DNA of 64,000 nt from a virus (taxonomy: Duplodnaviria; Heunggongvirae; Uroviricota; Caudoviricetes): IMG/VR virus record IMGVR_UViG_3300035520_000350, positions 32,466 to 96,465 of that record, one strand, 5' to 3'. Positions within the stretch are counted from its first letter, which is position 1. Every line of letters begins with the position of its first letter. A program made the translations under genes and the position numbers. Positions 1 to 64,000 of this stretch are shown piece after piece. The notes under the pieces are model-generated. The model had not been told where the DNA came from. It searched no databases and worked only from the letters and a program-made list of their open reading frames with translations.

Positions 1-47
1 TTGTACTTCTTATTACATACACCAGGTATATTAACTTTGATCTGCAT
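1..47 (-). CDS. Partial CDS, N-terminal end only. The gene runs off the left edge of the window.
   Basis: ATG at 47..45 on the minus strand, preceded by AAGGAGG (reverse complement of 58-64). The reading frame stays open to position 1. Confidence 0.3.
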   Translation of the reverse strand, partial: MQIKVNIPGVCNKKY

Positions 48-67
48 AGGTTCTTCTCCTCCTTAAA

Positions 68-904
68 CTATAAGTATTGTTTCATCTCTTCTACTGATAG
101 AGTATATACTGCTTGCTCTATAGGTTTTCTTTCTTGTTTATCTTCTATTAGAATCTTATCGTGTATACTAGGTAAACGATAACTATTATCCTTAATAGTC
201 TGAATTTGCGTCAGCATTGCATTCCCTAGTGTATCCATACACGGAATTTGAAAATCTGCAGATTTGACGTTTATACTAAGATTATTAGTATCTAAAATGG
301 TAGTATTAAGAAGCTCAGAAGTCTGTTCTTTAGTATACTTCTCCATTCTACTAACCATATCTTTTTGTTCTGGTTTAATAAACGGATCATAATATTGCAT
401 AAACAAATCATATCTTCCCATAACGTTATCTACCGGTATAAATATCTTACCATTGTGAACTAGCTTATGCACTGTCTCAGATAGAGGTATTAATCCTACC
501 ATTAGCTTATAGTGTAGTATCATTACTTCTTTAGCTATCATCTCTACTTCTATAGATTCATTATAGTATACTCTCTTATTATACACTATCTCACAGATAT
601 CATACAATGTAAACGGATAGTGATGTATCTCTATTCTAATAGTAAAGCTTTCCTTGTTAGTAGCATTCACTATATAAGCACATCTATTCATATCCATATT
701 GTTTCTGATATAGTTTATAAACTGCTTATACTCGAAAGAACTTCTTACTTCATGCTCTATATCACCTATAAACTTCTTATACTCTTTACTATCAGTATCT
801 TCTATATCAGTATAAGTCTCAAAGTCATAATCTGGTACTATACCTATCTTAATCTCATTAGATAGATTAGAATCAGTTACAATAATAGAATCAGGATCTA
901 TCAT
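68..904 (-). CDS. Hypothetical protein, 278 aa.
   Basis: Long ORF with no motif I recognise. Confidence 0.55.
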   Translation of the reverse strand: MIDPDSIIVTDSNLSNEIKIGIVPDYDFETYTDIEDTDSKEYKKFIGDIEHEVRSSFEYKQFINYIRNNMDMNRCAYIVNATNKESFTIRIEIHHYPFTLYDICEIVYNKRVYYNESIEVEMIAKEVMILHYKLMVGLIPLSETVHKLVHNGKIFIPVDNVMGRYDLFMQYYDPFIKPEQKDMVSRMEKYTKEQTSELLNTTILDTNNLSINVKSADFQIPCMDTLGNAMLTQIQTIKDNSYRLPSIHDKILIEDKQERKPIEQAVYTLSVEEMKQYL

Positions 905-1003
905 AGTTATTACATCTCCTTTCTATGATTAGATTATTGTAAAGTTCAATTAGTCTATTTAGTCATAAACTATAGATCTGATAAAGAAAGGAGGTTATTC
1001 AAT

Positions 1004-1627
1004 ATGGTAAGTAAAGGTACCACTATGAGTAAACGAATGTCTAAGATACTGGGAAAGAATGTATCTGATGTTATAGAGACAGATCTATACTGGTACGGTA
1101 TAGACTTTGTAAAGGAGGTTTATAAACAGATGTGTATAGTAAACACAGTAGAGAAATATATAACTATTAAGACTGATAGAAGAGAGTGTGAAATATATGT
1201 AGACAATAAAGGTCCTAAGTATATCTGTAGCTTATCTTTCTTCAATAATCTTGGTATAGAACTACTTAAGCTAGAGTTCTCTGAGTGTATGGCTGTATCT
1301 GTAATAGATGCTATATACTCTTATGAAGACTTTAATATGAAAGACATATCTATTCCAATAGATAGTGTAACTATTCCAGGTATAAGTTATATTCTAAAAC
1401 TAGATAGAGATATGACTAATAACTGTATGAGTCATATGACAATATTTCAACATAATATCTTATATCCCAATTCTTATATTCCAGTAGTAAGTTGTAGTCT
1501 TACTTCTGATAATATTCTATCTGATTTCTTATATGCTATGTACTTCTCTTGGATAATAGACTTAGATAACTGTAATGATATATCTCTTGAAGAAGGATTA
1601 TATTCAGCAATGATTAACCAATCATAA
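1004..1627 (+). CDS. Hypothetical protein, 207 aa.
   Basis: ORF preceded by AAAGGAGG 7 nt upstream of the ATG. Confidence 0.6.
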   Translation: MVSKGTTMSKRMSKILGKNVSDVIETDLYWYGIDFVKEVYKQMCIVNTVEKYITIKTDRRECEIYVDNKGPKYICSLSFFNNLGIELLKLEFSECMAVSVIDAIYSYEDFNMKDISIPIDSVTIPGISYILKLDRDMTNNCMSHMTIFQHNILYPNSYIPVVSCSLTSDNILSDFLYAMYFSWIIDLDNCNDISLEEGLYSAMINQS

Positions 1628-1679
1628 AAATTTAAAGTCTTAGTAAACTTCTAACTAATATTTAGAGAGAGAGGTCTTT

Positions 1680-1900
1680 GGGGTGGTAGGTCGGGGAATG
1701 GGTGCGAAAAAAAGAAGTCCCTTAAGGTTTTTCCCTTTCCCTCAACTGGAACAAAAGAAAACCCTCATAAAAGAAGTCCCAGTCGGACTGGGGCGTGAGC
1801 CCCCCAGTCGGATTAGTATCCTGAAACTACAGGACGAACTCGACTTGAAGATTACTGAAGTTATACTGAATGTCACTTCTTTACAAGAAGTGACATTTTT
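1680..1900 (+). ncRNA. Candidate structured ncRNA or leader. GC-rich with internal duplications, ending in an intrinsic terminator.
   Basis: GC-rich patch in AT-rich DNA. GAAGTCCC occurs twice and CCCAGTCGGA occurs twice, including the palindrome CCCAGTCGGACTGGG. A perfect 11-bp hairpin TGTCACTTCTT/AAGAAGTGACA at 1871-1895 is followed by TTTTT. The 75-aa ORF called here is probably not real. Confidence 0.3.
1871..1900 (+). terminator. Rho-independent terminator.
   Basis: 11-bp perfect stem plus T5. Confidence 0.6.
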
Positions 1901-2192
1901 CATGGACTAGGTGTTAGTGAAAGATGAAAGTATGATGTACGACTAACCAGACCTAATGGGAAAGATTTAGAGAAAGTTTAGTACCAAGTGCAGGAAGTTC
2001 ATAAAGCAAGACAAACATGACTAGGATATAAAGTCAGGTGCAAAAATATATGAGAGTCTAGAGTAAGTCAAGAACTGTAGCTAGTTACTGCACTCAATAC
2101 AGACTAGGTGCTAGTGTACGTTTAGGGTAAGATGCAGAAAGGTAGTTAACAACTATTAGAAAGAATATAAAGTAAAGGAAGTTAAGTGAGAC

Positions 2193-2354
2193 ATGAAGAA
2201 TATGGCAATAGGAGTTATAGGAGAAGGAAAGAGATTAAGTACATTACTTAAGAAGTATCTGGAGTATATAGAAGAAGCAGATGAGGTAAAGATAGAATTA
2301 GAAGACAATATAGTAAAGATAAGTAAACTAAATGAGTCAATAGAGACAAAGTAA
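2193..2354 (+). CDS. Small hypothetical protein, 53 aa (MKNMAIGVIGEGKRLSTLLKKYLEYIEEADEVKIELEDNIVKISKLNESIETK).
   Basis: ATG at 2193 with AAAGGAAG upstream. Below the ORF-track length cutoff. Confidence 0.3.
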   Translation: MKNMAIGVIGEGKRLSTLLKKYLEYIEEADEVKIELEDNIVKISKLNESIETK

Positions 2355-2465
2355 TCTCTATTGACTTAAAAGTGTCTTGTAACTTTTGTTTTTACAAATC
2401 ATATATTATCTATATGTAGCAGTGTCTTGATATAAGACATAATAAAAACGAAAGGAAGTAAGAAT

Positions 2466-3116
2466 ATGAATAACGAAAGGACAAGGTGTAATGATGAAGT
2501 ATTACAAAGTACTATTGAAGTTCTAAATAGTATTATAGAGGCTTTACAAGATACTGTAAATAACGGTAAAAGTCTTGGAGAATCTTGTAGAGAAAGAAAT
2601 CTCTTGTATAAAAAAGTAAGATCTTTAGTAATGGGTATCAGTAGTTACAATATTCTCATTAATGAGAACTTAAAAGAGATAGAGTTACCAGAAGAAGATG
2701 GATATGAAAAGTTATATAGAGAAATCTTTAACTTATCTAAGAGTGATAACTTTTCTTTTCCAGTAGACTTAAAAGAAACTATAGATATTGTTATTGATAA
2801 TGCCTTAACTGAAAGGGAGAAGAAGATATTATCTATGAGATATGCTTTAGGAGAATTTGAGTACGATTCTACCTTTGAAGAGATCGGGAAAGTATTTAAC
2901 GTAAATAAAGAAAGGATAAGGCAGATAGTATTAAAGGCTATAAGAAAGCTTAGAAATCCTAAAAGATCTAAAGTTATTAGAGATGGTATTGCTAGTTATA
3001 AAGAAGCAACAAGAGAGAACGAAATAATAGCAGAAGCAGCTAAAGAAAAGCGTATAGCAAAAATGCAGGAGTTTAAAGAACAAGTAAAGAATGGCTTAAT
3101 TACTAACGGTAATTAG
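2466..3116 (+). CDS. Sigma-70 region-4-like HTH protein. Region 2 is not recognisable.
   Basis: LTEREKKILSMRYAL...STFEEIGKVFNVNKERIRQIVLKAIRKLRNPKRSKV matches sigma-70 region 4.2 (RIRQIE.KALRKLR). The N-terminal 110 aa is unrelated to sigma region 2. Ends with TAG at 3114-3116. Confidence 0.65.
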   Translation: MNNERTRCNDEVLQSTIEVLNSIIEALQDTVNNGKSLGESCRERNLLYKKVRSLVMGISSYNILINENLKEIELPEEDGYEKLYREIFNLSKSDNFSFPVDLKETIDIVIDNALTEREKKILSMRYALGEFEYDSTFEEIGKVFNVNKERIRQIVLKAIRKLRNPKRSKVIRDGIASYKEATRENEIIAEAAKEKRIAKMQEFKEQVKNGLITNGN

Positions 3117-3395
3117 CAACAGATATTTGAATATCTAAGAGATAAACCGTTAGATGATAGTTTAGGTCTTAGTTCTAGAGCTTATAACTGTATTAAGAGA
3201 GGTACTTGTTATACGAACTGTGCTCAGTTTGTTACTTTAACAGATGAGACTCTTCTTAAACTTAGAAACTGTGGTGACGTTACTCAAAAAGAAATTAAAG
3301 GTAAGATACAAGAACTTCTCGATGAATACTATGGTGGGGTAGTAACGAGAAAAGACTTCTTAGATCTTATCGAGAAGAAGATTATAAAAGTGTAA
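3117..3395 (+). CDS. RNA polymerase alpha-subunit C-terminal-domain (alpha-CTD) like segment. It is in frame directly after the TAG of the sigma-4 ORF and has no ATG/GTG/TTG start. It is either expressed by stop-codon readthrough or is a pseudogene fragment.
   Basis: The translation QQIFEYLRDKPLDDSLGLSSRAYNCIKRGTCYTNCAQFVTLTDETLLKLRNCGDVTQKEIKGKIQELL matches the alpha-CTD helix-hairpin-helix (E. coli [48 protein letters not shown]). It spans 92 codons to TAA at 3393-3395 with no in-frame start codon. Confidence 0.4.
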   Translation, partial: QQIFEYLRDKPLDDSLGLSSRAYNCIKRGTCYTNCAQFVTLTDETLLKLRNCGDVTQKEIKGKIQELLDEYYGGVVTRKDFLDLIEKKIIKV

Positions 3396-3456
3396 TCTAA
3401 AAGACACTTTATAGTAACTTAAAGTACTATTTATAAAGAGAAGGGAGGAAGTAACA

Positions 3457-3549
3457 ATGGAATTACCTAAAAACATTATGGAACAATTTGGTGTAAAGGA
3501 AGATCCTTTTAAACCTTATGAGTATTTCGATGATGTCCGGTTACCTTAG
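3457..3549 (+). CDS. Tiny ORF, 30 aa (MELPKNIMEQFGVKEDPFKPYEYFDDVRLP).
   Basis: Strong SD GGGAGGAAG 6 nt upstream of the ATG. Confidence 0.25.
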   Translation: MELPKNIMEQFGVKEDPFKPYEYFDDVRLP

Positions 3550-3576
3550 GGTTGTATCGGTGGAGGATTCTCCACT

Positions 3577-4269
3577 ATGGAAGTAATGATTGACGGTATA
3601 TATCTGCCGAGGACTACACTTGATTCTATTAACAGAATAAGAAAAGAGTCTACTGAAACTCGTAAGGGAGAGTTATTATCTCTTAAGTCTATGGAGAAGA
3701 ACTGTGCAGTCCGGCAATTCCTTATTGATAATATCGATAAGGTAAGAACCTTGCCTAGTAGATCTGGGACAAATAACGTGGTTATGTACTTTGCTTATGA
3801 TAAGAGTACCTTGACGTTTAAGTTTTTCTTCTATAAAGATAGATTTATTACGACAGGTAACGTTCAGCATCATAGAGTATATAGCCGGATGTCAAAAGAG
3901 GTAGATCTTAATGATAAAGACAATAAAGACTATAACTTAAATATCTTTAAGTATATGGTTGAGAATGGTCTGTTCGATGAACTGGAGTTTATTCCGTTCG
4001 TTATACTGGAGGCTAACCTTTGTCCGTCACATAAAGCTTACGTTAAGTATGTAAAGGGTAATGAGTTACCGGTTAAGGCGTTTAATAATCCGGTATACGG
4101 AATCAATATAAAGAACTCCGAGGATGTGATGTGCCGATTGACAGACTGGTTCGAGAGGGGAGGATCTATCAAAGACTACACCCAGTACCTTATCTTGGTA
4201 TGTAAGGATGATAGTAGCAAGTACTACTTGAGAAATTATAGAAAAGCAACAGAAGGAGGAACAGAGTAA
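3577..4269 (+). CDS. Hypothetical protein, 230 aa. Paralog of the 4269-5029 gene.
   Basis: C-terminal block FIPFVILE...PVYGINIKNSEDVMCRLTDWFERGGSIKD...YLILVCKDDSSKYYLRNYRK recurs in the 4742-5029 reading frame. Confidence 0.6.
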   Translation: MEVMIDGIYLPRTTLDSINRIRKESTETRKGELLSLKSMEKNCAVRQFLIDNIDKVRTLPSRSGTNNVVMYFAYDKSTLTFKFFFYKDRFITTGNVQHHRVYSRMSKEVDLNDKDNKDYNLNIFKYMVENGLFDELEFIPFVILEANLCPSHKAYVKYVKGNELPVKAFNNPVYGINIKNSEDVMCRLTDWFERGGSIKDYTQYLILVCKDDSSKYYLRNYRKATEGGTE

Positions 4270-4745
4270 TGAATATAGATAGAGATATCTATGTATCTAT
4301 AGATGCAAAAGATAACGAAATACCGTACCAGAATTTTAGTGACGAGGTATTACCTTTCGGTCATGATGATCTTAACAATAAGTCTATTAAAGTATTGAGA
4401 GAGATTAACAAGATAAGGGACACTGCAGAGAGTCTAGCAAGAGGAGATATTATTAGTAGAGAGGTATACTCTAATACGATATATAAAGACTTCTTGTTAG
4501 ACAACATTTCTAAAGTTATGAAAGTAAAAGATGATTCTGGTATAGCATATCAACATATCTTCTGTTACTTTAAGTACTCTAGAGCAGGAATGAGGTTTGA
4601 TATTATATTTAAACCTCATGCTCTTAAGTATGATGATCCGATACAAAGAGAGATATTCAATGCTTGGGATAATGAAGAGGTGTTGGATAATATGTCTGAC
4701 ATATATAAACCTGAAGGTAAAGAGAAATCTTTAAGTTCCTGGTAG
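4269..4745 (+). CDS. Hypothetical protein. It is the N-terminal part of a frameshifted paralog of the 3577 gene.
   Basis: The ORF ends at TAG 4743-4745. Homology to the 3577 protein continues in the -1 frame from about 4721. Confidence 0.5.
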   Translation: MNIDRDIYVSIDAKDNEIPYQNFSDEVLPFGHDDLNNKSIKVLREINKIRDTAESLARGDIISREVYSNTIYKDFLLDNISKVMKVKDDSGIAYQHIFCYFKYSRAGMRFDIIFKPHALKYDDPIQREIFNAWDNEEVLDNMSDIYKPEGKEKSLSSW

Positions 4746-5029
4746 AAAAAGGATACTTTGAGAAGTTCGAGTTTATACCGGTAGTGTTTCACGATGGAGT
4801 GGTAATAGATATCACTCACAGAGCATACACTGATAAGAAAGGTAAGAGAATTAAGGAATGTATATGTCCTGTATACGGCATCAATATCAAACGCTCTGAA
4901 GAGATTATGAATGGTTTATCTGATTGGATTAAGAAAGGATACGTTATTAAAGATCATAATAGGTATCTCGTATTAACCTGTAAAGAGGATAGAAGTAAGT
5001 ATTATCTTAAGAGGTTTGAAGAGAAGTAA
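4742..5029 (+). CDS. C-terminal part of the frameshifted paralog (-1 frame relative to 4269-4745). The conserved domain is EFIPVVF...CPVYGINIKRSEEIMNGLSDWIKKGYVIKD...YLVLTCKEDRSKYYLKRFEEK.
   Basis: The frame-2 translation from 4721 (REIFKFLVEKGYFEKFEFIPVV) aligns with NIFKYMVENGLFDELEFIPFV of the 3577 protein. The only conventional start is GTG at 4784. Confidence 0.45.
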   Translation, partial: VEKGYFEKFEFIPVVFHDGVVIDITHRAYTDKKGKRIKECICPVYGINIKRSEEIMNGLSDWIKKGYVIKDHNRYLVLTCKEDRSKYYLKRFEEK

Positions 5030-5038
5030 ACATAGCTA

Positions 5039-5075
5039 GGAGGTGGTTAGATCCTAACCACCTCTATTTTTTCTG
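5039..5075 (+). terminator. Rho-independent terminator.
   Basis: AGGTGGTTAG-ATC-CTAACCACCT followed by CTATTTTTT. Confidence 0.6.
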
Positions 5076-5152
5076 TTATATACTATAAGATGGTATAAGA
5101 GGCACAAGTCTTTTATATAAATAAAACCTAAAGAAGAAAGGAAAACAAAACA

Positions 5153-5938
5153 ATGACGAAAGCAAAAACATTACTGAGACACAGTATTGAGAAAGATCTA
5201 AGGAGGATCATTGCTGATGTAGTTGACGTATGGATCGATGATGATATTGATTATCTTGTTGATCTGGTTGAATCATCTGATAGCAGAGAATTTGACTTCC
5301 GTGTAGCTCTTCTCGAAGAAAAGGTAATTGTAAGGATGTGTAAAACGTTCAAAGGTCTTAATCAGAAAAATGTCTACTTCAACATGATCAACCTGTTCAT
5401 CCGGAACTATATGTTCGAGAAGTATGAGGAGCATACCTGGACTGATACTGAAGATTATAAAGCGGTTAGAGAAGCAATCAATGGTGATGATAAGGAAGAA
5501 GATAAGAACGACTGTCAGTGTGCAGACAAATGTAAGAAGGATGGAGAAACCCCTTACAACACCTTTATGAGACAGATGGCTGCCATAGGGTTAAAAGAAT
5601 TGTGTGAGCCGGATCACTGTAGCAAGAATAAAGAGTGTGAAATACCGGAATGGGAAAGAGAAGAATGCCGGAAGAAGATGATCAAGAAAGCGGAAGATAT
5701 TCTTAAAGGCAATGAACCGGAGAAAGATTCCGAGGTTAAGAAAGAGGAGCAGCCTGAAGCAAAGGAAGAAGAGCCTAAGGCTGAAGAAGAGAAGAAGCCA
5801 GAGGAAAAGAAGCAGGAAGGTGAGGAAATCCATGGTATCAAAGGTATCATTGGTGGTAATATGTCTCTCTTTGATATGCTGATGCTGGCGGGATATCTTA
5901 AATCTAAGATCGATTCAGAAACAGATACGTTACATTAA
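5153..5938 (+). CDS. Hypothetical Cys-rich protein, 261 aa, with a Glu/Lys-rich tail.
   Basis: CQCADKCKKDG...CEPDHCSKNKECEIPEWEREEC followed by low-complexity EEQPEAKEEEPKAEEEKKPEEKK. GC is higher than in neighbouring genes. Confidence 0.55.
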   Translation: MTKAKTLLRHSIEKDLRRIIADVVDVWIDDDIDYLVDLVESSDSREFDFRVALLEEKVIVRMCKTFKGLNQKNVYFNMINLFIRNYMFEKYEEHTWTDTEDYKAVREAINGDDKEEDKNDCQCADKCKKDGETPYNTFMRQMAAIGLKELCEPDHCSKNKECEIPEWEREECRKKMIKKAEDILKGNEPEKDSEVKKEEQPEAKEEEPKAEEEKKPEEKKQEGEEIHGIKGIIGGNMSLFDMLMLAGYLKSKIDSETDTLH

Positions 5939-5939
5939 A

Positions 5940-5990
5940 ACAGAAAGAGCGTAGGGTATATACCCTACGCTCCCCTTTTATTTTTTATAC
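5940..5990. terminator. Bidirectional terminator shared by the convergent genes 5153-5938 (+) and 5985-12023 (-).
   Basis: GAGCGTAGGGTATATACCCTACGCTC hairpin with an A-run on the left and a T-run on the right. Confidence 0.6.
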
Positions 5991-8900
5991 TTTTGTATCA
6001 TCATATGGTATTCCAGCCATATCTTTACAAGTTCTGTCTAACTCAACCATTAACTTCTGTAAAGCACCATAAGTAACAGTACTTTGTACCATACGTTTCT
6101 GAATTGAAGTTACACTAACGAAAGCAGAGATATGTTCATTAGGTCTGAAATCTGTATAAGGTTCTTTACCTTCTGGTATTACCTTACTTATAATAGCCTT
6201 ATTAGCAGCATTGTAAGTAATCTTATCTCCTACTCCTAAGATATCAGTGTATTCGATATAGAACTCAATCAATATACTGTCATAAGACTTCTTAAGTTTA
6301 CCAGTAGCATCTAATGGATAATCTGCAGGTAAGTCAGTATACTCAATACCTTCTTCCTTAAGTTTACTCTTTAACTCATGTATTGGTTTTTCATAAGCTT
6401 TAACAAGCTTTCTTAAAGAATCAGACATCTCATCATAGTCTACTGTTCTGTATATCTTAATACCAGCTATTCTACCAGTAACTTCTGCCTTAACAGAATG
6501 TCTTCCTAATTCAGATACAGCTTCTTTATCATTAGCTAAAGCTTTAAGCAAAGCATTTACTTCCTCTTCATCATACGGAGTTTGCCATACAAGAAGATTC
6601 TCTCCTTGCTCTATATGCTGTCCCACTTTAACTACGTTATAGATATTAGTATCCTTATCAAGAACACAATCTACTTTACCAATGATGTCACAAGATAACA
6701 TCTTAGCCATTTCTTCTGTAATAACACCAGAATCTTCAAATCCCTCATCAGTATTGATAATAGCTATCTTAGCTAACTTACCTACGTTGTAAGCAAGATT
6801 ATCTGTCTCTCCTAAAGAGTTAGATAAGGATAAATGATCATATGCTAAGATCTGTCCAGGTTTAAACTTAGAACCTACTTTAAGCTTCTCATCAGCATCT
6901 AACTTAAGAGGTACATAGAATCCACCATCAGAGTTCTTCTCTATTGTTTCAGACAGATTGATGTAATCTTCTGTACCGTCGTCATACTGTATAATCATAT
7001 AACTTTCAGTGAGTTCTTTAACTACTCCCTTACTCTTAGCTTTATAAGCAAACTGATCTGAACAGATATAAGCTAAAGCTTCATCAGAACCATTAGTAAC
7101 TAACAAAGGATCTGATTGTTCTGTTCTTACAGCATGTTTAGAAGTCTGGATGAAAGACATAGCAATACGCATAGGATCATCATGAGTAGCAATAAATGGC
7201 ATTACTGCTTCAGTAGCTGTTAATACTTTAGCAGTATTCATATTATCTGTCTTACCCTTAGAATCTTTTACATATCCTCTTCCTCCCTCTATATTCATAT
7301 CAAGAGTAGCCTGACGTGTAATACCTACATTACCAGAGAAACCAGTACTCATACCTACTACACCAAGCATAGACTTATCATAAGTTCTTTTATCAAGAGA
7401 GTAAGATCTATCACTATTCATACCTGATAAACCTTTGTATGTAATAGCATTAGTAGTCTCTACATCATTAAGAAGATTATTAACAGAGTAGTCACTAGAT
7501 GTAGGGTCTAACATGATCTTATCTATGACAGCAGATTGCTTACAACTAAATGGAGCCTGAGTTCTATTATGTTTTAAGCTATTAGCATATATACCATAAG
7601 TTTCACTCATAACCTGATAAGTATAAGCTGCTACTAACTCATAACGCCTAGCTCTTCTTGAAGAAGTATCTGTATGTCTGATAAACTTATTATCCGATAA
7701 CAGATAGTTTGCATACAGTAATACAGAGATATACTCTGTAGGAAGTTTATAGTATTCAAGAGTTTCTTTAGTGATAGGATCTATCTCACAATCATAGAAG
7801 TTATCCAGACCATCAGCTTTAATCCTTCCACCATAATCTTCTAAGAACTCAAGATACATATTCTTATCATCCACCTCAGTGAATGAATGAGATAATGTAT
7901 CACAATCTTTAAAACCAGATAAGAGTAAAGAAGAGTTATAGTCTACTCTATATACTAAGTAACCATCGCTAAATCTTATCCAGTCTAAGCTAATGTTATT
8001 TCTATCCTCAGAAGAAAGTTTCTCTGTAAATCTATACTCTATATTAGCCTTCTTTAAGATCTGAGTCAATCCTTCAGAGTAAGAGCAAACAATAATAAGA
8101 GGAATCTCTTCTCCCATAATCTTAGCTCTAGTATAAGTAGAACCAGTAGCAGACTTAGCAGAAGAGTATAACTCATAGAAATCACTATTTGTCTCATATG
8201 TCATATCCCTTACTAAAGTATCAATGAAAGGAATGGTATCTTTGTTACTATAGTATACAAGATGCTTATTCTCCTTATCATAAGCATAAGGAGTTCCTAA
8301 GCCTTCATTTACTTCATATAACTCTCTAATCTGATCCTGATTGAAGTAGAAGATGTACTGCTTTGTTTCTATAGTAGTGAATACACCAGAGAGATCAATA
8401 TAATCTATAGGAAGGTTATATTTAGCACAGATTCTAGAGTTATTACCTTCTACAAACTTTATCTTGTTACCAGTATACTTACTAGCAGCTTTGATAAACC
8501 TACTTACATTAGGAAGAGATCTACCAGATACTGTATTGAATCTGGATATGATAATCTTCTTGTAGTTAGTAACTATCTGACAAGTATCTAAGTCTACCTT
8601 AATGATAGGCATATTGAAGAACTGTGTCTGAATAGTCTTAGCATTACCTCTAAGTAAGAATCTATCGTTTCTGATCTTCGGTATATCAAGTTTAATAGTA
8701 TATCTCTTTCCTCTATAGTCTTCATACTCTACAGTATACAGATCAAGTCTATCCTCAGAAGTAGAGTTATCTTCTGCTTTGATGTTTCTTACAGATAAAG
8801 GTCTTGATACAGTAGAGAAGTGCTTAAAGATATTAACTAAGTCCTTCTCTATATCGTAATTCTTATCGAAGTTCATATACTGCATATGATGCCACTCTTC

Positions 8901-11900
8901 GTTAGGAGAAGATACCGGAAGATTAGATACTGGTAATTCTTGTTTCTTCTTAGAGTTGTCTTCGTCTAAGATTTCTCTTATAGATCTTCCTTTAAGTTCT
9001 TTATCAAGAAGCTCTTTATCTAACTGAGTCATTCTCTCAGCACGAGCTACATTGATATTGACAGAATCATCTTTCATAGAATCTAATCCGGAAAGCAATT
9101 CCTTCATGTCAATATCATCTTCCATAGCATCTAAAGCATCATCTGTATCTACAGCATCATCAGCAGCCTTATCCACTTTATCTACTATCTGCTTCATTAC
9201 TTCCATCTCTTCTTCTGAAGAGTCTCTAGCAATGGAAGAGTTAGCAGTAAGTTTATCTACATCTGGTTCTTCTGTAGGTTTTTCTACTGTCTTCTTTTCC
9301 TTAGGCTTATCATCCTTCTTTACTTCATTAGGATTACGGCTTCCTTTAGAATTGACATTAGACGTTACTTCTACAGTATCATCTTTCTTAGTCTTCTCAT
9401 CCCTTACTTTCTTGTCTACAGCAGTTAAGTCTACTCCCTTAGAAGCTTCAATCCTATCATAAATATCTGTCTTAATAGCATCTTTAGTAGGAGTATCTTC
9501 CGTAGTATCAATATCAGCCTGATCAAACTCTTCACCCTTATTGATCTTGATAATGAAGTTCTTAAACTTCATAGCATTTCTCTTACTATTAGCAGTATCA
9601 GTAAAATCAACAGTGAAGTACTTGTTCTCACCAAAGAATACTACATCAATACCTTTGAAGAGTTTCTTTAATCCTTCTGGATCTCTGAGCATTAGCTCAT
9701 AGATAATAGAGATAGGATCGATATCTTCTCTGTATAACCACATCCTTGTATTAGGATTCTTATACCAGTCATTGATAGAGATAAAGACTGTAGTTCTCTT
9801 ATAACCAGCAGACTTGATTCTCTTATCATTGATAAGTCTATCAAGAAGCTCTTTATATAAACCAAAGCTACGCTTGATACTCCAATCATTGTTCTTGAAG
9901 AATGCTTGCTGATAGTAATACAAGTCAACAAACAGATTTCTCTGATCATATCTATCTAAGTCTACATAAGTATACTTGATATAAGGAACATCTGCTTTTA
10001 CTCTATCAAGTAACAGAGTAACTTCTTTACGCTTAACCATTCTTTCCTTATATAAGATTCTCTTAAGAGCTGGATCATAAGTAGCATCCTCTAAGATAGT
10101 CACATAGTCTCCGTTTATGATATAAGAACCTTCTTCTAAGGAACTAAGCATAGACTCAGACATACTTTCTTTATCTTCTGTATTGGAACTAGAAGTAGGT
10201 GTAGTAGGCTGAGGAATATTTACTTGTAACTGATCCTTTACTGTATCCATAAGATTCTTAGTCTTATTACGGATTCTTCCGTTATACATTTTAGTCTTGG
10301 TACTTGCTCTATACTTAAGACTATTAGTAAGACTAGAAGCAGTAATATCCTTAGACTCTACACATAAGTCCTCTGGTGCGTCAAATTCAGTTACCCCATA
10401 TCTTCTAGCTAAAAGATATAAATCGTTTAAATTTGACTCACTTAAGATTTTATAAGCACCTGATAAGGTATTCTCTGAAACCATATTGTAGAAAAACATA
10501 GCTCTTTGTGTAGACTTACCTGTAAAGCATTCTGCTACACAACCAGGGATTACAGTATGCTTTAACTGAGGAAATCTAAGAGCTACTAATCCAGCTATAA
10601 CAAGTTCTACTATACAAGTAGGATATGTGTCTGGATACTCTGTAATAAGACTAGAAATACATTCTACAGTAACCTTATTATCTTCTGTTTCAATAGACTC
10701 TACATTAGAAGCAATAAGAGATAACTCCGGAATATAGTCAAAGCCTAACTCTGTTTCAGACAGTATCTCTGAATACATATCAGGAGTAATAATCTGCTTA
10801 AGCAGATCTATATCCTGTACATAACCAGAGAATTTAATCTTATCATTGATATAGAGAGTATCAGTAGGACTAATAGTAGGGATAAGATATCCCTCTAATC
10901 CACTCTCTTTAGGTAATGGAACCCATGATACGGATTCTTCCATAACAAAGCTTAAAGCTTTCTTATGCTCTGGAGTAAGCTTACTATATACCTCTTTGAT
11001 ATCATAGAACTCTCCAGTAGTCATAAACTCATCTATATCTACAGTATCAAGATTTCCAGAGTAAGTATCAATAGCAGTTCCTACAAATACCTCTGTATAG
11101 AAACCATAGAATCTGTTTTCAGGAGGAAGATCTTTCTGTGTAGTAGTATCCGGATCATCCTTAAACATCTCTACATATCTTACTCCTGTATCATAAGCAG
11201 CTATAACTTCTAATCTAGCTTCTTCTCTACATTCTCTTATAGTACCTTCAAGATGAGATTCATCTGGTTCAAATCCTCCACCGGGAACTTTATAAGTACC
11301 ATCCTCTTTAAAGACTAAGTATACCTTAGTACCAGTCTTATCAAGAATAAGCATTTCTCCTCTACCTCTAAGAGGTTTCTCTACACCAGATACATTAACA
11401 ACACAGTTATATGTACCATCGTTATTATAGTAGCCTCTCTCAGAAGTAATATTGTAGGACTCTGTAAGTACACCAGATTCATTAGTATACTTATAATATT
11501 TCTTGAATCTGTTATTATCACCTACTTTAGGATAAGAATCCTTACAGAACTTACCGATAGCCCTATTAAGATTTTTAGCTAACTCTGCTTCGTCTTCCTT
11601 GTCTACATAGTTAAAGAACTTAATAGCAGACATTACATGAGCTTTACTATCTAAAGGATACTTTCTCTTCTTTGGTAAACCAAAGTCAGAACTCTTTAAA
11701 GCTTTACGCTCTGCCGCTGTCATTTCACATAAACTCTGATAGATATCTACTTCTCTACATTCTCTTACATAACTCTCTGTAACATCATCCACCTTATTCA
11801 TTACCTTAGAGCTAATGAAGTAGGTAAGATCTTTCTCAATATAATAAGACTGGAATCTTAGCTTATTGATAAGCATATTAGAGTTTAAGAGATTCTTAGA

Positions 11901-12023
11901 AGACTCATAGTTAGGAGTAAGTAAGTAGATAACAGAGTGCTTCTTCTTATCACCATCTACTGTTGGTAGAAACAATGGTCTCTTATAAACCTTAAGAGGT
12001 TTAAGATTCTCTAACAAAAGCAT
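5985..12023 (-). CDS. Giant 2012-aa protein. The N-terminal region carries a Nudix hydrolase box. The C-terminal ~680 aa resembles the C-terminal half of the RNA polymerase beta subunit (RpoB).
   Basis: The Nudix box GGGFEPDESHLEGTIRECREEARLEV at aa 248-273 (nt ~11205-11282) fits GX5EX7REUXEEXGU with the G replaced by R. GDKITYNAANKAIISKVIPEGKEPYT matches RpoB GDKMAGRHGNKGVISKIxPxEDMPY. GLSGMNSDRSYSLDKRTYDKSMLGVVGMSTGFSGNVGI resembles RpoB [47 protein letters not shown] before the ATG at 12023. Confidence 0.6.
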   Translation of the reverse strand: MLLLENLKPLKVYKRPLFLPTVDGDKKKHSVIYLLTPNYESSKNLLNSNMLINKLRFQSYYIEKDLTYFISSKVMNKVDDVTESYVRECREVDIYQSLCEMTAAERKALKSSDFGLPKKRKYPLDSKAHVMSAIKFFNYVDKEDEAELAKNLNRAIGKFCKDSYPKVGDNNRFKKYYKYTNESGVLTESYNITSERGYYNNDGTYNCVVNVSGVEKPLRGRGEMLILDKTGTKVYLVFKEDGTYKVPGGGFEPDESHLEGTIRECREEARLEVIAAYDTGVRYVEMFKDDPDTTTQKDLPPENRFYGFYTEVFVGTAIDTYSGNLDTVDIDEFMTTGEFYDIKEVYSKLTPEHKKALSFVMEESVSWVPLPKESGLEGYLIPTISPTDTLYINDKIKFSGYVQDIDLLKQIITPDMYSEILSETELGFDYIPELSLIASNVESIETEDNKVTVECISSLITEYPDTYPTCIVELVIAGLVALRFPQLKHTVIPGCVAECFTGKSTQRAMFFYNMVSENTLSGAYKILSESNLNDLYLLARRYGVTEFDAPEDLCVESKDITASSLTNSLKYRASTKTKMYNGRIRNKTKNLMDTVKDQLQVNIPQPTTPTSSSNTEDKESMSESMLSSLEEGSYIINGDYVTILEDATYDPALKRILYKERMVKRKEVTLLLDRVKADVPYIKYTYVDLDRYDQRNLFVDLYYYQQAFFKNNDWSIKRSFGLYKELLDRLINDKRIKSAGYKRTTVFISINDWYKNPNTRMWLYREDIDPISIIYELMLRDPEGLKKLFKGIDVVFFGENKYFTVDFTDTANSKRNAMKFKNFIIKINKGEEFDQADIDTTEDTPTKDAIKTDIYDRIEASKGVDLTAVDKKVRDEKTKKDDTVEVTSNVNSKGSRNPNEVKKDDKPKEKKTVEKPTEEPDVDKLTANSSIARDSSEEEMEVMKQIVDKVDKAADDAVDTDDALDAMEDDIDMKELLSGLDSMKDDSVNINVARAERMTQLDKELLDKELKGRSIREILDEDNSKKKQELPVSNLPVSSPNEEWHHMQYMNFDKNYDIEKDLVNIFKHFSTVSRPLSVRNIKAEDNSTSEDRLDLYTVEYEDYRGKRYTIKLDIPKIRNDRFLLRGNAKTIQTQFFNMPIIKVDLDTCQIVTNYKKIIISRFNTVSGRSLPNVSRFIKAASKYTGNKIKFVEGNNSRICAKYNLPIDYIDLSGVFTTIETKQYIFYFNQDQIRELYEVNEGLGTPYAYDKENKHLVYYSNKDTIPFIDTLVRDMTYETNSDFYELYSSAKSATGSTYTRAKIMGEEIPLIIVCSYSEGLTQILKKANIEYRFTEKLSSEDRNNISLDWIRFSDGYLVYRVDYNSSLLLSGFKDCDTLSHSFTEVDDKNMYLEFLEDYGGRIKADGLDNFYDCEIDPITKETLEYYKLPTEYISVLLYANYLLSDNKFIRHTDTSSRRARRYELVAAYTYQVMSETYGIYANSLKHNRTQAPFSCKQSAVIDKIMLDPTSSDYSVNNLLNDVETTNAITYKGLSGMNSDRSYSLDKRTYDKSMLGVVGMSTGFSGNVGITRQATLDMNIEGGRGYVKDSKGKTDNMNTAKVLTATEAVMPFIATHDDPMRIAMSFIQTSKHAVRTEQSDPLLVTNGSDEALAYICSDQFAYKAKSKGVVKELTESYMIIQYDDGTEDYINLSETIEKNSDGGFYVPLKLDADEKLKVGSKFKPGQILAYDHLSLSNSLGETDNLAYNVGKLAKIAIINTDEGFEDSGVITEEMAKMLSCDIIGKVDCVLDKDTNIYNVVKVGQHIEQGENLLVWQTPYDEEEVNALLKALANDKEAVSELGRHSVKAEVTGRIAGIKIYRTVDYDEMSDSLRKLVKAYEKPIHELKSKLKEEGIEYTDLPADYPLDATGKLKKSYDSILIEFYIEYTDILGVGDKITYNAANKAIISKVIPEGKEPYTDFRPNEHISAFVSVTSIQKRMVQSTVTYGALQKLMVELDRTCKDMAGIPYDDTKV

Positions 12024-12040
12024 GGCTTTAATACCTCCTT

Positions 12041-12068
12041 GTTGTAAAATTATACTGATGTTGAGCTA
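12041..12068 (-). promoter_or_regulatory. Conserved promoter-like element upstream of the giant gene. Minus sense reads TAGCTCAACATCAGTATAATTTT.
   Basis: The same element lies upstream of the minus-strand genes starting at 18451 and 53885. A TATAAT-like -10 box sits 3 nt after GCTCAACAT. Confidence 0.4.
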
Positions 12069-12125
12069 ATACCGAAATACTGACATTTAGGTAATAAACG
12101 TATTACTATATAAGGAGGTATAACT

Positions 12126-12590
12126 ATGCATGATGATAGAGTGACTAGAGTTGTTTGTAAGAATGATAGAAACAAGTTAGTGGAATTCGAGAAGACCCAT
12201 ATTTATATCTCTACCAATGATCTTGAGATAGCTCCTAATAGAGCTATCACTTTATATCTCGAATATGGAACTAAGACTAACTTTGAGCAGTTGCATACTC
12301 TACTTGATAAGGTATACTATGATATAAATCATGGTATCTATAACACTGGTGGGACAAGAGAACTTACTATACAAAGAATGGAAGTAGAATCTATGTTTGA
12401 GTATAGACTGAATCTTGATGTCTGGGGTGATGAGAAGAACAGAATAGTTCTACAGTTCAATATAGAGACATTAGAGAAAGGTAAACAGAATGATGTATCA
12501 CTGGTATATCTTACTGATTACAATATAACAAACTTATTAGAGTTATGGGAGGTAAAGAGATGGCAAAAGGAAAACAAGAACGAAACATAG
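12126..12590 (+). CDS. Hypothetical protein, 154 aa.
   Basis: ORF with TAAGGAGG as its SD. Confidence 0.55.
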   Translation: MHDDRVTRVVCKNDRNKLVEFEKTHIYISTNDLEIAPNRAITLYLEYGTKTNFEQLHTLLDKVYYDINHGIYNTGGTRELTIQRMEVESMFEYRLNLDVWGDEKNRIVLQFNIETLEKGKQNDVSLVYLTDYNITNLLELWEVKRWQKENKNET

Positions 12591-12994
12591 TATGTGACAC
12601 AAATGATGAGATGGTACTGACATTTGTAAGAAATGAAAAGGACGAGATTTATTTAGGTGAAGAATGTAATTGGGGTGCTTCGGTCGTATATCAATGCAAT
12701 GAGTTTACTCAAAATGCTTTAGACAAGATGATAGTTGATATAGTTGTAACGGCTAAGTTGAAACAGAGAACTATTAGTTCTATGAGATGGTATCCTGGAT
12801 ATAACCCTAGAACTGACTTAGGATATGGTAATTATAGTATCACTTTAAGGTCTGGATATACTAAAAATGGTGAAATGTATCTTACTATAGCATATAGGAA
12901 CCATCAGGAGAATACTGTAAACAAATATAGTATGATAGGAGCAAATAGAATCTCTGACTTTTTAGAGTTCTTAGGATACGATGTAAAGTTATAG
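12545..12994 (+). CDS. Hypothetical protein, 149 aa. Overlaps the previous ORF by 46 nt in another frame.
   Basis: ORF only. The true start may lie downstream. Confidence 0.45.
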   Translation: MGGKEMAKGKQERNIVCDTNDEMVLTFVRNEKDEIYLGEECNWGASVVYQCNEFTQNALDKMIVDIVVTAKLKQRTISSMRWYPGYNPRTDLGYGNYSITLRSGYTKNGEMYLTIAYRNHQENTVNKYSMIGANRISDFLEFLGYDVKL

Positions 12995-13097
12995 AAATAA
13001 GTTCATATATTATAATGATAGTAGATAGAGACCCACTATCTCTATCTACTATTAAATCTGTTATAACAACGAAAGGAGACGAAAGGAGTAACTACTG

Positions 13098-13514
13098 ATG
13101 AGAAAAGTAGGGATAGTGCTAGCAGTAATCATTTGTATCATCTTTGCTGTATCTGTAGCTAGAATCTATATCTTAGAAGGATATGATGACGGCAGTAAGA
13201 AAGATATTAAGCCAAAGATTGTAACACAGATATCTACAGAAGCAACAGAAGAAATGGAAGAATCAGAGTATATGAGAGAATACCTAATAGACTTTGGTTA
13301 TCCAAATGCAGAGTCACTTGACGAAGACCAGATACTAACCGCCTATAATAGAATTGAATATGGTTTTCTTGAGTATGATACAGACATAGAAGAAATGAGG
13401 TGGATTATAGGACAAAACAACCCGTCTATGACTTCTGAAGAACTAGAAGCAATGACAAAGTATGAAGTGTTTATGGAATATGGGAAGATTCCTGACGCTA
13501 CAGAACAACAGTAA
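13098..13514 (+). CDS. Hypothetical membrane-anchored acidic protein, 138 aa.
   Basis: N-terminal hydrophobic segment VGIVLAVIICIIFAVSVA. SD AAAGGAG. Confidence 0.55.
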   Translation: MRKVGIVLAVIICIIFAVSVARIYILEGYDDGSKKDIKPKIVTQISTEATEEMEESEYMREYLIDFGYPNAESLDEDQILTAYNRIEYGFLEYDTDIEEMRWIIGQNNPSMTSEELEAMTKYEVFMEYGKIPDATEQQ

Positions 13515-13543
13515 CAAAGAACAATAAGAGAGGTATAACAAGC

Positions 13544-13580
13544 GGATAGAGGATCTGATCTCTATCCATCATTTTTGCAG
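13544..13580 (+). terminator. Rho-independent terminator.
   Basis: GGATAGAG/CTCTATCC stem followed by ATCATTTTTG. Confidence 0.5.
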
Positions 13581-14003
13581 AAAGGAGAATCAAAAATGAA
13601 AAAGAAACTTAGTGAAACAATCACTTTAAAAGAGATGGAAGGATATACAGATATCTCTGATTTGATCCGTGAGATCAATATGAATCTTGGAGAAGACAAG
13701 GATGAAGTGGATTGGGATGACATACTTCAGTTATGCCACAAATATTCATCTACGTTCGGTGGCTTTAACATCTTTCCGCAGCAACTTAAAGACTACAACA
13801 GTTTCTTGGACCTGAGGAGCAACATCTTAGATGCTATGAGTGGAGACGCTCCTCTTATCGTACGGAAGTGTAGAGACTGCGGTGAAACTTACTTTATCTA
13901 CAAGTCTGAGAAAGAGTTCTACTCGGACAAAGGTTTATCTCTTCCGAAGAGATGTAAGTCTTGTAGATGTAAGAAGAAGAGAATTGATGTAGTCTCAGCA
14001 TGA
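13575..14003 (+). CDS. Hypothetical protein with a C-terminal zinc-ribbon-like motif.
   Basis: CRDCGETYFIYKSEKEFYSDKGLSLPKRCKSCRC contains a CxxC...CxxC arrangement. Confidence 0.5.
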   Translation: MQKGESKMKKKLSETITLKEMEGYTDISDLIREINMNLGEDKDEVDWDDILQLCHKYSSTFGGFNIFPQQLKDYNSFLDLRSNILDAMSGDAPLIVRKCRDCGETYFIYKSEKEFYSDKGLSLPKRCKSCRCKKKRIDVVSA

Positions 14004-14040
14004 GACTTCAGAGATAAATCGAAAGGAAACTAAAGAAAAG

Positions 14041-14454
14041 ATGTGGGAACTAAAGTCACTCAGCACAGACTCAACTATTAGTTTTTCTGTAGATGCTTTG
14101 ATGGTTGAGTGTAAATTATCAAGACGGGGAGTTCATACCGATATGACAATGAGTCATGGACATTTTAGGGACATGGCTCAGCGTATTATCGAGGAAGACA
14201 TGATATTTGAAATGGGCAATAATACTATGGACTCTCTCCAGGGTAAGATAGTATCAACGGGAGTACTTATGAAGTATAACTCTATTTGTGATTGTTTGAG
14301 GGTTGACTGCATAAAGGGAGATGCCGTTGTAATGGAATATAAAGTAGTAACAGAATTATCGGAATTAGACAACGTGGTGAAGTCTATCGTTAACGCGATA
14401 GACTATTTAGATCTTCCAAGTCGTTGCTTAAGGGACATTGGGGAATGTGATTAG
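14041..14454 (+). CDS. Hypothetical protein, 137 aa.
   Basis: ORF only. Confidence 0.5.
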   Translation: MWELKSLSTDSTISFSVDALMVECKLSRRGVHTDMTMSHGHFRDMAQRIIEEDMIFEMGNNTMDSLQGKIVSTGVLMKYNSICDCLRVDCIKGDAVVMEYKVVTELSELDNVVKSIVNAIDYLDLPSRCLRDIGECD

Positions 14455-14554
14455 ACATAAGAAGATCAAACTAAGACATAGGTAACAAAAAGATCAGACC
14501 TCTTTTCAAGCCAACTTTTATATAATCAAGTTGGTAAAGAAGGAGGTCTGACCT

Positions 14555-15172
14555 ATGTTTTACTTATTACAATCAGAAGATAATGTAAATATTTTGATAG
14601 ATCGGTTAAGTAACGAGCAGGTTATTCTGCGGTCACAGGTAGATGAAGTTATACTTCCGGTCTTTAAAGGAAGTAATGCTAAACTAAGTTTTATTTTTTC
14701 TGGTATAAACGTTTCACATGAAGCGCAGGCTTCACAGTTAGATTGGGATGATACATCTAAGGTCATTACCAATATCTTAGGAGATACTCCTAATATAGAT
14801 AATTATAAGCCTAGTTGCATGATGTTCTCTAGTGTATCTATTACACAGAGTGATGACTATAACCGCATTACAGTATCTTTCAGTAGTTACTACAGACTCT
14901 GGAAGAAAGTAAAGAGTGGAGACGGAACATATGAGTTCCAAGTAATTGAGACTGATCCTCATTACTTTGATACTACAGTAAACGCTGATACTTATCAGGG
15001 GGTATTGGTATTAATCAATCTCTATACAAGAGAAGAAGCAGAAGCTTTACTTCATAAGTCTCTGTATCCGGATTATCAGGCTTACAATATCCTTATGGAA
15101 TCTGGTGAAAGAACACTTGCGGAGTCAGGTGAGACTATCATCGGTCAAACTATTTATCCATCAACAGAGTAA
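14555..15172 (+). CDS. Hypothetical protein, 205 aa.
   Basis: SD AAGGAGG 6 nt upstream. The SD lies inside a hairpin (see findings). Confidence 0.55.
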   Translation: MFYLLQSEDNVNILIDRLSNEQVILRSQVDEVILPVFKGSNAKLSFIFSGINVSHEAQASQLDWDDTSKVITNILGDTPNIDNYKPSCMMFSSVSITQSDDYNRITVSFSSYYRLWKKVKSGDGTYEFQVIETDPHYFDTTVNADTYQGVLVLINLYTREEAEALLHKSLYPDYQAYNILMESGERTLAESGETIIGQTIYPSTE

Positions 15173-15178
15173 GATATT

Positions 15179-15214
15179 AGGAGTACGGATATTATCCGTA
15201 CTCCTTTATTTTTT
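15179..15214. terminator. Bidirectional terminator between convergent genes.
   Basis: AGGAGTACGGATA/TTATCCGTACTCCT stem followed by TTATTTTTT. Confidence 0.6.
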
Positions 15215-17519
15215 AAGCATCTGCTACATTGATCCAGCCTAATACTTTCTTCTCTACGCCTACTGCTTCTTCATAAGAACATATTCTGATTCTCTTATTA
15301 TAGATAGCAGACTTAGAGATATAGAATCTACCAGTAATGACAGATGATACATCATTAGTACTAAAGGTATCATATAGATTAATCTTATATAGTCTTACCT
15401 CATCTCCAGCCTGCAATGGCTCAGTCCCATCTTCATCATCTGGATCTGGTTTTACAGCATCTAACTCATCTGTTTCAACCCAACCTGTAATAAGACCTAC
15501 TATACCACAGTTCTCTGCCATAGTAGTAATCTTAGTTCTGTTATTAACAACTATTCCATCATATAGATAGAAAGTACCAGACCTTATACCAGTATTCTCT
15601 GTTCCATAATGTCTTATATAGATAGTAGCTTTATCTAACGATACTTCTCTCTTAGCAAAGATACTCTTCTTAGCCACAATACAACTAAACTCTATAACAC
15701 CAGTATAGTTTCCTATACCTGTTACAGTAACAGCCGCTTCCATATAACCTTCTTCACGTTCTGATGTAGTATAGTATACTGTATACTCTTCTGTATTGAG
15801 TAGAGTTATTCCATCTACTTTAAGAGTAAGATTGTCTAAGTCATAGTATCCTTCATCACTCTTCTCTCCTAAGTCTATCTCCCCTTCTTCTATACTCTTA
15901 GCTACAATATCATAGGTTAAGTGTACTGCACCAATATAGTCTTCTCCCATAGCAGATACAAGTACAGAATAAGTACCTACGTTGATAGATTCTGGTATAG
16001 TAGCAGTATACTCTTCGTTTTCTTTTAAATCTGTTACTATACTAGGAGTTTGTTTCTCTCTGTTATAAGTAAACGAAGTATCTGATAAAGAGATATTGAG
16101 AGTAGAGATATCAATAGTTTTCTTCTTTACTCTGAATTCACCATAGTTAGAGTTAAGTACACTACTTATAACTGGTTTGATATAGATACGAGCAATAGTA
16201 TCAGAAGCACTCTCTATATAAGTAATCTCATAGATATAGTCTTTACCATAAGATAAGGTATAATCTCCTATAACTACACTAAGATTGTCAAATGAGTAAC
16301 AACCACTACTATCTGGATTACCACATGTAATGACTGACTCTGCAAGATCTATAGGAGTAATAGTTATAGGAAGAGTAGCTGTACCATAAAAGTTACTGCT
16401 TAAAGCAGTTACTATAATAGAACCACTACCAGCATAAGTAGTATCTACATACTCTACTTTATAGTCCTGATTAACTTTAAGAAGTTCGGAGTAGTTCTTA
16501 TCGTATATAGATACATAAGGGGTTCTAGGTTCTCCAGCATAAGGTAAAGATCTCTCATAAGTGAATACAAGAGTACTGATATCAGACTTATCTTTATTGG
16601 TCTGTAATCTTATAGAAGTAGATCCACCAAAGTTATTTCGACCTGTAAACTCTACAGTGGTATATGTGTATCTACCATCTTTCTCATTAGTAGCTCTTAG
16701 TGTATAATCTGTATCTTGTACTAAGTCTACTCCTAAGTAAGATAACTTGATAGAATCGAGATCATAATTTCCATCTTCATCTGGATCATCATAAGAAATG
16801 TCTACTGAGTCCATCTGAGCAGGTGTAATCTGATACTCAATTTTCTCAAATCCATAATAATTCCCAGTACCTCTTACAGTGATAGAGGCAGTGCCTACAT
16901 TTAGATTATCATAGTAAGTACAAGTAAAATCTACACCAAGTTGCAGCTTATATCCAGCATCTGTAATAGAAGCAGTAGGACTAAACTCTTCTCTATTATA
17001 AACCCTACTATAACTACTTAAGATAATATTAAGAGTAGATACATCTACAGGAGTTATAGGTGTAGCAGCAAGAGTAGTAGACAGATAGCCAGAGAAGTTT
17101 CCTATAGCATTGAACTCAATGATAGAAAACATATAACCTGTTCCTTTAACTATAGAAACAGTCTTAGTATAGTCTATATCTTGTACTAACTCATATCCCT
17201 CTAATGATGGATATACCTCATTTGCATCATAGCATCCATTCTGATCAGCTTCTCCTGTAATGATAGTAGCTGACTCTATAGACTTAGTATCTATAGTAAA
17301 CTCTTTCTCTACAGTACCAGTATAGTTTCCTATACCTGTGATTATAACCTTACCAGTGCCAACGTTAACGTTGTTCTCATAGCTTAGAGTATAATCTTCA
17401 TCTATAGTAAGGATATTTCCAGCTTCATCTCTTATGATTAGAGTAGGAAATATTTCACTAGCAGTATAAGTAAATGATTGCTCAACTATAATGAAGATCA
17501 TCGAGTTGATATTACTCAT
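15213..17519 (-). CDS. Large protein, 768 aa, with at least 6 tandem Ig-like repeats typical of Firmicutes surface and tail proteins, and a C-terminal SH3b-like cell-wall-binding repeat.
   Basis: The recurring repeat has the form YTLSYENNVNVGTGKVIITGIGNYTGTVEKEFTI. The C-terminus GTFYLYDGIVVNNRTKITTMAENCGIVGLITGWVETDEL is homologous to the repeats in the 17583 ORF. Confidence 0.55.
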   Translation of the reverse strand: MSNINSMIFIIVEQSFTYTASEIFPTLIIRDEAGNILTIDEDYTLSYENNVNVGTGKVIITGIGNYTGTVEKEFTIDTKSIESATIITGEADQNGCYDANEVYPSLEGYELVQDIDYTKTVSIVKGTGYMFSIIEFNAIGNFSGYLSTTLAATPITPVDVSTLNIILSSYSRVYNREEFSPTASITDAGYKLQLGVDFTCTYYDNLNVGTASITVRGTGNYYGFEKIEYQITPAQMDSVDISYDDPDEDGNYDLDSIKLSYLGVDLVQDTDYTLRATNEKDGRYTYTTVEFTGRNNFGGSTSIRLQTNKDKSDISTLVFTYERSLPYAGEPRTPYVSIYDKNYSELLKVNQDYKVEYVDTTYAGSGSIIVTALSSNFYGTATLPITITPIDLAESVITCGNPDSSGCYSFDNLSVVIGDYTLSYGKDYIYEITYIESASDTIARIYIKPVISSVLNSNYGEFRVKKKTIDISTLNISLSDTSFTYNREKQTPSIVTDLKENEEYTATIPESINVGTYSVLVSAMGEDYIGAVHLTYDIVAKSIEEGEIDLGEKSDEGYYDLDNLTLKVDGITLLNTEEYTVYYTTSEREEGYMEAAVTVTGIGNYTGVIEFSCIVAKKSIFAKREVSLDKATIYIRHYGTENTGIRSGTFYLYDGIVVNNRTKITTMAENCGIVGLITGWVETDELDAVKPDPDDEDGTEPLQAGDEVRLYKINLYDTFSTNDVSSVITGRFYISKSAIYNKRIRICSYEEAVGVEKKVLGWINVADA

Positions 17520-17535
17520 ATTTCTCTACCTCCTA

Positions 17536-17580
17536 AACAAAAGGCTGTAAGGCATCTCTTCCTTACAGCCTTGGTATTTG
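17536..17580 (-). terminator. Terminator for the 17583-18041 gene on the minus strand.
   Basis: 12-bp stem AAGGCTGTAAGG/CCTTACAGCCTT followed by a T-run on the minus strand. Confidence 0.5.
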
Positions 17581-17582
17581 AT

Positions 17583-18041
17583 TTAGATATCAGTTACTTT
17601 GATCCAAGCAGTAACGAAACCTACTCTTCCTGCTTTCAATGGATCATTTGTAATACGGACCCTTCCGTTTACAATCTCTTTACTCCATATATAGTAAGTA
17701 CCAGTTCTACTAGTAACAGGAGTTTCAATAGAGCTACTAGAATACAAGTCTACATCATTGAGTTCAATAGACTGACCTGCTACAAAGCCACCCTTATTGA
17801 TATTAGTCTCCTCCTGTTCTATCTCCTTATTAAGATCTTCTGTCTTAACCCAACCAGTTACACAACCAGTTTTACCAGCATACTCTGCTTTAGAAGTAAT
17901 CCTAACTTTGTTGTTCACCACTTCAACCCCCCAAAGATAGAATTCCCCTGTCTTAGTATCTACTGGTCTAGGAGATCTAGGAGTAGGGTATACACTTGCT
18001 TTGTTTAGAGTAATCTTTTCTCCTGCAATAAGCTTATCCAT
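17583..18041 (-). CDS. Small protein, 152 aa, made of two SH3b-like putative cell-wall-binding repeats.
   Basis: Two copies of G(E/T)(F/Y)Y(L/I)W..E(V/I)VNN(K/R)VRIT....AG..G.VT.W(V/I)K, as in GEFYLWGVEVVNNKVRITSKAEYAGKTGCVTGWVKTEDL and GTYYIWSKEIVNGRVRITNDPLKAGRVGFVTAWIKVTDI. Confidence 0.45.
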   Translation of the reverse strand: MDKLIAGEKITLNKASVYPTPRSPRPVDTKTGEFYLWGVEVVNNKVRITSKAEYAGKTGCVTGWVKTEDLNKEIEQEETNINKGGFVAGQSIELNDVDLYSSSSIETPVTSRTGTYYIWSKEIVNGRVRITNDPLKAGRVGFVTAWIKVTDI

Positions 18042-18064
18042 TGTTCTTATCCTCCATTATAACT

Positions 18065-18451
18065 TTATGATTCATCATTATCTTCTGATGTATCAGAAGT
18101 AGTAAAGGTAGTATCCTTACTAATCATATGCTTATCTTTCATATATGATTCCATATAAGAACCACCAATCTTTACTACGTTCTCACTTGCCGCTTTAATT
18201 AAGTATCCACCAATAACTTCTCTGAAAGTAAGATGAATTTCTGAGATATAAGTATCAAGATACTGAATAGTACCTTGTCTGATGAAGTCTAAGGTTACGA
18301 TAACTATGAAGAACAAGTTAGCTAAGACAAAGATTAAGAAAGTAACGAATACTATCTTCTTACTGAACTCTTGTATCCAAGATAGGAATTCTATACTAGT
18401 CTTAATATTATCCTGACTAGACTGTTCTATTGACTTACTTCTTCCAAACAT
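18065..18451 (-). CDS. Single-TM membrane protein, 128 aa. Holin-like by position.
   Basis: One strong TM segment, KKIVFVTFLIFVLANLFFIVIVTL. It sits between the cell-wall-binding protein and the peptidoglycan hydrolase. Confidence 0.35.
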   Translation of the reverse strand: MFGRSKSIEQSSQDNIKTSIEFLSWIQEFSKKIVFVTFLIFVLANLFFIVIVTLDFIRQGTIQYLDTYISEIHLTFREVIGGYLIKAASENVVKIGGSYMESYMKDKHMISKDTTFTTSDTSEDNDES

Positions 18452-18473
18452 AATCTATTTACCTCCTTACTTT

Positions 18474-18498
18474 GAAATTATATGGATGTTGAGCAGTA
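18474..18498 (-). promoter_or_regulatory. Copy of the conserved promoter-like element. Minus sense reads CTGCTCAACATCCATATAATTTC.
   Basis: Lies about 25 nt upstream of the SD of the 18451 gene. Confidence 0.4.
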
Positions 18499-18542
18499 TA
18501 AAGGGACTAGGATATTACTCCTAGTCCCTCAAGAGTACTGTA

Positions 18543-19295
18543 TTACGGTTTAATAAGCTTACCCTGCTTTAACAGTTTAAGCATACTAGAGTTCTGTGCA
18601 GACGAGCCGGAATAGTTCTTGATACTGTTTGCCGTAGCGATCTTCTTTCTGTAAGAAAGACTGGTATCAGAACAGCCTACTGCTTCAAGAGCATCTACAA
18701 GACTTACAGAAGAACCAGTATACTTCTTGAAGTATGTCGGAAGACTCTTAGCCACAGCCTTCTTAGCTTCTACTCTTGGATTACCTGAGATAACAACTGC
18801 GGTATGACCCTTAGTCTTAGTAACCAGAATATCGCCATTGTAAACCGGTGTCTTCTCCTGACTTACATACTCCACCGGATCTTCAAACAGACCTGTAGCC
18901 TCAAGCTTCTCTACTTCATCAAGTGTAGTGAAGTTACCAGGATCTTTACCAGAAGCTTCCTTAACTACCTCTCTTACAAGAGTAGAGCAGTCTGCATCTG
19001 TTGGATCTTCGGTATCAATACCTTTCTGGATGATCTGACCTCTGTCATTCTGATCATAACCGATATTAGGGTTATTACATGCTGTTCTGTCCTTCTCTGC
19101 AATCTTGTTTGCAAGAGATACTTCCTTAGGACGTACAATGAGCCAGCCTTTAGCATGATTATACATCTTCTGCATACTAACTTCACCGGAGTAGTCATCA
19201 CCGGTTTTGTTCTTCTGCTTCTGATCTCCGCCTTTTCCGCCGGTATACTTACCGTTTTCATCTGATCGAGCGCTACCAATAATAATATCACTCAT
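18543..19295 (-). CDS. Peptidoglycan hydrolase (endolysin-like). CHAP or amidase_5-type Cys/His peptidase domain with a C-terminal LysM-like segment.
   Basis: Cys in IGYDQNDRG...DCSTLV and His in GHTAVVISG at CHAP-like spacing. The C-terminal LPTYFKKYTGSSVSLVDALEAVGCSD...KLLKQGKLIKP looks like LysM. Confidence 0.55.
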   Translation of the reverse strand: MSDIIIGSARSDENGKYTGGKGGDQKQKNKTGDDYSGEVSMQKMYNHAKGWLIVRPKEVSLANKIAEKDRTACNNPNIGYDQNDRGQIIQKGIDTEDPTDADCSTLVREVVKEASGKDPGNFTTLDEVEKLEATGLFEDPVEYVSQEKTPVYNGDILVTKTKGHTAVVISGNPRVEAKKAVAKSLPTYFKKYTGSSVSLVDALEAVGCSDTSLSYRKKIATANSIKNYSGSSAQNSSMLKLLKQGKLIKP

Positions 19296-19478
19296 AATGC
19301 AATCTCTCCTTTCCTAACTAAGATTTACTTTAAAGTTCATATCTAACAAACTAATGTGTCTAGATTCGTTAATCTAGATATCTAAGCTTATATATTATAA
19401 AGGTGTACTAAGAGATAAAAACATCTCATAGTATAGAGAAACTAAAGTAAATCCAAAAAAGAAAAGGAGAACAAAACA

Positions 19479-20213
19479 ATGAAAGCAATGAAAGTACGTG
19501 TAATACTTATGGAAGAGATTCTTGGAACCTTACCTGGAGATCCGGAAGTTTATAAGAACTGGATCGCATCCAAAGCTCCGACTGAGGAGAAGACCGAGGA
19601 AGAAGTCGAGATGATGACGAAGGCAAGCGCGGAGGAAGAGTTTGCGAAAGGTATCACAGTGTTCCCAAGAGATCCGGAGGGGCGTCCGTCAGTGTATGAC
19701 TACCTTATCAAAGGCTTCTTTAAGAATGCCTGCAATGCAATGAGAGATGCAGATTCTTCCGTATCGGCAGGCTTGTCCGCATACAAGAAGAAGATCGACA
19801 ATCTTGTGTTCATCGCTCCGCGTTACATCAATCTTCAGTTTGAAGGTTCAATCGGGTTCTGTGAGCGTCCGCTGAGAGCAAGTACAGCGCAGGGTGAGCG
19901 TGTAGCAATCGCCTGCTCGGAATCTATTCCGGCTGGAACAGTTCTTGAGTTTGAAGTAAGTGTACTCAAGGATGAGATGATGAACTACGTTGTGGAGTGG
20001 CTGGACTATGGTAAGTTCAACGGTCTTGGTCAGTGGCACAATTCCGGTAAGGGAAGATTCACCTGGGAAGATGTAAGTGAAGTTCCGGTAGCAGAGCCGA
20101 TCAGAAAGCAGATGGAAAAGGCAGCAGAAGCCGCAAAGAAGAAGAAAGAGGCTGCAGCTAAGAAGAGAGCAAAGAAGGAAGAGGCAGCGGCTGTTGAGTC
20201 GGAAGAAGAGTAA
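19479..20213 (+). CDS. Hypothetical protein, 244 aa, with a Lys/Ala/Glu-rich tail. Its GC is clearly higher than its surroundings.
   Basis: ORF with SD AAAGGAG. GC judged by eye. Confidence 0.5.
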   Translation: MKAMKVRVILMEEILGTLPGDPEVYKNWIASKAPTEEKTEEEVEMMTKASAEEEFAKGITVFPRDPEGRPSVYDYLIKGFFKNACNAMRDADSSVSAGLSAYKKKIDNLVFIAPRYINLQFEGSIGFCERPLRASTAQGERVAIACSESIPAGTVLEFEVSVLKDEMMNYVVEWLDYGKFNGLGQWHNSGKGRFTWEDVSEVPVAEPIRKQMEKAAEAAKKKKEAAAKKRAKKEEAAAVESEEE

Positions 20214-20460
20214 GATCCGCAACGGCAACGTGCAGTAAAGCACAATGTTGCTCAGTATTGTAATTGTGGTGTTATGTGCGTATTGGTAGCGTGATGGTAT
20301 GGTATAGCAAGGCACTGTTAGTACCGATTAGTAGAAAACACGTGATGGCTAAGTAAAGCATGATCAGGTATGGCTTAGTTACGGTTTGGTTAGGTATAGA
20401 CTCGTTGTGCTAGGGTTCTGACTAGTAATGCTATGTTCTGAGAGATTTATCACTCAAAGT

Positions 20461-20548
20461 GTTTACCTGATTGCAACCCTCAAATGTTTCAGGTAAACAA
20501 AAATAAAAATGGTGTGCTTGTATATCAAGCACACCATTTTATTTTTGG
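20461..20548. terminator. Two tandem hairpins, the second a bidirectional intrinsic terminator.
   Basis: GTTTACCTGA...TCAGGTAAAC, then AAAAATGGTGTGCTTG-TATAT-CAAGCACACCATTTT flanked by an A-run and a T-run. Confidence 0.6.
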
Positions 20549-20559
20549 ATCAAAAGTTC

Positions 20560-23500
20560 ATTACTTAAGTATCTGCAAAGCTTTATATGGCATTGATAGT
20601 ATTGCAATAGTCTAGTAAGGCATGGTATGGGCTGAGTGAAGTAGGGTTGAGTTGCGTAAAGCAAATGTACTTTAGAGCTATGATGTGTAGTGAATCGCAT
20701 AGGTGAAGTAATGTAGAGGTTGTATAGTTCAGTTATGGTTAAGTGGGGTGCTGTATGGAATGGTCATGTAAATGTATAATATCGTCCTGTTGTGCTACTC
20801 TAAGATATAATGTGCTGTAGTTGTCTAGTATTGTCGGGTGAAGTAAGGTATTTGCTGAGTATAATCGAGTAAAGTATTGTGAAGTAGAGGTAAAGTAGGG
20901 AAATGACGGTATGGCTAAGGTTTGGTATGGTAAAGATGTGTTTGGTGTTGTAATTGTATGGTGAGGTGGAGTAGTGCGTTGCTATGGCTTAGTGTAGCCA
21001 TGCTTTGTGACGTGCTGCTAATGATTTGTATAGTGACATGGAGTGGAGTAAGCAACTGCCTAGTTTAGTATCGTGAAGTCATGCGTTGGTGTTGCTTATC
21101 AATATGACGTAATGAATTGCCTAGGTGTAGTTTCGTTTGCCTTGTAAAGTAAGGGCATGGTGGAACACCATATTGTGGAGTAACTGTAAAGTTGAGTAAA
21201 GATAAGCGGAGTAAAGTTCAGTCAAGAAATGGAAAGGTTGCGTAAAGTGGCGGCTGTGCGGTAATGTTTTGTGAGGTGATGGTAAAGTAGAGTATCGCTA
21301 CGTACGGTGGTGAGATTGTATTGCCAAGAAATGACAAGTTTGGCTTTGTTATGTAGGGTCGTGGTGTAGTATAGATTCGTTGCGCATGGTGTTGCAGAGT
21401 CGAGGAAAAGTGCTGGAAGTATAGACAAGTTACGGTATAGAGCGGAATAGTTTAGTAAATGCTAGGTGTGGTAACGTCCTGTTTGTTAGATATTGTAATT
21501 GCATTGTTATGTTGGCTGATGTGAAGTAATGAGATTACTCGGTTATGTTTGATGATGTAAAGGTTCTGTGACGTTCAGTGGAGCTGAGTGTTGTTCAGTA
21601 AAGGTAAAGTGCGGATATGTTTTGTTCAGTTCAGTAATGGTGTCGTATCGTAAAGTTCTGTAATGGTACAGTTGCGTAATGTACTGCTTAATTCAGTAAT
21701 TGTGTCGTATGGTTGGGCTACTTAAGGTATTTGCTTAGTCAAGTGGTGTTAGCTTAGTAACGTCATGTTGTGGCATGTATTGCTGAGTTTAGGCAGTATC
21801 GTGATGGTGTATTACAGCGTAGTAGAGGATTGGTAAGGTAGAGCTTTGCATAGTATTGCTAATGAAATGCATTGACTTGTAATGTCTTGCAAATGTATTG
21901 TTAGGCAACTTGATGTATGGTTTTGTCAATGCTCGGTGATGTACTGATCAGCACTTCAAAGGTATGGTGAGTTGCAGCTAGTTCAGTAGAGGTAAGGTAC
22001 AGTTTTGTAGAATCTTGTATCGGAGAGGAAATGTAAAGTATAATGGCGCGATGGATGAGTAAGGTATTGATACGTAAAGTAATTGTGAAGCGCTCTATGG
22101 AATCGTTACGTCTAGCAAACTTTAGTAGAGGTAAGGTGAGGTGAGGCTTAGTGATGTGTCGTAGTGTAATAGTGAAGTGACGTCTCGTATTGAACGGTTT
22201 TGTCAAGCATAGGTAAAGTGAGGTCAGGAATGGTAAAGTTATGGTGTTGTTTTGTCTGTTAAAGTTATGTAAATGCAAGGTGAGGTCTAGCAAGTATTGT
22301 TTGTGAAGGTACAGTGTTGTGGAGTCACTAATGTATCGGCGAAATAAAGTCTTGTAAGGGTAAAGTTTGGTAGCATAGAGTTTCGTAAGGGTATAGTTTA
22401 GATTCGCGGTATAATGTGTTGTCCAGTATCTGCATGGTAAAGAAAAATACAGAAGAGTAAGGGTGAAGTGATGTGCAGATCGGTAAGGTGAAGCATTGTG
22501 TAGTATCTGAGTGGTAATGTTGGTTACGTAAGGTGGAGGTACAGTTGAGTAGAGCAATAGAACGTTAAGTTACGTAATTGAAATGATTAGCAAAGATAGT
22601 GATGCCAATCTATGCATTGCAATAGTATGGTGAAGTATCGTCAGTGCGGTAAAGGTACTGTATGGTGTGGTATAATTTGGTTGAGAAATTGTGTAGTAGT
22701 CTCTTGTATAGTAGTTGTGTAATAAGGTAGAGTTAGTAACGTTCGGTAAAGGTAAAGTACAGTTCGGATATGCATTGTAAATGTATAGTCGGGATGCGTA
22801 CCGAGTAGTCGTGTATTGTGACGGTATGATATAGTTACGTTACGGAAAAGTATGCTATTGTACGTGCGGTAAAGGTATTGTGAATTCAAGTATTGAAACG
22901 AAACGTATAGTAAAGGTAAAGTATTGCCGCGTCTCGCTTTGTATTGTATTTGTGCGGTAATGGTGTGGCGATGCATTATTTGGAAAAGTATCGTACCGAC
23001 AAAGTGATTTTTAGTAGCGTATCGTAAGGGTTTTGTGACGCAGGGTGACGTATAGTGTAGCAATTGCTGAGTGAGGTCATGATCTGTCAATGCGTAGTGT
23101 AGACAGGTATGGTGGTAGTGGAATAGTTTAGTCAAGTAAAGTGAAGCTATGAGACTGTGTAGTACATTCATGTTTTATTTAGCATTGCAACTGTAACCTA
23201 TAGCGATGTAATGCGTTGCTGTTGTAATGCAATGAATTGTAAAGCCATGCATCGTAACTGTTAATTGCTGTAAAGTTGTGTTAGGTTATGCTATTGAGCT
23301 GTATAACAAGGCTTTGTGATGGTCAAGACAGTTTAGTTCAGCAAAGGTATCGAATAGCCTAGTAAAGAAATGTGTAGTGGAGGTAACGTTTAATGAAGTT
23401 TAGACTCGTAATGGCATAGACAGTCTAGTAAAGTAAAGGTATAGTTTAGATAAGTCTAATTTAGTGATGGTAGAGCTTGAGATAGTTTTGTAACGTGAAT

Positions 23501-24880
23501 GTGAAGTGGGGCAAAGTCAAGTGTTGTTCAGTGCCTGCATGGTAAAAAATGTTTAGTTGCGGCAAAGTTAAGATAGTTATGTCACGCAGTTGTATAGTAA
23601 AGTGCGGATATGTAACGAATTGTTATGCTAAGGTATAGTACAGTGACATGCAGCGGGGTTGTGTCTAGCATCGTAGATGAAAAGTGATGTGGTGTTCTGC
23701 CAATGTGAAGTGGAGTGCCTCGATGATGGTTTTGTAATGTAGAGGTAAGGTGCAATAAAGTACTGTATAGTAAAAGCATTGGTAAGGTATTATAGGGTAT
23801 TGTATTATGCTGTATTTGATTAGTAAAGTTAACTCTGTATTGTAATTGTATGGGTAGTTGAGTTCCGTTCGGTATATGCATAGTCGAGAATAGTGCTGTT
23901 ACGGCATTGTAATTGTGTGGTAGTGTTGAGTTAAGTCTTGCAAATGTAGCTTGATGCGAGCTGAAGTATGGTTCAGTAAAGGTCAAGTGGAGCACAGTGA
24001 AGTTTAGTATCGCAATAGAGGAGTTATGCTATTGTAAGGATTAGTCTTGCCAAGAAAAGGTGAAGTCTTGCAGCGTAACGTAACGTACTGTAATTGTGGA
24101 GTTATGTGTGTATTGGTAGTGTGATGGTATAGTGCAGTAGAGCAATATTGCGTAAATGTAGAGTAAAGCAATGTATTATTTAGTAGAGGTACGGTCGGGG
24201 CAATGTTAAGTAGTGTGTTGCTATTGTAGAATGTGGTAAGGCGCTATGATGTTTAGTAAATGTAAAGTATCATGCTGGCAGTTAGGTGTGGTAACGTAAA
24301 TGCAAGGTGAAGCCTATTTCAGTAATGGTAGTGTATATGAGAAGTATAGCAACGTAACGTCTGGCTAAGCTAATGAAATGCAGAGTAACGTATTACAATG
24401 AACGAATTGCATAGGTAATGTGACTTCATGTTCTGTGATGTGAAGTGATGGTAAAGTGCACTAAAGTGTGTAGAGTAATGGTGTAGTAAAGTACGGTAAT
24501 GATGTGTGAGGTAAATGTAAAGTTACATGAAGTATGATGTAGTAATGGTGATATGATGTGAAGCAGAGACAAGTATTGCTAAGGTAAAGAAGTGCGTAGA
24601 ATGGTAACAGTAAAGTCTTGCTACGTAGATTAAAGTCATGCAATGGATAGGTGACGTTGAGTGGTGCATTGGTAGGGTAAAGTGGGGTAAAGGCAGTGTA
24701 GTTCTGTTACTGAACGGTGTGGTGGCGCAGCGCAACACTTAGTAAAGGTGATGTGATGTTCGACTGTGTTTTGTTATGGTGGAGTGCTGTGAGATGACGG
24801 AACGTGGAGGTAAAGGCTTGGTTATGTGTAATTGAGTGATGAGTTGTAAATGTAGTATAGAGTTTTGTTCAGCAAACAAA
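20560..24880. repeat. Non-coding island of about 4.3 kb. The plus strand is strongly C-depleted (G/T/A-rich) and built from degenerate short repeats (GGTAAAGT, GGTGAAGT, GTATTG, TGTAATTGTG) with an apparent ~1.1 kb higher-order periodicity.
   Basis: The 17-mer GTAAAGTGCGGATATGT sits at 21604 and 23597. CAGTNYCTGCATGGTAAA sits at 22424 and 23529. AGTTCGGATATGCAT...TAGTCG sits at 22761 and 23861. TTGTAATTGT occurs in at least 6 places. The only ORFs are minus-strand ORFs with T/L/Y/H-rich nonsense translations. Confidence 0.7.
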
Positions 24881-24935
24881 AGAGCTAAGGATAATATCCT
24901 TAGCTCTTTACTTCTCACTCTTCTTTATTTTTTAG
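24878..24935. terminator. Bidirectional terminator. It ends the minus gene 24932-25729 and would also stop plus-strand transcription leaving the repeat island.
   Basis: 14-bp stem AAAGAGCTAAGGAT/ATCCTTAGCTCTTT with an A-rich left flank and a T-rich right flank. Confidence 0.55.
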
Positions 24936-25729
24936 TAGTCTTTAAGCTTAGACTCCAAGTAGTCTATAGCTTCGTTTGTTTCTTTGATTCTCTTATCAAG
25001 CATCTTGTTAAAGGTAACAGCTCTGATGATTACTTCTCCAACTTTTAAGCCCGCATTAACACCATAACTGGTAATGACACTATTTTTCATTTTGCTACTA
25101 GTAGCTTTTAATGAATTTGCAAAACCATCGGCTGTGGTAGCTTTAAGCGCATCACCAGTTCCTTTGAAAAAAGCATCACTGACAGCATTTTGAGCTACTA
25201 CATTTACTATTAATGACAGTCCAGTTCTAGAGATACCAGTAATACCTGCATAAGCATCTTTTCTTACAATCAATCTCCAGATATCATTGAAAGGAATAAG
25301 CGCTTTAAGAGCATACTTTGCTCTAGCACTACCGGAATACTTAGCCTGTTCCATGTTCTTTACACACTTTTTAAGAACTTTAATCCTTTCTTTAAGATCC
25401 TCTTTGTCTTCTACCTTACTTCTAGAAGCTTTAACAAACTCATCATACCATTTCATAGTTTGTTTAAGAGTTACTGCATCATCTTCTGCAGCTTTTTCTA
25501 ATACTACTCCTAATTCTGTTAAGCACTCTGTGAAGTATTCATCACAGTAGTCGTATACTACTATAGCTTCATTGACTCCGTTAGCAGAACAAATTCTACT
25601 AAGCTGGTTAGAGATATTGAAATCTCCAGTAGCTTCACAGAATCTCTGTAAGTCTCTAGAAGAGATATAGTAGTTACCATTCTCAGAGTAGATCTGATAA
25701 GACATAGGATCTTTACTAGCCTCATTCAT
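24932..25729 (-). CDS. Hypothetical protein, 265 aa.
   Basis: ORF only. Confidence 0.5.
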   Translation of the reverse strand: MNEASKDPMSYQIYSENGNYYISSRDLQRFCEATGDFNISNQLSRICSANGVNEAIVVYDYCDEYFTECLTELGVVLEKAAEDDAVTLKQTMKWYDEFVKASRSKVEDKEDLKERIKVLKKCVKNMEQAKYSGSARAKYALKALIPFNDIWRLIVRKDAYAGITGISRTGLSLIVNVVAQNAVSDAFFKGTGDALKATTADGFANSLKATSSKMKNSVITSYGVNAGLKVGEVIIRAVTFNKMLDKRIKETNEAIDYLESKLKDY

Positions 25730-25987
25730 TACAGCTAATCCTTTTCTTACTTTATCATATCCCTCTTCAATAAGGGTAGTTCCTTCAGATAGTAGAATAT
25801 TATCTACTTCAGTGTCCCCCCCCTAGTGAAAGGGCGTGACCATAGATACCCATAATTAAGTCCTCCTTTAGAAGATTTTAGTTTGATTATTAATATAAAG
25901 TTCTGATTAGACTGTCTTATGAACTCTCTAAAATACTACTTACTAGCCTCCAAAACATTTTAATAACCACCAAATTTAGAAAGGAGA

Positions 25988-28900
25988 ATGTATATGAAAA
26001 TCATTAAACGTAGTGGTGTAGAAGATACTTTTGATCCCAGTAAGATTGATATAGCTATCAGAAAAGCTAATGATACAACATTAGATGATTCAGATAAGCT
26101 TAATGATGAACAGATTAAGGGTATCGTAGACTATATTATTAATTACGCTCAGGATTGTGGCAGATCTCTTAATGTAGAAGAGATTCAAGATCTCGTAGAA
26201 GAGCGTATAATGGATGCAGGTGCTTTTGAAGTTGCTAGATCATATATTACCTACAGATACAAAAGAGCATTAGTAAGAAAGACAAACTCGACAGATGATG
26301 CTATATTATCTCTCGTTAGTTGCAACAACGAGGAGATTAAGCAGGAGAATTCTAATAAGAATCCCTATATTAATAGTACTCAGAGAGACTATATTGCCGG
26401 AGAGGTAAGTAAGGATATTACTAGACGATTGTTACTGGATGAAGATATCTGGGATGCTCACGAGAATGGACTCATCCACTTCCATGATGCAGATTATTTC
26501 TTACAACCAATGACGAACTGTTTCCATTCTGATACTGAATTTGTAACGGATAAAGGAGTGGTAAGATTTGGAGATTGTCATGAAGGTGAGAGGATATTTG
26601 TAAGAAACATTACCGGAAATTATGTACCAGCGATGGTTCATAAATATGGTAAACAGAAGATGCAAACTGTTACCTTTAGATCGTGTAGAACTGTTAAGAC
26701 AGTTAGATGCACGTATAACCACAGATGGGTGTTAAAGGACGGAACTATTACTGAATCGTTAAAAGTAGGAGATTCATTGTATCCGACTGTAGATACAACA
26801 AATACACCAATCAATAATCCGTTTATGTTCTGCTTAGGGTTTGTACTTGGAGATGGATCTGATTTTGCCGGAAGTAATATATCAGAGCCTACTGGTGTAA
26901 GAGTTCGTTTATGCGGTAACAAAACTCAATATTTGCCTCATTTTACATTGGCAGGATTTGATATATCAAAAGAGAAATTTCATAATGGAGATATGTCTGT
27001 TACTTTTAGCAAGTATCCATTAAAAAAGAATTTTATTAATGGGTTTGGTTGGCGGTTTCTTTCTTTATCTGATAAGATTGATCTATTTAAGGGGTATTAT
27101 GCTGCAGACGGAAATACTCTTTCAAATGGAATAGCTACAGCAAATCATATATTAGCTCAGATGATAAGAGAGATTTCTGCTTTAGCCGGATACTACATAA
27201 CAAGTGAAAATTTTGAAATTAGGGACACTAATTTCAAGAAAGGAGCTAGTTTATGGACGTTCAGATTTATGAAACGTCAAAGTATTAATAGATGCTGGAA
27301 AGTAGAATCTATAGATAGATCTGATTATCACACATATGACGCTTGGTGTGTAGAAGAACCATCTACTCACACTTTTACTCTTGGAAATGGAATGGTCACT
27401 GGCAACTGTTGCCTCGTTAATCTAGAGGATATGTTGCAGAATGGCACTATCATCTCTGAAACAATGATTGAAACTCCTAAGAGTTTCTCTACTGCTTGTA
27501 ATGTAGCAACTCAGGCTATTGCACAGATTGCAAGCAACCAGTATGGCGGACAGTCTATTACTCTTTCCCATCTTGCTCCATTTGTTGATGTAAGTAGAAA
27601 GAAGATCATAAGGAAAGTAATAGAAGAGTTTGAGACTCTTGGCATTGAGTATACCGATGAGATGGTAAATAATGTTACCGAGTCTAGAGTAAAGGAAGAG
27701 ATCAAGAGAGGTGTACAGACTATTCAGTATCAGGTTATTACTCTTATGACTACTAATGGTCAGGCTCCTTTCATTACAGTATTCATGTATCTTGATGAGG
27801 TACCGGAAGGACAGACTAGAGATGACTTAGCAGCTATCATTGAGGAAACTCTTAACCAGAGATACTTAGGAGTAAAGAATGAGAAAGGTGTATATATTAC
27901 ACCGGCGTTTCCTAAGTTAATCTATGTCTTAGAAGAGGACAATATCCATGAAGATTCTAAGTATTGGTATCTTACTCAGTTAGCAGCAAAGTGTACTGCT
28001 AAGAGATTAGTACCGGATTACATCTCTGAGAAGAAGATGAGAGAGTATAAGAATGAAGATTGTTATCCTTGTATGGGATGTAGATCATTCTTAACTCCTG
28101 ATAGAACAGTAAGAAATTCTGCTAAAGCGTTGAACTACGAAGAAGGAAAACATAAATACTACGGAAGGTTCAACCAAGGTGTTGTTACTATTAATCTTGT
28201 AGATGTAGCTTGTTCTTCTAATGGAGATGAAGATGAGTTCTGGAGAATCCTTGATGAAAGACTTGAGTTATGCTATCGCGCTTTGATGGCTAGACATAAG
28301 AGATTAGAAGGAACTGTATCTGATGTAGCTCCTATCTTATGGCAGAACGGAGCTTATGCAAGATTAGAGAAAGGAGAAGTAATAGATCCACTTCTTCATG
28401 GTGGATATTCTACTATTTCTTTAGGATATGCAGGACTCTGTGAATGTACTGTAAGAATGACAGGAGTAAGACATACTGATCCTAAAGGAACTCCTTTTGC
28501 TTTAAAAGTAATGCAAAGACTTAACGATGCATGTGCTGAATGGAAAGCTAAAGAAGATGTAGACTTTAGTTTATATGGAACGCCGCTTGAGTCTACAACT
28601 TATAAGTTTGCTAAGTGCTTACAGAAGAGATTCGGTAAGATTCCTGGAGTTACTGATAAGAACTATATCACTAACTCTTATCATGTACATGTAACAGAGC
28701 AGATGAATGCTTTTGATAAGTTAAAGTTTGAATCTCAGTTCCAGGTATTATCACCAGGAGGAGCTATCTCGTATGTAGAAGTTCCTAATATGCAGAACAA
28801 TATCCCGGCTGTATTATCAGTGATTCAGTTTATCTATGATAATATCATATATGCTGAATTGAATACTAAGAGCGATTATTGCATGAACTGTGGTTTCGAT

Positions 28901-29032
28901 GGCGAGATTCAGATAGTAGAAGATGAAGACGGTAAGCTCGTTTGGGAATGTCCTTGCTGTGGAAACAGAAATCAGGACACAATGAACGTAGCTAGACGTA
29001 CATGTGGATTGACTGCCAATAGTCCACGTTAA
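25988..29032 (+). CDS. nrdD: Anaerobic ribonucleoside-triphosphate reductase (class III RNR, NrdD), interrupted by an intein.
   Basis: N-terminal ATP-cone (KIIKRSGVEDTFDPSKIDIAIRKA...). C-terminal 4-Cys zinc ribbon CMNCGFDGE...CPCCGN, then a glycyl-radical-like RRTCGL near the C-terminus. SD AAAGGAG. Confidence 0.75.
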   Translation: MYMKIIKRSGVEDTFDPSKIDIAIRKANDTTLDDSDKLNDEQIKGIVDYIINYAQDCGRSLNVEEIQDLVEERIMDAGAFEVARSYITYRYKRALVRKTNSTDDAILSLVSCNNEEIKQENSNKNPYINSTQRDYIAGEVSKDITRRLLLDEDIWDAHENGLIHFHDADYFLQPMTNCFHSDTEFVTDKGVVRFGDCHEGERIFVRNITGNYVPAMVHKYGKQKMQTVTFRSCRTVKTVRCTYNHRWVLKDGTITESLKVGDSLYPTVDTTNTPINNPFMFCLGFVLGDGSDFAGSNISEPTGVRVRLCGNKTQYLPHFTLAGFDISKEKFHNGDMSVTFSKYPLKKNFINGFGWRFLSLSDKIDLFKGYYAADGNTLSNGIATANHILAQMIREISALAGYYITSENFEIRDTNFKKGASLWTFRFMKRQSINRCWKVESIDRSDYHTYDAWCVEEPSTHTFTLGNGMVTGNCCLVNLEDMLQNGTIISETMIETPKSFSTACNVATQAIAQIASNQYGGQSITLSHLAPFVDVSRKKIIRKVIEEFETLGIEYTDEMVNNVTESRVKEEIKRGVQTIQYQVITLMTTNGQAPFITVFMYLDEVPEGQTRDDLAAIIEETLNQRYLGVKNEKGVYITPAFPKLIYVLEEDNIHEDSKYWYLTQLAAKCTAKRLVPDYISEKKMREYKNEDCYPCMGCRSFLTPDRTVRNSAKALNYEEGKHKYYGRFNQGVVTINLVDVACSSNGDEDEFWRILDERLELCYRALMARHKRLEGTVSDVAPILWQNGAYARLEKGEVIDPLLHGGYSTISLGYAGLCECTVRMTGVRHTDPKGTPFALKVMQRLNDACAEWKAKEDVDFSLYGTPLESTTYKFAKCLQKRFGKIPGVTDKNYITNSYHVHVTEQMNAFDKLKFESQFQVLSPGGAISYVEVPNMQNNIPAVLSVIQFIYDNIIYAELNTKSDYCMNCGFDGEIQIVEDEDGKLVWECPCCGNRNQDTMNVARRTCGLTANSPR
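26519..27406 (+). mobile_element. Intein of 296 aa with a LAGLIDADG homing-endonuclease domain, inserted after HFHDADYFLQPMTN of NrdD.
   Basis: Begins with Cys (CFHSDTEF) and ends ...HTFTLGNGMVTGN, followed by the +1 Cys (CCLVNL). Two LAGLIDADG-like blocks, LGFVLGDGS and LFKGYYAADGN, lie about 85 aa apart. Confidence 0.7.
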
Positions 29033-29467
29033 ATCGGAAGAAATTGCGGGGAAACACCCATAATACTAATCTGCTACAACGTAACTAGAAATGGTAAGCG
29101 TGAATGCGGCAAGAGTTATAAACTCAACAGTGGGAAACCATAGAGACCATAAAAAATGATTAGTGTAGGTGCTACCGAGTATGCAAGTTACTCAGACGCA
29201 GCCATAGTTCCTTAACAGAGTAAAGCTGAAGGAACCTGTTCAGAGACTATAAATCCGACTAATATATTTATATTAGATTGTATAGTCCAATCCGCTAATA
29301 AATATCGGGAAACCGACGGTAGTAATGATATTGGTTCACAATATTGGAATCAGGGTAGAACTCAGGAGATCAAAGAAAGAGTGTTACACTTATAATGTAT
29401 ATGATACTAAGAGGGTAGAGTGAATCTCTACCCTCTATAGTAATTTAAATCTAAGGAGGTATAATGT

Positions 29468-29839
29468 ATGACTTACTTAACTATCAAGAAGAATACTCAA
29501 AGTAAAGGACATGGAATAAGAACAGCATTAATACTCTCTGATAACGATAAATGTGGAAAGCCCTATACTTATAGGGAAACAGAGGAGATAATCAATTCTA
29601 CGAAAGTTTACTCTTCTGGTTTATTGATTTTAGGTACTGATATTTACAGAAAAGAGTACTTAGAATACTTATTACCTTTAGTAATAAGGTTTAAAAGAAC
29701 GTATCCTGATAAAGATGTTGTAGTGATTACTGATTCACTAGAGTTAGATGCAACAATAGGAGATACTGAATATACTAAGCAATTCAAGGAAGTGGTAGAT
29801 AGGATTATAGATCCTAGAGATTATGATGGACGTAGATAA
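29468..29839 (+). CDS. NrdG-like protein (activase fold) lacking the CxxxCxxC radical-SAM cysteine triad.
   Basis: GHGIRTALILSDNDKCGKPYTY aligns with E. coli NrdG GPGTRCTLFVSGCVHECPGCYN, with only one Cys retained. The downstream GLLILGTDIYRKEYLEYLLPLVIRFKRTYPDKDVVVITD resembles NrdG GISLSGGDPL...IWVWTG. This alignment is from memory. Confidence 0.4.
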   Translation: MTYLTIKKNTQSKGHGIRTALILSDNDKCGKPYTYRETEEIINSTKVYSSGLLILGTDIYRKEYLEYLLPLVIRFKRTYPDKDVVVITDSLELDATIGDTEYTKQFKEVVDRIIDPRDYDGRR

Positions 29840-29849
29840 AAGACGGAAG

Positions 29850-29900
29850 TAAGCCGTGGAGGTAATCAACCTCCACGGCTATACTCCTGACTTTTGTTCT
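29850..29900 (+). terminator. Rho-independent terminator.
   Basis: AGCCGTGGAGG-TAATCAA-CCTCCACGGCT followed by a weak T-run. Confidence 0.45.
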
Positions 29901-30036
29901 TGGAGAAGAAACAATGAAAGACATTACCATTAGACATACACATAGAGCCGTATAGGTGACAAGGGGTAAGAACCTATACTTCCTTCGCCAAAGGCTTTAC
30001 GATGTGAAAGGAGTTTTCACGGGAGGGACTTTAAAC

Positions 30037-30101
30037 ACCGCAAAGGTGGGATTCGAACCCACGAGCGCCAGTATGTAAATTTGCTGTTAGTCTAACGATA
30101 A
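30037..30101 (-). ncRNA. tRNA-like module: a perfect T-arm plus an acceptor-like 3' end, with no canonical D or anticodon arms. It contains the motif CTAACAGCAAAT.
   Basis: Minus sense reads ...GTTAGACTAACAGCAAATTTACATACTGGCGCTCGTGGGTTCGAATCCCACCTTTGCG. The T-arm is GTGGG-TTCGAAT-CCCAC. The module is only about 65 nt and abuts tRNA-Tyr. Confidence 0.35.
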
Positions 30102-30184
30102 TGGGTAGAGCTGGACTCGAACCAGCAATGCACGAATGCGACGGATTTACAGTCCGCTGCCTTACCAATTGGGCTCACCTACCC
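30102..30184 (-). tRNA. tRNA-Tyr (anticodon GTA), type II with a long variable arm.
   Basis: Minus sense reads GGGTAGG-TG-AGCC..GGC-A-GCGGA-CTGTAAA-TCCGT-[variable arm GCATTCGTGC..]-GCTGG-TTCGAGT-CCAGC-TCTACCC-A. All stems pair, with G-U wobbles at the stem ends. Confidence 0.7.
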
Positions 30185-30344
30185 GGGTGTGCTGTATTCA
30201 TTTCACATGTTTAAAAGATTTGCAGTCTTTCCTTTTTTGTTTGCTGGGAGTGAAACACTACAGCATTACATCAAATCATTTCTCATACGCGTGTCAATTT
30301 GCCTTAACCTCTTGGCTACATTGAAACTATAATCTAAGTTATAG

Positions 30345-30425
30345 AACCAACAGCAGGAGTCGAACCTGCGCTACAATCGTTAATTGGCGAATGTTTGCTG
30401 TTAAAGAAACCAATCTTTGATGCAA
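30345..30425 (-). ncRNA. tRNA-like module with a T-arm and the motif TTAACAGCAAAC 23 nt upstream. No canonical cloverleaf.
   Basis: Minus sense reads CTTTAACAGCAAACATTCGCCAATTAACGATTGTAGC-GCAGG-TTCGACT-CCTGC-TGTTGGT. Confidence 0.3.
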
Positions 30426-30896
30426 TTGATCTATTATAATCATCAACAACATTTCTCAATGTTATACACAGGAGCTACCTGTGTATATTCGGAGTTGAAC
30501 CGTTACAACCTAATTAAGTTTGCAGTTTGAAGAAACAACTGTTGATAATCATAAACATAAGTTAGTATCATGAAGTTATAACCGGAGGCATTAATCATAA
30601 TATTTTCCGCAATGCAGGCAGAGATTGCTGTTAGATCAACTTATTCGGTCATATAACAATCATGAATTAAGGTAATACTTCCTAAGGTGTTGCAACTGGC
30701 ATTAATCAGCGCTGTAACTGTGTCAGGTCACAGCCAAGATCCGTGTCTACTAAGAGTGGGTCCCATATTGGGTTTGCTGTTTGATCAACCTATCCAATTG
30801 TATAACACTTGTGAAAAGAATTATAGGAAGTATTAAAAATGGCAACCTTTCAAATGTAATTGTATGTGAGGGGAGGCCGCATACATCTAAAAGGTC

Positions 30897-30995
30897 GATG
30901 GATTTGTGGTAGGATTTGAACCTACGTAATACCGGGCGCACACAAAGGATTCACCTAACCCGACCGGTAGCTTAACCGAACTCAGCCACACAAAC
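30897..30995 (-). ncRNA. tRNA-like RNA of about 96 nt. Acceptor, type-II-like D-arm and T-arm are present, but the anticodon arm is replaced by a 6-bp helix (TACCGG/CCGGTA) enclosing 28 nt.
   Basis: Minus sense reads GTTTGTG-TG-GCT-GAGTTCGGTTA-AGC-T-ACCGG[TCGGGTTAGGTGAATCCTTTGTGTGCGC]CCGGTA-TTAC-GTAGG-TTCAAAT-CCTAC-CACAAAT-C. The D-arm resembles Ser/Leu-type tRNAs. No 7-nt anticodon loop can be drawn. Confidence 0.4.
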
Positions 30996-31039
30996 CCACT
31001 CTCAATTTCATTTCTCAACATTCATAAGTAGTCATGACA

Positions 31040-31300
31040 TCACCCCAAGGTAGTGAATTTACTTGACCACTTAAGCTTACGTCAAGGTGCTAAAGAAGAC
31101 CCACCTCCTACAGTGCGCACCAATCCCACGCGCCGCCCACCAGATAGCGGCGCAATATTAACGCGCAAATGAATCCAGATTAGCCGACCTCTACCAATAT
31201 CCGCCCTACGCTTAATACGTTACAGTTTAATCCGCCGCCACTCTGATTCGCAGTAGGGCAGCGCGATACGAGAAATAATTTTAGCGGACTCCCACAATAT
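31040..31300 (-). ncRNA. GC-rich structured element with nested GC palindromes in an otherwise AT-rich non-coding stretch. Candidate ncRNA of unknown class; the strand is a guess.
   Basis: GCGCCGCC-CACCAGATA-GCGGCGC hairpin at 31130-31153. A CCCTAC...GTAGGG stem around 31205-31253. No ORF in any frame. Confidence 0.3.
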
Positions 31301-31490
31301 GTAAGTTAACAAGTCTTGCTGTGTGAGAAACTTGAGAGACTGAAACACAAAACAAAAGAGAATAATGTTTTAATATGGCACCGCTGAGTTCTGAAGCAAC
31401 GGTGCCAATGACTAATGAGAGTATTGGATTGCAAATTTCTTTTGTAACCAATACTGAATAGTTATAAGTTTTGTAAATTAAAATTACAAT

Positions 31491-32498
31491 TTACTGTTCG
31501 GAAGTAGAATCAGTGGTAGTAGACGATGATGTAATGTCATCAGTGATATCGATGAAAGAGTTGGTATCACCAGTAACTTTTGGCAATGCACCATCCCACT
31601 GCTCGTACTTAATCTTTTCAATAAGTTTGTCTGTTAGTGAAGCGCTAATTTCTTCATTAGCCTGGGCTTCTGCCTGAGCCTGAATAAGAAGTGCATCTGC
31701 TTCCGCCTGTGACTGGATAAGTAAAGCATCTGCCTCACCCTGAGCTTTTACTGCAGCCTGTTCTGCTTCGATCTGTGCTACCTCTTTCTCTTTCTCTGCA
31801 TTGATCTTTGCCGTATCTGCTTCAATCTGAGCAAGCTCTTTCTCCTGCTGAGCATTTACCTTCTTCTGGATTGCTTCTCTTGTTTCATCATCCGGATCGA
31901 TGTTGATCAATGAAGCATTGTCAATAATAATACCATAGGGAGCAAACTTATCCTGTAGATACTCAGTGAGTTCTATATTAAGGGAAGCACGTTTATCTCC
32001 CAAGATATCGGTAACTGCATACTGCGCCGTTACTTCTTTTGTCCAGCTAATAATATTGGGCTTAATAAAGCTATCCTTTACATCTTCACCGGATCTTCCT
32101 TTAAAGCGGACGAACGTATCAGCTACCATAGATTCGTCAAAACGATATGTAAAGGTAAGACTTACTGTAAGACCTTTACCATCAGAAGACGGCACTTCAA
32201 AGCTGTCATCGTCTTTAGAATCTCCCTGTTTATCAGCGGTAAGATAAGACTGCTCAATACCGATACTGTACTTGGTGATCTGCTTTGTAGGTCCAATAAG
32301 GTGCCAGCCCTGGGAAAGGGTAGTACCTTCTACGCCACCGTTCATATTATATACTACTCCTACATATCCTGCAGGAATCTTTACAAGACTCATCTTAAGT
32401 AAGATAAGAACTACTACAATGATAATACCTAAAGCAATACCACCTACTAATCCTTTCTTACTAGTCTTTACTACTTCTTCGTCATAATCCCTACTCAT
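31491..32498 (-). CDS. SPFH/band-7 (stomatin, prohibitin, HflK/C-like) membrane protein, 335 aa.
   Basis: N-terminal TM segment. SPFH core TVSLTFTYRFDESMVADTFVRFKG...IIIDNASLINIDPDDETREAIQKK. C-terminal coiled-coil AQIEAEQAAVKAQGEADALLIQ with repeats. Confidence 0.7.
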   Translation of the reverse strand: MSRDYDEEVVKTSKKGLVGGIALGIIIVVVLILLKMSLVKIPAGYVGVVYNMNGGVEGTTLSQGWHLIGPTKQITKYSIGIEQSYLTADKQGDSKDDDSFEVPSSDGKGLTVSLTFTYRFDESMVADTFVRFKGRSGEDVKDSFIKPNIISWTKEVTAQYAVTDILGDKRASLNIELTEYLQDKFAPYGIIIDNASLINIDPDDETREAIQKKVNAQQEKELAQIEADTAKINAEKEKEVAQIEAEQAAVKAQGEADALLIQSQAEADALLIQAQAEAQANEEISASLTDKLIEKIKYEQWDGALPKVTGDTNSFIDITDDITSSSTTTDSTSEQ

Positions 32499-32650
32499 TT
32501 CTTCTTGTTATCCTCCTTAGAATCTTCATTCATCTCTTCCATTGCATCGCTCCAAATCTTATATAAGAACTTTCCGACTGGCTTAAATGCAAATGCTAAT
32601 AAGAACCATAAACCTACGGCTCCTAATACTACAAGTATTACCAAGACCAT
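32495..32650 (-). CDS. Small membrane protein, 51 aa, translationally coupled to the SPFH gene (NfeD/YuaF-like partner).
   Basis: Minus-strand ORF MVLVILVVLGAVGLWFLLAFAFKPVGKFLYKIWSDAMEEMNEDSKEDNKKK with SD AAAGGAGG. Its stop TGA overlaps the SPFH ATG as ATGA. Confidence 0.45.
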   Translation of the reverse strand: MVLVILVVLGAVGLWFLLAFAFKPVGKFLYKIWSDAMEEMNEDSKEDNKKK

Positions 32651-33254
32651 ATCATTATCCTCCTTTGTAATTGGGTTTTACTTCAAAAGTTTAAACTTTA
32701 GTAAAGTACAATATCAACAACTAATCAGTAGATTCAATTGTTAAAAGGTTTGAGTATTCTAAGGAAGATACAGATATACTTACCCCCAGTAAGGAGGTGT
32801 TCGTCCTTGTCAACCCCCAATACAATCTTTTGTATTATTCAAACTAACCCCTTCCTCGTTGGTGCACAAGCGAGGTTTCATTGAGTTATCTCATTTTGAT
32901 AAGGGCAAAAGACATATAGCCAAAGTATGCAAGTGATATTCTTTCTATATTCCCTATAGAAAGTGGTATCTCTTTAGAGGTTTATCTGAATCTCAAGATA
33001 GTTGGATCTATATCGGGAATAAAATTCACAAAAGACCATCCAAAACACGATACTCTTGTAGTACCGAAAAGGGCTGATTTCCCACTTCCAATCAACCATC
33101 TTACATTGAACAGTGGAGAGATGAGGAAACAGCCCCTTCTTTACGTTTCCCTTTTCAGCATAATTTGTTGTATGGATGTACACTCCTTGCTTACGCAATG
33201 AAACAACAGGGAAATGACAAAGAGAATTTAAGATTGACGATTAAACCGCTAGTT

Positions 33255-33360
33255 TCTCTAACAGCAAACACCTTTTTCAAATAACCGGTTTTGTCACTGG
33301 TTCGAGCCCAGTTATTAGGAGTATACCCCACTTCTAGTATAGCTCAGCAGGGAGAGCAAA
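33255..33360 (+). ncRNA. Plus-sense copy of the tRNA-like module (CTAACAGCAAAC, then 27 nt, then the T-arm ACTGG-TTCGAGC-CCAGT) followed by the D-arm-like TAGCTCAGCAGGGAGAGC. It sits immediately upstream of the Ro60-like gene.
   Basis: Motif at 33258-33269. T-arm at 33296-33312. D-arm-like segment at 33340-33357. Confidence 0.3.
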
Positions 33361-33465
33361 CTGCCAAAGAAAAGAGAGAAATGATTATGCGGTTTTCGTA
33401 TATAGAAACACTTGTTGTACTATCAGCATAAAAACAAAACCTGTACAATGAAAGGAGTATTAAAA

Positions 33466-34953
33466 ATGAGTATGAACTTAGCAGACGCATTAAGAGAAGA
33501 CTCGAAATGGACAGTAACAGAGAACGGAGCAGATGCAAAGAATACCACTGGTAATCCTTTGCTTGATCTGTATGCAACTATTGGATCGTTAAGACAACGT
33601 GATGAAAAAGAAATCATCATGAAGTTTATCTTAGCATTCAATCATGATAAGCAGGGAGCAGTTCGGTGCTTATTCTATGCTCGTGATATCAGAGGTGGAC
33701 TCGGCGAACGTAATACGTTCAGAGTAATCTACAGATACATGGGCGATGCAATGCCTGAGATCGTAGAAGAGTATCTCGGTCTTATTCCGGAGATGGGAAG
33801 ATTTGATGACTTCTATGCTTTGATCGGAACAAAGGCAGAGGATGCTATGTGGGGATATGTAGGTGAGCAGCTTTCGCTTGACCAGAAGTCTATGATCGCT
33901 GGTAAGCCGTGTAGCTTATTAGCTAAGTGGCTTAAGAAAGCTGATTCTAAGAGTAAAGATACCAAGGCTCTTGGAATCTATACAGTAAAGAAGCTTGGTA
34001 TCTCCGTCTACGAGTACAAGCGGTTATGCAATAAACTCCGCAAGTACATCAACGTAGTTGAGGTAAAGATGAGTGAGAATAGGTGGACCAAGATTGAGTA
34101 TGATAAGGTTCCATCTAAAGCTATGCTCAACTATACCAATGCATTCAAGAGGCATGATGAACAGGGCTTCTCTAAGTATATCTTGAATGTAGAGGAAGGA
34201 ACCCAGAAGATCAACACCAGCACTCTGTATCCTTATGATATCGTGCATAAGTATCTGTACGAGACAGGATCAAAAGAGTTGGAAGTAATGTGGGATAATC
34301 TTCCGGATTATCTTAACGGTGTAGAGTGCAATGCTTTAGTCATTGCAGATACATCCGGATCTATGACGTGGGACGGCGGTATGCCTATCTCAAGTGCAGT
34401 AGGTCTCGCTATCTACTTTGCAGAACGTAATAAAGGAGCATTCCATAACCTCTTTATGACGTTCTCATCTCAGTCTAAGATTCATTCTATCGATGGATTG
34501 AAAGGACTGGCTCAGAAGATTAATTTCGTAAAGTCTTCTGATTCATCTTGGTGTGGTAGTACTGATCTTGAAGCGGCATTTACAAGGGTTCTCTACGTAG
34601 CAACACAGAACAAGGTTCCGAAGGAAGAGATGCCCAAAGCATTCATCGTTATCTCTGATATGGAGATCGACAGAGCAACAGAAGATGATAATGAGCATCG
34701 GCAGACATTCTACGATGCTATGAGAGCAAAGTATGCTGTGTTTGGTTATGATCTTCCGAAGATTATCTTCTGGAATGTAAATTCTCGGCATGATGTATTC
34801 CATTCTGATGATCAGAATGACAATACGTTACTTGTATCTGGTCAGTCAGCTAGTACATTCAAGAATATCATCCAGTGCATTGATAAGACTCCGGTAGAGA
34901 TGATGTATGCTGTACTCAACTCTGAGAGATATTCTGTAATCAATATCGAGTAG
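33466..34953 (+). CDS. vWA-domain protein with Ro60/TROVE-like architecture: an alpha-helical N-terminal domain plus a C-terminal vWA with a MIDAS motif. Possible Rsr/Ro60 ortholog or DUF2828-like.
   Basis: The MIDAS motif LVIADTSGSM aligns with Ro60 VLALDVSASM. Further Ro60 vWA-like blocks are WCGSTDLEAAF, KAFIVISDMEIDRA and KIIFWNVNSRHDVFHSDDQNDNTLLVSGQS. The likely start is ATG 33466 with SD AAAGGAG; the ORF track starts at 33412. GC is above the local average. Confidence 0.5.
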   Translation: MSMNLADALREDSKWTVTENGADAKNTTGNPLLDLYATIGSLRQRDEKEIIMKFILAFNHDKQGAVRCLFYARDIRGGLGERNTFRVIYRYMGDAMPEIVEEYLGLIPEMGRFDDFYALIGTKAEDAMWGYVGEQLSLDQKSMIAGKPCSLLAKWLKKADSKSKDTKALGIYTVKKLGISVYEYKRLCNKLRKYINVVEVKMSENRWTKIEYDKVPSKAMLNYTNAFKRHDEQGFSKYILNVEEGTQKINTSTLYPYDIVHKYLYETGSKELEVMWDNLPDYLNGVECNALVIADTSGSMTWDGGMPISSAVGLAIYFAERNKGAFHNLFMTFSSQSKIHSIDGLKGLAQKINFVKSSDSSWCGSTDLEAAFTRVLYVATQNKVPKEEMPKAFIVISDMEIDRATEDDNEHRQTFYDAMRAKYAVFGYDLPKIIFWNVNSRHDVFHSDDQNDNTLLVSGQSASTFKNIIQCIDKTPVEMMYAVLNSERYSVINIE

Positions 34954-34959
34954 TGTAAA

Positions 34960-34995
34960 TGGGCAGGTTGGTTAACTCCAACCTGCCTTTTATGT
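34960..34995 (+). terminator. Rho-independent terminator.
   Basis: GGCAGGTTGG-TTAACT-CCAACCTGCC followed by TTTTATG. Confidence 0.6.
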
Positions 34996-35081
34996 CGTCT
35001 TTTGTTAGAGTTACAGAAGTGGCTAATATACTATATAAGTGTAGAAACTAAAGGAAAAAGGTGTAATAGGAGGATTACATT

Positions 35082-35423
35082 ATGAGCAAGATGGTTGAGC
35101 AGATTAAAGAGGTGGAAAAGGTAGAAAGTTTCAAGCTGTTATTTAAGTATATCATAACAGTTGTTTTAAGTTTACTCCTCAATGTAGGAGTATTCATGGC
35201 ATTCTATTGCTACTGGTATTTCAAGACTGATCTTGATTCACTGTACCTTTTAGGTTGGTGGCTGGTATTTGGGTTACTTATACATGGTTTTCTGATATCT
35301 ATTACATATGATATCTTGAAGTATATGTATAGAACCTCAAAGATCAAGGTAAGAACAAAAGCGAAGTCTATTCGCAAAGATTTCATGACAAGAAACGTTA
35401 AAGAGTTAGGGTTAGAGGAGTAA
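35082..35423 (+). CDS. Small membrane protein, 113 aa, with 2-3 TM segments.
   Basis: Hydrophobic segments ITVVLSLLLNVGVFMAFYCYWYF and LGWWLVFGLLIHGFLISI. Confidence 0.55.
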   Translation: MSKMVEQIKEVEKVESFKLLFKYIITVVLSLLLNVGVFMAFYCYWYFKTDLDSLYLLGWWLVFGLLIHGFLISITYDILKYMYRTSKIKVRTKAKSIRKDFMTRNVKELGLEE

Positions 35424-35538
35424 AATCCTCTAACCTTTTTGTCTCACTTTACTTTATTTTTTCTTTTCACCCCTAATATGGAGTATCCCGAACATCTACA
35501 TAATCATGAAAAATTTTAGTAAAGGAGGCAAAGAGAGT

Positions 35539-38500
35539 ATGGCTAATGCATTACAATACGTCAAAAATGTGGGTAAGTCTTTTGGCTACTCAACAATAGA
35601 GATGCTAGAGAGTTATAACCCACAGATAAAAACCTTAGCCTCTCAAACTAAGGCTTTTGGTTCTGATCTATACCAGACTATTGATGATTTCAAAGCTAGT
35701 ATGACAGACACTGGATCGGAAAAAGGTTTACTTAGTTTAGGAAAAGATAGTATAAGTGAACTTAAGAAGAATCTGTTTGAAGATTTGAAATCTGGTAATT
35801 GGTATAACAAAGCCAGAGCAGAAGAAGTAGAAGGTGCTGCCGTTGCCGATATGTTTGGTTTCGACGACGAAGATTTTAATCTTGATGACTTAGATCTTGA
35901 CTTCTCTGATGATGATTTTGGAGAAGATAATGATGACTTAGCAGCCACCTTTGTTGAAGCGGAGAAAGAGTCTACCGATTCTATTGTAGGAGCTTTAGAT
36001 GAAGTAGGTAATAAAGCTTCACATGCTGTTGCTACTGCTACAGTAAGTTCTGCTGACTTCATTGTTACTTCTAATAGACAGAGTAGTAGAGCATTATATA
36101 GTCTTAACCAGAGAGGATTCCATGATCTTGCTACTGGTTTAGGAGCTATCAATGCTAATATATCTACTATAGTTTCTATGGGCGAACCGTTAACAGCTCA
36201 TATGCAGAATGCTGCAACGTTCTATACTAAGTCTAGTGAATATCAGGATAAAGTACTGGAGAGACTTGACATTCTTGTCAAGTTTGCTAGTCCTGAATCT
36301 AAGACTACTAATTATAGAAAAGAAGGTACTCTTGATTCTATTCTTAATGATGGAGTATTAGATCTTTCCTCATACTTTGATATGCTTATGGGAAGATTCA
36401 AAGACTTTAAAGACGATATTATCGGTATGCTTGATATGCTTGGTGGTCCTGAAGCAGCCATTAAGATGGTTACTGCATCTCCACTTAAGTTCCTTACTGA
36501 TAATCTTGTAAAGTTTGTATTTCCTACAATGATTAAGAATAGTATGCAACAGTTCAATCAGCATCTTGAATCTTTCTTTGGTGCAGCTATTGATAAACTT
36601 CAGTATGCTACTCCAGATGGTGATATTGGAAATCTCTTCGATATGATAAGAGATTACGTAATGCCTAAGAGTGGATATAAAGATAAGATTGATACTAGTA
36701 TGTATCTTAAGGGTAAAGCAGAGTGGACTGGTAAAGACCAGAAAGCTTTGAGAGATGTAATCCCTACTTACCTAGCTCAGATCACTTCTGCAGTAACAGG
36801 TAAACCTGAGACAAGATATGATTATGAGAGAGGTAAGTTTATTACCATATCTGGAATAAAGAATGAGTTTGATAGCAAAGCTAAGAGATATGCTCAAAGT
36901 GCAGGTGGAGACTTCTTATACGATGCTTTAGATGTAGTAAGTAAGTTGGGTCTTAATCCGGAAGATCAGAAGAAGATGAAAGATCAGATCAATGAATTCT
37001 TCCTGAATATGTTTAAGACCGGTAAAGGTGAGATAATGAATCTCCAGAAAGATAACTTTGAATATCAGAAGTATGGATTAGATGATGATAGTGTCAAAGT
37101 TCTGAGAGATATGCTTAATAGCTATGCTAAACTTCATAAGACAGATGTAGCAAACATGGCGGCTACTGAAATGCGCCTACAGAGGGATAGATATGGCGAT
37201 GAGCTTAGAGGTATAGAAGCTAACGGTGGTATCTTTACCTCTCTTTTTGATAACTCTTCTTTACCTACTACTGGAGAAAAGGCTGTTAAAGTAAGACCTG
37301 GTGGAATACTTGGAGTAGATAAGTATAATCATGATCTATTCTTCTACCTTCAGGGTATCTATCAGTATACTGGTCATCTTTCCGACAATATTGGAATACT
37401 TGGTGGAGGATCACCAATCAATCCTAAGGGAGGAAGTTATCGTAATAGAGGTAAAGGTGTTGAACCTACTCCTATTAAGGATATTCCTTATGAGTCTACT
37501 GAGGAAGAGAAGGAGAAAGCTTCTAAGGATAACTCCAATGCTCAGCAGTCTACTGCTCAGTCTAAAGCTCAATCTGTTTATGATACTATCTTTAGTAGAC
37601 ATGAATACGATGAGGGATTCACTGGACAGAGAGAGAAGAAAGATAGACGAAAAGAAGAAGCTAAGTCTAAGTTAGATGCTGACTTAGATGCAGGTGTAAT
37701 CTCAGAAGAGGAGTATAAAGAGAAGATTAAAGAACTTGAGGAAGAATCTAGCAATGCATCTACAGAAAAGTTCTTTAAACGTATGAAAGAAAAAGGTGCT
37801 AAGAGTGAGAAACTTTCTGGTATCAGAAAGGTTATGGATAAGATTCATGGCATCTTTAATAAGCCTGCTGAAGTAGTTAGTGAGATATTAGGAGCAGGAG
37901 AGATATCTATGTATCATCTTCTTTATGGCAAAGGAGGGGATGACGAGAAGGGTATCTTTGCTTACTTCTATGAGAAAGCAGATAGTCTCTTTACTAAGTT
38001 TGATAAATTCTTCGAGGATAAGTTTGACTTCAGTATCAAGTCTTGGTTCAAGAAAATGTTTGGTAAAGCCAAAGATTCAGATTTTGTTCAAGAGACAGGA
38101 GAAGAACTTAAGAATGCTGGAAGAAGTGTATGGGATGATGTAAAGAGATTCACTGGTTTTGGTACCCCTAGTGATGAGAAGGAAGATAATGGAGAGGGAG
38201 AAACTGAGCCTATAGATAATGGTCAAGCAGCAACTGGACGTAAAGTAACTAAGACTGGTATTGTTGCTGTATCTGAAGGTGAGATGATTATCCCATCTGA
38301 ATATAATCCTTATTATCATGGAACTAATGACAAGAAGACTCAGCTTAAGAACGAAGCTAATGCAATAAAGAAGTTCTATGGTAGATATGCTAGAGGTGGA
38401 TTTGCGGGAGCTGCTAAACAAAGCTATGATCCTGAAACAGAAGAGTGGATATACTACGATGCAGAGGGAAATGAGATCGGTAGAAGAGAAGCTACTGAGA

Positions 38501-41500
38501 AAGAGAAGCTTAAGCAGAAAGGTAAGTTTGAATCTGGTAATTCTCATGGACGTACTAAACGTAACTTCTATAGACAGAAGGGTAAGAATCCTAAGAACGT
38601 TAAGGATTTTATCTTTGGTTCTGCAGCTCAGCTTGGTAATGATCTTGAAGATATTCTCAAAAGATTTAAACCTAAGAAAGATGAAGATAGTATCATTGAT
38701 AAAGTAGTCAATGAAGAGAATAGAAAAAGACTCAAAGAAGCTAATCTACCAGAAGAAGTAGTTAAGAATCGTGGTGCTATGGGTGCTGGTGCTCTTATAG
38801 GAGCAGGAGCTTCTATATTAACTGGTGCTGTAGTAGGTCCTCTTGCTGGAGCAGCTATTGGAACTGGAGTGGGTCTTGTAGTAAGATCTGAGAAAGTTCA
38901 GAAAGCTTTATTCGGTGAGGTGGATGAAAGAACTGGAGAAAGACAAGGAGGTATACTCTCTAAGAAAATATCTAATTTCATTGTAGATCAAGTTCCAAGT
39001 ATTGGTAAAGGAGCAGGAGCTGGTGCTATTGGTGGTTTATTTATGGGATCACCTATCATTGGTGCTATCGTTGGTGGCACTGTAGGATTTGTATCTAGCT
39101 CTGAAAAAGCTAAAGAAGCTTTATTTGGTAAACGAGATGAGAATGGTAATTGGATTAACGAAGGACTTATCAATAGTGAGATACAAAAGAAGGTCAAAGA
39201 AGTAGCTCCTAATATTGGAGCTGGTATGATCGCTGGAATGATTGGTGGTCCTTTCGGTATTGCCGGAAACCTTATTGTAGGTGGTGCTTTAGGATATGTG
39301 TCTACCACTGATTCCTTCAAAGATATGCTTCTTGGTAAGAAGGATAAGGATGGTAAGAGGCAAGGTGGATTAGTAGGAGAGATTAGAACTTACTTCTTTG
39401 GAAAGAAAGAAGATGGTGAGAAGCAAGGCGTTCTTACCAGTATCACTGGTATCTTTCAGAAAGTAGGTAATGAGATCTCTATCCACTCTAGAAATATCTT
39501 TAAGACTATTGGTAAGACAATAAGAAAGATAGTATCCGCTGGAGTTAAGTCTACATTAGGTCAGTTTATTGCTACAAGTCCTATTGGTAAGATAGGTAGA
39601 GCTGTAGGCAAAGGTGCTACAGCAATAGCTAAGTTACCATTTAAAGCAGTAAGGAGCACTCTTTCTGGAGTAGATTCTGCATTAGGTAAGAGAGCTTTGA
39701 AGAGAGGCTATGGACTGCTTAATAGTGACGGAAGCAAGATGACAGCTAAGGAAAGATTAGCAGCAAGAGAAGACTATGGCATGAATGAGTCTGTTAAATT
39801 CAGACTTAATAAGTCTTATCAGTCTAATAGAAATCTTGATCAGTACTTAATGGATGCTGATGAGACTCAGTTAAATGAGTTAAAGAGTGTCTTAGAGTAC
39901 TATGAAGATCCTACTAAGAAGTATGATAACGATGAGAGAGCTTATAAGAAAGAGTTTGCTAGTAAGATCGAAGAGTACGGAATTAGTCCAGAGACCGCTG
40001 TTAGATTAGAGAAGTTAGCTGTTGGAAAAGGTAAGTTTAAACCTGATGAGAATATCTCTACTATTCTTGCTAATGCTACTGATAATAAAGAACAGGCACA
40101 AGAGTTAGAGAATATCTTTAATGATATTACTTCTACTAGAATGGGTAGAGTAGAAGCATTAAAGGATAAGGATAAAGCTCGTAAAGACTTACTTGACAAG
40201 TCAGGTATCCTTGGTAAAGTAAAAGGTGTTGATATCAATAGTGACTCTGATATTAGAGAAATGCTTAGCCTTATCAATACTGAGATTGAGGATAGAACTA
40301 AGCCTGATGAAGAGAAAGATAAACAAGATCAGGTAGAACGTGAGGAAACTAATACCGAAAACATCACTACTATTGCTGATGTAATCCAGAAGATCTATGA
40401 TTATATCACTGGTAAAGATGATTATGAAGAAAGAGTTCCTGAGGATACACGTAATGCTATACAAGAAGCGATGGATAATACTGAGCAATCTGTTAGAGCA
40501 GCTAGTCCGTCTAGTGTTACTAATGAAACAGAAGAATCTACAAACACTACTACAGAATCTACTGATAATGGTGCTGGAGAGACCGAACCTATCGGAGAAA
40601 CAGAAGAAGCTGCTGTATCTGAAGGTGAGACTATTATTAATTCTAGAGGTTATAGAAGACCTTCCAAGATTAAGAATGCTATTAACAGTATCAGAGGTAA
40701 GTTCCATAGATTTGTAGGAAGATTTGCAGAAGGAGGTATTGTAGGAGAGTCTTCTGATGAAGAGTTTACTAATCCAGTAGATCAGACTAGATCTATTGTT
40801 GCTAATGCAGTGAATCTCTATACTACTGGTAAGAATGGTTTTGTCTTAGTAGATAGAGATGAAGATAAAGCAGAAGTAAAAGAGTCAGAAGATAAGTTAG
40901 AAGAGAATAAAGAGACAGCTAATACTGCTAGAGAAGCAATAGACAATGCTAAGGATCTTACTAAAGCTAAAGCTAATACAGATGATGGTGGACTTAAAGA
41001 TAGTAAGAGTGGTATTATAACTCAAACAGATGCTTTAGGTAATATCTATCAGATGAAAGAGAACAACGAAGGTGAGCTGGAGATGGATCTTTCTGATTCA
41101 CAAACTCAGCAAGCTATGGAGTCTCAGAGTAAGTTTAAAGAGGCTATATATTCTATTCCGTTACTTGGTGCTGGAATTAAAGGTATCAGTGGATTAATGG
41201 GTTCTCTTAAGAGTGGCTTATTAGGAGATGGAGAAGAGGGAGAAAGTAAGAGTCTGTTATCTACTCTTATTGAAAGCCTTACTGGAGAAGATGGTGTCCT
41301 TAGCGGATTATTCAGCTTCTTTACTAATTCTCCTATTGGAACCGCTGTAAGTACAGTTCTTAGTAGAGTAAGTCTTAGTGGAGTATTAACTGGTATTGGA
41401 TTCCCTGCATTGATTGCATCTGCATTCACTGGTGCTTTTGATGATTTAGGAGCATCTTTATCTGAGAAGATATCTGCTCTTAAGGGTAATGAAACAGAGG

Positions 41501-44500
41501 GTAACGGGACTCTGGATAATAATAAGAAGTACTTCATCGATGGTAAAGAGATCGCTGTAGATGAAAATGGCGAATTCATGAAGAACGAAGATGGAGATTA
41601 TATTGCTGTAGATGGAACAATACTATCTAAGGATGAGAACATTGAATCTTATGGTACTGATACTAGAATCAGTACACAGTTGAAGAAGAATGCTATCTTA
41701 AATACCGGTGGTGTTGCTGCTACTGCTATTGCTTCTGCAGGAAACTTTGTAAAGAAACTTGCTACTGGAGAAAAGGGTACTTATACTTCTTCTACTGCTG
41801 GTAAAGCTATATTAGATGCTAGTAGCTCTATGGCTAACTCTGTTATGGCTACTATCACTAAGCTTCTTGAAAAGATTCCTACAGTATTGAGTAAGATCCC
41901 ATTCATTAAGAAATGGGTAAACGAAGAGAGTTGTACTACAATCTGTGAAACTCTTTCTAAGAATCTTCAGTCTGCTGTTACATCTGCAGGTAATGGTATT
42001 ACTAAAATAGCTGAGAAACTTGGTAAAGTATTTGCAGTAATTAAGGTAGTTAATGTAATTGCTCAAGGTATTGATGCCTGGGGCAATGCAGAAAGCATCT
42101 TAGGAATTGTAGATGAGGCTACTACTGGACAGAGAGTTATTGCTGTACTTATTGCTGTAGTGAATGCTTTGATACCTGTTATTGGAGATCTTATTCCTAA
42201 TAAGGTATTAGTAAATATCTTTATGGAAATAGCTCCTAAGATTGGTATTGATGTATCTGGTCTTGAGGAACAGAGAGAAGAAGCTAAGGCTATTGTAGAT
42301 CAGTATAATGAAGAAACAGGATCTGATCTTACTATTGAAGCTTATAACCAGATGAATGGTAAAGCTGGTGTAATTACTAAAGTTAAAAACTGGGGATCTG
42401 GATTAGTAGCTAATATCAAAGAGAAAGGCTTTGGTACTGCTGTTAGTAATGCTGCTAGTGATATAGGTACTTCTGTAAGTAACTATGTATCAGATAAGGT
42501 TACAAACTTCAAAGAAACATTTGAAGAGAGTGGTCTTGGAGAAGCTGTTGCTAGTACATTAGACAGTATATTACCTGGTCCTATCGGAGATCTTGCTGGT
42601 AATGTGGCAAGAGTTACATCGTTAGCTTTATCTGGTGATGTCAGTGGAGTACTTGGCTTTAATATGGTAGATGTAGATGAGAATAGTGGAGTATTATCCA
42701 AGATTATCAATACTATATTGAGTACTATAGTCAAGATTCCAGAGACTCCTATTGCTGTATTATTCAAAGGTGCTCATGCTGTATTCAATGGAATCAAGAG
42801 TATTGTATCTAAAGTTACCGGATACGTTACTGATACTGTCAATATGATGAACACTGTTAAGGAAGATACTGTTACACTTGTTAATGATCCTAACTCTACA
42901 TTGTCTGATTTCTTTGATTTCAGTGTTTATAAGGATGATGAGGATAATCCAATAGGTGGACTTAGTAAAGTTATAGCAGTATCTACTAGAATAAGCATGT
43001 TTGGACAGATGATTGTGTCCAAGATTGGAAAATCTATTGCTGAGTTTGTGGGAGGTGTTGCAACTAAGATAAAGAATACTGCTACTGCGGCTTGGTCTGA
43101 TAAAGATGCTCTAAAAGAAACTGCTTTAAGCGGAGATGTATCTGGCTTATGGAGTCAAGAAATAGAATTGCCTGAAGACACTCCTGTCAATGGATTCTTT
43201 AAGGTAAGTCATTTCTTAAATAAGATATCTTATATGCCTTTAGCATTCTTTGTCAATGTTGGACATAAGATATCTGACTTTGTAAGTGGTGTAGCTGATA
43301 AGGTAAAAACTAATGTAGGATCTGTAGCTACAGATTACAGTAATCTTAAGGATATAGCAGAATCAGGAGATGTATCTGGCATATGGGATTACACTCATGA
43401 AGAGACAGAAGATTCTCCACTGAATGGTTTTGTTAAAGCAGCTCTGTTTATGAATAAGCTAAGCTTTACACCTAATGCTTTGTTCCATATGGTAGGTAAT
43501 AAGATTAGTGATTTCATTAGTCCTAAGATTGATACTGCTAAATCTGATTACTTAGTATTGACTGAAGGTACTGAAAACCTGAAATCACTCTCCTCAGATG
43601 GTGATATTTCAGGTGTTTGGAATGCAGAATCTCCCAAATTTACAGATGGAGGCATCTTATCACCACTTTATAAGGCTATATATAATGTGCAGAAAATCTT
43701 CTATAGTATTACTGCAATTATCCATAAGATATTTGGATTCATTAGTGATACAATAGGAGGAATCAAAGATAAGTTTGATGACGTTGTTTCTACAGTTAGT
43801 GATACAGTAGACAGCGTTAAAGAGAAGGTATCTGGAACTATTGATAATGTCAAAGATACAGTGTCTAACGTTGCTAATGGAGCATTCCAAAGCGTTAAGA
43901 ACTGGCTGACAGGAAGTGGCTCTGGATTACCAGTAAGCAAAGCTAAGAAGTATAAAGGTGCTGGTTCTAATAAGAATGAGATGTTTGTATCTCAGATTAG
44001 TGACCAGTATAGTAGTATTCCATTCGGAAATTCTACAGTAGGTGATATTGGTTGTGGCCCTGCTGTAGCTACCATGATTGGTAACTTTGAGAAACCTGGT
44101 TCCATTAATATGAAGACTGCTATTAGTGAAGCTAAGGGATATGAAGATGAGAAAGGAACTACTGCCGATTACTTTAAGGAAGTACTAAATAAGAGAGGTT
44201 TATCTAGCAACTATATTGATACACAGAAAGCCACAGGTCAGAAAGATCTTGTTACTGATCTTGCTAATGGTAAGCCTGCTGTATTACTTGGAGAAGATTC
44301 TACAAACGACTCCAAGGAAGCTTCACCTTTCGGACCTACAGGTCATTATGTAATGGCTAAAGGTTTTGATGATAAAGGTAATATTATCATTGAAGATCCT
44401 GAATCTGATACACCTGATAAGGCTTATAGTCCTAATATCTTAAGCAAAGTTAATATGGCTGTAACGACAGATCAAGTCGGAGAAGAGAACACAGATGAGA

Positions 44501-46305
44501 TGCTTAACTACGTTAAAAAGAATGGTAGTGCAACATCTGGTGGTGAGTCTGTTCCAGACAATAATATCACTAAGAACATCTGGGGATTCTTTACTAAGAA
44601 TGGATTTAGTCCTGCAGCTACTGCTGGTATTATGGGTAATATCTATCAGGAGTCTAGTATGGACCCAACTGATATTCAGGGTAAGGGTAAAGGTCCTGCT
44701 GCTGGATTATTCCAGTGGGAGAACTACAATACTAAGTCAGATAGATGGGCTTCAATGAACAACTATGCTGCAAGCAAAGGTAAAGATTGGACAGATCTTG
44801 ATTCTCAGCTTGAATATGCTCTTAAAGAGATTAACTCTAGTGACATCAATGAGAGATTTACTAGAAACCATTCAATTACTGATATGGATGGAAGTACTTA
44901 TAGTATAGCTAGTATTTCTGGAACTGATGCATTTAAGAAGGAAACAGATCCTGTAAGAGCTATGGAAGAGTTTGAGGCTGCGTTTGAGAGAGCAGGTAAA
45001 CCTAACTTTACTAGACGTGGTAATGCAGCAAAGAGTTACTATAATTTGTATTCTGGTTCTACTTATACTGGAAACTATGATTCCAATATTGGTTCTGCTA
45101 CTGGTGGAACTACATATGGAACAACAGATTCTAGTAGTGATACTACTTCAACTGCTGGATTCTTAGGATCTATTACTTCAGCATTCTCCGGATTGTCTTC
45201 TATTAATGATTCTATGAGTTCTATAAGCTCCGCTCTATCATCTGGAATTGGAGCAGCTCTTGGAGAAACAGATAGTAGTACAACAGATACAACAACAAGC
45301 TCTGGAACGACAACATCTGGTAGTGTAGCTGCCGCTAGTACACCTGCTGGACAAGGAACAGCTCAGAGCTTTATTGATATTGCTAAGAGTCAGTTAGGAG
45401 TAACTGAGGAATATGACAATATTACTCCTTACGGTAAATTCACTGGAGCTGACGGTGCACCTTGGTGTGCTTCATTTGTATCATGGGCTATGAATAAAGC
45501 ATTTAATGGTAATGATACTAAAGCCAAGAAAGCACTTAGAGGAGGTTATTCGGCTGCTGTATCTACATTATGGGATCAGTTCAAGAAAGCTGGTGCTATG
45601 TCTAGTACACCTGAACCAGGTGATGTTGTTATTTACAAGAATAATGGAGCATCTCATACTGGTTTAGTAGAGACAGTTAATGGAGATAATATTACCACCA
45701 TAGAGGGAAATACTTCTGGAGATAACTCTTACAACAGAAATGGTGGTATGGTAGCTAGAAAGAGTTACAACTATAAACAGAAAGATAAGTTAACTGGATT
45801 TGGTAGACCTGACTGGGATGGAGCGGCTGCTGCTGGAGCAGGTAGTGGATTATTAAGTAAGCTTGATAAAGCTACTAAGAACAGTAGAGAAGCTATGAAG
45901 GTTAAGCCTATTGAACAGAAGACTACTCCTGTTAAGAATAACGTAATCAAGTTCAGTGATAAGTCTGGTGGTGCTTCTTCTACTGAAACACAGACAACTA
46001 CTACAACAACTACTTCTAATACTAACAATAGTACATCTACTTCTACTGTTGTTACTGCATTGAATACACTGATCAAGTTGGTTAAGAGTTTAGTAGACAA
46101 TACAAGCTCTATTCCTACAGTGGGAACAACGCTTACAAACTATTGTGAAGCTTCTCTTACCACTAGTGTAACTACAGCTAAAGAAGCAGCTACGTCTTCA
46201 TCTAGCAGTAGTAGTACGTCTAGTAGTAGTTCAAAAGTAAGTCCAGAAGATGATCCATCATTACAAGATCTTATGAATACACTTGGAACTATAGCTGCAG
46301 GTTGA
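35539..46305 (+). CDS. Giant tape-measure-like tail protein (about 3589 aa from ATG 35539). It carries three C-terminal cell-wall hydrolase domains in series: a C39-like cysteine peptidase, a lysozyme-like (phage tail lysozyme family) domain, and a CHAP domain.
   Basis: SD AAAGGAGG before ATG 35539. Three glycine-zipper repeats (GAMGAGALIGAGASILTGAVVGPLAGAAIG..., GKGAGAGAIGGLFMGSPIIGAIVGG..., GAGMIAGMIGGPFGIAGNLIVGGALG...), each followed by S..K..LFG..D..G..QGG. Four ~65-aa repeats containing SGDVSG(L/I/V)W. C39-like domain GDIGCGPAVATMIG with GHYVMAKG near nt 43990-44400. Lysozyme-like domain GIMGNIYQESSMDPT...AAGLFQWE near 44620-44900. CHAP domain GAPWCASFVSWAM...ASHTGLV near 45440-45800. 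Confidence 0.65.
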   Translation: MANALQYVKNVGKSFGYSTIEMLESYNPQIKTLASQTKAFGSDLYQTIDDFKASMTDTGSEKGLLSLGKDSISELKKNLFEDLKSGNWYNKARAEEVEGAAVADMFGFDDEDFNLDDLDLDFSDDDFGEDNDDLAATFVEAEKESTDSIVGALDEVGNKASHAVATATVSSADFIVTSNRQSSRALYSLNQRGFHDLATGLGAINANISTIVSMGEPLTAHMQNAATFYTKSSEYQDKVLERLDILVKFASPESKTTNYRKEGTLDSILNDGVLDLSSYFDMLMGRFKDFKDDIIGMLDMLGGPEAAIKMVTASPLKFLTDNLVKFVFPTMIKNSMQQFNQHLESFFGAAIDKLQYATPDGDIGNLFDMIRDYVMPKSGYKDKIDTSMYLKGKAEWTGKDQKALRDVIPTYLAQITSAVTGKPETRYDYERGKFITISGIKNEFDSKAKRYAQSAGGDFLYDALDVVSKLGLNPEDQKKMKDQINEFFLNMFKTGKGEIMNLQKDNFEYQKYGLDDDSVKVLRDMLNSYAKLHKTDVANMAATEMRLQRDRYGDELRGIEANGGIFTSLFDNSSLPTTGEKAVKVRPGGILGVDKYNHDLFFYLQGIYQYTGHLSDNIGILGGGSPINPKGGSYRNRGKGVEPTPIKDIPYESTEEEKEKASKDNSNAQQSTAQSKAQSVYDTIFSRHEYDEGFTGQREKKDRRKEEAKSKLDADLDAGVISEEEYKEKIKELEEESSNASTEKFFKRMKEKGAKSEKLSGIRKVMDKIHGIFNKPAEVVSEILGAGEISMYHLLYGKGGDDEKGIFAYFYEKADSLFTKFDKFFEDKFDFSIKSWFKKMFGKAKDSDFVQETGEELKNAGRSVWDDVKRFTGFGTPSDEKEDNGEGETEPIDNGQAATGRKVTKTGIVAVSEGEMIIPSEYNPYYHGTNDKKTQLKNEANAIKKFYGRYARGGFAGAAKQSYDPETEEWIYYDAEGNEIGRREATEKEKLKQKGKFESGNSHGRTKRNFYRQKGKNPKNVKDFIFGSAAQLGNDLEDILKRFKPKKDEDSIIDKVVNEENRKRLKEANLPEEVVKNRGAMGAGALIGAGASILTGAVVGPLAGAAIGTGVGLVVRSEKVQKALFGEVDERTGERQGGILSKKISNFIVDQVPSIGKGAGAGAIGGLFMGSPIIGAIVGGTVGFVSSSEKAKEALFGKRDENGNWINEGLINSEIQKKVKEVAPNIGAGMIAGMIGGPFGIAGNLIVGGALGYVSTTDSFKDMLLGKKDKDGKRQGGLVGEIRTYFFGKKEDGEKQGVLTSITGIFQKVGNEISIHSRNIFKTIGKTIRKIVSAGVKSTLGQFIATSPIGKIGRAVGKGATAIAKLPFKAVRSTLSGVDSALGKRALKRGYGLLNSDGSKMTAKERLAAREDYGMNESVKFRLNKSYQSNRNLDQYLMDADETQLNELKSVLEYYEDPTKKYDNDERAYKKEFASKIEEYGISPETAVRLEKLAVGKGKFKPDENISTILANATDNKEQAQELENIFNDITSTRMGRVEALKDKDKARKDLLDKSGILGKVKGVDINSDSDIREMLSLINTEIEDRTKPDEEKDKQDQVEREETNTENITTIADVIQKIYDYITGKDDYEERVPEDTRNAIQEAMDNTEQSVRAASPSSVTNETEESTNTTTESTDNGAGETEPIGETEEAAVSEGETIINSRGYRRPSKIKNAINSIRGKFHRFVGRFAEGGIVGESSDEEFTNPVDQTRSIVANAVNLYTTGKNGFVLVDRDEDKAEVKESEDKLEENKETANTAREAIDNAKDLTKAKANTDDGGLKDSKSGIITQTDALGNIYQMKENNEGELEMDLSDSQTQQAMESQSKFKEAIYSIPLLGAGIKGISGLMGSLKSGLLGDGEEGESKSLLSTLIESLTGEDGVLSGLFSFFTNSPIGTAVSTVLSRVSLSGVLTGIGFPALIASAFTGAFDDLGASLSEKISALKGNETEGNGTLDNNKKYFIDGKEIAVDENGEFMKNEDGDYIAVDGTILSKDENIESYGTDTRISTQLKKNAILNTGGVAATAIASAGNFVKKLATGEKGTYTSSTAGKAILDASSSMANSVMATITKLLEKIPTVLSKIPFIKKWVNEESCTTICETLSKNLQSAVTSAGNGITKIAEKLGKVFAVIKVVNVIAQGIDAWGNAESILGIVDEATTGQRVIAVLIAVVNALIPVIGDLIPNKVLVNIFMEIAPKIGIDVSGLEEQREEAKAIVDQYNEETGSDLTIEAYNQMNGKAGVITKVKNWGSGLVANIKEKGFGTAVSNAASDIGTSVSNYVSDKVTNFKETFEESGLGEAVASTLDSILPGPIGDLAGNVARVTSLALSGDVSGVLGFNMVDVDENSGVLSKIINTILSTIVKIPETPIAVLFKGAHAVFNGIKSIVSKVTGYVTDTVNMMNTVKEDTVTLVNDPNSTLSDFFDFSVYKDDEDNPIGGLSKVIAVSTRISMFGQMIVSKIGKSIAEFVGGVATKIKNTATAAWSDKDALKETALSGDVSGLWSQEIELPEDTPVNGFFKVSHFLNKISYMPLAFFVNVGHKISDFVSGVADKVKTNVGSVATDYSNLKDIAESGDVSGIWDYTHEETEDSPLNGFVKAALFMNKLSFTPNALFHMVGNKISDFISPKIDTAKSDYLVLTEGTENLKSLSSDGDISGVWNAESPKFTDGGILSPLYKAIYNVQKIFYSITAIIHKIFGFISDTIGGIKDKFDDVVSTVSDTVDSVKEKVSGTIDNVKDTVSNVANGAFQSVKNWLTGSGSGLPVSKAKKYKGAGSNKNEMFVSQISDQYSSIPFGNSTVGDIGCGPAVATMIGNFEKPGSINMKTAISEAKGYEDEKGTTADYFKEVLNKRGLSSNYIDTQKATGQKDLVTDLANGKPAVLLGEDSTNDSKEASPFGPTGHYVMAKGFDDKGNIIIEDPESDTPDKAYSPNILSKVNMAVTTDQVGEENTDEMLNYVKKNGSATSGGESVPDNNITKNIWGFFTKNGFSPAATAGIMGNIYQESSMDPTDIQGKGKGPAAGLFQWENYNTKSDRWASMNNYAASKGKDWTDLDSQLEYALKEINSSDINERFTRNHSITDMDGSTYSIASISGTDAFKKETDPVRAMEEFEAAFERAGKPNFTRRGNAAKSYYNLYSGSTYTGNYDSNIGSATGGTTYGTTDSSSDTTSTAGFLGSITSAFSGLSSINDSMSSISSALSSGIGAALGETDSSTTDTTTSSGTTTSGSVAAASTPAGQGTAQSFIDIAKSQLGVTEEYDNITPYGKFTGADGAPWCASFVSWAMNKAFNGNDTKAKKALRGGYSAAVSTLWDQFKKAGAMSSTPEPGDVVIYKNNGASHTGLVETVNGDNITTIEGNTSGDNSYNRNGGMVARKSYNYKQKDKLTGFGRPDWDGAAAAGAGSGLLSKLDKATKNSREAMKVKPIEQKTTPVKNNVIKFSDKSGGASSTETQTTTTTTTSNTNNSTSTSTVVTALNTLIKLVKSLVDNTSSIPTVGTTLTNYCEASLTTSVTTAKEAATSSSSSSSTSSSSSKVSPEDDPSLQDLMNTLGTIAAG

Positions 46306-46323
46306 TATTGAATTACTATAATT

Positions 46324-46362
46324 AGGGTGGTACCTATACAGGTACCACCCTTAACTTTTATA
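46324..46362 (+). terminator. Rho-independent terminator.
   Basis: GGGTGGTACC/GGTACCACCC stem followed by TTAACTTTTAT. Confidence 0.55.
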
Positions 46363-46381
46363 TAATTATGATAAAGAGAGG

Positions 46382-47803
46382 ATGGTGTATTCAATGGCTT
46401 TAAGCGATTACTTATCCGATGAAGATCTGAGCTATTACGTTAGCTCTGACTATGCTGATAATAGTAATATAGATGCTTTACTAACCACTAACCTTAATGG
46501 TATATTTGGAATACCATACCAGTTTATGGATACAGTGGATAGAAGATTAAAGAAAACAAGTTTAGGAAGGAAGTATTCTGAGAAGATTGTATCACGTCTT
46601 CCATTATTGTTTCTTACTCCGGGTAAACAAGCATTTATGGATGACTTTACAGATGACGATGCTAAGTCTGTTATTAACTATCTAGCTGGTACTTTATCTA
46701 GTAAAAGTTCCGGTGATGTATCTCAGCTTATTACTGGTAAAGGCAAGTATTATTCTTTCCAGTATGACTATGCTACTTACTATACTTATGTAAATGCAAT
46801 GGCTCACTCTGTAGCTTACTATATGGGTATAGCTAATGAAAAAGTGAATATAGCTGATAACGGACGTAAGAAGTTAGGTACGTTTGATTGGAGTAAAGCC
46901 ACCAGTGATGCTTTTAAAACATTCTTCAATGCTTCAGAGAATGTAGTATTCTATCTTGATGGAATGACTCAGGTATCTGAATCATTTGGAAACAATACTA
47001 CAGAATCATCACTTGCTTCCACTATCAATGGATATTCTGATACAGCTAAAGAGATTCAGTTTGTATTAGGAGGTACTGACTCTGTAGTATCTAAGCTACT
47101 TAATGGAGCTGCTAGTGCTAGTGATAAGATTACTTCTTCATTATCTTCTGTAGTAGGAACCTTTGGTGGTGGATTACTTGAATCATTAGCAAACTCTGGT
47201 GTAACTTCTGTACTACAAGGTGGTAAGATTATATTCCCTGAGATATGGCAGGACTCTTCCTTTGATCGAGATTATTCACTTGATATAAAGCTGAGATCTC
47301 CTGATCATGATAGTCTTAGTATATACCTTAATATCATTATACCTTATATACATCTACTTGCTTTATGCTTGCCTAGAGGTATAGAGGATGATCCCAATGC
47401 TTATACTTCTCCATTCTTAGTTAAAGCATATTGTAAAGGTATGTTTAATGTAGAGATGGGTCTTATTACAGGAATGAATGTAACAAAAGGAGCAGAGTGT
47501 TGTTGGAATGATGATGGACTTCCAACTCAGATAGATATATCTCTTACTATCAAAGACTTATACTCTTCACTGTTTATGACTGGCTACACAGATAAAGTAA
47601 AGAATATTGTAAACAATACTTCTATGATGGACTTCTTAGCAAACATGTCTGGTCTTAACTTAGGACAGATGGAAATGGGTAGACGAATCAATATGTATAT
47701 CAATCTTACTAAATCTAACTTCTCTACTACACCAAGTAGAATCTGGACTAGATTTGATCAAAGAATAACTAACTTGATGAATGGACTTTACAATAAGATT
47801 TAA
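46382..47803 (+). CDS. Hypothetical protein, 473 aa. Position suggests a distal-tail or baseplate protein.
   Basis: Lies immediately downstream of the tape-measure-like gene. SD AGAGAGGA. No motif recognised. Confidence 0.4.
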   Translation: MVYSMALSDYLSDEDLSYYVSSDYADNSNIDALLTTNLNGIFGIPYQFMDTVDRRLKKTSLGRKYSEKIVSRLPLLFLTPGKQAFMDDFTDDDAKSVINYLAGTLSSKSSGDVSQLITGKGKYYSFQYDYATYYTYVNAMAHSVAYYMGIANEKVNIADNGRKKLGTFDWSKATSDAFKTFFNASENVVFYLDGMTQVSESFGNNTTESSLASTINGYSDTAKEIQFVLGGTDSVVSKLLNGAASASDKITSSLSSVVGTFGGGLLESLANSGVTSVLQGGKIIFPEIWQDSSFDRDYSLDIKLRSPDHDSLSIYLNIIIPYIHLLALCLPRGIEDDPNAYTSPFLVKAYCKGMFNVEMGLITGMNVTKGAECCWNDDGLPTQIDISLTIKDLYSSLFMTGYTDKVKNIVNNTSMMDFLANMSGLNLGQMEMGRRINMYINLTKSNFSTTPSRIWTRFDQRITNLMNGLYNKI

Positions 47804-47805
47804 AA

Positions 47806-47845
47806 TAGCGGAGTAGTTAATAGCTACTCCGCTGTAGTTTTTTAC
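47806..47845 (+). terminator. Rho-independent terminator.
   Basis: AGCGGAGTAG-TTAATA-GCTACTCCGCT followed by GTAGTTTTTTAC. Confidence 0.6.
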
Positions 47846-48000
47846 ACAACGAATCACTTTTATAGTAAACCATTATGAAACCTCTTCCCATACCACAATC
47901 ATAATGGTCCCATGAATTCAGAGCCTAAGTGTTCGTTACCACTTAATGGTGGTCCTCCTTGGGCTCTGCTCTTTTAGTGTTTTTAGAAAGGAGGAATATA

Positions 48001-48486
48001 TTGGAGGTAGAATTTATAGTACCAGGTAAACCAAGAGGCAAACAACGTCCTAAATTTGCTAGAAGGGGAGAGTTTACTACTACATATACTCCTACTCCTA
48101 CCAGAGAGTATGAAGAGAAAGTAAGAGTGGAATACAACAAAGCACAACGTGGAAGTTATTTTGAAGGTCCATTGGAAATAGATATACGAGGGGTGTTTCC
48201 AATTCCTAAGGCAGTAAGCAAGAAAAAGCGTGAACAGATGATTGGAACAGCTCATGATAAAAAACCAGATGCGGATAATATGGCTAAGATCATATTAGAT
48301 CCACTAAATAAGTTGGCATATCATGACGATGGTCAGGTATCAAAACTTAATGTGGAGAAAGTATATGGTTTAGATCCTAGAGTAGAAGTTAGTATAAAGA
48401 ATGTAACTAATGTATCTACTGAATCATACTGTCCATTATATCTCTTAACACACTACCCAGAACCTGCAATATATTATATTGCATAA
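48001..48486 (+). CDS. rusA: RusA-family Holliday-junction resolvase, about 162 aa from TTG 48001.
   Basis: EVEFIVPGKPRGKQRPKFARRGEFTTTYTP...YE matches the RusA N-terminal signature. SD GAAAGGAGG 6 nt before the TTG. Confidence 0.6.
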   Translation: MEVEFIVPGKPRGKQRPKFARRGEFTTTYTPTPTREYEEKVRVEYNKAQRGSYFEGPLEIDIRGVFPIPKAVSKKKREQMIGTAHDKKPDADNMAKIILDPLNKLAYHDDGQVSKLNVEKVYGLDPRVEVSIKNVTNVSTESYCPLYLLTHYPEPAIYYIA

Positions 48487-48503
48487 CTACTAGCGAATGA
48501 TTA

Positions 48504-48977
48504 ATGGAGGAATATAACAGAATGACTACTTATGGATTACCTGATGATTGGGTATATCAGGTCAAGAAAGCTTTAAACTATGGGATTTACTCTAATCCAC
48601 TGTATTTCTGTGAATTGAGTGAAACTATCGAAAAGAATATAGAGAATAAAGTAAGATTGAATAACTTAGTATCATTTGAGTTGAATGATACGGATAAGGA
48701 GATCAAGTTTGCTATTGATTCAAGCACTTCCAGTGTAGACTTGAAACCAATTATAAGTAAAATCTTAATTGATTCCATTATGGAGTTCTTTGAGAGACAT
48801 AAAGGGGAGATTGGTGTTTTGATTGCTAATATGACTGGTAAGTTTAACTATGCTGCTACATTTGAAGATATGCTTCACTATGGTATGACATCAGTAATGA
48901 GTAATCTCATTACGTACTTCACAGTGCCTGATACGGAGAGACCTTATATTATACATGGAGTACTAAGATTATATTAA
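48504..48977 (+). CDS. Hypothetical protein, 157 aa.
   Basis: ORF only. Confidence 0.5.
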   Translation: MEEYNRMTTYGLPDDWVYQVKKALNYGIYSNPLYFCELSETIEKNIENKVRLNNLVSFELNDTDKEIKFAIDSSTSSVDLKPIISKILIDSIMEFFERHKGEIGVLIANMTGKFNYAATFEDMLHYGMTSVMSNLITYFTVPDTERPYIIHGVLRLY

Positions 48978-49020
48978 AAAGATAAGGGGCTAGGCTAACA
49001 ACCTAGTCCCCTTTTATGTG
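48975..49020. terminator. Bidirectional terminator between convergent genes.
   Basis: AAGGGGCTAGG-CTAACAA-CCTAGTCCCCTT with an A-run on the left and a T-run on the right. Confidence 0.6.
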
Positions 49021-49022
49021 TC

Positions 49023-50003
49023 TTACATCGTTGATAAAGCTTCCTGAATGTAGGTAGCGTTTACTCTCTGTAACTGAAGAGTATTTACAGTCTCTAAGAA
49101 ACCATAGATACACTTAGCAGACTCAATAACAGAACCCATATCAAGTTTACCATCTTCAGTATACTGAACCATTAAGTCTTCATTCTTAACGATAGTTTCA
49201 GTAAGATTAATGACTACCTGCTCGAATACGTTTCTTGTTCTGTTGTTTCTTCTGTCACTACTATAACGTCTAGCAAGACGAGAAGATTCCTGTTCTACCT
49301 CTTCTTTATCTTCCGGTTCAGCTTCAGGATCTTCCTCTACAGACTTGATACGATCACTGAACTTCTGAGCAATATCTTCCAGAGCTTTCTTATCCTCATT
49401 GTTCTTCTTGATGAACTCCTGCTCTGCATCTGTAATACGCTGAGCAATAATATTGACGGCGTTGTTGATATCCTCATCTTTGTTCAGATCATCATACATC
49501 TCAGACTTCTTCTCTTCCGGAGTCTCTACTTCTTCTCCAGCTTCGTCTGCATCTGCTACAGCTTCCTCATCTGTATCTTCGAGGATAGATTCATAAGTTC
49601 CCTCTACTACTGCTTTGATATAATCAAGAGCATATGTCTTACCGGAGATCTTACTTAATACTGCTGTAGCTCCACCTGACTCTTTGATATAGTTCTTTAC
49701 CAAAGTATCAGCAAGAAGCATACCACTGTCTGTAAGAGCAGCATTCTCCTGTAAAGCTCCGATATAGATACCTCTAATAGCACTAGCAAGAAGATCAGTC
49801 TTAACACTCTCACAGAATTCACTGTAAGCTTTTTTACGTCTGGCATTCTTCTGCTTAGTACCATTATATATCTGATTCTCAATCTCAGCTTTTTCATCTA
49901 AAGCTTTCTTAGCCTTAGCCTGCTGTTTCTGCTGAAACGTAGCTCTGTAAGCATTCAGAGATTCAGCAGCCTCAAGAAGAGGACTGTTTCTTTTAACACT
50001 CAT
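49023..50003 (-). CDS. Acidic coiled-coil protein, 326 aa. Scaffold-like character.
   Basis: Glu/Asp/Lys-rich (EEAVADADEAGEEVETPEEKK, DPEAEPEDKEEVEQE). Lies downstream of two large structural-looking ORFs. Confidence 0.4.
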   Translation of the reverse strand: MSVKRNSPLLEAAESLNAYRATFQQKQQAKAKKALDEKAEIENQIYNGTKQKNARRKKAYSEFCESVKTDLLASAIRGIYIGALQENAALTDSGMLLADTLVKNYIKESGGATAVLSKISGKTYALDYIKAVVEGTYESILEDTDEEAVADADEAGEEVETPEEKKSEMYDDLNKDEDINNAVNIIAQRITDAEQEFIKKNNEDKKALEDIAQKFSDRIKSVEEDPEAEPEDKEEVEQESSRLARRYSSDRRNNRTRNVFEQVVINLTETIVKNEDLMVQYTEDGKLDMGSVIESAKCIYGFLETVNTLQLQRVNATYIQEALSTM

Positions 50004-50037
50004 AGTTTTAACCTCCTTAGTTAATTATAGTGATGTT

Positions 50038-52686
50038 TTAGACAATACACTCTACGTCAATACACGGTTCAAGACTATCTGTAGCCTCATTATATCTATT
50101 TCTGATACTGATAAACTCAGGTACCACATGAGGATCTGTAGATTCAAGAAGCTCTATGTGTTGTACACCTAACCAGAAGTTGTTGAAGTACATAAACTCA
50201 ATGTATACAGCAGCAGAACCATACTGATTCTCAAGCTCTGTAATAAGGTTAGGAATATGAAGACTACCGGTATCACTAATGTCTTCTACATAGTCTTTTA
50301 CATATGCTATCAAAGCATCCTTAGTATAGATATCAGAAGTACTAGCAAGCTTAGCTCTGAAGTTCATACTAATATCTACTCTATCAAGCATAGTATTCTG
50401 GGCATCTCCAATACTGAATGTCTGGGATGGTCCATAACTATTGAAGAACTTAAGATCTATATCAAAGTTATTCTCCACTTTGGTTAAGCAATCGTTAATA
50501 TAAGCTCTCTTTGTATTGAGAGCATCAAGGAATAACTTAACGTAACTCTCATCGAGTACATAATGAGCGCCAAGTAATGGAAAACTACTAAGTTTGAATA
50601 CTGTATCAGACTCAGCTTCAATCTTGGTATTCATCATATTGGTGTAGTTATAGAATAGACTAAGTCCTCCATCTATCTCATATCTATTGGTAACTGAATA
50701 TCCATCTAATCCAGGAACCATAGATTCAAGATCATATCTACCATGCTCTGAATCAAACTTAGCCAAAGTATAGAGATAAGCCTTAGGAGAACTCTCAAAA
50801 TATCCATAGTTCTTTTCTGTAGCAGAACCAATGATGCCAAGGTTAAGTAACTTGATATAGTTATCATTATCCAGACCATTATCAGTTTCAAGATTAAGCT
50901 CCCAAGTAGAGGTATAGTCTGTATAGTTGAAATTAGTCATTGTACACTCAGCCCATCTATAAGGAGTATTCTCTTTATAGATAACTATAATACACTTCAT
51001 ATTGTTATTGATAGTGGTTAAGTTATTGTCTGAAATCTCATAGTACATCTGCATATCTTCTTCTACAGACTGCATAAGAGAGAAACTGAATGTATAGACG
51101 TTTCTATCTGTAAGAAGCTTTCTTACAATATGATTCTTATTAGCGACAAACTGAAGATCACAGTTATCGTTAATCCAATCAAAGACAAAGTAACTATCAT
51201 AGTTTACATTAGTCATATAGAAAGCTGCATACAAAGGATCTTTACAGATAGCTATATTGAATACAGAGATATAGTAAAACATCTGATTGCTGAAGTACTC
51301 ATCAGAGTATAACTCAGGTATCTCTGATTCATCAATTACATAAGCTACTTTAGTATCTGCATTGTAAGCAAAGTAAGAACCGGCTGGAAGAATCATTCTA
51401 CCATCTTCACACTCAAAGCAATATGAAGAGCTTATATCTACTCTTATATCACAAGTATTGGTAGGAATGATATTTCCATACTCATCTTTCATCAAGAAGT
51501 AAGCATACCAGATTCTCTCTAACTGATTATCTACCTTCTTCTGTAATTGAAGTCTGTTCTCATCAGTATTGATAAGATTGAAGTAGTTATTCAAATCAGA
51601 TTCGGTAGTTAAGTATCCTCTAGACAATGCAAACTTAGGAGTTATCTCCTTAAGCTCATCAGAACTCTTCTTATCCTTACCATCGTAAGAATCAGTCTCT
51701 GGAAGTAAGTAACAGTTTATATTACTATATCCAAAGTCTGCTGATGTAAAAGCAGCGAATATAGCTTCTGTTGTATCGTATTCAAAATTACCACTAGCTC
51801 CTAATGTAGTCTGAGCTTCTACTGTTACATCTGCATTTAATCCAGGTGTGTAAGAACTAGAATCAAATGTGATTCTTACAGTGTGGTCATTAAGATACAG
51901 ATACCAACAATAGTACTTAACTCCAGAATCTACAGGAGATCCATAGAAGATTGGAGTAAGTCTAGTAGTATTGCCATTTTCTGTTACTTCCACAAAGAAA
52001 TCTGCAAGCTGATTAGTAAACTCAAAAGTGAATGATCTGTTATCAATAATACTATTGGTAACAAGCTTATCAGAAGTCCACTCAATGGTTACCTGTCTAA
52101 GTGTAGCTTGGAAGATAAGATACTTTGTATTATAAAGATTAGCCACTACAGGCTGCTTTAAGTATGGAGAAGATACATCAGATAATGCATTCTCATAAGT
52201 CATATCATATCTTGCTGAGTATACAGGAGAAGTCATCTGAGCTGTTTGATTCTTCTGTATGATTACGTCGTAATCGAAGTGAAACTCATAAAGATCTATA
52301 TAGATAGGAGTAGTCCTATCAAATACAAATCTATTGTTTTTCATATACTTATCAAGATCTGATACTTTAATACCAATGGTTACCACTATAGAAGCTGGTT
52401 GAGCATTAATATCAGTAACGTTCTGATATATAGCATGAGTCAGGATATTCTTCTCAAGCTTAGCTCTAGTAGGAAACATCTCGTTTCCAAGCTCACCTGT
52501 CTGTATAATAGCTGACTGAATCTTCTTAGATTCAAGATCGCCTATGAATCCAAAGATACCAATAGATAGAGTAGTCTCATCTTCGTCTTCGATGTATCTC
52601 TTCTTAAGATTATCTACCATCTCTACTATATTGTAGATATCAGTATTCGGATTCCATTCACTTGTTATAGTTGTATCAGAAGCCAT
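50038..52686 (-). CDS. Large hypothetical protein, 882 aa. Probably a structural virion protein.
   Basis: Long ORF whose start overlaps the stop of the upstream gene, so the two are translationally coupled. Confidence 0.5.
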   Translation of the reverse strand: MASDTTITSEWNPNTDIYNIVEMVDNLKKRYIEDEDETTLSIGIFGFIGDLESKKIQSAIIQTGELGNEMFPTRAKLEKNILTHAIYQNVTDINAQPASIVVTIGIKVSDLDKYMKNNRFVFDRTTPIYIDLYEFHFDYDVIIQKNQTAQMTSPVYSARYDMTYENALSDVSSPYLKQPVVANLYNTKYLIFQATLRQVTIEWTSDKLVTNSIIDNRSFTFEFTNQLADFFVEVTENGNTTRLTPIFYGSPVDSGVKYYCWYLYLNDHTVRITFDSSSYTPGLNADVTVEAQTTLGASGNFEYDTTEAIFAAFTSADFGYSNINCYLLPETDSYDGKDKKSSDELKEITPKFALSRGYLTTESDLNNYFNLINTDENRLQLQKKVDNQLERIWYAYFLMKDEYGNIIPTNTCDIRVDISSSYCFECEDGRMILPAGSYFAYNADTKVAYVIDESEIPELYSDEYFSNQMFYYISVFNIAICKDPLYAAFYMTNVNYDSYFVFDWINDNCDLQFVANKNHIVRKLLTDRNVYTFSFSLMQSVEEDMQMYYEISDNNLTTINNNMKCIIVIYKENTPYRWAECTMTNFNYTDYTSTWELNLETDNGLDNDNYIKLLNLGIIGSATEKNYGYFESSPKAYLYTLAKFDSEHGRYDLESMVPGLDGYSVTNRYEIDGGLSLFYNYTNMMNTKIEAESDTVFKLSSFPLLGAHYVLDESYVKLFLDALNTKRAYINDCLTKVENNFDIDLKFFNSYGPSQTFSIGDAQNTMLDRVDISMNFRAKLASTSDIYTKDALIAYVKDYVEDISDTGSLHIPNLITELENQYGSAAVYIEFMYFNNFWLGVQHIELLESTDPHVVPEFISIRNRYNEATDSLEPCIDVECIV

Positions 52687-53885
52687 TAGTATTTGTCACT
52701 TCCTTTCCATTTCAATTTATATACTTTACCCCCAGGAGCATTAGAGTCAGATGCAGATGTAATGTAAGCTGCTTGAGTAGGTCTATTGTCCATACGATCC
52801 ATTACATCATTATATACATCTATTCTATACTTAAGAGAGTCATAGTATGTCTTACTAAGAGCATTAAAATCATTCAGTATAACTGGGTCCATATCATCAA
52901 AGAATGCACACTTGAAACTGATAGAGTAAGATAACCCAGAATCAAATGACTCAGAAGAAAATACATCTCTTGGTAAACTCTTAGGCATCACTCCATAGTA
53001 TTTAGCATAATAGATAATGGTTTCCATATCTTCTGCTACTAAAAATTTATATATAGCAAACTGATCATGGAGTACCTTATCTTGTATATAACCTTTCCAA
53101 GGTCCTATAGTACCATGGTGTTTAAGAGTCTCGTATTCCTCATATGCTTTAAAGAACTGGTATACTGGAAGATACTTAGTGTCTTTAAACTCAAGATCAA
53201 AGTCGAAGTTATCATTACTGGCTTCACTAGATCCTCTATATGAGAAACCCACTCCATACATATTGTTTGGAGTTTCTATAGTCTCTGCATCAAGACTAGG
53301 CACAGCAATGTTACTAATACACATATTCTCAAGCAAGTGATTGAATGGATCATTCTTTTTACCCTTGGTTAACTGAAGACACTTTATTACATCCATATAT
53401 TTGGTCTTAAGCTCTTGCCAATAAGGAATCTTTGTAAGAGCACTATTCATAGAACCAGTTAGTGTTCCAGAAGTTTCGTTTCTTGTATAGATATTCAAGT
53501 CCGGTTTAGTAAAGAATAGAAACTCTCTAGTGGTAGTCAATGTCTCATATGGATTGAACAGACCAAAACGATATCTACGATTGAAGATATCAATGTCTTT
53601 TCTCTGGTATAATCCATGTGATCTCCTAATGAAGTCAAAGATATCATCTGCATTGTTTTCGATATAAGTTGTATTTGTATACTTAGCATCTAGAGTATTA
53701 GTACTATACTTACCATCAGACATACTACCTGTAACTGTCTTTGTTGTATTCTTTTTGGTAGTTGTAGTAGTCTTCTTCTTAGTACTACTGGTGGTAGTTT
53801 TCTTCTTTGTTGTAGAAGCTTTCTTCTTGGTAGTTGTAGTAGTCTTCTTAGTTATATTTTTTACGTTAGTCTTCTTTACAGCCAT
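52686..53885 (-). CDS. Hypothetical protein, 399 aa, with an N-terminal Thr/Lys-rich low-complexity tail.
   Basis: N-terminus KKTTTTTKKKASTTKKKTTTSSTKKKTTTTTKKNTTKT. SD AAAGGAGG. Confidence 0.5.
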   Translation of the reverse strand: MAVKKTNVKNITKKTTTTTKKKASTTKKKTTTSSTKKKTTTTTKKNTTKTVTGSMSDGKYSTNTLDAKYTNTTYIENNADDIFDFIRRSHGLYQRKDIDIFNRRYRFGLFNPYETLTTTREFLFFTKPDLNIYTRNETSGTLTGSMNSALTKIPYWQELKTKYMDVIKCLQLTKGKKNDPFNHLLENMCISNIAVPSLDAETIETPNNMYGVGFSYRGSSEASNDNFDFDLEFKDTKYLPVYQFFKAYEEYETLKHHGTIGPWKGYIQDKVLHDQFAIYKFLVAEDMETIIYYAKYYGVMPKSLPRDVFSSESFDSGLSYSISFKCAFFDDMDPVILNDFNALSKTYYDSLKYRIDVYNDVMDRMDNRPTQAAYITSASDSNAPGGKVYKLKWKGSDKY

Positions 53886-53907
53886 TCATTATACCTCCTT
53901 TCTCGTG

Positions 53908-53930
53908 GTTATATTAATGTTGAGCTAGGT
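53908..53930 (-). promoter_or_regulatory. Copy of the conserved promoter-like element. Minus sense reads TAGCTCAACATTAATATAACCAC.
   Basis: Lies about 15 nt upstream of the SD of the 53885 gene. Confidence 0.4.
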
Positions 53931-54076
53931 CAAATATACCGAGAATCATATATTATAATAGCGATAAGAGAAGATAAAGCTTGTGTTCGTTAAACTAAAT
54001 CACATAACTTAACTCCGTCTCACTAGTATGATTCGTATAACGAGTTAATAGATATTGACAATAGGGAGGTAAGGAT

Positions 54077-54313
54077 ATGTTTGATTTGTTGAATGATATA
54101 ATCAGAGAGGTAAATAGATCATCTCAAACAGAGATTGAAGTACATTGGAAAGGTAAGTATGATGCCGATATGGCATATGCTCATCTTAAAGATAGAGTCA
54201 AAGCTAAAGAGATGATTGAAGAAGAATCTGATCCAAAGAAAAAGAGACGTATGCAGATCTTAATGGGTGAAGGTATCTATGACTTTACTAATATAGACAA
54301 ATATTTCAATTAG
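54077..54313 (+). CDS. Small hypothetical protein, 78 aa.
   Basis: SD GGGAGG. Confidence 0.5.
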   Translation: MFDLLNDIIREVNRSSQTEIEVHWKGKYDADMAYAHLKDRVKAKEMIEEESDPKKKRRMQILMGEGIYDFTNIDKYFN

Positions 54314-54371
54314 CTCATGTGAGCTAGTACAAGTTCAGCATAAGCTTTATTTTTTAACATATTCGTAATAT

Positions 54372-55694
54372 ATGAAAGGAGGTAATTTCAATATGGTTAA
54401 GAGTCTTAGAGAATCCGTAGTGAAGGATGTACTCGATGTAATAGATGGAGTCAAAGACACTGTTGATGGCGGTATTAAAACTGGTAACAGAAGCGGATTA
54501 TCTGTATCTTCTATATCAAGAGCTTCTAAAGATCTTATTATGTCTTTCCCTGTTCTGTGTGATAACTCAATTGATCCTAAGACAGCAGCTATGATCTGTA
54601 AAGCCATTGAGAGAAAAGCTGTATCTATGCTGCAGATTCTTTTTTCTTCTTGTGCTCTTACTGGAGATAGTGCCAGAGATATTATATCTCAGTGGCATAA
54701 TAATATAGATGCTGGAGATATGAGTCTTGATGACTATATTAGCTTCTGTGATAGATTGTCTGAGAATGCAAAGATGACGACTGCAGATGCTAGACTTATC
54801 AACGAAGCAGTTAAGAATATCAGACTTGAACAGAGAAACGGAGATAAGTCTTATCCGGTAAACAGTTTTTCTGAGAGTTCTGTTAATGACTATAAGGTAC
54901 AGCAGAGATATGGTACTACTGTAGTTACAGAAGCTCCTATTATTACTGGACCTGGTCCTTATGATAGCGATAGGGGAAACAGCTTAGAGAAAGCAATGCA
55001 ACCGGAGACAGAGTTTTTCCATAAACAGCTTATGGATTCTGATGTAAAGAAATGCAATGAGTTAGTTCCTTCATTAGTTATCATTCGATTTTCGTCTAAG
55101 GTCGGCGATACTCAGCAGGTTGTTCATCAGCAATTCGTAGCCGGTGTCAAGGCTAGACTTATTCCTGTAGATTCTTATGACATCATTGAAAGGATCAACT
55201 CTAAGAATAAAGATAGAGCTGGCTTCTTAAACTTCATTCGTGCTACTACAAAAGAGACATCCTTTGTTAAGGATTATCTTCTTGCTATTGATAAGGCTAA
55301 GATTGATGCTAAGCATAACTCAATCAAGAATAATAGTGCACGTATTTGGAAGACTCTTGAGAAGAGAGCTACTAAATCTGTTTGGAAGAGATTGATTGGT
55401 AGAACCAATGATGCTTCTTGTATCACTACACTTGTTATATCTCAGCAGGTTGTCAATACTCTTAAGAAGGAGTATGGAGTTAATATGGCAGATGTAAAGA
55501 CTGCATCTGCAATTATGGACGCTTACAACTTACTGTGTGTAGTAATTGTAGATGAGTCTACCGAGGTAGCAAGATTTTTGTTCGATGGCGAGGAGTGGTA
55601 TGAAGATTTATCATTCAATACGCTTGAGAGAGAATCTGGAGATGGATCTTATAAGAAGGTCATTAACCTTCTTTCTAAGATGAATAGGGGGTGA
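54372..55694 (+). CDS. Hypothetical protein, 440 aa.
   Basis: SD AAAGGAGG. The stop overlaps the next start (ATGA). Confidence 0.55.
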   Translation: MKGGNFNMVKSLRESVVKDVLDVIDGVKDTVDGGIKTGNRSGLSVSSISRASKDLIMSFPVLCDNSIDPKTAAMICKAIERKAVSMLQILFSSCALTGDSARDIISQWHNNIDAGDMSLDDYISFCDRLSENAKMTTADARLINEAVKNIRLEQRNGDKSYPVNSFSESSVNDYKVQQRYGTTVVTEAPIITGPGPYDSDRGNSLEKAMQPETEFFHKQLMDSDVKKCNELVPSLVIIRFSSKVGDTQQVVHQQFVAGVKARLIPVDSYDIIERINSKNKDRAGFLNFIRATTKETSFVKDYLLAIDKAKIDAKHNSIKNNSARIWKTLEKRATKSVWKRLIGRTNDASCITTLVISQQVVNTLKKEYGVNMADVKTASAIMDAYNLLCVVIVDESTEVARFLFDGEEWYEDLSFNTLERESGDGSYKKVINLLSKMNRG

Positions 55695-56827
55695 TGACTG
55701 ATATGGTAAGTGAATTTACAGCGCTCATGCATGAGCATATGGATCTTTCTGATAGAGATACCAGAAGAACAATCATTGGGCTGGATGAAGCAGATCAAAA
55801 TCAGTTATTAGCCGCCCTTACTTCTAAACTATATGATAAGATAGTTGAGAAAGTGGATGATATAGATTTTGGAACTATTCCAAGATCTCGTGGCGATATC
55901 ACCAAGATCGAAAACTATGCTTCTATTATGGAGTGTATCGACATACTTAGGAGTATTATCATAGAGTATAAAGAAGATACGTATCCTATAGACGTTGTAA
56001 GTACTGCTGTTGAGAATATCAAGCAGAGAACTAAGACCTTTACTAAGGCTTATGCTTTAAACGTCGAGCTGCCTATTGTACTGTACAATACTATCTGTCT
56101 TGCTATTGTCTCTAGTGTATCTTACTTGATTTCGGGATGTATTGAGTACATCAAAGATCCCGGAGCAGAAACTTACACTATTGCTCTCAATAAGGTAGGT
56201 TATCAGAAGACAGCACAAAATCTTCTGTTTGAGAACTTAGCTGCATTCAATGATGCTTGTAAGAAAGGTGATATTGATGTAGCCTTGACAGATGTGATTA
56301 GAAATAATCATAAACTATCTGAATCTGCAGAAGATGGTTCTTCTACTCTGGTAATCAATATCAAGGGAGGAGATACAGATGAGGATGAGTATGGAAGAGA
56401 AGCAATCAATGATTCTCGTAGAGCTCTTTCAGAGGATGTACTAAATCCTATTGCTTTCACTACAAGAGCTTTACTTGGATTATGTAAGCTTATCATTCCA
56501 TTGCTTCAGAATCTTGTGTATTACTTCTACCAGACAAGACAGAATATCTCTGACTACTTTGCTATTCAGTCAGAGTTATTGCAGATGAATGCATATAAAG
56601 TTCAGTACAGTACTACTATGGCAGATGATCAGCGTAAAGCTGTTTACTCTAAACAGATGAAGATCGCTGATAAACTTCGTAAGGTTAGCAATGCATTCAG
56701 TATTGACTACAACAGGTCTAAGAAAAGTGCTGCTGATCTTGCTGCAGAGGAAAAGAAGAAGTTCACAAGTGAAGAACTTGGAATGCCTACTCCTCTGCCT
56801 ACTTCGGGTCAAAGTTCTCTGTTTTAA
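55691..56827 (+). CDS. Hypothetical protein, 378 aa.
   Basis: Translationally coupled to the previous gene. Confidence 0.55.
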   Translation: MMTDMVSEFTALMHEHMDLSDRDTRRTIIGLDEADQNQLLAALTSKLYDKIVEKVDDIDFGTIPRSRGDITKIENYASIMECIDILRSIIIEYKEDTYPIDVVSTAVENIKQRTKTFTKAYALNVELPIVLYNTICLAIVSSVSYLISGCIEYIKDPGAETYTIALNKVGYQKTAQNLLFENLAAFNDACKKGDIDVALTDVIRNNHKLSESAEDGSSTLVINIKGGDTDEDEYGREAINDSRRALSEDVLNPIAFTTRALLGLCKLIIPLLQNLVYYFYQTRQNISDYFAIQSELLQMNAYKVQYSTTMADDQRKAVYSKQMKIADKLRKVSNAFSIDYNRSKKSAADLAAEEKKKFTSEELGMPTPLPTSGQSSLF

Positions 56828-56889
56828 TCTAAACAGTAGAACATTTGAATAAAACCATAAAATCTATGAATTAAGGAGGAATATACAAT

Positions 56890-57891
56890 ATGGGTGTTTA
56901 TTCTGGAAACAGAACTCTCCTTGGAGAATCCGCCATTGGTAGTGACCATATCATGGATCTGGTTCTCGAAAACGAGAGAAATGATTTAAACATGTTCAAT
57001 GCAGTTATTAACTGTGATTTTGTAGAAGCGTTTTCTGAAGCCGGTTTGACAATGCTCGATGAGGAAACTCAGGGAGCAGCCAAAGAGGAGACCAAAAAGA
57101 GCATCGGTAAGAAGATCAAAGAGCTCTTTAAGAAAGCATATGACAGTATCAGACGGTTTGTATCGGCATTCATTGCTAAGATCAAGAACCTGGTTTCTAA
57201 CGATGCTAAACTGTATAAGCAGTATCATAAGAACTTTTCTGATAATGCTGAAGGATACAAGATTGAGAGTTGGAAGCCACTTCTGGAAGGTGATACATTT
57301 GACAATTTCTGGAGCAACTACAACAAGCATTATACTGACGCTATTGATGCTCTCCAGAGTGCTGCTGACGGTGAAGCAATGAGTAAGATCGTTAAGGACG
57401 CAAAGGATGCAGCAAAGGAAATTGATATTGCTGATATCATTGAGAAGGCTTATTTCGGAGATCGGAAGGCAGTGGAGAATCATCCGCTCGATTCAAAAGA
57501 AGTCCGCACTATCTTAAATGTTGTGGGTAGCAGCACCAGATCAATTACTGAAATCAAAAGGGCAGGTGAAGCAACCATTAATACCCTTAAGAAGAAAGAG
57601 GCAGATCTTAAATACATGAAGGATGTACAGGATAACTCCGATGTTGCACTTGCTAGAATTAACGCTAAGTACAAGCTGGCTTCTACATTCGTAACTTATG
57701 CATCCAAGACTCTGAACGCACACTGCAACACTTATGCAAGATATCTTGCTGCGTGCCGCCGGGCATTCGTTCTTGTAGGAAAGAAAGCTACATCAAAGGC
57801 TGAGCAGGGTACAAGCGAGTCAGCTCTGATGGACGCTATGCTTACAGAAGCATCCAACGATTACGTTGAGTCTATGCTTCTGTCCTTATAA
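56890..57891 (+). CDS. Hypothetical alpha-helical protein, 333 aa. First member of a tandem paralog family.
   Basis: SD AAGGAGG. Similar to 57913-58980 in its N-terminal 120 aa. Confidence 0.55.
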   Translation: MGVYSGNRTLLGESAIGSDHIMDLVLENERNDLNMFNAVINCDFVEAFSEAGLTMLDEETQGAAKEETKKSIGKKIKELFKKAYDSIRRFVSAFIAKIKNLVSNDAKLYKQYHKNFSDNAEGYKIESWKPLLEGDTFDNFWSNYNKHYTDAIDALQSAADGEAMSKIVKDAKDAAKEIDIADIIEKAYFGDRKAVENHPLDSKEVRTILNVVGSSTRSITEIKRAGEATINTLKKKEADLKYMKDVQDNSDVALARINAKYKLASTFVTYASKTLNAHCNTYARYLAACRRAFVLVGKKATSKAEQGTSESALMDAMLTEASNDYVESMLLSL

Positions 57892-57912
57892 TATTGAAAG
57901 GAGGAAAAAGAA

Positions 57913-58980
57913 ATGGCAGTATACAATACTAACGAACCAACTATTGCTACTGAAGATTATCTTGTTGGAGTTCAGGCAAGTAATGTAATTCCATCGTATG
58001 CTTCTTTTGACGAAATGGCTTTCCATGTTGCTGAAGCTTCTGAAGCAGACTTCAATGCACTGATGATGGAATGTGGAGTGATTGAACTCGCATATGTGGA
58101 AGAGAATCATGCTGAGATGGTATATGAGTCAGGCAAAATCAAAGAGATTACTGACAAGGCTGTTGATACATTCAAAAAGATGTGGAGCCGGGTGCAGGAA
58201 ATGTTTGAAAGAGCATTATCCACAATCCAGAGTAAGTCTCAGGAATTCCGTAAGAAAGTATTGTCAAAGGTTAACAAAGACTTCCTTCAGAAGAGGGTTG
58301 ATAACCTTAAACCGGATAAGAACTTCGGAACTACGTTTAAGCTGGAAAATATCGATAAGGAATCCGATGCAATGCTCGGTACAATCGATGATGCTGATAA
58401 GGAAATTTCAGATGCATCAACCGCGGCTTTTCAGAGATACAAGAAGGGTGAGACTGGAACAGATGATCTGGATGCTACAATTAAAGCTTCCGTTAAGAAA
58501 TGTATTGGAGGGTTATGCCATGGCTACGGATCAGCTTCCGATACTTCTGCTATCGTAAAGGTAGTTAAGGGTCGTCTTAGAGGAAAAACTTTTGCAGTAA
58601 ATGGTGCTTGGGTTAAGGCTAACTACAAGACCATCCTGGCTGAAGTTACTGACTTCCCGACAACTAAACGGAAGTTTAAGAAGGACTACAACGAAGTTAA
58701 GAAGAGATTCAACAAGACCATCAAAGATTGCAAGAAAGCAAATGATGGTGGAATGTTCGAAGCAAACGCTTATACGAAGACCATTGCCGGGTACAAGCAG
58801 CTTCGCCAGATCAACACATACGTTGAGCAGGCTGTAATCTCTTGCTTAAACGAGCGTGAGAGCTTCAACAGATCGGTTCTTATTAAACTTATCGGTGCAA
58901 AACCGGCTAAGGATGACAAGAAGGCTGTTGGCGAGTCTACAACGGTTGACGGAGTTCAGGCTCTGTTCGAAAACTGGTAA
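57913..58980 (+). CDS. Hypothetical alpha-helical protein, 355 aa. Paralog family member.
   Basis: SD AAGGAGG. Confidence 0.55.
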   Translation: MAVYNTNEPTIATEDYLVGVQASNVIPSYASFDEMAFHVAEASEADFNALMMECGVIELAYVEENHAEMVYESGKIKEITDKAVDTFKKMWSRVQEMFERALSTIQSKSQEFRKKVLSKVNKDFLQKRVDNLKPDKNFGTTFKLENIDKESDAMLGTIDDADKEISDASTAAFQRYKKGETGTDDLDATIKASVKKCIGGLCHGYGSASDTSAIVKVVKGRLRGKTFAVNGAWVKANYKTILAEVTDFPTTKRKFKKDYNEVKKRFNKTIKDCKKANDGGMFEANAYTKTIAGYKQLRQINTYVEQAVISCLNERESFNRSVLIKLIGAKPAKDDKKAVGESTTVDGVQALFENW

Positions 58981-58991
58981 AATGACTTTGC

Positions 58992-59032
58992 AGGTGGAGG
59001 TTGGGTTTACTCAACCTCCACTTTATTTTTTA
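58992..59032 (+). terminator. Rho-independent terminator.
   Basis: GTGGAGGTTG...CAACCTCCAC followed by TTTATTTTTT. Confidence 0.6.
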
Positions 59033-59051
59033 GAAAGGAGATATATGAATT

Positions 59052-60092
59052 ATGGTCTTAGGTAACGCTAAGTTATATAGATCTTCTATATCTAATGGTA
59101 CTTCTATATCTGGAGATAACTATGAAGATAGATCTCTGTTTGTAGAGTCATTAGATTTACTTAGAGAGCATGATAGATTCATGAATAGTCTCTTAAAGAC
59201 AGCTCATACTAATGTAATACTGTCAGAGTCTAGTAAGAAAGACGAAGTATTCATACATGAGTTTAGTATTATAGATACTATCAAGAATATCATAGATTTC
59301 TTCATAGATGCTATCAAATCTTTATGGGGTAAGTTTAAGACACTATTCCAGAAGATTACTTATTCTGATAGTACTATAGATAAGTATGAAGATAGACTTA
59401 AATCTATGAAATATAACTTCACAGTTACATTTCCTCGTTATAATTACACCTGTTTTGATGACGATATACCAAGCATAAATCTAAAAAACACGTTCTATGA
59501 AGACTATAGTACCCTTGAAGGGAAATTGCAAAATATTGCAGATTTGAAGACTAAGTCTGAGAGATGTGAACGTTTTAGGTCATTAGAGGCAGATGTAAAG
59601 TCTATTGCTACACCACTGTATTATGATCAGGCTAGACAGAGATCTCTTAAAACTACTTATCCGATATCGTCTAGTGATTACTCTACTGAACTCTTTAACA
59701 GATTCAGAGATGGTGGTGAACAGGTTACATCAAAGATTACACCTGATGAAGTTACTATAACTTTTGATAGATATAAGAAGAACAAGAATCTTATTAAGTC
59801 TTTAGAGAAAGCAAAGAATGATACTATCAATGCTGCTAAAGATGTAAAGAAGATGATATCTTCTATAAGATTACAGAATATCAATAAGAACTACTATGTA
59901 CCTTATGATACTGAGGAAGAAGCTTTGTTTGATAAGATTCTTCAAGTAAAGTCTGGACAGGTAGATCAGGTATGTAATATCTATATCATGGTATTCTCTG
60001 CTAAGTTAGATGCAGCAAAGGATGCGGCAGTACAAGATAAGAAGGTATTGTTTGATGCTATAAAGGTTATCAATACAGGAGGTGAGAGATAA
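59052..60092 (+). CDS. Hypothetical protein, 346 aa. Paralog family member.
   Basis: SD AAAGGAG. Confidence 0.5.
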   Translation: MVLGNAKLYRSSISNGTSISGDNYEDRSLFVESLDLLREHDRFMNSLLKTAHTNVILSESSKKDEVFIHEFSIIDTIKNIIDFFIDAIKSLWGKFKTLFQKITYSDSTIDKYEDRLKSMKYNFTVTFPRYNYTCFDDDIPSINLKNTFYEDYSTLEGKLQNIADLKTKSERCERFRSLEADVKSIATPLYYDQARQRSLKTTYPISSSDYSTELFNRFRDGGEQVTSKITPDEVTITFDRYKKNKNLIKSLEKAKNDTINAAKDVKKMISSIRLQNINKNYYVPYDTEEEALFDKILQVKSGQVDQVCNIYIMVFSAKLDAAKDAAVQDKKVLFDAIKVINTGGER

Positions 60093-61093
60093 TGGTTACA
60101 CTTGAAGAATATGAGTTAGCTTATAATCTCTATAGAGAAGGTAAGATACTCGAAGCTAATACTACTTCTCTTGAACTTAAATCTCTTACTGAGTCTACTG
60201 AAGTAATTCAGGAAGGAGTAGCAGATACAATACGGAAGTATGTAAACAAGATCATCAAAGGAATTCAGTCTGCTTGGGATAAGTTTAAAGGAAATGTAAC
60301 TAAGAGTAGATTGAAGTATACTGATGAACAGGTGAAGGCTGCATTAGAGAAAGAACCTCATATAACAGTCAATGACTATATTGACTATAAGCCTGATACT
60401 ATGAACAATATAAAGATAGGTGAGCTTAACTACAATACTATGGCTAATGATCTGAAGGATGTACCTACCTTTATGAAGAAGTATTACTCCTCTATATACT
60501 CTGATCAGAATAAGAGTATATATGATAATATCAGAGCAAAGTGTTTAGGACAGAGATCTGATAAGTATAAGATTACTAAAGAAGATCTCAGTAGAATGTA
60601 TGACTATACTTCTAAGTATGATGAGTTTAAGACTAAACTTGAAGAGGAGATAAAAGTAATCAACAAAGCTGCTGATGCTAGTGATTATATTGCTAGAACA
60701 TCTGCTACTACTGCTGAATCAGTATCTACTCTTGATGATACTATGAAGTATTACTTTACTGAAGCAGATGATGAGCCTAAACCAACTATTGTTAAGGATG
60801 AAGAGGAAGAGAATAAAGAAGGTAACACTACAGAAGGTGGAGAAGAGAAGAAAGAAGATAAGAATGATAACTCTGAGGTAGTGACGAAAGTGCAGAATTA
60901 CTTCAAAGCGGTAAGTGAAATCTTATCTTCTGAGATGAGAATTAGTAGAGAGATCTTCTTGTTCTATGGTTCTATCATCAACCAGCATATGAACAATGTA
61001 GAGAAGGCTAAGAAGAAAGCCAAGAAGACAGAAGGTAAGAAAGAAGAGAACAATACAGAAGACAATACTAAGACAAACAATGTGAATCTCTAA
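60092..61093 (+). CDS. Hypothetical protein, 333 aa. Paralog family member with a Lys/Glu-rich tail.
   Basis: Start overlaps the previous stop. SD AGGAGGTGAGAG. Confidence 0.5.
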   Translation: MVTLEEYELAYNLYREGKILEANTTSLELKSLTESTEVIQEGVADTIRKYVNKIIKGIQSAWDKFKGNVTKSRLKYTDEQVKAALEKEPHITVNDYIDYKPDTMNNIKIGELNYNTMANDLKDVPTFMKKYYSSIYSDQNKSIYDNIRAKCLGQRSDKYKITKEDLSRMYDYTSKYDEFKTKLEEEIKVINKAADASDYIARTSATTAESVSTLDDTMKYYFTEADDEPKPTIVKDEEEENKEGNTTEGGEEKKEDKNDNSEVVTKVQNYFKAVSEILSSEMRISREIFLFYGSIINQHMNNVEKAKKKAKKTEGKKEENNTEDNTKTNNVNL

Positions 61094-61097
61094 GATT

Positions 61098-61130
61098 AAG
61101 CGGTAGGTATACTATACCTACCGCTATATT
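61098..61130. terminator. Hairpin terminator between convergent genes.
   Basis: AGCGGTAGGTAT-ACTA-ATACCTACCGCT. Confidence 0.5.
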
Positions 61131-61134
61131 ATGT

Positions 61135-62433
61135 TTACTTAGAGCTAGTAGTACTAGCACCTTTAGTAGCTGTAGTTTTTGTAGTCTTAGTACTATAAGA
61201 AGATGTCTTTGCTGTAGAAGAAGTATTCTTCTTAATATTGTTAGCAGATACATATCCTATAGTCTGGATATTACCTACTTTACGAATGCCGAATGTAGTA
61301 ATAGAAGCATAGTCGGAAGAAGCACCTTGTATAACTTCTTTCTTATAGATCAGTACGTACTTACCACTATACTCCTCATATCCTTCATAGTTAGTTATAT
61401 TGAAAGTCTTATTGGGAGTAATGTATCTACTGTCTATATTTTCTTTGACTAACTCTATACATACCTGAGCAGATTCTACTGTATTCTTATATACAATAGC
61501 AGACTCTTTGTCTAATCTCTTGAAAGTCTGTTTAGTAGTAGAGTCTGTATTACTATTGATATTAAGATCAATAGTGGTAGTACCATCTTCATCTCCTGCT
61601 ACTAACTGGTTTGCTATCTTCTCTGTTCCAACATCCATAGATACATGAGCATTAGCAGGATTGATATAGATATAATAACTACCATTCTTCTGTTCCATTC
61701 CTTCACTATATGCTTTACTATCTGTAACAGATCTTATATCAATGATGATATCGTTATACTGACCATCATTAGCACTTACTGCTTCTCCTGTTCTATCTAA
61801 GAGATAAGACTTATCAAAGTCTATGAAGTATAAGAAGTCTGTATCATAGAAAGGTTCCAGACTAAAGATATAAGTAAGGAACTGATATCTAGATGTAAGA
61901 TTAGGTAGATATACAGTATCGAACTTAGTATTATACTTAGGAGTCTTTAAGACTATCTTAGTATCCTTTATAGCTTTATAGACTAGACTATGTAAGTCTA
62001 TATTCTTTAAGAATCCACTAAAGGACTTTCTTATAGTATTCATTATTGTCATACTCATGAGTCCTATAGTAAGAGTTCTATAAGCAGAGTCTATATTATC
62101 ATTAGCATCAGATAAGTTCTTAGAATACTCTGGTGTAGCAGAAGGTAGAGTGTAAGTAAACATGCCTTTAATGTAGTCCTTATATAATGATGTCTTAGAG
62201 TAAGCATCATACTTTTGTATTCTTAAGTATATCTTAGCAGAATCTTTCTCTTCCAGTATAGTATTATATAGGTCTGCTTCTACAGATATTGATATGTATA
62301 TTACAGGCATTCTTTTAGCCTCATACATTTGCTCTATTACAATATACTTTATCTTATCGGATGACATTTTAATGTATTCACTACCAGAGAACGCTATAGT
62401 GATCTTTGTTTTATACGCTTGTTTAGAAGCCAT
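61135..62433 (-). CDS. Hypothetical protein, 432 aa, with a C-terminal Ser/Thr/Lys-rich tail.
   Basis: C-terminus TSSTAKTSSYSTKTTKTTATKGASTTSSK. Confidence 0.5.
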   Translation of the reverse strand: MASKQAYKTKITIAFSGSEYIKMSSDKIKYIVIEQMYEAKRMPVIYISISVEADLYNTILEEKDSAKIYLRIQKYDAYSKTSLYKDYIKGMFTYTLPSATPEYSKNLSDANDNIDSAYRTLTIGLMSMTIMNTIRKSFSGFLKNIDLHSLVYKAIKDTKIVLKTPKYNTKFDTVYLPNLTSRYQFLTYIFSLEPFYDTDFLYFIDFDKSYLLDRTGEAVSANDGQYNDIIIDIRSVTDSKAYSEGMEQKNGSYYIYINPANAHVSMDVGTEKIANQLVAGDEDGTTTIDLNINSNTDSTTKQTFKRLDKESAIVYKNTVESAQVCIELVKENIDSRYITPNKTFNITNYEGYEEYSGKYVLIYKKEVIQGASSDYASITTFGIRKVGNIQTIGYVSANNIKKNTSSTAKTSSYSTKTTKTTATKGASTTSSK

Positions 62434-62519
62434 ATTATCTACTCCTTTCAGGTGTGACTTTATTATAATGTAAATTTTGCAGAAACATATTTAAAAGAAG
62501 ATTAGGAGGTTGTAAAAAC

Positions 62520-63089
62520 ATGAATAATGGTGATATAAGAATTGGTTTATGGGCATATGCGAGCCCAAGAGACGAAGACGACCTGTTATACATAATTAGG
62601 AATTATGTGTATCTGGTAGTTATATTAGTATACGTATTGATCGATTTTAGGTTCACTTGCTGTGTAGTAGATAATACTATAAGTCAGGTATCAATGGCTA
62701 TAGCTTTCTTACTGATGAGTATAGTATTCTCATGTGTATTCTTAAATGACATGATATGGAAACCGGTACTTACTATCTATAAGTATACATTTGCTTTCAT
62801 ATGCTGGGTTAAGTATAGATTTTTCTCTACACCACTTCCTAAGAAGAAGGATGTAGATGTATACATATTTAGACCTACTAATGATAGATTCTATAGTAAT
62901 AGAGTAAAGATAGCAAGTAATATACTGGTAGTTGTAGTATGGATAGTATACTTAATTGCGGCTATTTTATCTGATATAAATCATAGTTTCATAGCTACTA
63001 TGATGCTAAATCCTATGATTATACTTATAGTAGCAACTACGAAGAACAATATATGGCTTAATATAGTCAATAGCTTCTTTGGCATATAA
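62520..63089 (+). CDS. Integral membrane protein, 189 aa, with at least 4 TM segments.
   Basis: Hydrophobic segments YVYLVVILVYVLIDF, MAIAFLLMSIVFSCVFL, ILVVVVWIVYLIAAIL and MIILIVATT. Confidence 0.5.
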   Translation: MNNGDIRIGLWAYASPRDEDDLLYIIRNYVYLVVILVYVLIDFRFTCCVVDNTISQVSMAIAFLLMSIVFSCVFLNDMIWKPVLTIYKYTFAFICWVKYRFFSTPLPKKKDVDVYIFRPTNDRFYSNRVKIASNILVVVVWIVYLIAAILSDINHSFIATMMLNPMIILIVATTKNNIWLNIVNSFFGI

Positions 63090-63112
63090 AAAATAAAGCA
63101 TAGTGACACAAT

Positions 63113-63145
63113 ATAGGGATAGAGGTGTATTACCTCTATCCCTTA
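63113..63145. terminator. Hairpin terminator.
   Basis: AGGGATAGAGGT-GTATT-ACCTCTATCCCT. Confidence 0.5.
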
Positions 63146-63154
63146 TATGTCTCT

Positions 63155-64000
63155 TTATAACTTAGACAAGTCTACTGGATTCTTCTGAAAGTATTCAGCG
63201 CATATTGCGTTTACTGATGCTGGATCTTCTAAGTCTATTAAACTAATCATCTTAGACTCTACTGAATCATTATAGATCCCTCTAAAGAACTCTACATCTA
63301 AAGCCTTATATCTAGCATCTGCTATCTGTACTGGAAACTGAGCATTACCAAACTGAGCTATAGATTCCATAGATACTTTTATAGATTCACTACCCACTAT
63401 ATCATATATAGCTTTATGAGCTGATGTGATATTGAGTATTGACTTATAATTTCTCTCTGGATATCTAGATAGAGCAGATAAGATAACAGAGTTTACTGGA
63501 TGTATCATCATATTGGATGAATGAAATGATACATTAATTCTATGATTGCAGTACATATCCCAGAAGTTAGTTATATGAGCTGGATGATCTTTCTGAGTAA
63601 TACAAACAGAGTTATCTTGATCACCAAACTTCTTAGGCTTTATATATGATGTATTAGGATGCAATTCTGTAAGTTGCATAGGATATACATCCTTAGATAA
63701 GATTAGATTAGGAATACTACTATCTCCCATTGATATAAGATGATCAATAAGAACAGAAGATTCAAAACCAGTCTGCAGAAAGTATATATCTTGTAGAAAC
63801 GGACATATTGTCTCAAGAAGATTACAGTTAAGATCTATCATTTCTTTGATAGTCTTATTCTGCATCTTCTTATAGAATGTCTCGTTATATCCTGCTACAA
63901 ACTTTCTGTTGATATCACATACGTTATAACTCAGTATGAGATATATCTTAGCATTTACTCCAAGTCGTCTAAAGAACGTTCTGTAGTGACCACACATATT
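63155..64000 (-). CDS. Hypothetical protein, at least 280 aa. Possibly partial; the frame is open to the window edge.
   Basis: ORF only. Confidence 0.4.
   Translation of the reverse strand, partial: NMCGHYRTFFRRLGVNAKIYLILSYNVCDINRKFVAGYNETFYKKMQNKTIKEMIDLNCNLLETICPFLQDIYFLQTGFESSVLIDHLISMGDSSIPNLILSKDVYPMQLTELHPNTSYIKPKKFGDQDNSVCITQKDHPAHITNFWDMYCNHRINVSFHSSNMMIHPVNSVILSALSRYPERNYKSILNITSAHKAIYDIVGSESIKVSMESIAQFGNAQFPVQIADARYKALDVEFFRGIYNDSVESKMISLIDLEDPASVNAICAEYFQKNPVDLSKL

What the first reader, a model, noticed from the sequence alone, without database searches (positions are those of the whole stretch)
29990..31000. Array of tRNA-like modules sharing a conserved 12-mer upstream of a T-arm, interleaved with tRNA-Tyr
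On the minus strand there is one canonical tRNA-Tyr(GTA) at 30102-30184, plus elements that have perfect T-arms but cannot be folded into cloverleaves. These have GGTTCGAATCC, GGTTCGACTCC and GGTTCAAATCC-type T-arms at 30046-30062, 30353-30369 and 30909-30925. The motif YTAACAGCAAAY in RNA sense (TTTGCTGTTAG on the plus strand) occurs at 30080, 30394, 30624 and 30773, and again in plus sense at 33258. In three copies it sits 16-27 nt 5' of a T-arm. Copies 3 and 4 extend to the near-palindrome GTTGATCAAC, and a partial fifth TTTGCTGG is at 30238. This is a repeated RNA-like module rather than random sequence. Possible roles are a Y-RNA-like tRNA mimic, a tRNA-derived decoy, or a phage promoter driving minihelix RNAs. 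It could also be a protein recognition site, for example for a homing or processing enzyme.
Basis: seen in the sequence. Interest (0 to 1): 0.8.

Follow-up and report, generated by a model that had tools for sequence, protein, structure and literature searches.

The report
Phage Y-RNA-like modules beside Ro-like gene
The repeated motif marks about ten small structured RNA modules, some of them rearranged tRNA look-alikes, that sit next to a phage gene for a Ro60-like RNA-binding protein and are probably that protein's RNA partners; the same unannotated modules occur next to this gene in many well-known phages.

Summary
All motif and T-arm coordinates check out. TAACAGCAAA occurs exactly 3 times within 3.2 kb, against about 0.12 expected in the window.

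The motif is not tied to the T-arm. It belongs to a terminal helix: 5'-GUU[N4-6]-(N1-3)-ACAGCAA-[cargo]-[complement]AAU-G-3'. I count about ten such modules, three on the + strand (33145-33450) and seven on the - strand (31331-29928). They are interleaved with tRNA-Tyr and a second tRNA-like gene.

The cargo of M1 and M3, and in degenerate form of M2 and M4b, is a circularly permuted tRNA body (T arm, closed acceptor stem, D arm), as in bacterial YrlA Y RNAs. The other modules carry short hairpins.

- A covariance model built only from other phages recovers M1, M3, M2 and M4b as the four best hits in the window.
- In 76 loci chosen by the protein alone, ACAGCAA occurs 456 times on the gene's strand and 28 times on the other.

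Best reading: a Y-RNA-like family with a new recognition motif, partner of the DUF2828 branch of Ro-like proteins. Binding and function are inferred, not shown.

The parts
33145..33216 (+). Module M8: terminal helix GUUUCCCU/AGGGAAAU followed by G, degenerate motif UUUCAGCAUAA, short cargo (72 nt).
   Evidence: Found by the stem scan; sequence. This is one of the least certain modules because the motif is degenerate.
33252..33383 (+). Module M1: helix GUUUCUCU/AGAGAAAU followed by G, motif UAACAGCAAAC. The cargo is a permuted tRNA body: T arm 33296-33312, 6-bp closed acceptor stem, UA, D arm.
   Evidence: Model R1, built from other phages only, gives 54.6 bits and E~1e-7 over its full length. 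Rfam YrlA gives 22.5 bits on 33288-33362. Helix confirmed.
33414..33450 (+). Module M9: mini-module GUUGUAC-UAU-CAGCAUA-...-GUACAAU-G. It abuts the Shine-Dalgarno AAAGGAG (33451-33457) of the Ro-like gene.
   Evidence: L005 7940-7985 lies at the same position (GUUGCACA...UGUGCAAU-G-aaaggag), and the gut-phage loci show the same arrangement.
33466..34953 (+). Gene for a Ro60-fold protein (495 aa; Pfam DUF2828 + DUF7788/vWA; PHROG 850 'RNA-binding protein'). It is the presumed protein partner of the modules.
31009..31331 (-). Module M6: helix GUUUCUCA/UGAGAAAU followed by G, motif CACAGCAAG, and a 300-nt G+C-rich cargo of unknown nature.
   Evidence: Folding gives -107 kcal/mol, z -2.57. No Rfam match. 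The long-range closing helix is only moderately unlikely by chance, so the 3' end is less certain.
30901..30995 (-). tRNA-like gene with a 28-nt anticodon loop (anticodon arm 30968-30931) and an encoded ...UCCA end. It has no ACAGCAA motif and lies between M6 and M5.
   Evidence: Infernal tRNA 43.2 bits over the full model in evalue mode. ARAGORN missed it, and so did Rfam gathering mode.
30700..30789 (-). Module M5: helix GUUGAUCA/UGAUUAAU followed by G, motif AACAGCAAAC, hairpin cargo and no T arm (90 nt).
   Evidence: The 3' 11-mer TGATTAATGCC is shared with M4a.
30589..30640 (-). Module M4a: helix GUUGAUC/GAUUAAU followed by G, motif UAACAGCAAUC (52 nt). It is a paralogue of M5. An alternative 9-bp pairing GUUGAUCUA/UAGAUCAAU would close a 217-nt unit (30640-30424).
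30450..30536 (-). Module M4b: helix GUUUCUU/GAGAAAU followed by G, variant motif ACUGCAA. The cargo is a T-arm-like hairpin (GGTTCAACTCC 30501-30491) plus a 10-bp closed acceptor-like hairpin, with no D arm. It is enclosed by a further 15-bp helix, 30553-30539 with 30450-30435.
   Evidence: Model R1 gives 17 bits, E 0.45, the fourth best hit in the window.
30277..30410 (-). Module M3: helix GUUUCUU/GAGAAAU followed by G, motif UAACAGCAAAC. The cargo is a permuted class-II-like tRNA body: T arm 30369-30353, an extended closed acceptor stem, UA, and the D arm GCCAAGAGGUUAAGGC.
   Evidence: Model R1 gives 46.1 bits, E~3e-6. Helix. Fold.
30199..30256 (-). Module M7: helix GUUUCAC/GUGAAAU followed by G, variant motif CCAGCAAAC (58 nt).
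30102..30184 (-). Canonical tRNA-Tyr(GUA) with a long variable arm, lying between M7 and M2.
   Evidence: ARAGORN; Rfam tRNA 52.3 bits.
29928..30096 (-). Module M2: helix GUUAGAC/GUCUAAU followed by G, extendable to 14 bp (30103-30090 with 29935-29922), motif UAACAGCAAAU. The cargo has the T arm 30062-30046, a short closed stem and extra hairpins, with no D arm.
   Evidence: Model R1 gives 26 bits, E 0.011.
29852..29880 (-). An 11-bp G+C-rich hairpin followed by UACUUCCGUCUUUU. It is the likely end of the minus-strand transcription unit (Band-7 gene, then the RNA array).
   Evidence: Sequence. The hairpin was picked up as a chance Rfam match. The terminator scan did not list it because the T run is not adjacent. 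The role as terminator is inferred.

Best explanation
The region encodes a battery of small structured RNAs of one family. Each module has a 7-9-bp terminal helix formed by its 5' and 3' ends. In this phage lineage the helix reads GUU.../...AAU. The 5' strand is followed after 1-3 nt by the conserved single-stranded ACAGCAA, and the 3' strand by a conserved G. Between the two strands lies a freely varying cargo.

In M1 and M3, and in decayed form in M2 and M4b, the cargo is a circularly permuted tRNA body: a T arm, an acceptor stem closed by a loop, then a D arm. This is the design of bacterial YrlA Y RNAs. In the other modules the cargo is one or a few hairpins, like Salmonella YrlB, which keeps the protein-binding module but lacks the tRNA-like domain.

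The helix plus ACAGCAA is proposed to be the handle recognised by the Ro60-fold protein encoded at 33466-34953. That protein would then be loaded with a set of different RNAs, made from two transcription units:
- M8-M1-M9, which form the leader of the protein's own mRNA.
- The minus-strand unit Band7-M6-tRNA-like-M5-M4a-M4b-M3-M7-tRNA-Tyr-M2.

By analogy with Ro60-Y RNA particles, the cargo would tether the protein to host factors that bind tRNA-shaped RNA, such as exoribonucleases or tRNA enzymes, or would present decoys during infection.

Shown here: the architecture, the covariation, the homology of the tRNA-like modules to a phage-wide family, the tight strand-specific linkage to the gene, and the Ro60 fold. 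Inferred: that the RNAs are cut into separate molecules, that the protein binds the handle, and what the particle does.
For: 1. Architecture. Every motif copy in the window and in the syntenic relative L005 (13 copies) is preceded by a helix strand whose complement followed by G lies downstream. The helix sequence differs from copy to copy: GUUAGAC/GUCUAAU, GUUUCCAC/GUGGAAAU, GUUGCACA/UGUGCAAU, GUUAAGCU/AGCUUAAU and others.

2. Specificity of the helix. In the window, none of the 14 ACAGCAA copies outside this region has such a helix. Unrelated 7-mers get one in 4-8% of cases.

3. Closing helix tested independently. On a CM-made alignment of 77 distinct family members that was not fitted to the closing helix, its four outer pairs are paired in 74.7% of cells against 54% in shuffles (0/500). 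The covariation score is 0.534 against 0.218 (0/500), and all slid registers are lower.

4. tRNA-like core. RNAalifold on 23 modules from other phages predicts a T arm, a 7-bp closed acceptor stem and a D arm. Between 5 and 14 sequences per acceptor pair are changed on both sides.

5. Homology of the window's modules. A model built from those 23 modules, with none from the window, returns M1 (54.6 bits), M3 (46.1), M2 (26) and M4b (17) as the top four hits in 64 kb.

6. Linkage to the gene.
- In 76 IMG/VR loci chosen only by the protein, ACAGCAA occurs 456 times on the gene's strand, 28 times on the other, against about 26 expected. Every locus has 2-6 copies within 700 nt.
- The model hits 59 of the 76 loci, all on the gene's strand upstream.
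- Of 120 IMG/VR loci found by 'ACAGCAA...T-arm' alone, 32 carry the gene within a few kb.

7. Cultured phages. The modules flank the gene in Mycobacterium phage Clautastrophe, Listeria LP-048, the Felix O1-like UAB_Phi87, Staphylococcus S-CoN_Ph8, Bacillus FADO, Campylobacter CP39 and Enterococcus TJE2.

9. Precedent.
- YrlA genes lie within 4 kb of Ro60 on the same strand (PMC4201824).
- A phage Ro60 binds two upstream Y-like RNAs and host PNPase (PMC12135203).
- The Felixounavirus orthologue gp130 counters the ppl defence system, and its Y RNAs were only guessed at (10.1101/2024.10.10.617714).
Against: - There is no expression, end-mapping or binding data for any member.
- The window's M1 scores only 22.5 bits on Rfam YrlA, against a threshold of 69. 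The canonical Ro-binding motif GNCGAA is absent.
- Seven of the ten modules lie on the strand opposite to the Ro-like gene, unlike typical YrlA genes.
- A GTT...AATG helix on its own is no commoner than chance in this A+T-rich DNA (53 found, 56 expected). The boundaries of long modules (M6, and M4 long versus M4a) and of modules with degenerate motifs (M8, M9, M4b) are therefore uncertain.
- One cultured phage that has the gene (Vibrio D484) shows no convincing module within 2.5 kb.
- The 76 protein-selected loci are mostly one gut-phage clade and are not independent.
Confidence: 0.66

Rival explanations
1. The modules are functional tRNA-shaped decoys or processing substrates that act without the Ro-like protein. 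For example, they could soak up host tRNA-cleaving defence nucleases or tRNA-modifying enzymes. The helix+ACAGCAA would then be a processing or stability signal read by a host or other phage RNase, and the linkage to the Ro-like gene would reflect only a shared 'tRNA island'.
For: - The modules are interleaved with real tRNAs here and in relatives.
- A tRNA-Tyr recurs next to the locus in distant phages.
- An RtcB-like ligase lies nearby in Listeria phage LP-048.
- In some relatives the hairpin+ACAGCAA sits inside otherwise normal tRNAs.
- Most window modules are on the strand opposite to the Ro-like gene.
Against: - The linkage is to the gene itself, not to tRNA islands. The last module abuts the gene's ribosome-binding site in the window, in L005 and in the gut-phage clade.
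- In Staphylococcus S-CoN_Ph8 the three modules (4041-4250) lie directly after the gene, with the nearest annotated tRNA about 2.1 kb further downstream. In Bacillus FADO no tRNA is annotated in the stretch fetched.
- More than half of the modules have no tRNA-like part, so a pure tRNA decoy does not explain the conserved handle.
- No single host RNase is shared by Actinobacteria, Firmicutes and Proteobacteria that would explain an identical 7-mer.
Confidence: 0.17
2. ACAGCAA and its flank are DNA-level signals, such as a phage-specific promoter, a transcription-factor site or a recombination site repeated in a tRNA island. The apparent helices would be accidental.
For: - The motif is short and sits at the 5' edge of each unit, as a promoter would.
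- GTT...AATG helices alone are at chance frequency.
Against: - The helix partner covaries with the 5' strand in an alignment that was not fitted to it.
- The motif shows 16-fold strand asymmetry relative to the gene.
- It is conserved across phages whose hosts have very different transcription machineries.
- Sigma-70-like sites in the region are at background level.
- In relatives the same hairpin+motif lies inside tRNA bodies, where a promoter makes no sense.
Confidence: 0.06
3. The array is decaying debris: pseudogenised and rearranged tRNA genes, plus a repeat spread by duplication, with no present function.
For: - M2 and M4b have lost the D arm.
- M8, M9, M4b and M7 have degenerate motifs.
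- The cargo sequences of the window and of L005 cannot be aligned with each other.
- Felix O1-like phages are annotated with a 'pseudo tRNA-Tyr' nearby.
Against: - The handle (helix+motif+G) is kept while the cargo is replaced, in phages whose Ro-like proteins are only 22-65% identical.
- Compensatory changes maintain the acceptor, T, D and closing helices.
- Copy number stays at 2-13 per genome across lineages. Neutral debris would not keep this.
Confidence: 0.05

Closest known systems
YrlA / bacterial Y RNAs (Rfam RF02553; Chen et al. 2014, PMC4201824) and their Ro60 (Rsr) partner
   Same: - Both are small RNAs encoded within a few kb of a Ro60-fold protein gene.
- The 5' and 3' ends pair into a stem, with a conserved sequence next to its 5' strand.
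- There is a tRNA-like domain in permuted order: T arm, closed acceptor stem, two linker nt, D arm.
- There can be several per genome, some without the tRNA-like domain (compare YrlB).
- Relatives of the window's modules give full-length sub-threshold YrlA hits of 31-41 bits.
   Different: - The conserved handle is ACAGCAA, not GNCGAA(N0-1)G.
- The terminal helix is short (7-9 bp), without the long bulged stem.
- No member reaches the Rfam threshold of 69 bits, and the window's M1 scores 22.5.
- The partner protein matches Pfam DUF2828/DUF7788, not TROVE.
- The arrays are larger: about 10 here, 13 in L005.
- Many members keep an anticodon-arm-like hairpin before the T arm.
- Most window copies are on the opposite strand to the gene.
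Phage Ro60-Yrl particles (Thermus phage phiLo phiRo60 with Yrl1/Yrl2; PMC12135203, PDB 9L5Y)
   Same: - A phage-encoded Ro60-fold protein has Y-like RNA genes directly upstream.
- The system is proposed to hijack a host exoribonuclease.
   Different: - The phiLo protein is a TROVE-domain Ro60, and its two RNAs carry the CGAA motif in a stem-bulge-stem.
- Here the motif, the protein subfamily and the copy number all differ.
- Nothing has been tested biochemically for this family.
Dictyostelid Class I RNAs (Rfam RF01414; Kjellin et al. 2021, PMC7919456)
   Same: - The layout is strikingly alike. A conserved 5' G opens a 6-bp covarying stem that joins the 5' and 3' ends.
- An unpaired conserved motif CCUUACAGCAA lies directly after the 5' strand, followed by variable cargo.
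- The 3' strand is followed by (C)UGU.
- Phage short modules read, for example, uaG-GAAUC-ua-ACAGCAA...GAUUC-C-UGU (Listeria phage).
- They give full-length RF01414 alignments of 22-24 bits.
   Different: - The scores are far below the threshold of 41.5 bits, with E-values of 5-9 in the searches run.
- Class I RNAs are eukaryotic, are transcribed from DUSE promoters, are reported as unique to Dictyostelia, and are known to bind the RRM protein Rnp1A/CIBP.
- No link to a Ro-like protein is known.
- The resemblance may be convergent or due to chance.
Circularly permuted and insert-bearing tRNA genes
   Same: The family exists in two circular permutations of one secondary structure. In one form the helix is open and the acceptor stem is closed, as in the window. 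In the other, a closed hairpin+ACAGCAA is inserted in the anticodon loop or at the D-arm/anticodon-arm junction of otherwise normal-looking tRNAs (L035 3911-3789 and 3780-3661; Infernal tRNA 46.3 and 38.1 bits).
   Different: - Known permuted tRNA genes (red algae) are re-circularised and processed into ordinary tRNAs.
- Nothing suggests that here. The acceptor stem is closed by a short loop, and several members lack a D arm or an anticodon arm.

Membership tests
YrlA / Y RNA-like (RF02553) | Scores at or above the Rfam gathering threshold (69 bits) | tested here: not met
   M1 scores 22.5 bits, E 0.19, over model positions 23-86 only. The other modules give no hit. Relatives reach 31-41 bits.
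YrlA / Y RNA-like (RF02553) | tRNA-like domain in the order T arm, closed acceptor-like stem, D arm | tested here: met
   Met for M1 and M3. The family-level RNAalifold consensus shows compensatory changes. Only partly met for M2 and M4b, which lack a D arm. Absent in M4a, M5, M6, M7, M8 and M9.
YrlA / Y RNA-like (RF02553) | Conserved GNCGAA(N0-1)G motif near the 5' end (the putative Ro60 contact) | tested here: not met
   The conserved sequence at the equivalent place is ACAGCAA. The GNCGAA definition is from PMC4201824.
YrlA / Y RNA-like (RF02553) | [quoted passage not shown] | tested here: met
   There are 7-9-bp helices in all ten modules. The helix is supported by covariation on an alignment not fitted to it. 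The true RNA ends are not mapped.
YrlA / Y RNA-like (RF02553) | Encoded within about 4 kb of a Ro60 orthologue on the same strand | tested here: inconclusive
   All modules lie within 3.6 kb of the gene. M8, M1 and M9 are on the same strand directly upstream, but the seven others are on the opposite strand. In relatives the same-strand rule holds strongly: 456 against 28.
YrlA / Y RNA-like (RF02553) | Bound by the Ro60 orthologue in vivo | not testable with these tools
   Needs immunoprecipitation or gel-shift experiments.
Ro60 / TROVE proteins (for ORF 33466-34953) | Pfam TROVE domain (PF05731) detectable by sequence | tested here: not met
   Pfam at E<=10 gives only DUF7788, DUF2828 and a weak VWA_2 hit. 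PDB sequence and profile searches find no Ro60.
Ro60 / TROVE proteins (for ORF 33466-34953) | Ro60 fold: a helical-repeat ring followed by a vWA domain | tested here: met
tRNA (RF00005) | Cloverleaf in normal order that scores above 29 bits | tested here: not met
   None of the ACAGCAA modules in the window is called as tRNA. Only tRNA-Tyr 30102-30184 and the motif-less 30901-30995 are.
Dictyostelid Class I RNA (RF01414) | Scores at or above the Rfam gathering threshold (41.5 bits) | tested here: not met
   Phage short modules reach 22.6-23.7 bits. The window itself gives no hit at E<=10 in 29500-33800.
Dictyostelid Class I RNA (RF01414) | Short 5'/3' stem, then the motif ..UUACAGCAA right after the 5' strand, variable middle, conserved 3' tail after the stem | tested here: met
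   The layout is the same (definition from PMC7919456). Meeting the layout does not show common descent.
Dictyostelid Class I RNA (RF01414) | DUSE promoter about 60 nt upstream; eukaryotic (dictyostelid) origin; binds Rnp1A/CIBP | not testable with these tools
   These features do not apply to a phage contig, and no dictyostelid sequences or protein annotations were available here.

The most novel reading that the evidence does not exclude
The helix+ACAGCAA+G handle defines a large, so far unannotated class of RNAs that are the specific ligands of the DUF2828 branch of Ro-like proteins. The class includes free-standing small RNAs, permuted tRNA mimics and 'tagged' tRNAs.

The dictyostelid Class I RNAs have the same layout and nearly the same motif, and their function is unknown. 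They would be the eukaryotic members of this RNA class, partnered with a eukaryotic DUF2828/vWA protein. One candidate is the uncharacterised Class I interactor DDB_G0281243.
Probability: 0.1. Interest if true: 0.92.

Novelty: new variant of a known kind. Interest (0 to 1): 0.72.

Why it matters
Ro60-Y RNA particles are known in animals, bacteria and a few phages, always with a GGUCCGA/GNCGAA-type handle. This finding points to a second recognition code. It involves a different conserved 7-mer, a short covarying helix, a sequence-divergent Ro-fold protein (DUF2828) and arrays of up to a dozen interchangeable cargo RNAs.

This code is present but unannotated in many workhorse phages: Felix O1 relatives, P100-type Listeria phages, cluster L mycobacteriophages, Campylobacter Fletchervirus, and Staphylococcus, Enterococcus and Bacillus phages. 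There the modules are often overlaid by spurious small ORFs.

The Felixounavirus orthologue of the protein was recently shown to counter the ppl defence system, but its RNA partners were only guessed to hide among the tRNAs. These modules are concrete candidates that can be deleted, mutated and pulled down.

The two circular permutations (Y-RNA-like and tRNA-with-insert) also give a rare view of how a tRNA mimic can arise from tandem tRNA genes.

Tried and rejected
- Megablast of 29500-31500 against 50,697 phage records found no match, so there is no close cultured relative.
- ARAGORN and Rfam in gathering mode each see only tRNA-Tyr. The second tRNA-like gene and the YrlA signal appear only in evalue mode.
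- I first thought ACAGCAA might pair with downstream UGCUGU/UUGUUG to make a long Y stem. I dropped this because the partner is not conserved and the motif is predicted to be unpaired.
- I first paired helix strands across neighbouring units in tandem arrays such as L035. Reading the sequence showed these are local hairpins inside tRNAs, so some automatic 'modules' are chimeric. L071_390 was removed before the alignment.
- A motif-free scan for GTT...AATG helices gave 53 hits against 56 expected. The helix alone is not a usable detector.
- The generic best-stem statistic has a high background: 70% against 26% at score >=7. It supports the helix but is weak per locus.
- Foldseek against the PDB returned only vWA domains. 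PDB sequence and profile searches returned nothing relevant. NCBIfam returned nothing.
- The afdb50 fold library was unavailable, so I could not list eukaryotic homologues.
- The sigma-70 promoter and terminator scan was at chance level.
- Literature searches for DUF2828, for 'Ro-like'+'Y RNA'+phage, for ACAGCAA and for DDB_G0281243 found no description of this motif or family. Two reviews by PMC id were not held.
- Global pairwise alignment scores between window modules and L005 modules were near zero, so no one-to-one orthology could be assigned.
Full report
**1. Checking the observation.**
- ARAGORN and Rfam find tRNA-Tyr(GTA) at 30102-30184.
- GGTTCRANTCC occurs six times in the window against 0.09 expected.
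- TAACAGCAAA is exact at 30080, 30394 (both -) and 33259 (+), with one-mismatch copies at 30624 and 30773. About 0.12 exact copies are expected in the window.
- In the more permissive Rfam mode a second full-length tRNA hit appears at 30901-30995(-), 43.2 bits, with a 28-nt anticodon loop. A weak YrlA (Y RNA-like) hit appears at 33288-33362(+), directly after the plus-strand motif copy.

**2. The genomic setting.**
The window comes from a 243-kb phage-like metagenomic contig with no close cultured relative.
- The region lies between the anaerobic ribonucleotide reductase genes nrdD/nrdG (+) and a Band-7/SPFH gene (-).
- ORF 33466-34953 (+) matches Pfam DUF2828+DUF7788 and PHROG 850 'RNA-binding protein'. 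It is 37% identical to proteins that mycobacteriophage annotators call 'Ro-like RNA binding protein'.
- No TROVE domain or Ro60 is detectable by sequence, and Foldseek sees only the C-terminal vWA domain.
- The neighbour of the array is therefore a sequence-divergent protein with the Ro60 fold.

**3. What the motif belongs to.**
I split the two non-coding stretches of the window, and of the syntenic relative L005 (Ro-like protein 65% identical), at each ACAGCAA. This shows one recurring layout:

5'-GUU[N4-6]-(N1-3)-ACAGCAA-[cargo of 20-300 nt]-[complement of N4-6]AAU-G-3'

- The helix differs from copy to copy while staying complementary, for example GUUAGAC/GUCUAAU, GUUUCCAC/GUGGAAAU, GUUGCACA/UGUGCAAU, GUUAAGCU/AGCUUAAU and GUUUCUUC/GAAGAAAU.
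- With variant motifs included, the window holds about ten modules:

| Strand | Module | Coordinates | Motif |
|---|---|---|---|
| + | M8 | 33145-33216 | UCAGCAU |
| + | M1 | 33252-33383 | ACAGCAA |
| + | M9 | 33414-33450 | UCAGCAU |
| - | M6 | 31331-31009 | ACAGCAA |
| - | M5 | 30789-30700 | ACAGCAA |
| - | M4a | 30640-30589 | ACAGCAA |
| - | M4b | 30536-30450 | ACUGCAA |
| - | M3 | 30410-30277 | ACAGCAA |
| - | M7 | 30256-30199 | CCAGCAA |
| - | M2 | 30096-29928 | ACAGCAA |

- The tRNA-like gene sits between M6 and M5, and tRNA-Tyr sits between M7 and M2.
- M9 ends one base before the Shine-Dalgarno AAAGGAG of the Ro-like gene. The last module does the same in L005 and in a gut-phage clade.
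- A caution: GTT...AATG helices of 7 bp or more are at chance frequency on their own (53 found, 56 expected). Only the helix together with the motif is informative. None of the 14 ACAGCAA copies elsewhere in the window has such a helix, and control 7-mers get one in 4-8% of cases.
- The boundaries of M6 and of M4a versus a longer M4 remain uncertain, as does the status of the modules with degenerate motifs.

**4. The cargo.**
- In M1 the T arm (33296-33312) is followed at once by a 6-bp stem closed by a loop, then UA, then a canonical D arm (GCUCAGCAGGGAGAGC).
- M3 has the same order with a class-II-type D arm.
- This is a tRNA body with its acceptor end closed and its opening moved to the anticodon side, which is the YrlA design (PMC4201824).
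- M2 and M4b keep the T arm and a closed stem but have no D arm. M5, M4a, M7, M8 and M9 carry only short hairpins.
- M6 carries a 300-nt G+C-rich segment with no Rfam match.
The tRNA-like modules are circularly permuted, and the others are not tRNA-like at all.

**5. Evidence from other genomes.**
- Relatives found through the protein carry full-length but sub-threshold YrlA hits (31-41 bits), interleaved with tRNAs, directly upstream of the gene. Each is preceded by ACAGCAA.
Thirty-two of them carry a Ro-like gene (22-52% identical to the window's) within the few kb fetched. The intergenic DNA next to that gene holds arrays of 2-8 modules of the same layout, with lineage-specific helices.
- RNAalifold on 23 such modules from other phages predicts the T arm, a 7-bp closed acceptor stem and the D arm. 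Between 5 and 14 sequences per acceptor pair are changed on both sides.
- A covariance model built from these 23, with no window sequence, returns M1 (54.6 bits, E~1e-7), M3 (46.1), M2 (26) and M4b (17) as the four best hits in the 64-kb window.
- An alignment of 77 distinct hits was made by that model, which contains no closing-helix pairs. On it, the four outer pairs of the closing helix are paired in 74.7% of cells against 54% in shuffles (0/500). The covariation score is 0.534 against 0.218 (0/500), and every slid register scores lower.

**6. Linkage tested without reference to the RNA.**
- In 76 IMG/VR loci retrieved only by the protein, ACAGCAA occurs 456 times on the gene's strand in the flanks and 28 times on the opposite strand, with about 26 expected per strand.
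- The copies are concentrated in the 1.5 kb upstream, and every locus has 2-6 copies within 700 nt.
- The model hits 59 of the 76 loci, always on the gene's strand upstream.
- These loci are mostly one clade, so the counts are not independent, but there are 147 distinct sequence contexts.
- Modules also flank the gene in cultured phages of seven genera:
  - Mycobacterium phage Clautastrophe, where Band-7 and tRNA-Tyr are neighbours too, as in the window.
  - Listeria LP-048.
  - The Felix O1-like UAB_Phi87.
  - Staphylococcus S-CoN_Ph8.
  - Bacillus FADO.
  - Campylobacter CP39.
  - Enterococcus TJE2.
- They are not annotated in any of these records, and several are overlaid by tiny 'hypothetical protein' ORFs.
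- Vibrio phage D484 showed none within 2.5 kb.

**7. Two permutations of one structure.**
- In some relatives, Infernal-130-nt 'tRNAs' that contain the motif.
- Reading L035 shows otherwise normal tRNAs in which a closed hairpin followed by ACAGCAA is inserted in the anticodon loop (3911-3789) or between the D arm and an intact anticodon arm (3780-3661).
- The secondary structure is the same as in the window's modules. Only the position of the chain ends differs: open acceptor and closed handle in L035, closed acceptor and open handle in the window.
- Tandem copies of the first form would give the second by a shift of gene boundaries. This last step is inference.

**8. How it most likely works.**
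- Shown: the architecture, the covariation, the family membership, the strand-specific adjacency to the gene, and the protein fold.
- From established knowledge:
  - Ro60 proteins bind Y RNAs through a stem formed by the RNA ends plus a conserved sequence.
  - YrlA-type Y RNAs mimic tRNA.
  - Y RNAs tether Ro60 to PNPase (PMC4201824; PMC12135203, for a phage Ro60).
- Inferred:
  - The helix+ACAGCAA+G is the handle read by the DUF2828-type Ro-like protein.
  - The modules are released from two transcripts: the leader of the Ro-like mRNA, and the Band-7/tRNA unit that ends near the hairpin at 29880-29852.
  - The varied cargo recruits or decoys host factors.
- The motif type appears to follow the protein subfamily: GNCGAA/CGAA with TROVE-type Ro60 in the literature, ACAGCAA with DUF2828-type here. 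That fits co-evolving recognition, but I did not survey TROVE-type phage loci myself.
- The Felixounavirus orthologue gp130 counters the ppl defence system, and its authors could only guess that some neighbouring 'tRNAs' are Y RNAs (10.1101/2024.10.10.617714). The module at L128 6383-6513 (68.9 bits) is a specific candidate.

**9. Comparison with what is known, and novelty.**
- The modules work like Y RNAs, but they fail two defining tests of the YrlA family: the Rfam threshold and the GNCGAA motif. The protein fails the sequence definition of TROVE while meeting the fold.
- I found no description of the ACAGCAA handle, the non-tRNA-like modules, the arrays or the tRNA-embedded form.
- I therefore rate it a new variant of a known kind.
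- A side observation is the close resemblance to dictyostelid Class I RNAs, whose layout is: a 5' G, a 6-bp covarying end-to-end stem, CCUUACAGCAA after the 5' strand, variable cargo, and a CUGU tail (PMC7919456).
- Phage short modules align over the whole RF01414 model, but at only 22-24 bits.
- One of the four reported Class I interactors, DDB_G0281243, has no known function, and I could not check its domains. I treat homology as unlikely but not excluded.

**10. Verdict.**
The promoter reading is disfavoured.

Noticed in passing
window 30901-30995 (-): A tRNA-like gene with normal acceptor, D and T arms but a 28-nt anticodon loop containing its own small hairpin, and an encoded ...UCCA end. 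ARAGORN and Rfam gathering mode both missed it. It has no ACAGCAA, so it is not simply the tRNA-embedded form seen in relatives.
   Followed up: partly
window 31018-31320 (-), cargo of module M6: A 300-nt G+C-rich, moderately structured segment (z -2.57) in an A+T-rich phage. It has no Rfam match and no counterpart in the syntenic relative L005.
   Followed up: partly
window 30553-30539 with 30450-30435 (-): A 15-bp near-perfect helix (UAUGAUUAUCAACAG / GUUGUUGAUGAUUAUA) encloses module M4b exactly. It looks like a double-strand-specific RNase processing site.
   Followed up: no
window 30102-30184 and 31491-32498; L130 1741-2812; L213 1796-1881; L005 5236-5320: A tRNA-Tyr recurs next to the Ro-like locus in very distant phages (this window, L005, mycobacteriophage Clautastrophe, Campylobacter CP39), and Felix O1-like phages carry a 'pseudo' tRNA-Tyr there. 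A Band-7/SPFH gene is also shared with the mycobacteriophage. This may relate to defence systems that cleave tRNA-Tyr, which is my own speculation.
   Followed up: partly
L035 3911-3789 and 3780-3661 (-); also L071 119-237 and 330-449, L092 3002-3114, L063 6304-6422: These are tRNAs of 113-130 nt (Infernal 38-52 bits; ARAGORN calls none of them) that carry a closed hairpin followed by ACAGCAA. The insert lies in the anticodon loop or between the D arm and an intact anticodon arm (for example anticodon GUU). They are the circular permutation of the window's modules.
   Followed up: partly
L129 3649-3704, L063 7327-7386 and 7414-7496, L068 788-850, L005 5484-5526: Short phage modules align end-to-end to the Rfam model of Dictyostelium Class I RNAs (22.6-23.7 bits, threshold 41.5). 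They share the CUUACAGCAA motif after a short end-to-end stem and a ..CUGU-like tail.
   Followed up: partly
window 25988-29032 (+); L005 462-3556: The anaerobic ribonucleotide reductase NrdD is one 1014-aa ORF here. Pfam reports its NRDD match in two stretches, with the best one not starting until residue 468, which leaves a long stretch after the ATP-cone. In L005 nrdD is split into two ORFs around an extra 208-aa ORF. This suggests an intein, intron or homing-endonuclease insertion.
   Followed up: no
L003 26-92 (-): A type II hammerhead ribozyme hit above the Rfam threshold (48.1 bits against 37) in a related phage contig, about 6 kb from the Ro-like gene.
   Followed up: no
L211 4019-4108 and 4238-4366; L128 6352-6609: Small annotated 'hypothetical protein' ORFs in cultured phage records (Staphylococcus S-CoN_Ph8 and the Felix O1-like UAB_Phi87) overlap the predicted RNA modules. 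They are probably mis-annotations.
   Followed up: no
window 5985-12023 (-) and 35506-46305 (+): Two giant ORFs of 2012 and 3599 aa lie in the window, the second starting about 550 nt after the Ro-like gene. I did not examine them.
   Followed up: no

Follow-up and report, generated by a model that had tools for sequence, protein, structure and literature searches.

The locus described here is, with a probability of roughly 0.7, a phage version of the Ro60/Y-RNA ribonucleoprotein in which modular RNAs that carry a common structural handle serve as the RNA partners of a Ro-like protein. The window, that is, the entire stretch of 64,000 nucleotides that was analysed (IMGVR_UViG_3300035520_000350:32466-96465), includes the gene for this protein, seven handle-bearing RNA modules and a pair of membrane protein genes (Table 1). 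The DUF2828 protein and the handle RNAs represent a distinct branch rather than a canonical Rsr/YrlA pair because neither partner passes curated thresholds and the handle is unlike that of YrlA. A preliminary description of the region proposed a Ro60-like vWA protein accompanied by YrlA-type RNAs, and this proposal is borne out by fold searches, a sub-threshold match to the Rfam YrlA model and a strong match to a covariance model trained on other phages.

Table 1 Features of the Ro-like locus, in window coordinates
Feature	Coordinates	Strand	Basis and details
Hairpin, GC-rich, 11 bp, then U-rich tail	29852-29880	-	Read from sequence; spurious Rfam matches there
M6	29929-30096	-	Handle GUUAGAC..ACAGCAA..GUCUAAU-G; P1 found; T arm 30062-46
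tRNA-Tyr (GTA), genuine, inside module array	30102-30184	-	ARAGORN; Rfam tRNA, 52.3 bits
M5, short form	30191-30264	-	Motif variant CCAGCAA; R1 26.7 bits, E=1.8e-4; fold
M4, long YrlA-like form	30268-30423	-	R2 41.3 bits, E=1.1e-5; fold; T arm 30369-53, acceptor-like hairpin 30352-19, 3-bp D arm 30316-01
M3	30442-30546	-	Motif variant ACUGCAA; motif/P1 search and fold
M2, short form	30580-30650	-	Cargo hairpin UCUGC-CUGCAUU-GCGGA, 7-nt loop
M1	30693-30800	-	Handle GUUGAUC..ACAGCAA..GAUUAAU-G; motif and P1 search; minimum-free-energy fold recovers P0 and P1
tRNA-shaped RNA	30901-30995	-	Rfam tRNA; fold; 6-bp anticodon-like stem enclosing about 24-28 nt
SPFH/Band-7 membrane protein gene	31491-32498	-	Pfam Band_7 E=6.5e-26, 91.9 bits vs cut-off 23.6; PHROG 200
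51-aa single-pass membrane protein gene	32495-32650	-	ORF; 4-nt overlap with SPFH start
M7, long YrlA-like small RNA	33243-33395	+	R2 covariance model; Rfam YrlA; minimum-free-energy fold
M7 outer helix P0	33243-49 with 33389-95	+	
M7 helix P1	33252-58 with 33376-82	+	
M7 ACAGCAA motif	33261-67	+	
M7 T arm	33296-312	+	
M7 acceptor-like hairpin	33313-39	+	
M7 D arm	33342-57	+	
Ro60-fold protein gene	33466-34953	+	N-terminal DUF2828 helical repeats; C-terminal DUF7788 vWA with complete MIDAS

A Ro60-fold protein of a phage-dominated family

In fold searches with the Ro-like protein, Ro60 proteins rank first and are the sole full-length matches. The match comprises alpha-helical (HEAT-like) repeats followed by the vWA domain, so that the similarity extends well beyond the latter; the AlphaFold model of the protein is of moderate quality (pLDDT 72.7). 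The suggested check against DUF2828 was positive as well: the protein scores above the Pfam gathering scores of both DUF2828 (116.3 bits vs the cut-off of 29) and DUF7788 (135.4 vs 27.1), and matches PHROG 850 with full-length coverage (E=7e-126, residues 4-490). The DTSGSM motif noticed in the preliminary description is indeed encoded in this ORF, and the MIDAS is complete because D295, S297, S299, T366 and D398 do not vary in any of 16 distant homologues, which are 31-65% identical to the window protein. The anticipated similarity to TROVE/Ro60 holds for the fold, over the full length, but not for the sequence: TROVE is absent from a Pfam scan at E≤1, which returned only DUF7788, DUF2828 and VWA_2, and no Ro60 chain in the PDB is matched at E≤10 with either the single sequence or a 16-sequence family profile. 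Judging by the predicted structure, the protein is a distant structural relative of Ro60, with the Ro60 fold and yet within a separate, phage-dominated sequence family (DUF2828/DUF7788). Homologues are present in 710 phage records, some already annotated as 'Ro-like RNA binding protein'. The combination of a Ro-like gene and RNAs, initially considered unusual for a phage, is a widespread variant, not a rarity.

Handle-bearing RNA modules

All seven RNA modules of the window share a handle that consists of a terminal helix (P0), a second helix (P1) and an asymmetric bulge starting with ACAGCAA on the 5' strand; the motif is followed by a variable cargo, P1' and U/G, with an invariant G one position past P1', usually read as UG. 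The closing helices reappear when any of the seven is folded without constraints.

M7 ends 70 nt before the start of the Ro-like gene, on the same strand. The 12-mer, T arm and D arm noticed there earlier are all in place, with an exact copy of the 12-mer, CTAACAGCAAAC, at 33258-33269(+). The covariance model R2, which was trained on other phages and includes no window sequence, matches M7 at 33250-33386 with 57.2 bits (E=8.7e-9). The proposed search with the Rfam YrlA model also yields a match, but at 22.5 bits (E=0.17) it falls below the gathering score of 69 and covers model positions 23-86 only. Both P0 and P1 are recovered in the minimum-free-energy fold. M7 is a circularly permuted tRNA-like RNA with the YrlA architecture.

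The remaining six handle-bearing modules, compared to the three or four counted originally, are located on the minus strand between 30800 and 29929, behind the SPFH gene and 2.7-3.5 kb from the Ro-like gene. They surround a tRNA-Tyr, recognised in the preliminary description as genuine, that is 81% identical in the relatives L095 and L096. Six minus-strand copies of the same 12-mer, with at most two mismatches, are found between 30079 and 30783. The T-loop pattern GGTTCGANYCC occurs eight times in the window, against 1.3 expected, a count reached in none of 100 shuffles, and seven of the eight matches fall within 30049-30922 or at 33299; two of these seven are the two strands of a single site (30049-30060).

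The cargos of the array differ. M1 carries an 8-bp hairpin without a T arm. M5 carries AAAGA-CUGCAAA-UCUUU, which is similar to an anticodon stem-loop and has a Cys-like GCA loop. M2 is matched weakly (16.7 bits, E=0.08) by R1, a covariance model built without any window sequence. The cargo of M3 is a degenerate T-arm-like hairpin followed by a 10-bp hairpin, and this module is matched by neither R1 nor R2 at E≤10. M6 is divergent outside its T arm, with a partial R2 match of 20 bits (E=0.17), and its fold includes an 11-bp closing helix. The hairpin at 29852-29880, which is not listed by a consensus scan, is likely to be the terminator of the minus-strand RNA array.

The element at 30901-30995 is of a different kind. 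It scores 43.2 bits with the Rfam tRNA model (gathering score 29), the anticodon loop being enlarged by an insert of 27 nt, and folds into a cloverleaf (z=-2.4) with an acceptor helix that can be extended to 11 bp. ARAGORN makes no tRNA call here. The anticodon loop departs from the 7-nt size, and the ACAGCAA handle is absent. Of the initial view of this element (30897-30995) as a YrlA-type RNA, the tRNA shape stands; the YrlA type is ruled out, given that the RNA is not permuted and lacks the handle.

An RNA family linked to DUF2828 genes

We compared the window with 93 other, unrelated DUF2828 loci. In these loci, the gene strand carries 362 copies of ACAGCAA where base composition predicts 51, and the opposite strand 42 where it predicts 33. 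When a helix is required in addition to the motif, the gene strand has 193 modules, compared to 9 for the opposite strand and about 9 for shuffled sequences; 82 of the 93 loci contribute one or more. More than half (80 of 144) are found in the 300 nt that precede the gene, and only 2 of 144 inside it. R2 yields 72 matches at E≤1e-3, 70 of these on the gene strand. The tRNA-like core has 99.1% paired cells and compensatory changes at 14 of its 16 pairs, a result that none of 500 shuffles equals. The ACAGCAA motif, together with a covarying P1, is conserved in phages of Actinobacteria, Firmicutes, Proteobacteria, Cyanobacteria, Fusobacteria and Campylobacter, and arrays reach 6-14 modules.

Two types of cargo recur. 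The first is a circularly permuted top half of a tRNA, in the order T arm, 7-bp acceptor-like hairpin, D arm; Synechococcus phage B23 carries a non-permuted version. The second is a short hairpin, often an anticodon-stem-loop look-alike: anticodon-type loops are present in 24 of 101 short modules vs 0.8% of shuffles. In gut phages, an Enterococcus phage and a mycobacteriophage, the Rfam YrlA model finds sub-threshold matches adjacent to the gene; relatives score 26-47 bits against the gathering score of 69. We found no description of partner RNAs with the ACAGCAA handle in the literature.

Known systems, alternative explanations and possible functions

The closest parallel is the bacterial Rsr/YrlA system (RF02553; PMC4201824). 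There, too, the protein combines a MIDAS-bearing vWA domain with helical repeats, which form a ring in Rsr and, by analogy, would do so in the phage protein; the small RNAs are encoded no more than a few hundred nucleotides away from the gene, usually share its strand and can be present in several copies; a closing stem is combined with a permuted T arm, acceptor-like hairpin and D arm; shorter partners that lack the tRNA domain are known as well (YrlB); and genes for tRNAs and RNA repair are linked to the locus. The criterion of Chen et al. 2014 is a distance of at most about 4 kb from the Ro gene and a shared strand (PMC4201824), as is the case for M7. In contrast, the phage protein belongs to DUF2828/DUF7788, with TROVE undetectable by sequence, and the phage RNAs score 22-47 bits with the YrlA model, whose gathering score is 69. 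The canonical YrlA stem has AUGC on the 5' strand and ACUUG (AaAcUuG in Rfam) on the 3' strand, whereas the phage handle consists of P1, ACAGCAA and UG. The folding check of the modules had a split outcome: closing helices were recovered, but the Rsr-binding stem sequence of YrlA in the Rfam consensus is unmatched in the window, where the core alone aligns. Furthermore, phage arrays comprise 6-14 modules, and many cargos are look-alikes of anticodon stem-loops, not of tRNA top halves.

Among phage proteins, phiRo60, encoded by Thermus phage phiLo, binds both PNPase and phage Y-like RNAs (PMC12135203). Like the system described here, it consists of a phage Ro60-fold protein and Y-like RNAs (Yrl1 and Yrl2; PDB 9KOP, 9L5Y) upstream of the gene. 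By sequence, however, phiRo60 is not detected with the DUF2828 family profile, and its RNAs are defined by a CGAA motif instead of ACAGCAA, with no tRNA-like cargo or array described (PMC12135203). Phage Bas63 encodes gp130, a Ro60-like protein that counters the Ppl defence system (PhageMaP preprint, PMC11482910). This protein belongs to the same family as the window protein (31% full-length identity, E=3e-70), and its gene borders on a tRNA array. That study did not identify an RNA partner, although its authors raised the possibility that Y RNAs are among the annotated tRNAs (PMC11482910). We find one long and one short handle-bearing module between the annotated tRNAs of Bas63; one of these modules overlaps a reverse-strand 'hypothetical protein'. 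The 'Ro-like RNA binding protein' of cluster E mycobacteriophages is another family member (37% identity), in the same kind of neighbourhood, which consists of a Band-7-like gene, tRNA-Tyr, the Ro-like gene and then, immediately downstream, unannotated YrlA-like and short modules. In cluster E, unlike in the window, all elements are on one strand and the modules follow the gene instead of preceding it; the protein alone has been annotated.

By analogy with the conserved bulged helix for Ro60, the handle is probably the docking site for the Ro-like protein. Alternatively, P1, ACAGCAA and UG could constitute a cis-acting signal, either for processing or stability of a tRNA/sRNA operon or as a translational leader of the gene, with the RNAs and the protein merely co-transcribed. 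This explanation, which we consider unlikely, would fit the clustering of modules directly 5' of the gene, the abutment of the last P1' on the Shine-Dalgarno sequence in many loci (for example, ...GTGTCC-TGAAAGGAG) and the interleaving of modules with real tRNAs, which would share transcript processing. It would also be compatible with the ability of gp130 alone to counter Ppl: expressed from a plasmid or the T7 genome, gp130 rescues T7 (PMC11482910), and since it works in T7 without its RNAs, the anti-Ppl activity at least may not need cognate RNAs. However, the motif is kept across many phyla with a covarying P1 and follows the DUF2828 gene, not the host processing machinery; the copies that are downstream or on the other strand, in the window and in L095, cannot serve as leaders; and the architecture is comparable to that of the bulged stem through which Y RNAs bind Ro.

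The membrane protein pair raises a different question. The preliminary description of an SPFH gene coupled to a 51-aa partner proved accurate. The SPFH translation has a visible hydrophobic N-terminal segment. The 51-aa protein has no family match, so an NfeD-type identity is unsupported; its homologues adjoin SPFH in L018 and L078, and a 55-aa gene occupies the same position in L095. The window is a jumbo-phage region, and the block is GC-richer than its flanks as initially noted, but only modestly (0.40-0.42 vs 0.35-0.38); its interpretation as a horizontally acquired unit is weak, the gene order being kept in a relative with a 65% identical Ro-like protein. Inclusion of SPFH in the unit finds support in several lineages where the genes are linked, but SPFH is missing from most DUF2828 loci.

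The minus-strand array could serve the SPFH/Band-7 operon instead of the Ro-like protein. According to a proposal reportedly made by Burroughs and Aravind in 2016, RNA-repair systems combine SPFH scaffolds with a tRNA-like RNA; an SPFH-associated array would fit this idea. The SPFH gene is immediately upstream of the array and in the same orientation, a synteny that recurs in L095 and L096; SPFH also adjoins the locus in L014 and L018; in mycobacteriophage Clautastrophe, a Band-7-like gene and then tRNA-Tyr precede the Ro-like gene; and the tRNA-shaped element without the handle is the one closest to SPFH. Nevertheless, the handle of the array is the same as at DUF2828 loci without SPFH within 3-10 kb, and most loci lack SPFH, which makes this assignment quite improbable. 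The notion that the modules are functionless, decaying tRNA pseudogenes or duplicated fragments of tRNA clusters next to a generic vWA protein, to which their position in or beside tRNA clusters, their tRNA-like T and D arms, the degenerate cores of M3 and M6 and the annotation of one FelixO1-like phage tRNA-Tyr as a pseudogene might point, is largely refuted by the comparative data and extremely improbable, given the conserved permuted order of T arm, acceptor hairpin and D arm with compensatory changes in every helix, the strand-specific conservation of a non-tRNA handle across phyla and the match of the protein to Ro60 well outside the vWA domain.

If the handle RNAs are indeed partners of the Ro-like protein, they would be co-transcribed with either its gene or the tRNA-like array, undergo trimming in the manner of tRNA precursors and then be bound by the protein. 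We infer that the resulting tRNA-mimic ribonucleoproteins function in counter-defence or RNA repair. Through tRNA mimicry, they would engage tRNA-acting enzymes, and might either keep repair or decay enzymes attached to the ring or sequester host defence nucleases that target tRNA; in both cases, translation would be protected during infection. A bolder and rather doubtful possibility is that of a pan-phage, programmable decoy/repair platform. The ring would present interchangeable tRNA parts, either exact copies of the anticodon stem-loops of tRNA-Lys(UUU), Asn(GUU), Ser(GCU/UGA) or Cys(GCA), or acceptor/T/D top halves, that trap host anticodon nucleases and other tRNA-targeting immune effectors or guide the repair of cleaved tRNAs, and that would swap quickly between related phages. 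In many lineages, tRNA arrays adjoin the Ro-like gene, and in Listeria phage LP-048, RtcB is encoded near it.

A Ro-like protein family in phages

The ORF at 33466-34953(+), which is preceded by a ribosome-binding site (GAAAGGAG), encodes a protein of 495 aa that matches DUF2828 (E=2e-33) and the vWA domain DUF7788 (E=2.2e-39) in Pfam, and family 850, 'RNA-binding protein', in PHROGs (E=7e-126). TROVE is absent from its Pfam matches at E<=1, and no Ro60 chain among the PDB sequences was matched either by the protein itself (phmmer) or by a 16-member family profile. The attempt to prove TROVE homology from sequence was therefore given up, and the link to Ro60 comes only from comparison of folds. 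With an AlphaFold2 model of the protein (34-sequence alignment, pLDDT 72.7, pTM 0.66) as the query, the first Foldseek match is phiRo60 of the Thermus phage phiLo (9kop; E=2.2e-8, TM 0.56/0.59) and the second is Xenopus Ro60 (1yvr; E=3.6e-6), both aligned over the full length, with all remaining matches confined to the vWA domain. The MIDAS residues D295, S297, S299, T366, and D398 are invariant among homologues that are 31-65% identical to the window protein. Judging from the model, the protein has the Ro60 fold and belongs to a separate sequence family. A 243-kb contig encodes an identical protein, which makes a jumbo phage the probable source of the window.

DUF2828 proteins were detected by tblastn in 710 phage records, from Felixounaviruses to phages of Listeria (including the P100-like phages), Staphylococcus, Enterococcus, Bacillus, Campylobacter, Vibrio, and Aeromonas, and cluster E mycobacteriophages; the 95 mycobacteriophage records among the matches already carry the annotation 'Ro-like RNA binding protein'. 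In the jumbo Pectobacterium phage CBB (KU574722 102794-104245), the DUF2828 homologue is annotated as 'structural protein', which hints that the protein may sit in the virions of some phages. The family also includes gp130 of phage Bas63 (31% identity to the window protein, E=3e-70), which is Ro60-like by structure and counters the Ppl defence system (PhageMaP preprint, PMC11482910).

An RNA family linked to the DUF2828 gene

The motif-bearing modules, the tRNA-Tyr, the SPFH pair, and the Ro-like ORF are all present as the preliminary description had them, although the minus-strand modules, counted there as three or four, number six and form an array around the tRNA-Tyr.

Features of the window locus and tRNA-Tyr genes near DUF2828 loci of other phages (locus handles in brackets)
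Feature	Coordinates	Strand	Details
Module M7	33243-33395	+	exact 12-mer CTAACAGCAAAC at 33258-33269, then T arm, hairpin, D arm
Six-module array (M1-M6)	30800-29929	-	further copies of the 12-mer, at most 2 mismatches
tRNA-Tyr	30102-30184	-	genuine; surrounded by array modules
11-bp GC-rich hairpin with U-rich tail	29852-29880	-	end of the array
tRNA-shaped element	30901-30995	-	anticodon loop of ~24-28 nt (27-nt insert); acceptor helix extendable to 11 bp
SPFH gene	31491-32498	-	just upstream of the array, same strand
51-aa membrane partner of SPFH		-	overlaps the SPFH gene by 4 nt
tRNA-Tyr (relative L095)	5236-5320
tRNA-Tyr (L005)	1229-1312
tRNA-Tyr (L012)	1796-1881
tRNA-Tyr (UAB_Phi87, L006)	4533-4620

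At the Rfam gathering thresholds, the tRNA-Tyr is the only match in the window. T-loop-like GGTTCGANYCC sites occur 8 times against 1.3 expected, a count that none of 100 shuffles attained, and are packed into both RNA stretches. All seven modules share an outer helix P0 and a 7-bp helix P1, whose strands always read GUUNNNN and N'N'N'N'AAU, followed by 1-3 nt, ACAGCAA (alternatively ACUGCAA or CCAGCAA), an interior that varies, and P1' with a trailing G. We refer to this constant frame as the handle and to the interior as the cargo. The closing helices of every module were recovered by unconstrained folding. Pairing of ACAGCAA with the 3' tail in a pseudoknot was considered and dropped: complementarity of this kind was seen in an Enterococcus phage (UAACA/UGUUA) and in a gut-virome relative (L003, UACAG/CUGUA), and is absent from the window modules and from one other locus (L001). 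The tRNA-shaped element lacks the ACAGCAA handle and has no clear counterpart in L095. The GC-rich segment between this element and SPFH (30996-31275(-)) contains long predicted helices (z=-2.1) and matches no Rfam family; it may represent either another structured RNA or the 3' UTR of the SPFH operon.

The same frame is found beside DUF2828 genes of Listeria, Staphylococcus, Bacillus, Campylobacter, Fusobacterium, FelixO1-like, Enterococcus, and mycobacterial phages; about 80 IMG/VR contigs show it as well. Across 93 DUF2828 loci outside the window (668 kb), analysed without presupposing a helix, the gene strand carries 362 copies of ACAGCAA and the other strand 42, where composition predicts 51 and 33. 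The motif combined with a 6-bp helix and the trailing G is found 193 times on the gene strand versus 9 on the other (about 9 and 6, respectively, in dinucleotide shuffles), with at least one occurrence in 82 of the 93 loci. Loci with full flanks contain 144 modules, of which 80 are at most 300 nt 5' of the gene, 21 are at 300-600 nt, and 2 are inside the gene. A rival interpretation of the handle is that of a cis-acting processing or leader element.

A covariance model built from 46 short modules of other phages detects M5 (26.7 bits, E=1.8e-4) and, weakly, M2 (E=0.08). A further weak match far from the locus (63493-63563(-), 15.5 bits, E=0.17), with the motif variant UACUGCAAU, may be due to chance. 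The short modules match no Rfam family at E<=1, even in module-rich loci. The count of pairs in the short-module alignment (A4) was discarded as evidence of covariation in P1 because the sequences had been chosen for having the stem, which makes the count circular; we relied instead on the strand and shuffle controls, the window-free models, and the acceptor-like helix of the long modules.

The long modules were aligned from 14 elements of other phages. Their core is 99.1% base-paired, with compensatory changes in 14 of 16 pairs. The acceptor-like helix, on which the choice of sequences did not depend, has such changes in each of its 7 pairs. None of 500 shuffles reaches the observed pairing, and slid registers are only 35-49% paired. 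The corresponding model finds three matches in the window: 33250-33386(+) (57.2 bits, E=8.7e-9), 30274-30412(-) (41.3 bits, E=1.1e-5), and 29957-30098(-) (20 bits, E=0.17). Over the other loci, with a cut-off of E<=1e-3, it identifies 72 long modules; 70 are on the gene strand, and two lie in the L095 minus-strand array, which corresponds to the array of the window. A structured, covarying, strand-specific RNA family is linked to the DUF2828 gene across phyla, and seven of its members are in the window.

The relationship of this family to YrlA is one of architecture. The Rfam YrlA model matches the window at 33288-33362, spanning exactly the tRNA-like core from the T arm through the hairpin to the D arm, and the match is weak (22.5 bits, E=0.17; gathering score 69). 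Sub-threshold YrlA matches also occur beside the homologous gene in two gut-virome relatives (31-41 bits) and Enterococcus phage TJE2 (three copies, 26-47 bits), and in an unannotated gap just 3' of the gene in mycobacteriophage Clautastrophe (39 bits). The consensus stem of Rfam YrlA, with AUGC in the 5' strand and ACUUG in the 3' strand, differs from the handle. With Ro60 folds ranking first in the structure search and a YrlA-like core in the RNA, the central idea of a Ro60-like vWA protein accompanied by YrlA-type RNAs was right. The system matches both TROVE and YrlA in architecture and falls below the curated sequence thresholds for each. It is best regarded as a separate variant of the Ro/Y-RNA kind that is widespread in phages. 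In the literature, 254 bacteria and 22 phages have been reported to carry YrlA beside a TROVE-annotated Ro gene (Chen et al. 2014, PMC4201824); our search, which was incomplete, found no account of ACAGCAA-handle RNAs or their link to DUF2828, and an earlier description is possible.

Gene neighbourhoods of the locus

A relative with a 65% identical protein retains the order NrdD, NrdG, minus-strand array, Band_7, a 55-aa gene, a 149-aa gene, six plus-strand modules, and DUF2828; in its minus-strand array, eight modules accompany the same tRNA-Tyr. To the preliminary description, the higher GC of the whole block suggested a horizontally acquired unit; given that the GC excess is small (0.03-0.06) and the NrdD-NrdG-array-SPFH-DUF2828 order is conserved in the relative, the GC content was rejected as evidence of recent transfer. 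The modules themselves turn over quickly between relatives: the nucleotide alignment of the window with L095 is limited to the tRNA-Tyr, the SPFH operon, and 21 identical nt at the T arm of M6, and the search for module-by-module nucleotide conservation in this pair was abandoned.

The modules might alternatively be an RNA set associated with SPFH. This gene lies between the array and the DUF2828 gene in the window, as the preliminary description had it, and in L095. L014 and L018 also have it, at a distance of 3 kb or less, and mycobacteriophage Clautastrophe carries a Band-7-like gene, tRNA-Tyr, the Ro-like gene, and modules, in this order, on one strand. Nevertheless, SPFH was rejected as a universal component since tblastn finds it in few loci, most lacking it, and it is missing from a 10-kb view of another lineage.

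In many lineages, tRNA clusters abut the DUF2828 gene. In two FelixO1-like phages, Bas63 (L101 1080-1211 = MZ501086 82779-82910) and UAB_Phi87 (L006 4883-5014), a YrlA-like module lies inside the tRNA array and overlaps a small reverse-strand 'hypothetical protein' CDS (bas63_0137 and Phi87_08, respectively), which is probably a mis-annotation. The Bas63 long module scores 87 bits, its sequence being essentially that of a FelixO1-like seed member, and a short module (L101 538-601, MZ501086 82237-82300; 29.7 bits, E=2.7e-5) is located between tRNA-Met and tRNA-Asn. While gp130 and the window protein share the DUF2828 family, the Bas63 tRNA array holds two unannotated modules; it had been guessed that some tRNA genes near gp130 may be Y RNAs (PMC11482910). 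The RNA family probably accounts for many unannotated gaps near phage tRNA clusters, and for some small ORFs there that seem to be mis-annotated. In Listeria phage LP-048, an RtcB-like tRNA-splicing ligase (L007 5337-6494) is encoded 1.3 kb, and an HD phosphohydrolase about 0.6 kb, 3' of the DUF2828 gene, an arrangement that recalls the bacterial rsr-yrlA-rtcBA operon.

Two other genes of the window are of note. The Pfam match of the anaerobic ribonucleotide reductase NrdD (25988-29032(+)) falls in two stretches about 290 residues apart; the intervening sequence has C...HN-C-like junctions and may be an intein, although it matches no intein family at E<=0.001, and the L095 gene is split by a 208-aa ORF. 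Directly 3' of the Ro-like gene, 35506-46305(+) encodes a 3599-aa protein, presumably a virion or tail protein, with tail lysozyme, CHAP, and C39-like peptidase domains in its C-terminal third.

Cargo and possible functions of the modules

The cargo of the long modules is a permuted tRNA top half. Synechococcus phage B23 encodes a non-permuted 110-nt RNA (L013 4369-4478, MN695335; annotated 'tRNA-OTHER/Undet') in which the acceptor, D arm, P1 hairpin followed by UAACUGCAA in place of the anticodon region, T arm, and acceptor succeed one another. This RNA has the appearance of a transitional form between tRNAs and the permuted modules, and suggests that the modules arose when the anticodon loop of a tRNA gained the handle. 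That the modules are mere tRNA debris is essentially excluded by the covariation and by the conservation of the handle, which is not a tRNA part.

In the short modules, the commonest hairpin loop is 7 nt long, and an N-U-NNN-R-N loop on a stem of 3 bp or more is present in 24 of 101 non-redundant modules versus 0.8% of shuffled interiors, the 24% being a rough figure because related loci are not independent. Among these loops are CUUUUAA, CUGUUAA, CUGCUAA, CUUGAAA, and CUGCAAA, which we take to be matches to the anticodon loops of tRNA-Lys(UUU), Asn(GUU), Ser(GCU), Ser(UGA), and Cys(GCA), respectively. In the window, M5 (AAAGA-CUGCAAA-UCUUU) and M2 (loop CUGCAUU) are of the anticodon type.

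The functions of Ro60/Y-RNA particles are poorly understood, despite the conservation of these particles from bacteria to humans. In phage phiLo, phiRo60 binds two upstream Y-like RNAs and the host PNPase (PMC12135203). By analogy with this system, Ro60/Y RNA, and Rsr/YrlA, the handle would dock on the Ro-like protein and the tRNA-derived cargo would engage tRNA-recognising enzymes. The outcome could be tethering of repair or decay enzymes, such as RtcB and PNPase, or sequestration of anticodon nucleases and other tRNA-directed defences. However, T7 was also rescued on Ppl by gp130 on its own (PMC11482910), an argument that at least some activities are independent of the RNAs. The diversity of the cargo, chiefly the anticodon-loop copies, suggests that Ro-type RNPs are linked directly to the arms race over tRNAs between phages and bacterial immunity.

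A large phage protein family (710 sequenced phages) is hereby tied to an RNA partner family that is recognisable by sequence under a simple search rule, P1-ACAGCAA...P1'-UG. The main added value is this handle rule together with the modular cargo of tRNA parts, which make the function of a 700-genome protein family directly testable in tractable systems such as Bas63, where the protein has a counter-defence phenotype.

Two minor observations concern other RNAs at these loci. A tRNA-Tyr adjoins the DUF2828 locus in five very different lineages, that of UAB_Phi87 being annotated as a pseudogene. The gut-virome relative L003 carries a type II hammerhead ribozyme at 26-92(-) (48.1 bits; gathering score 37).
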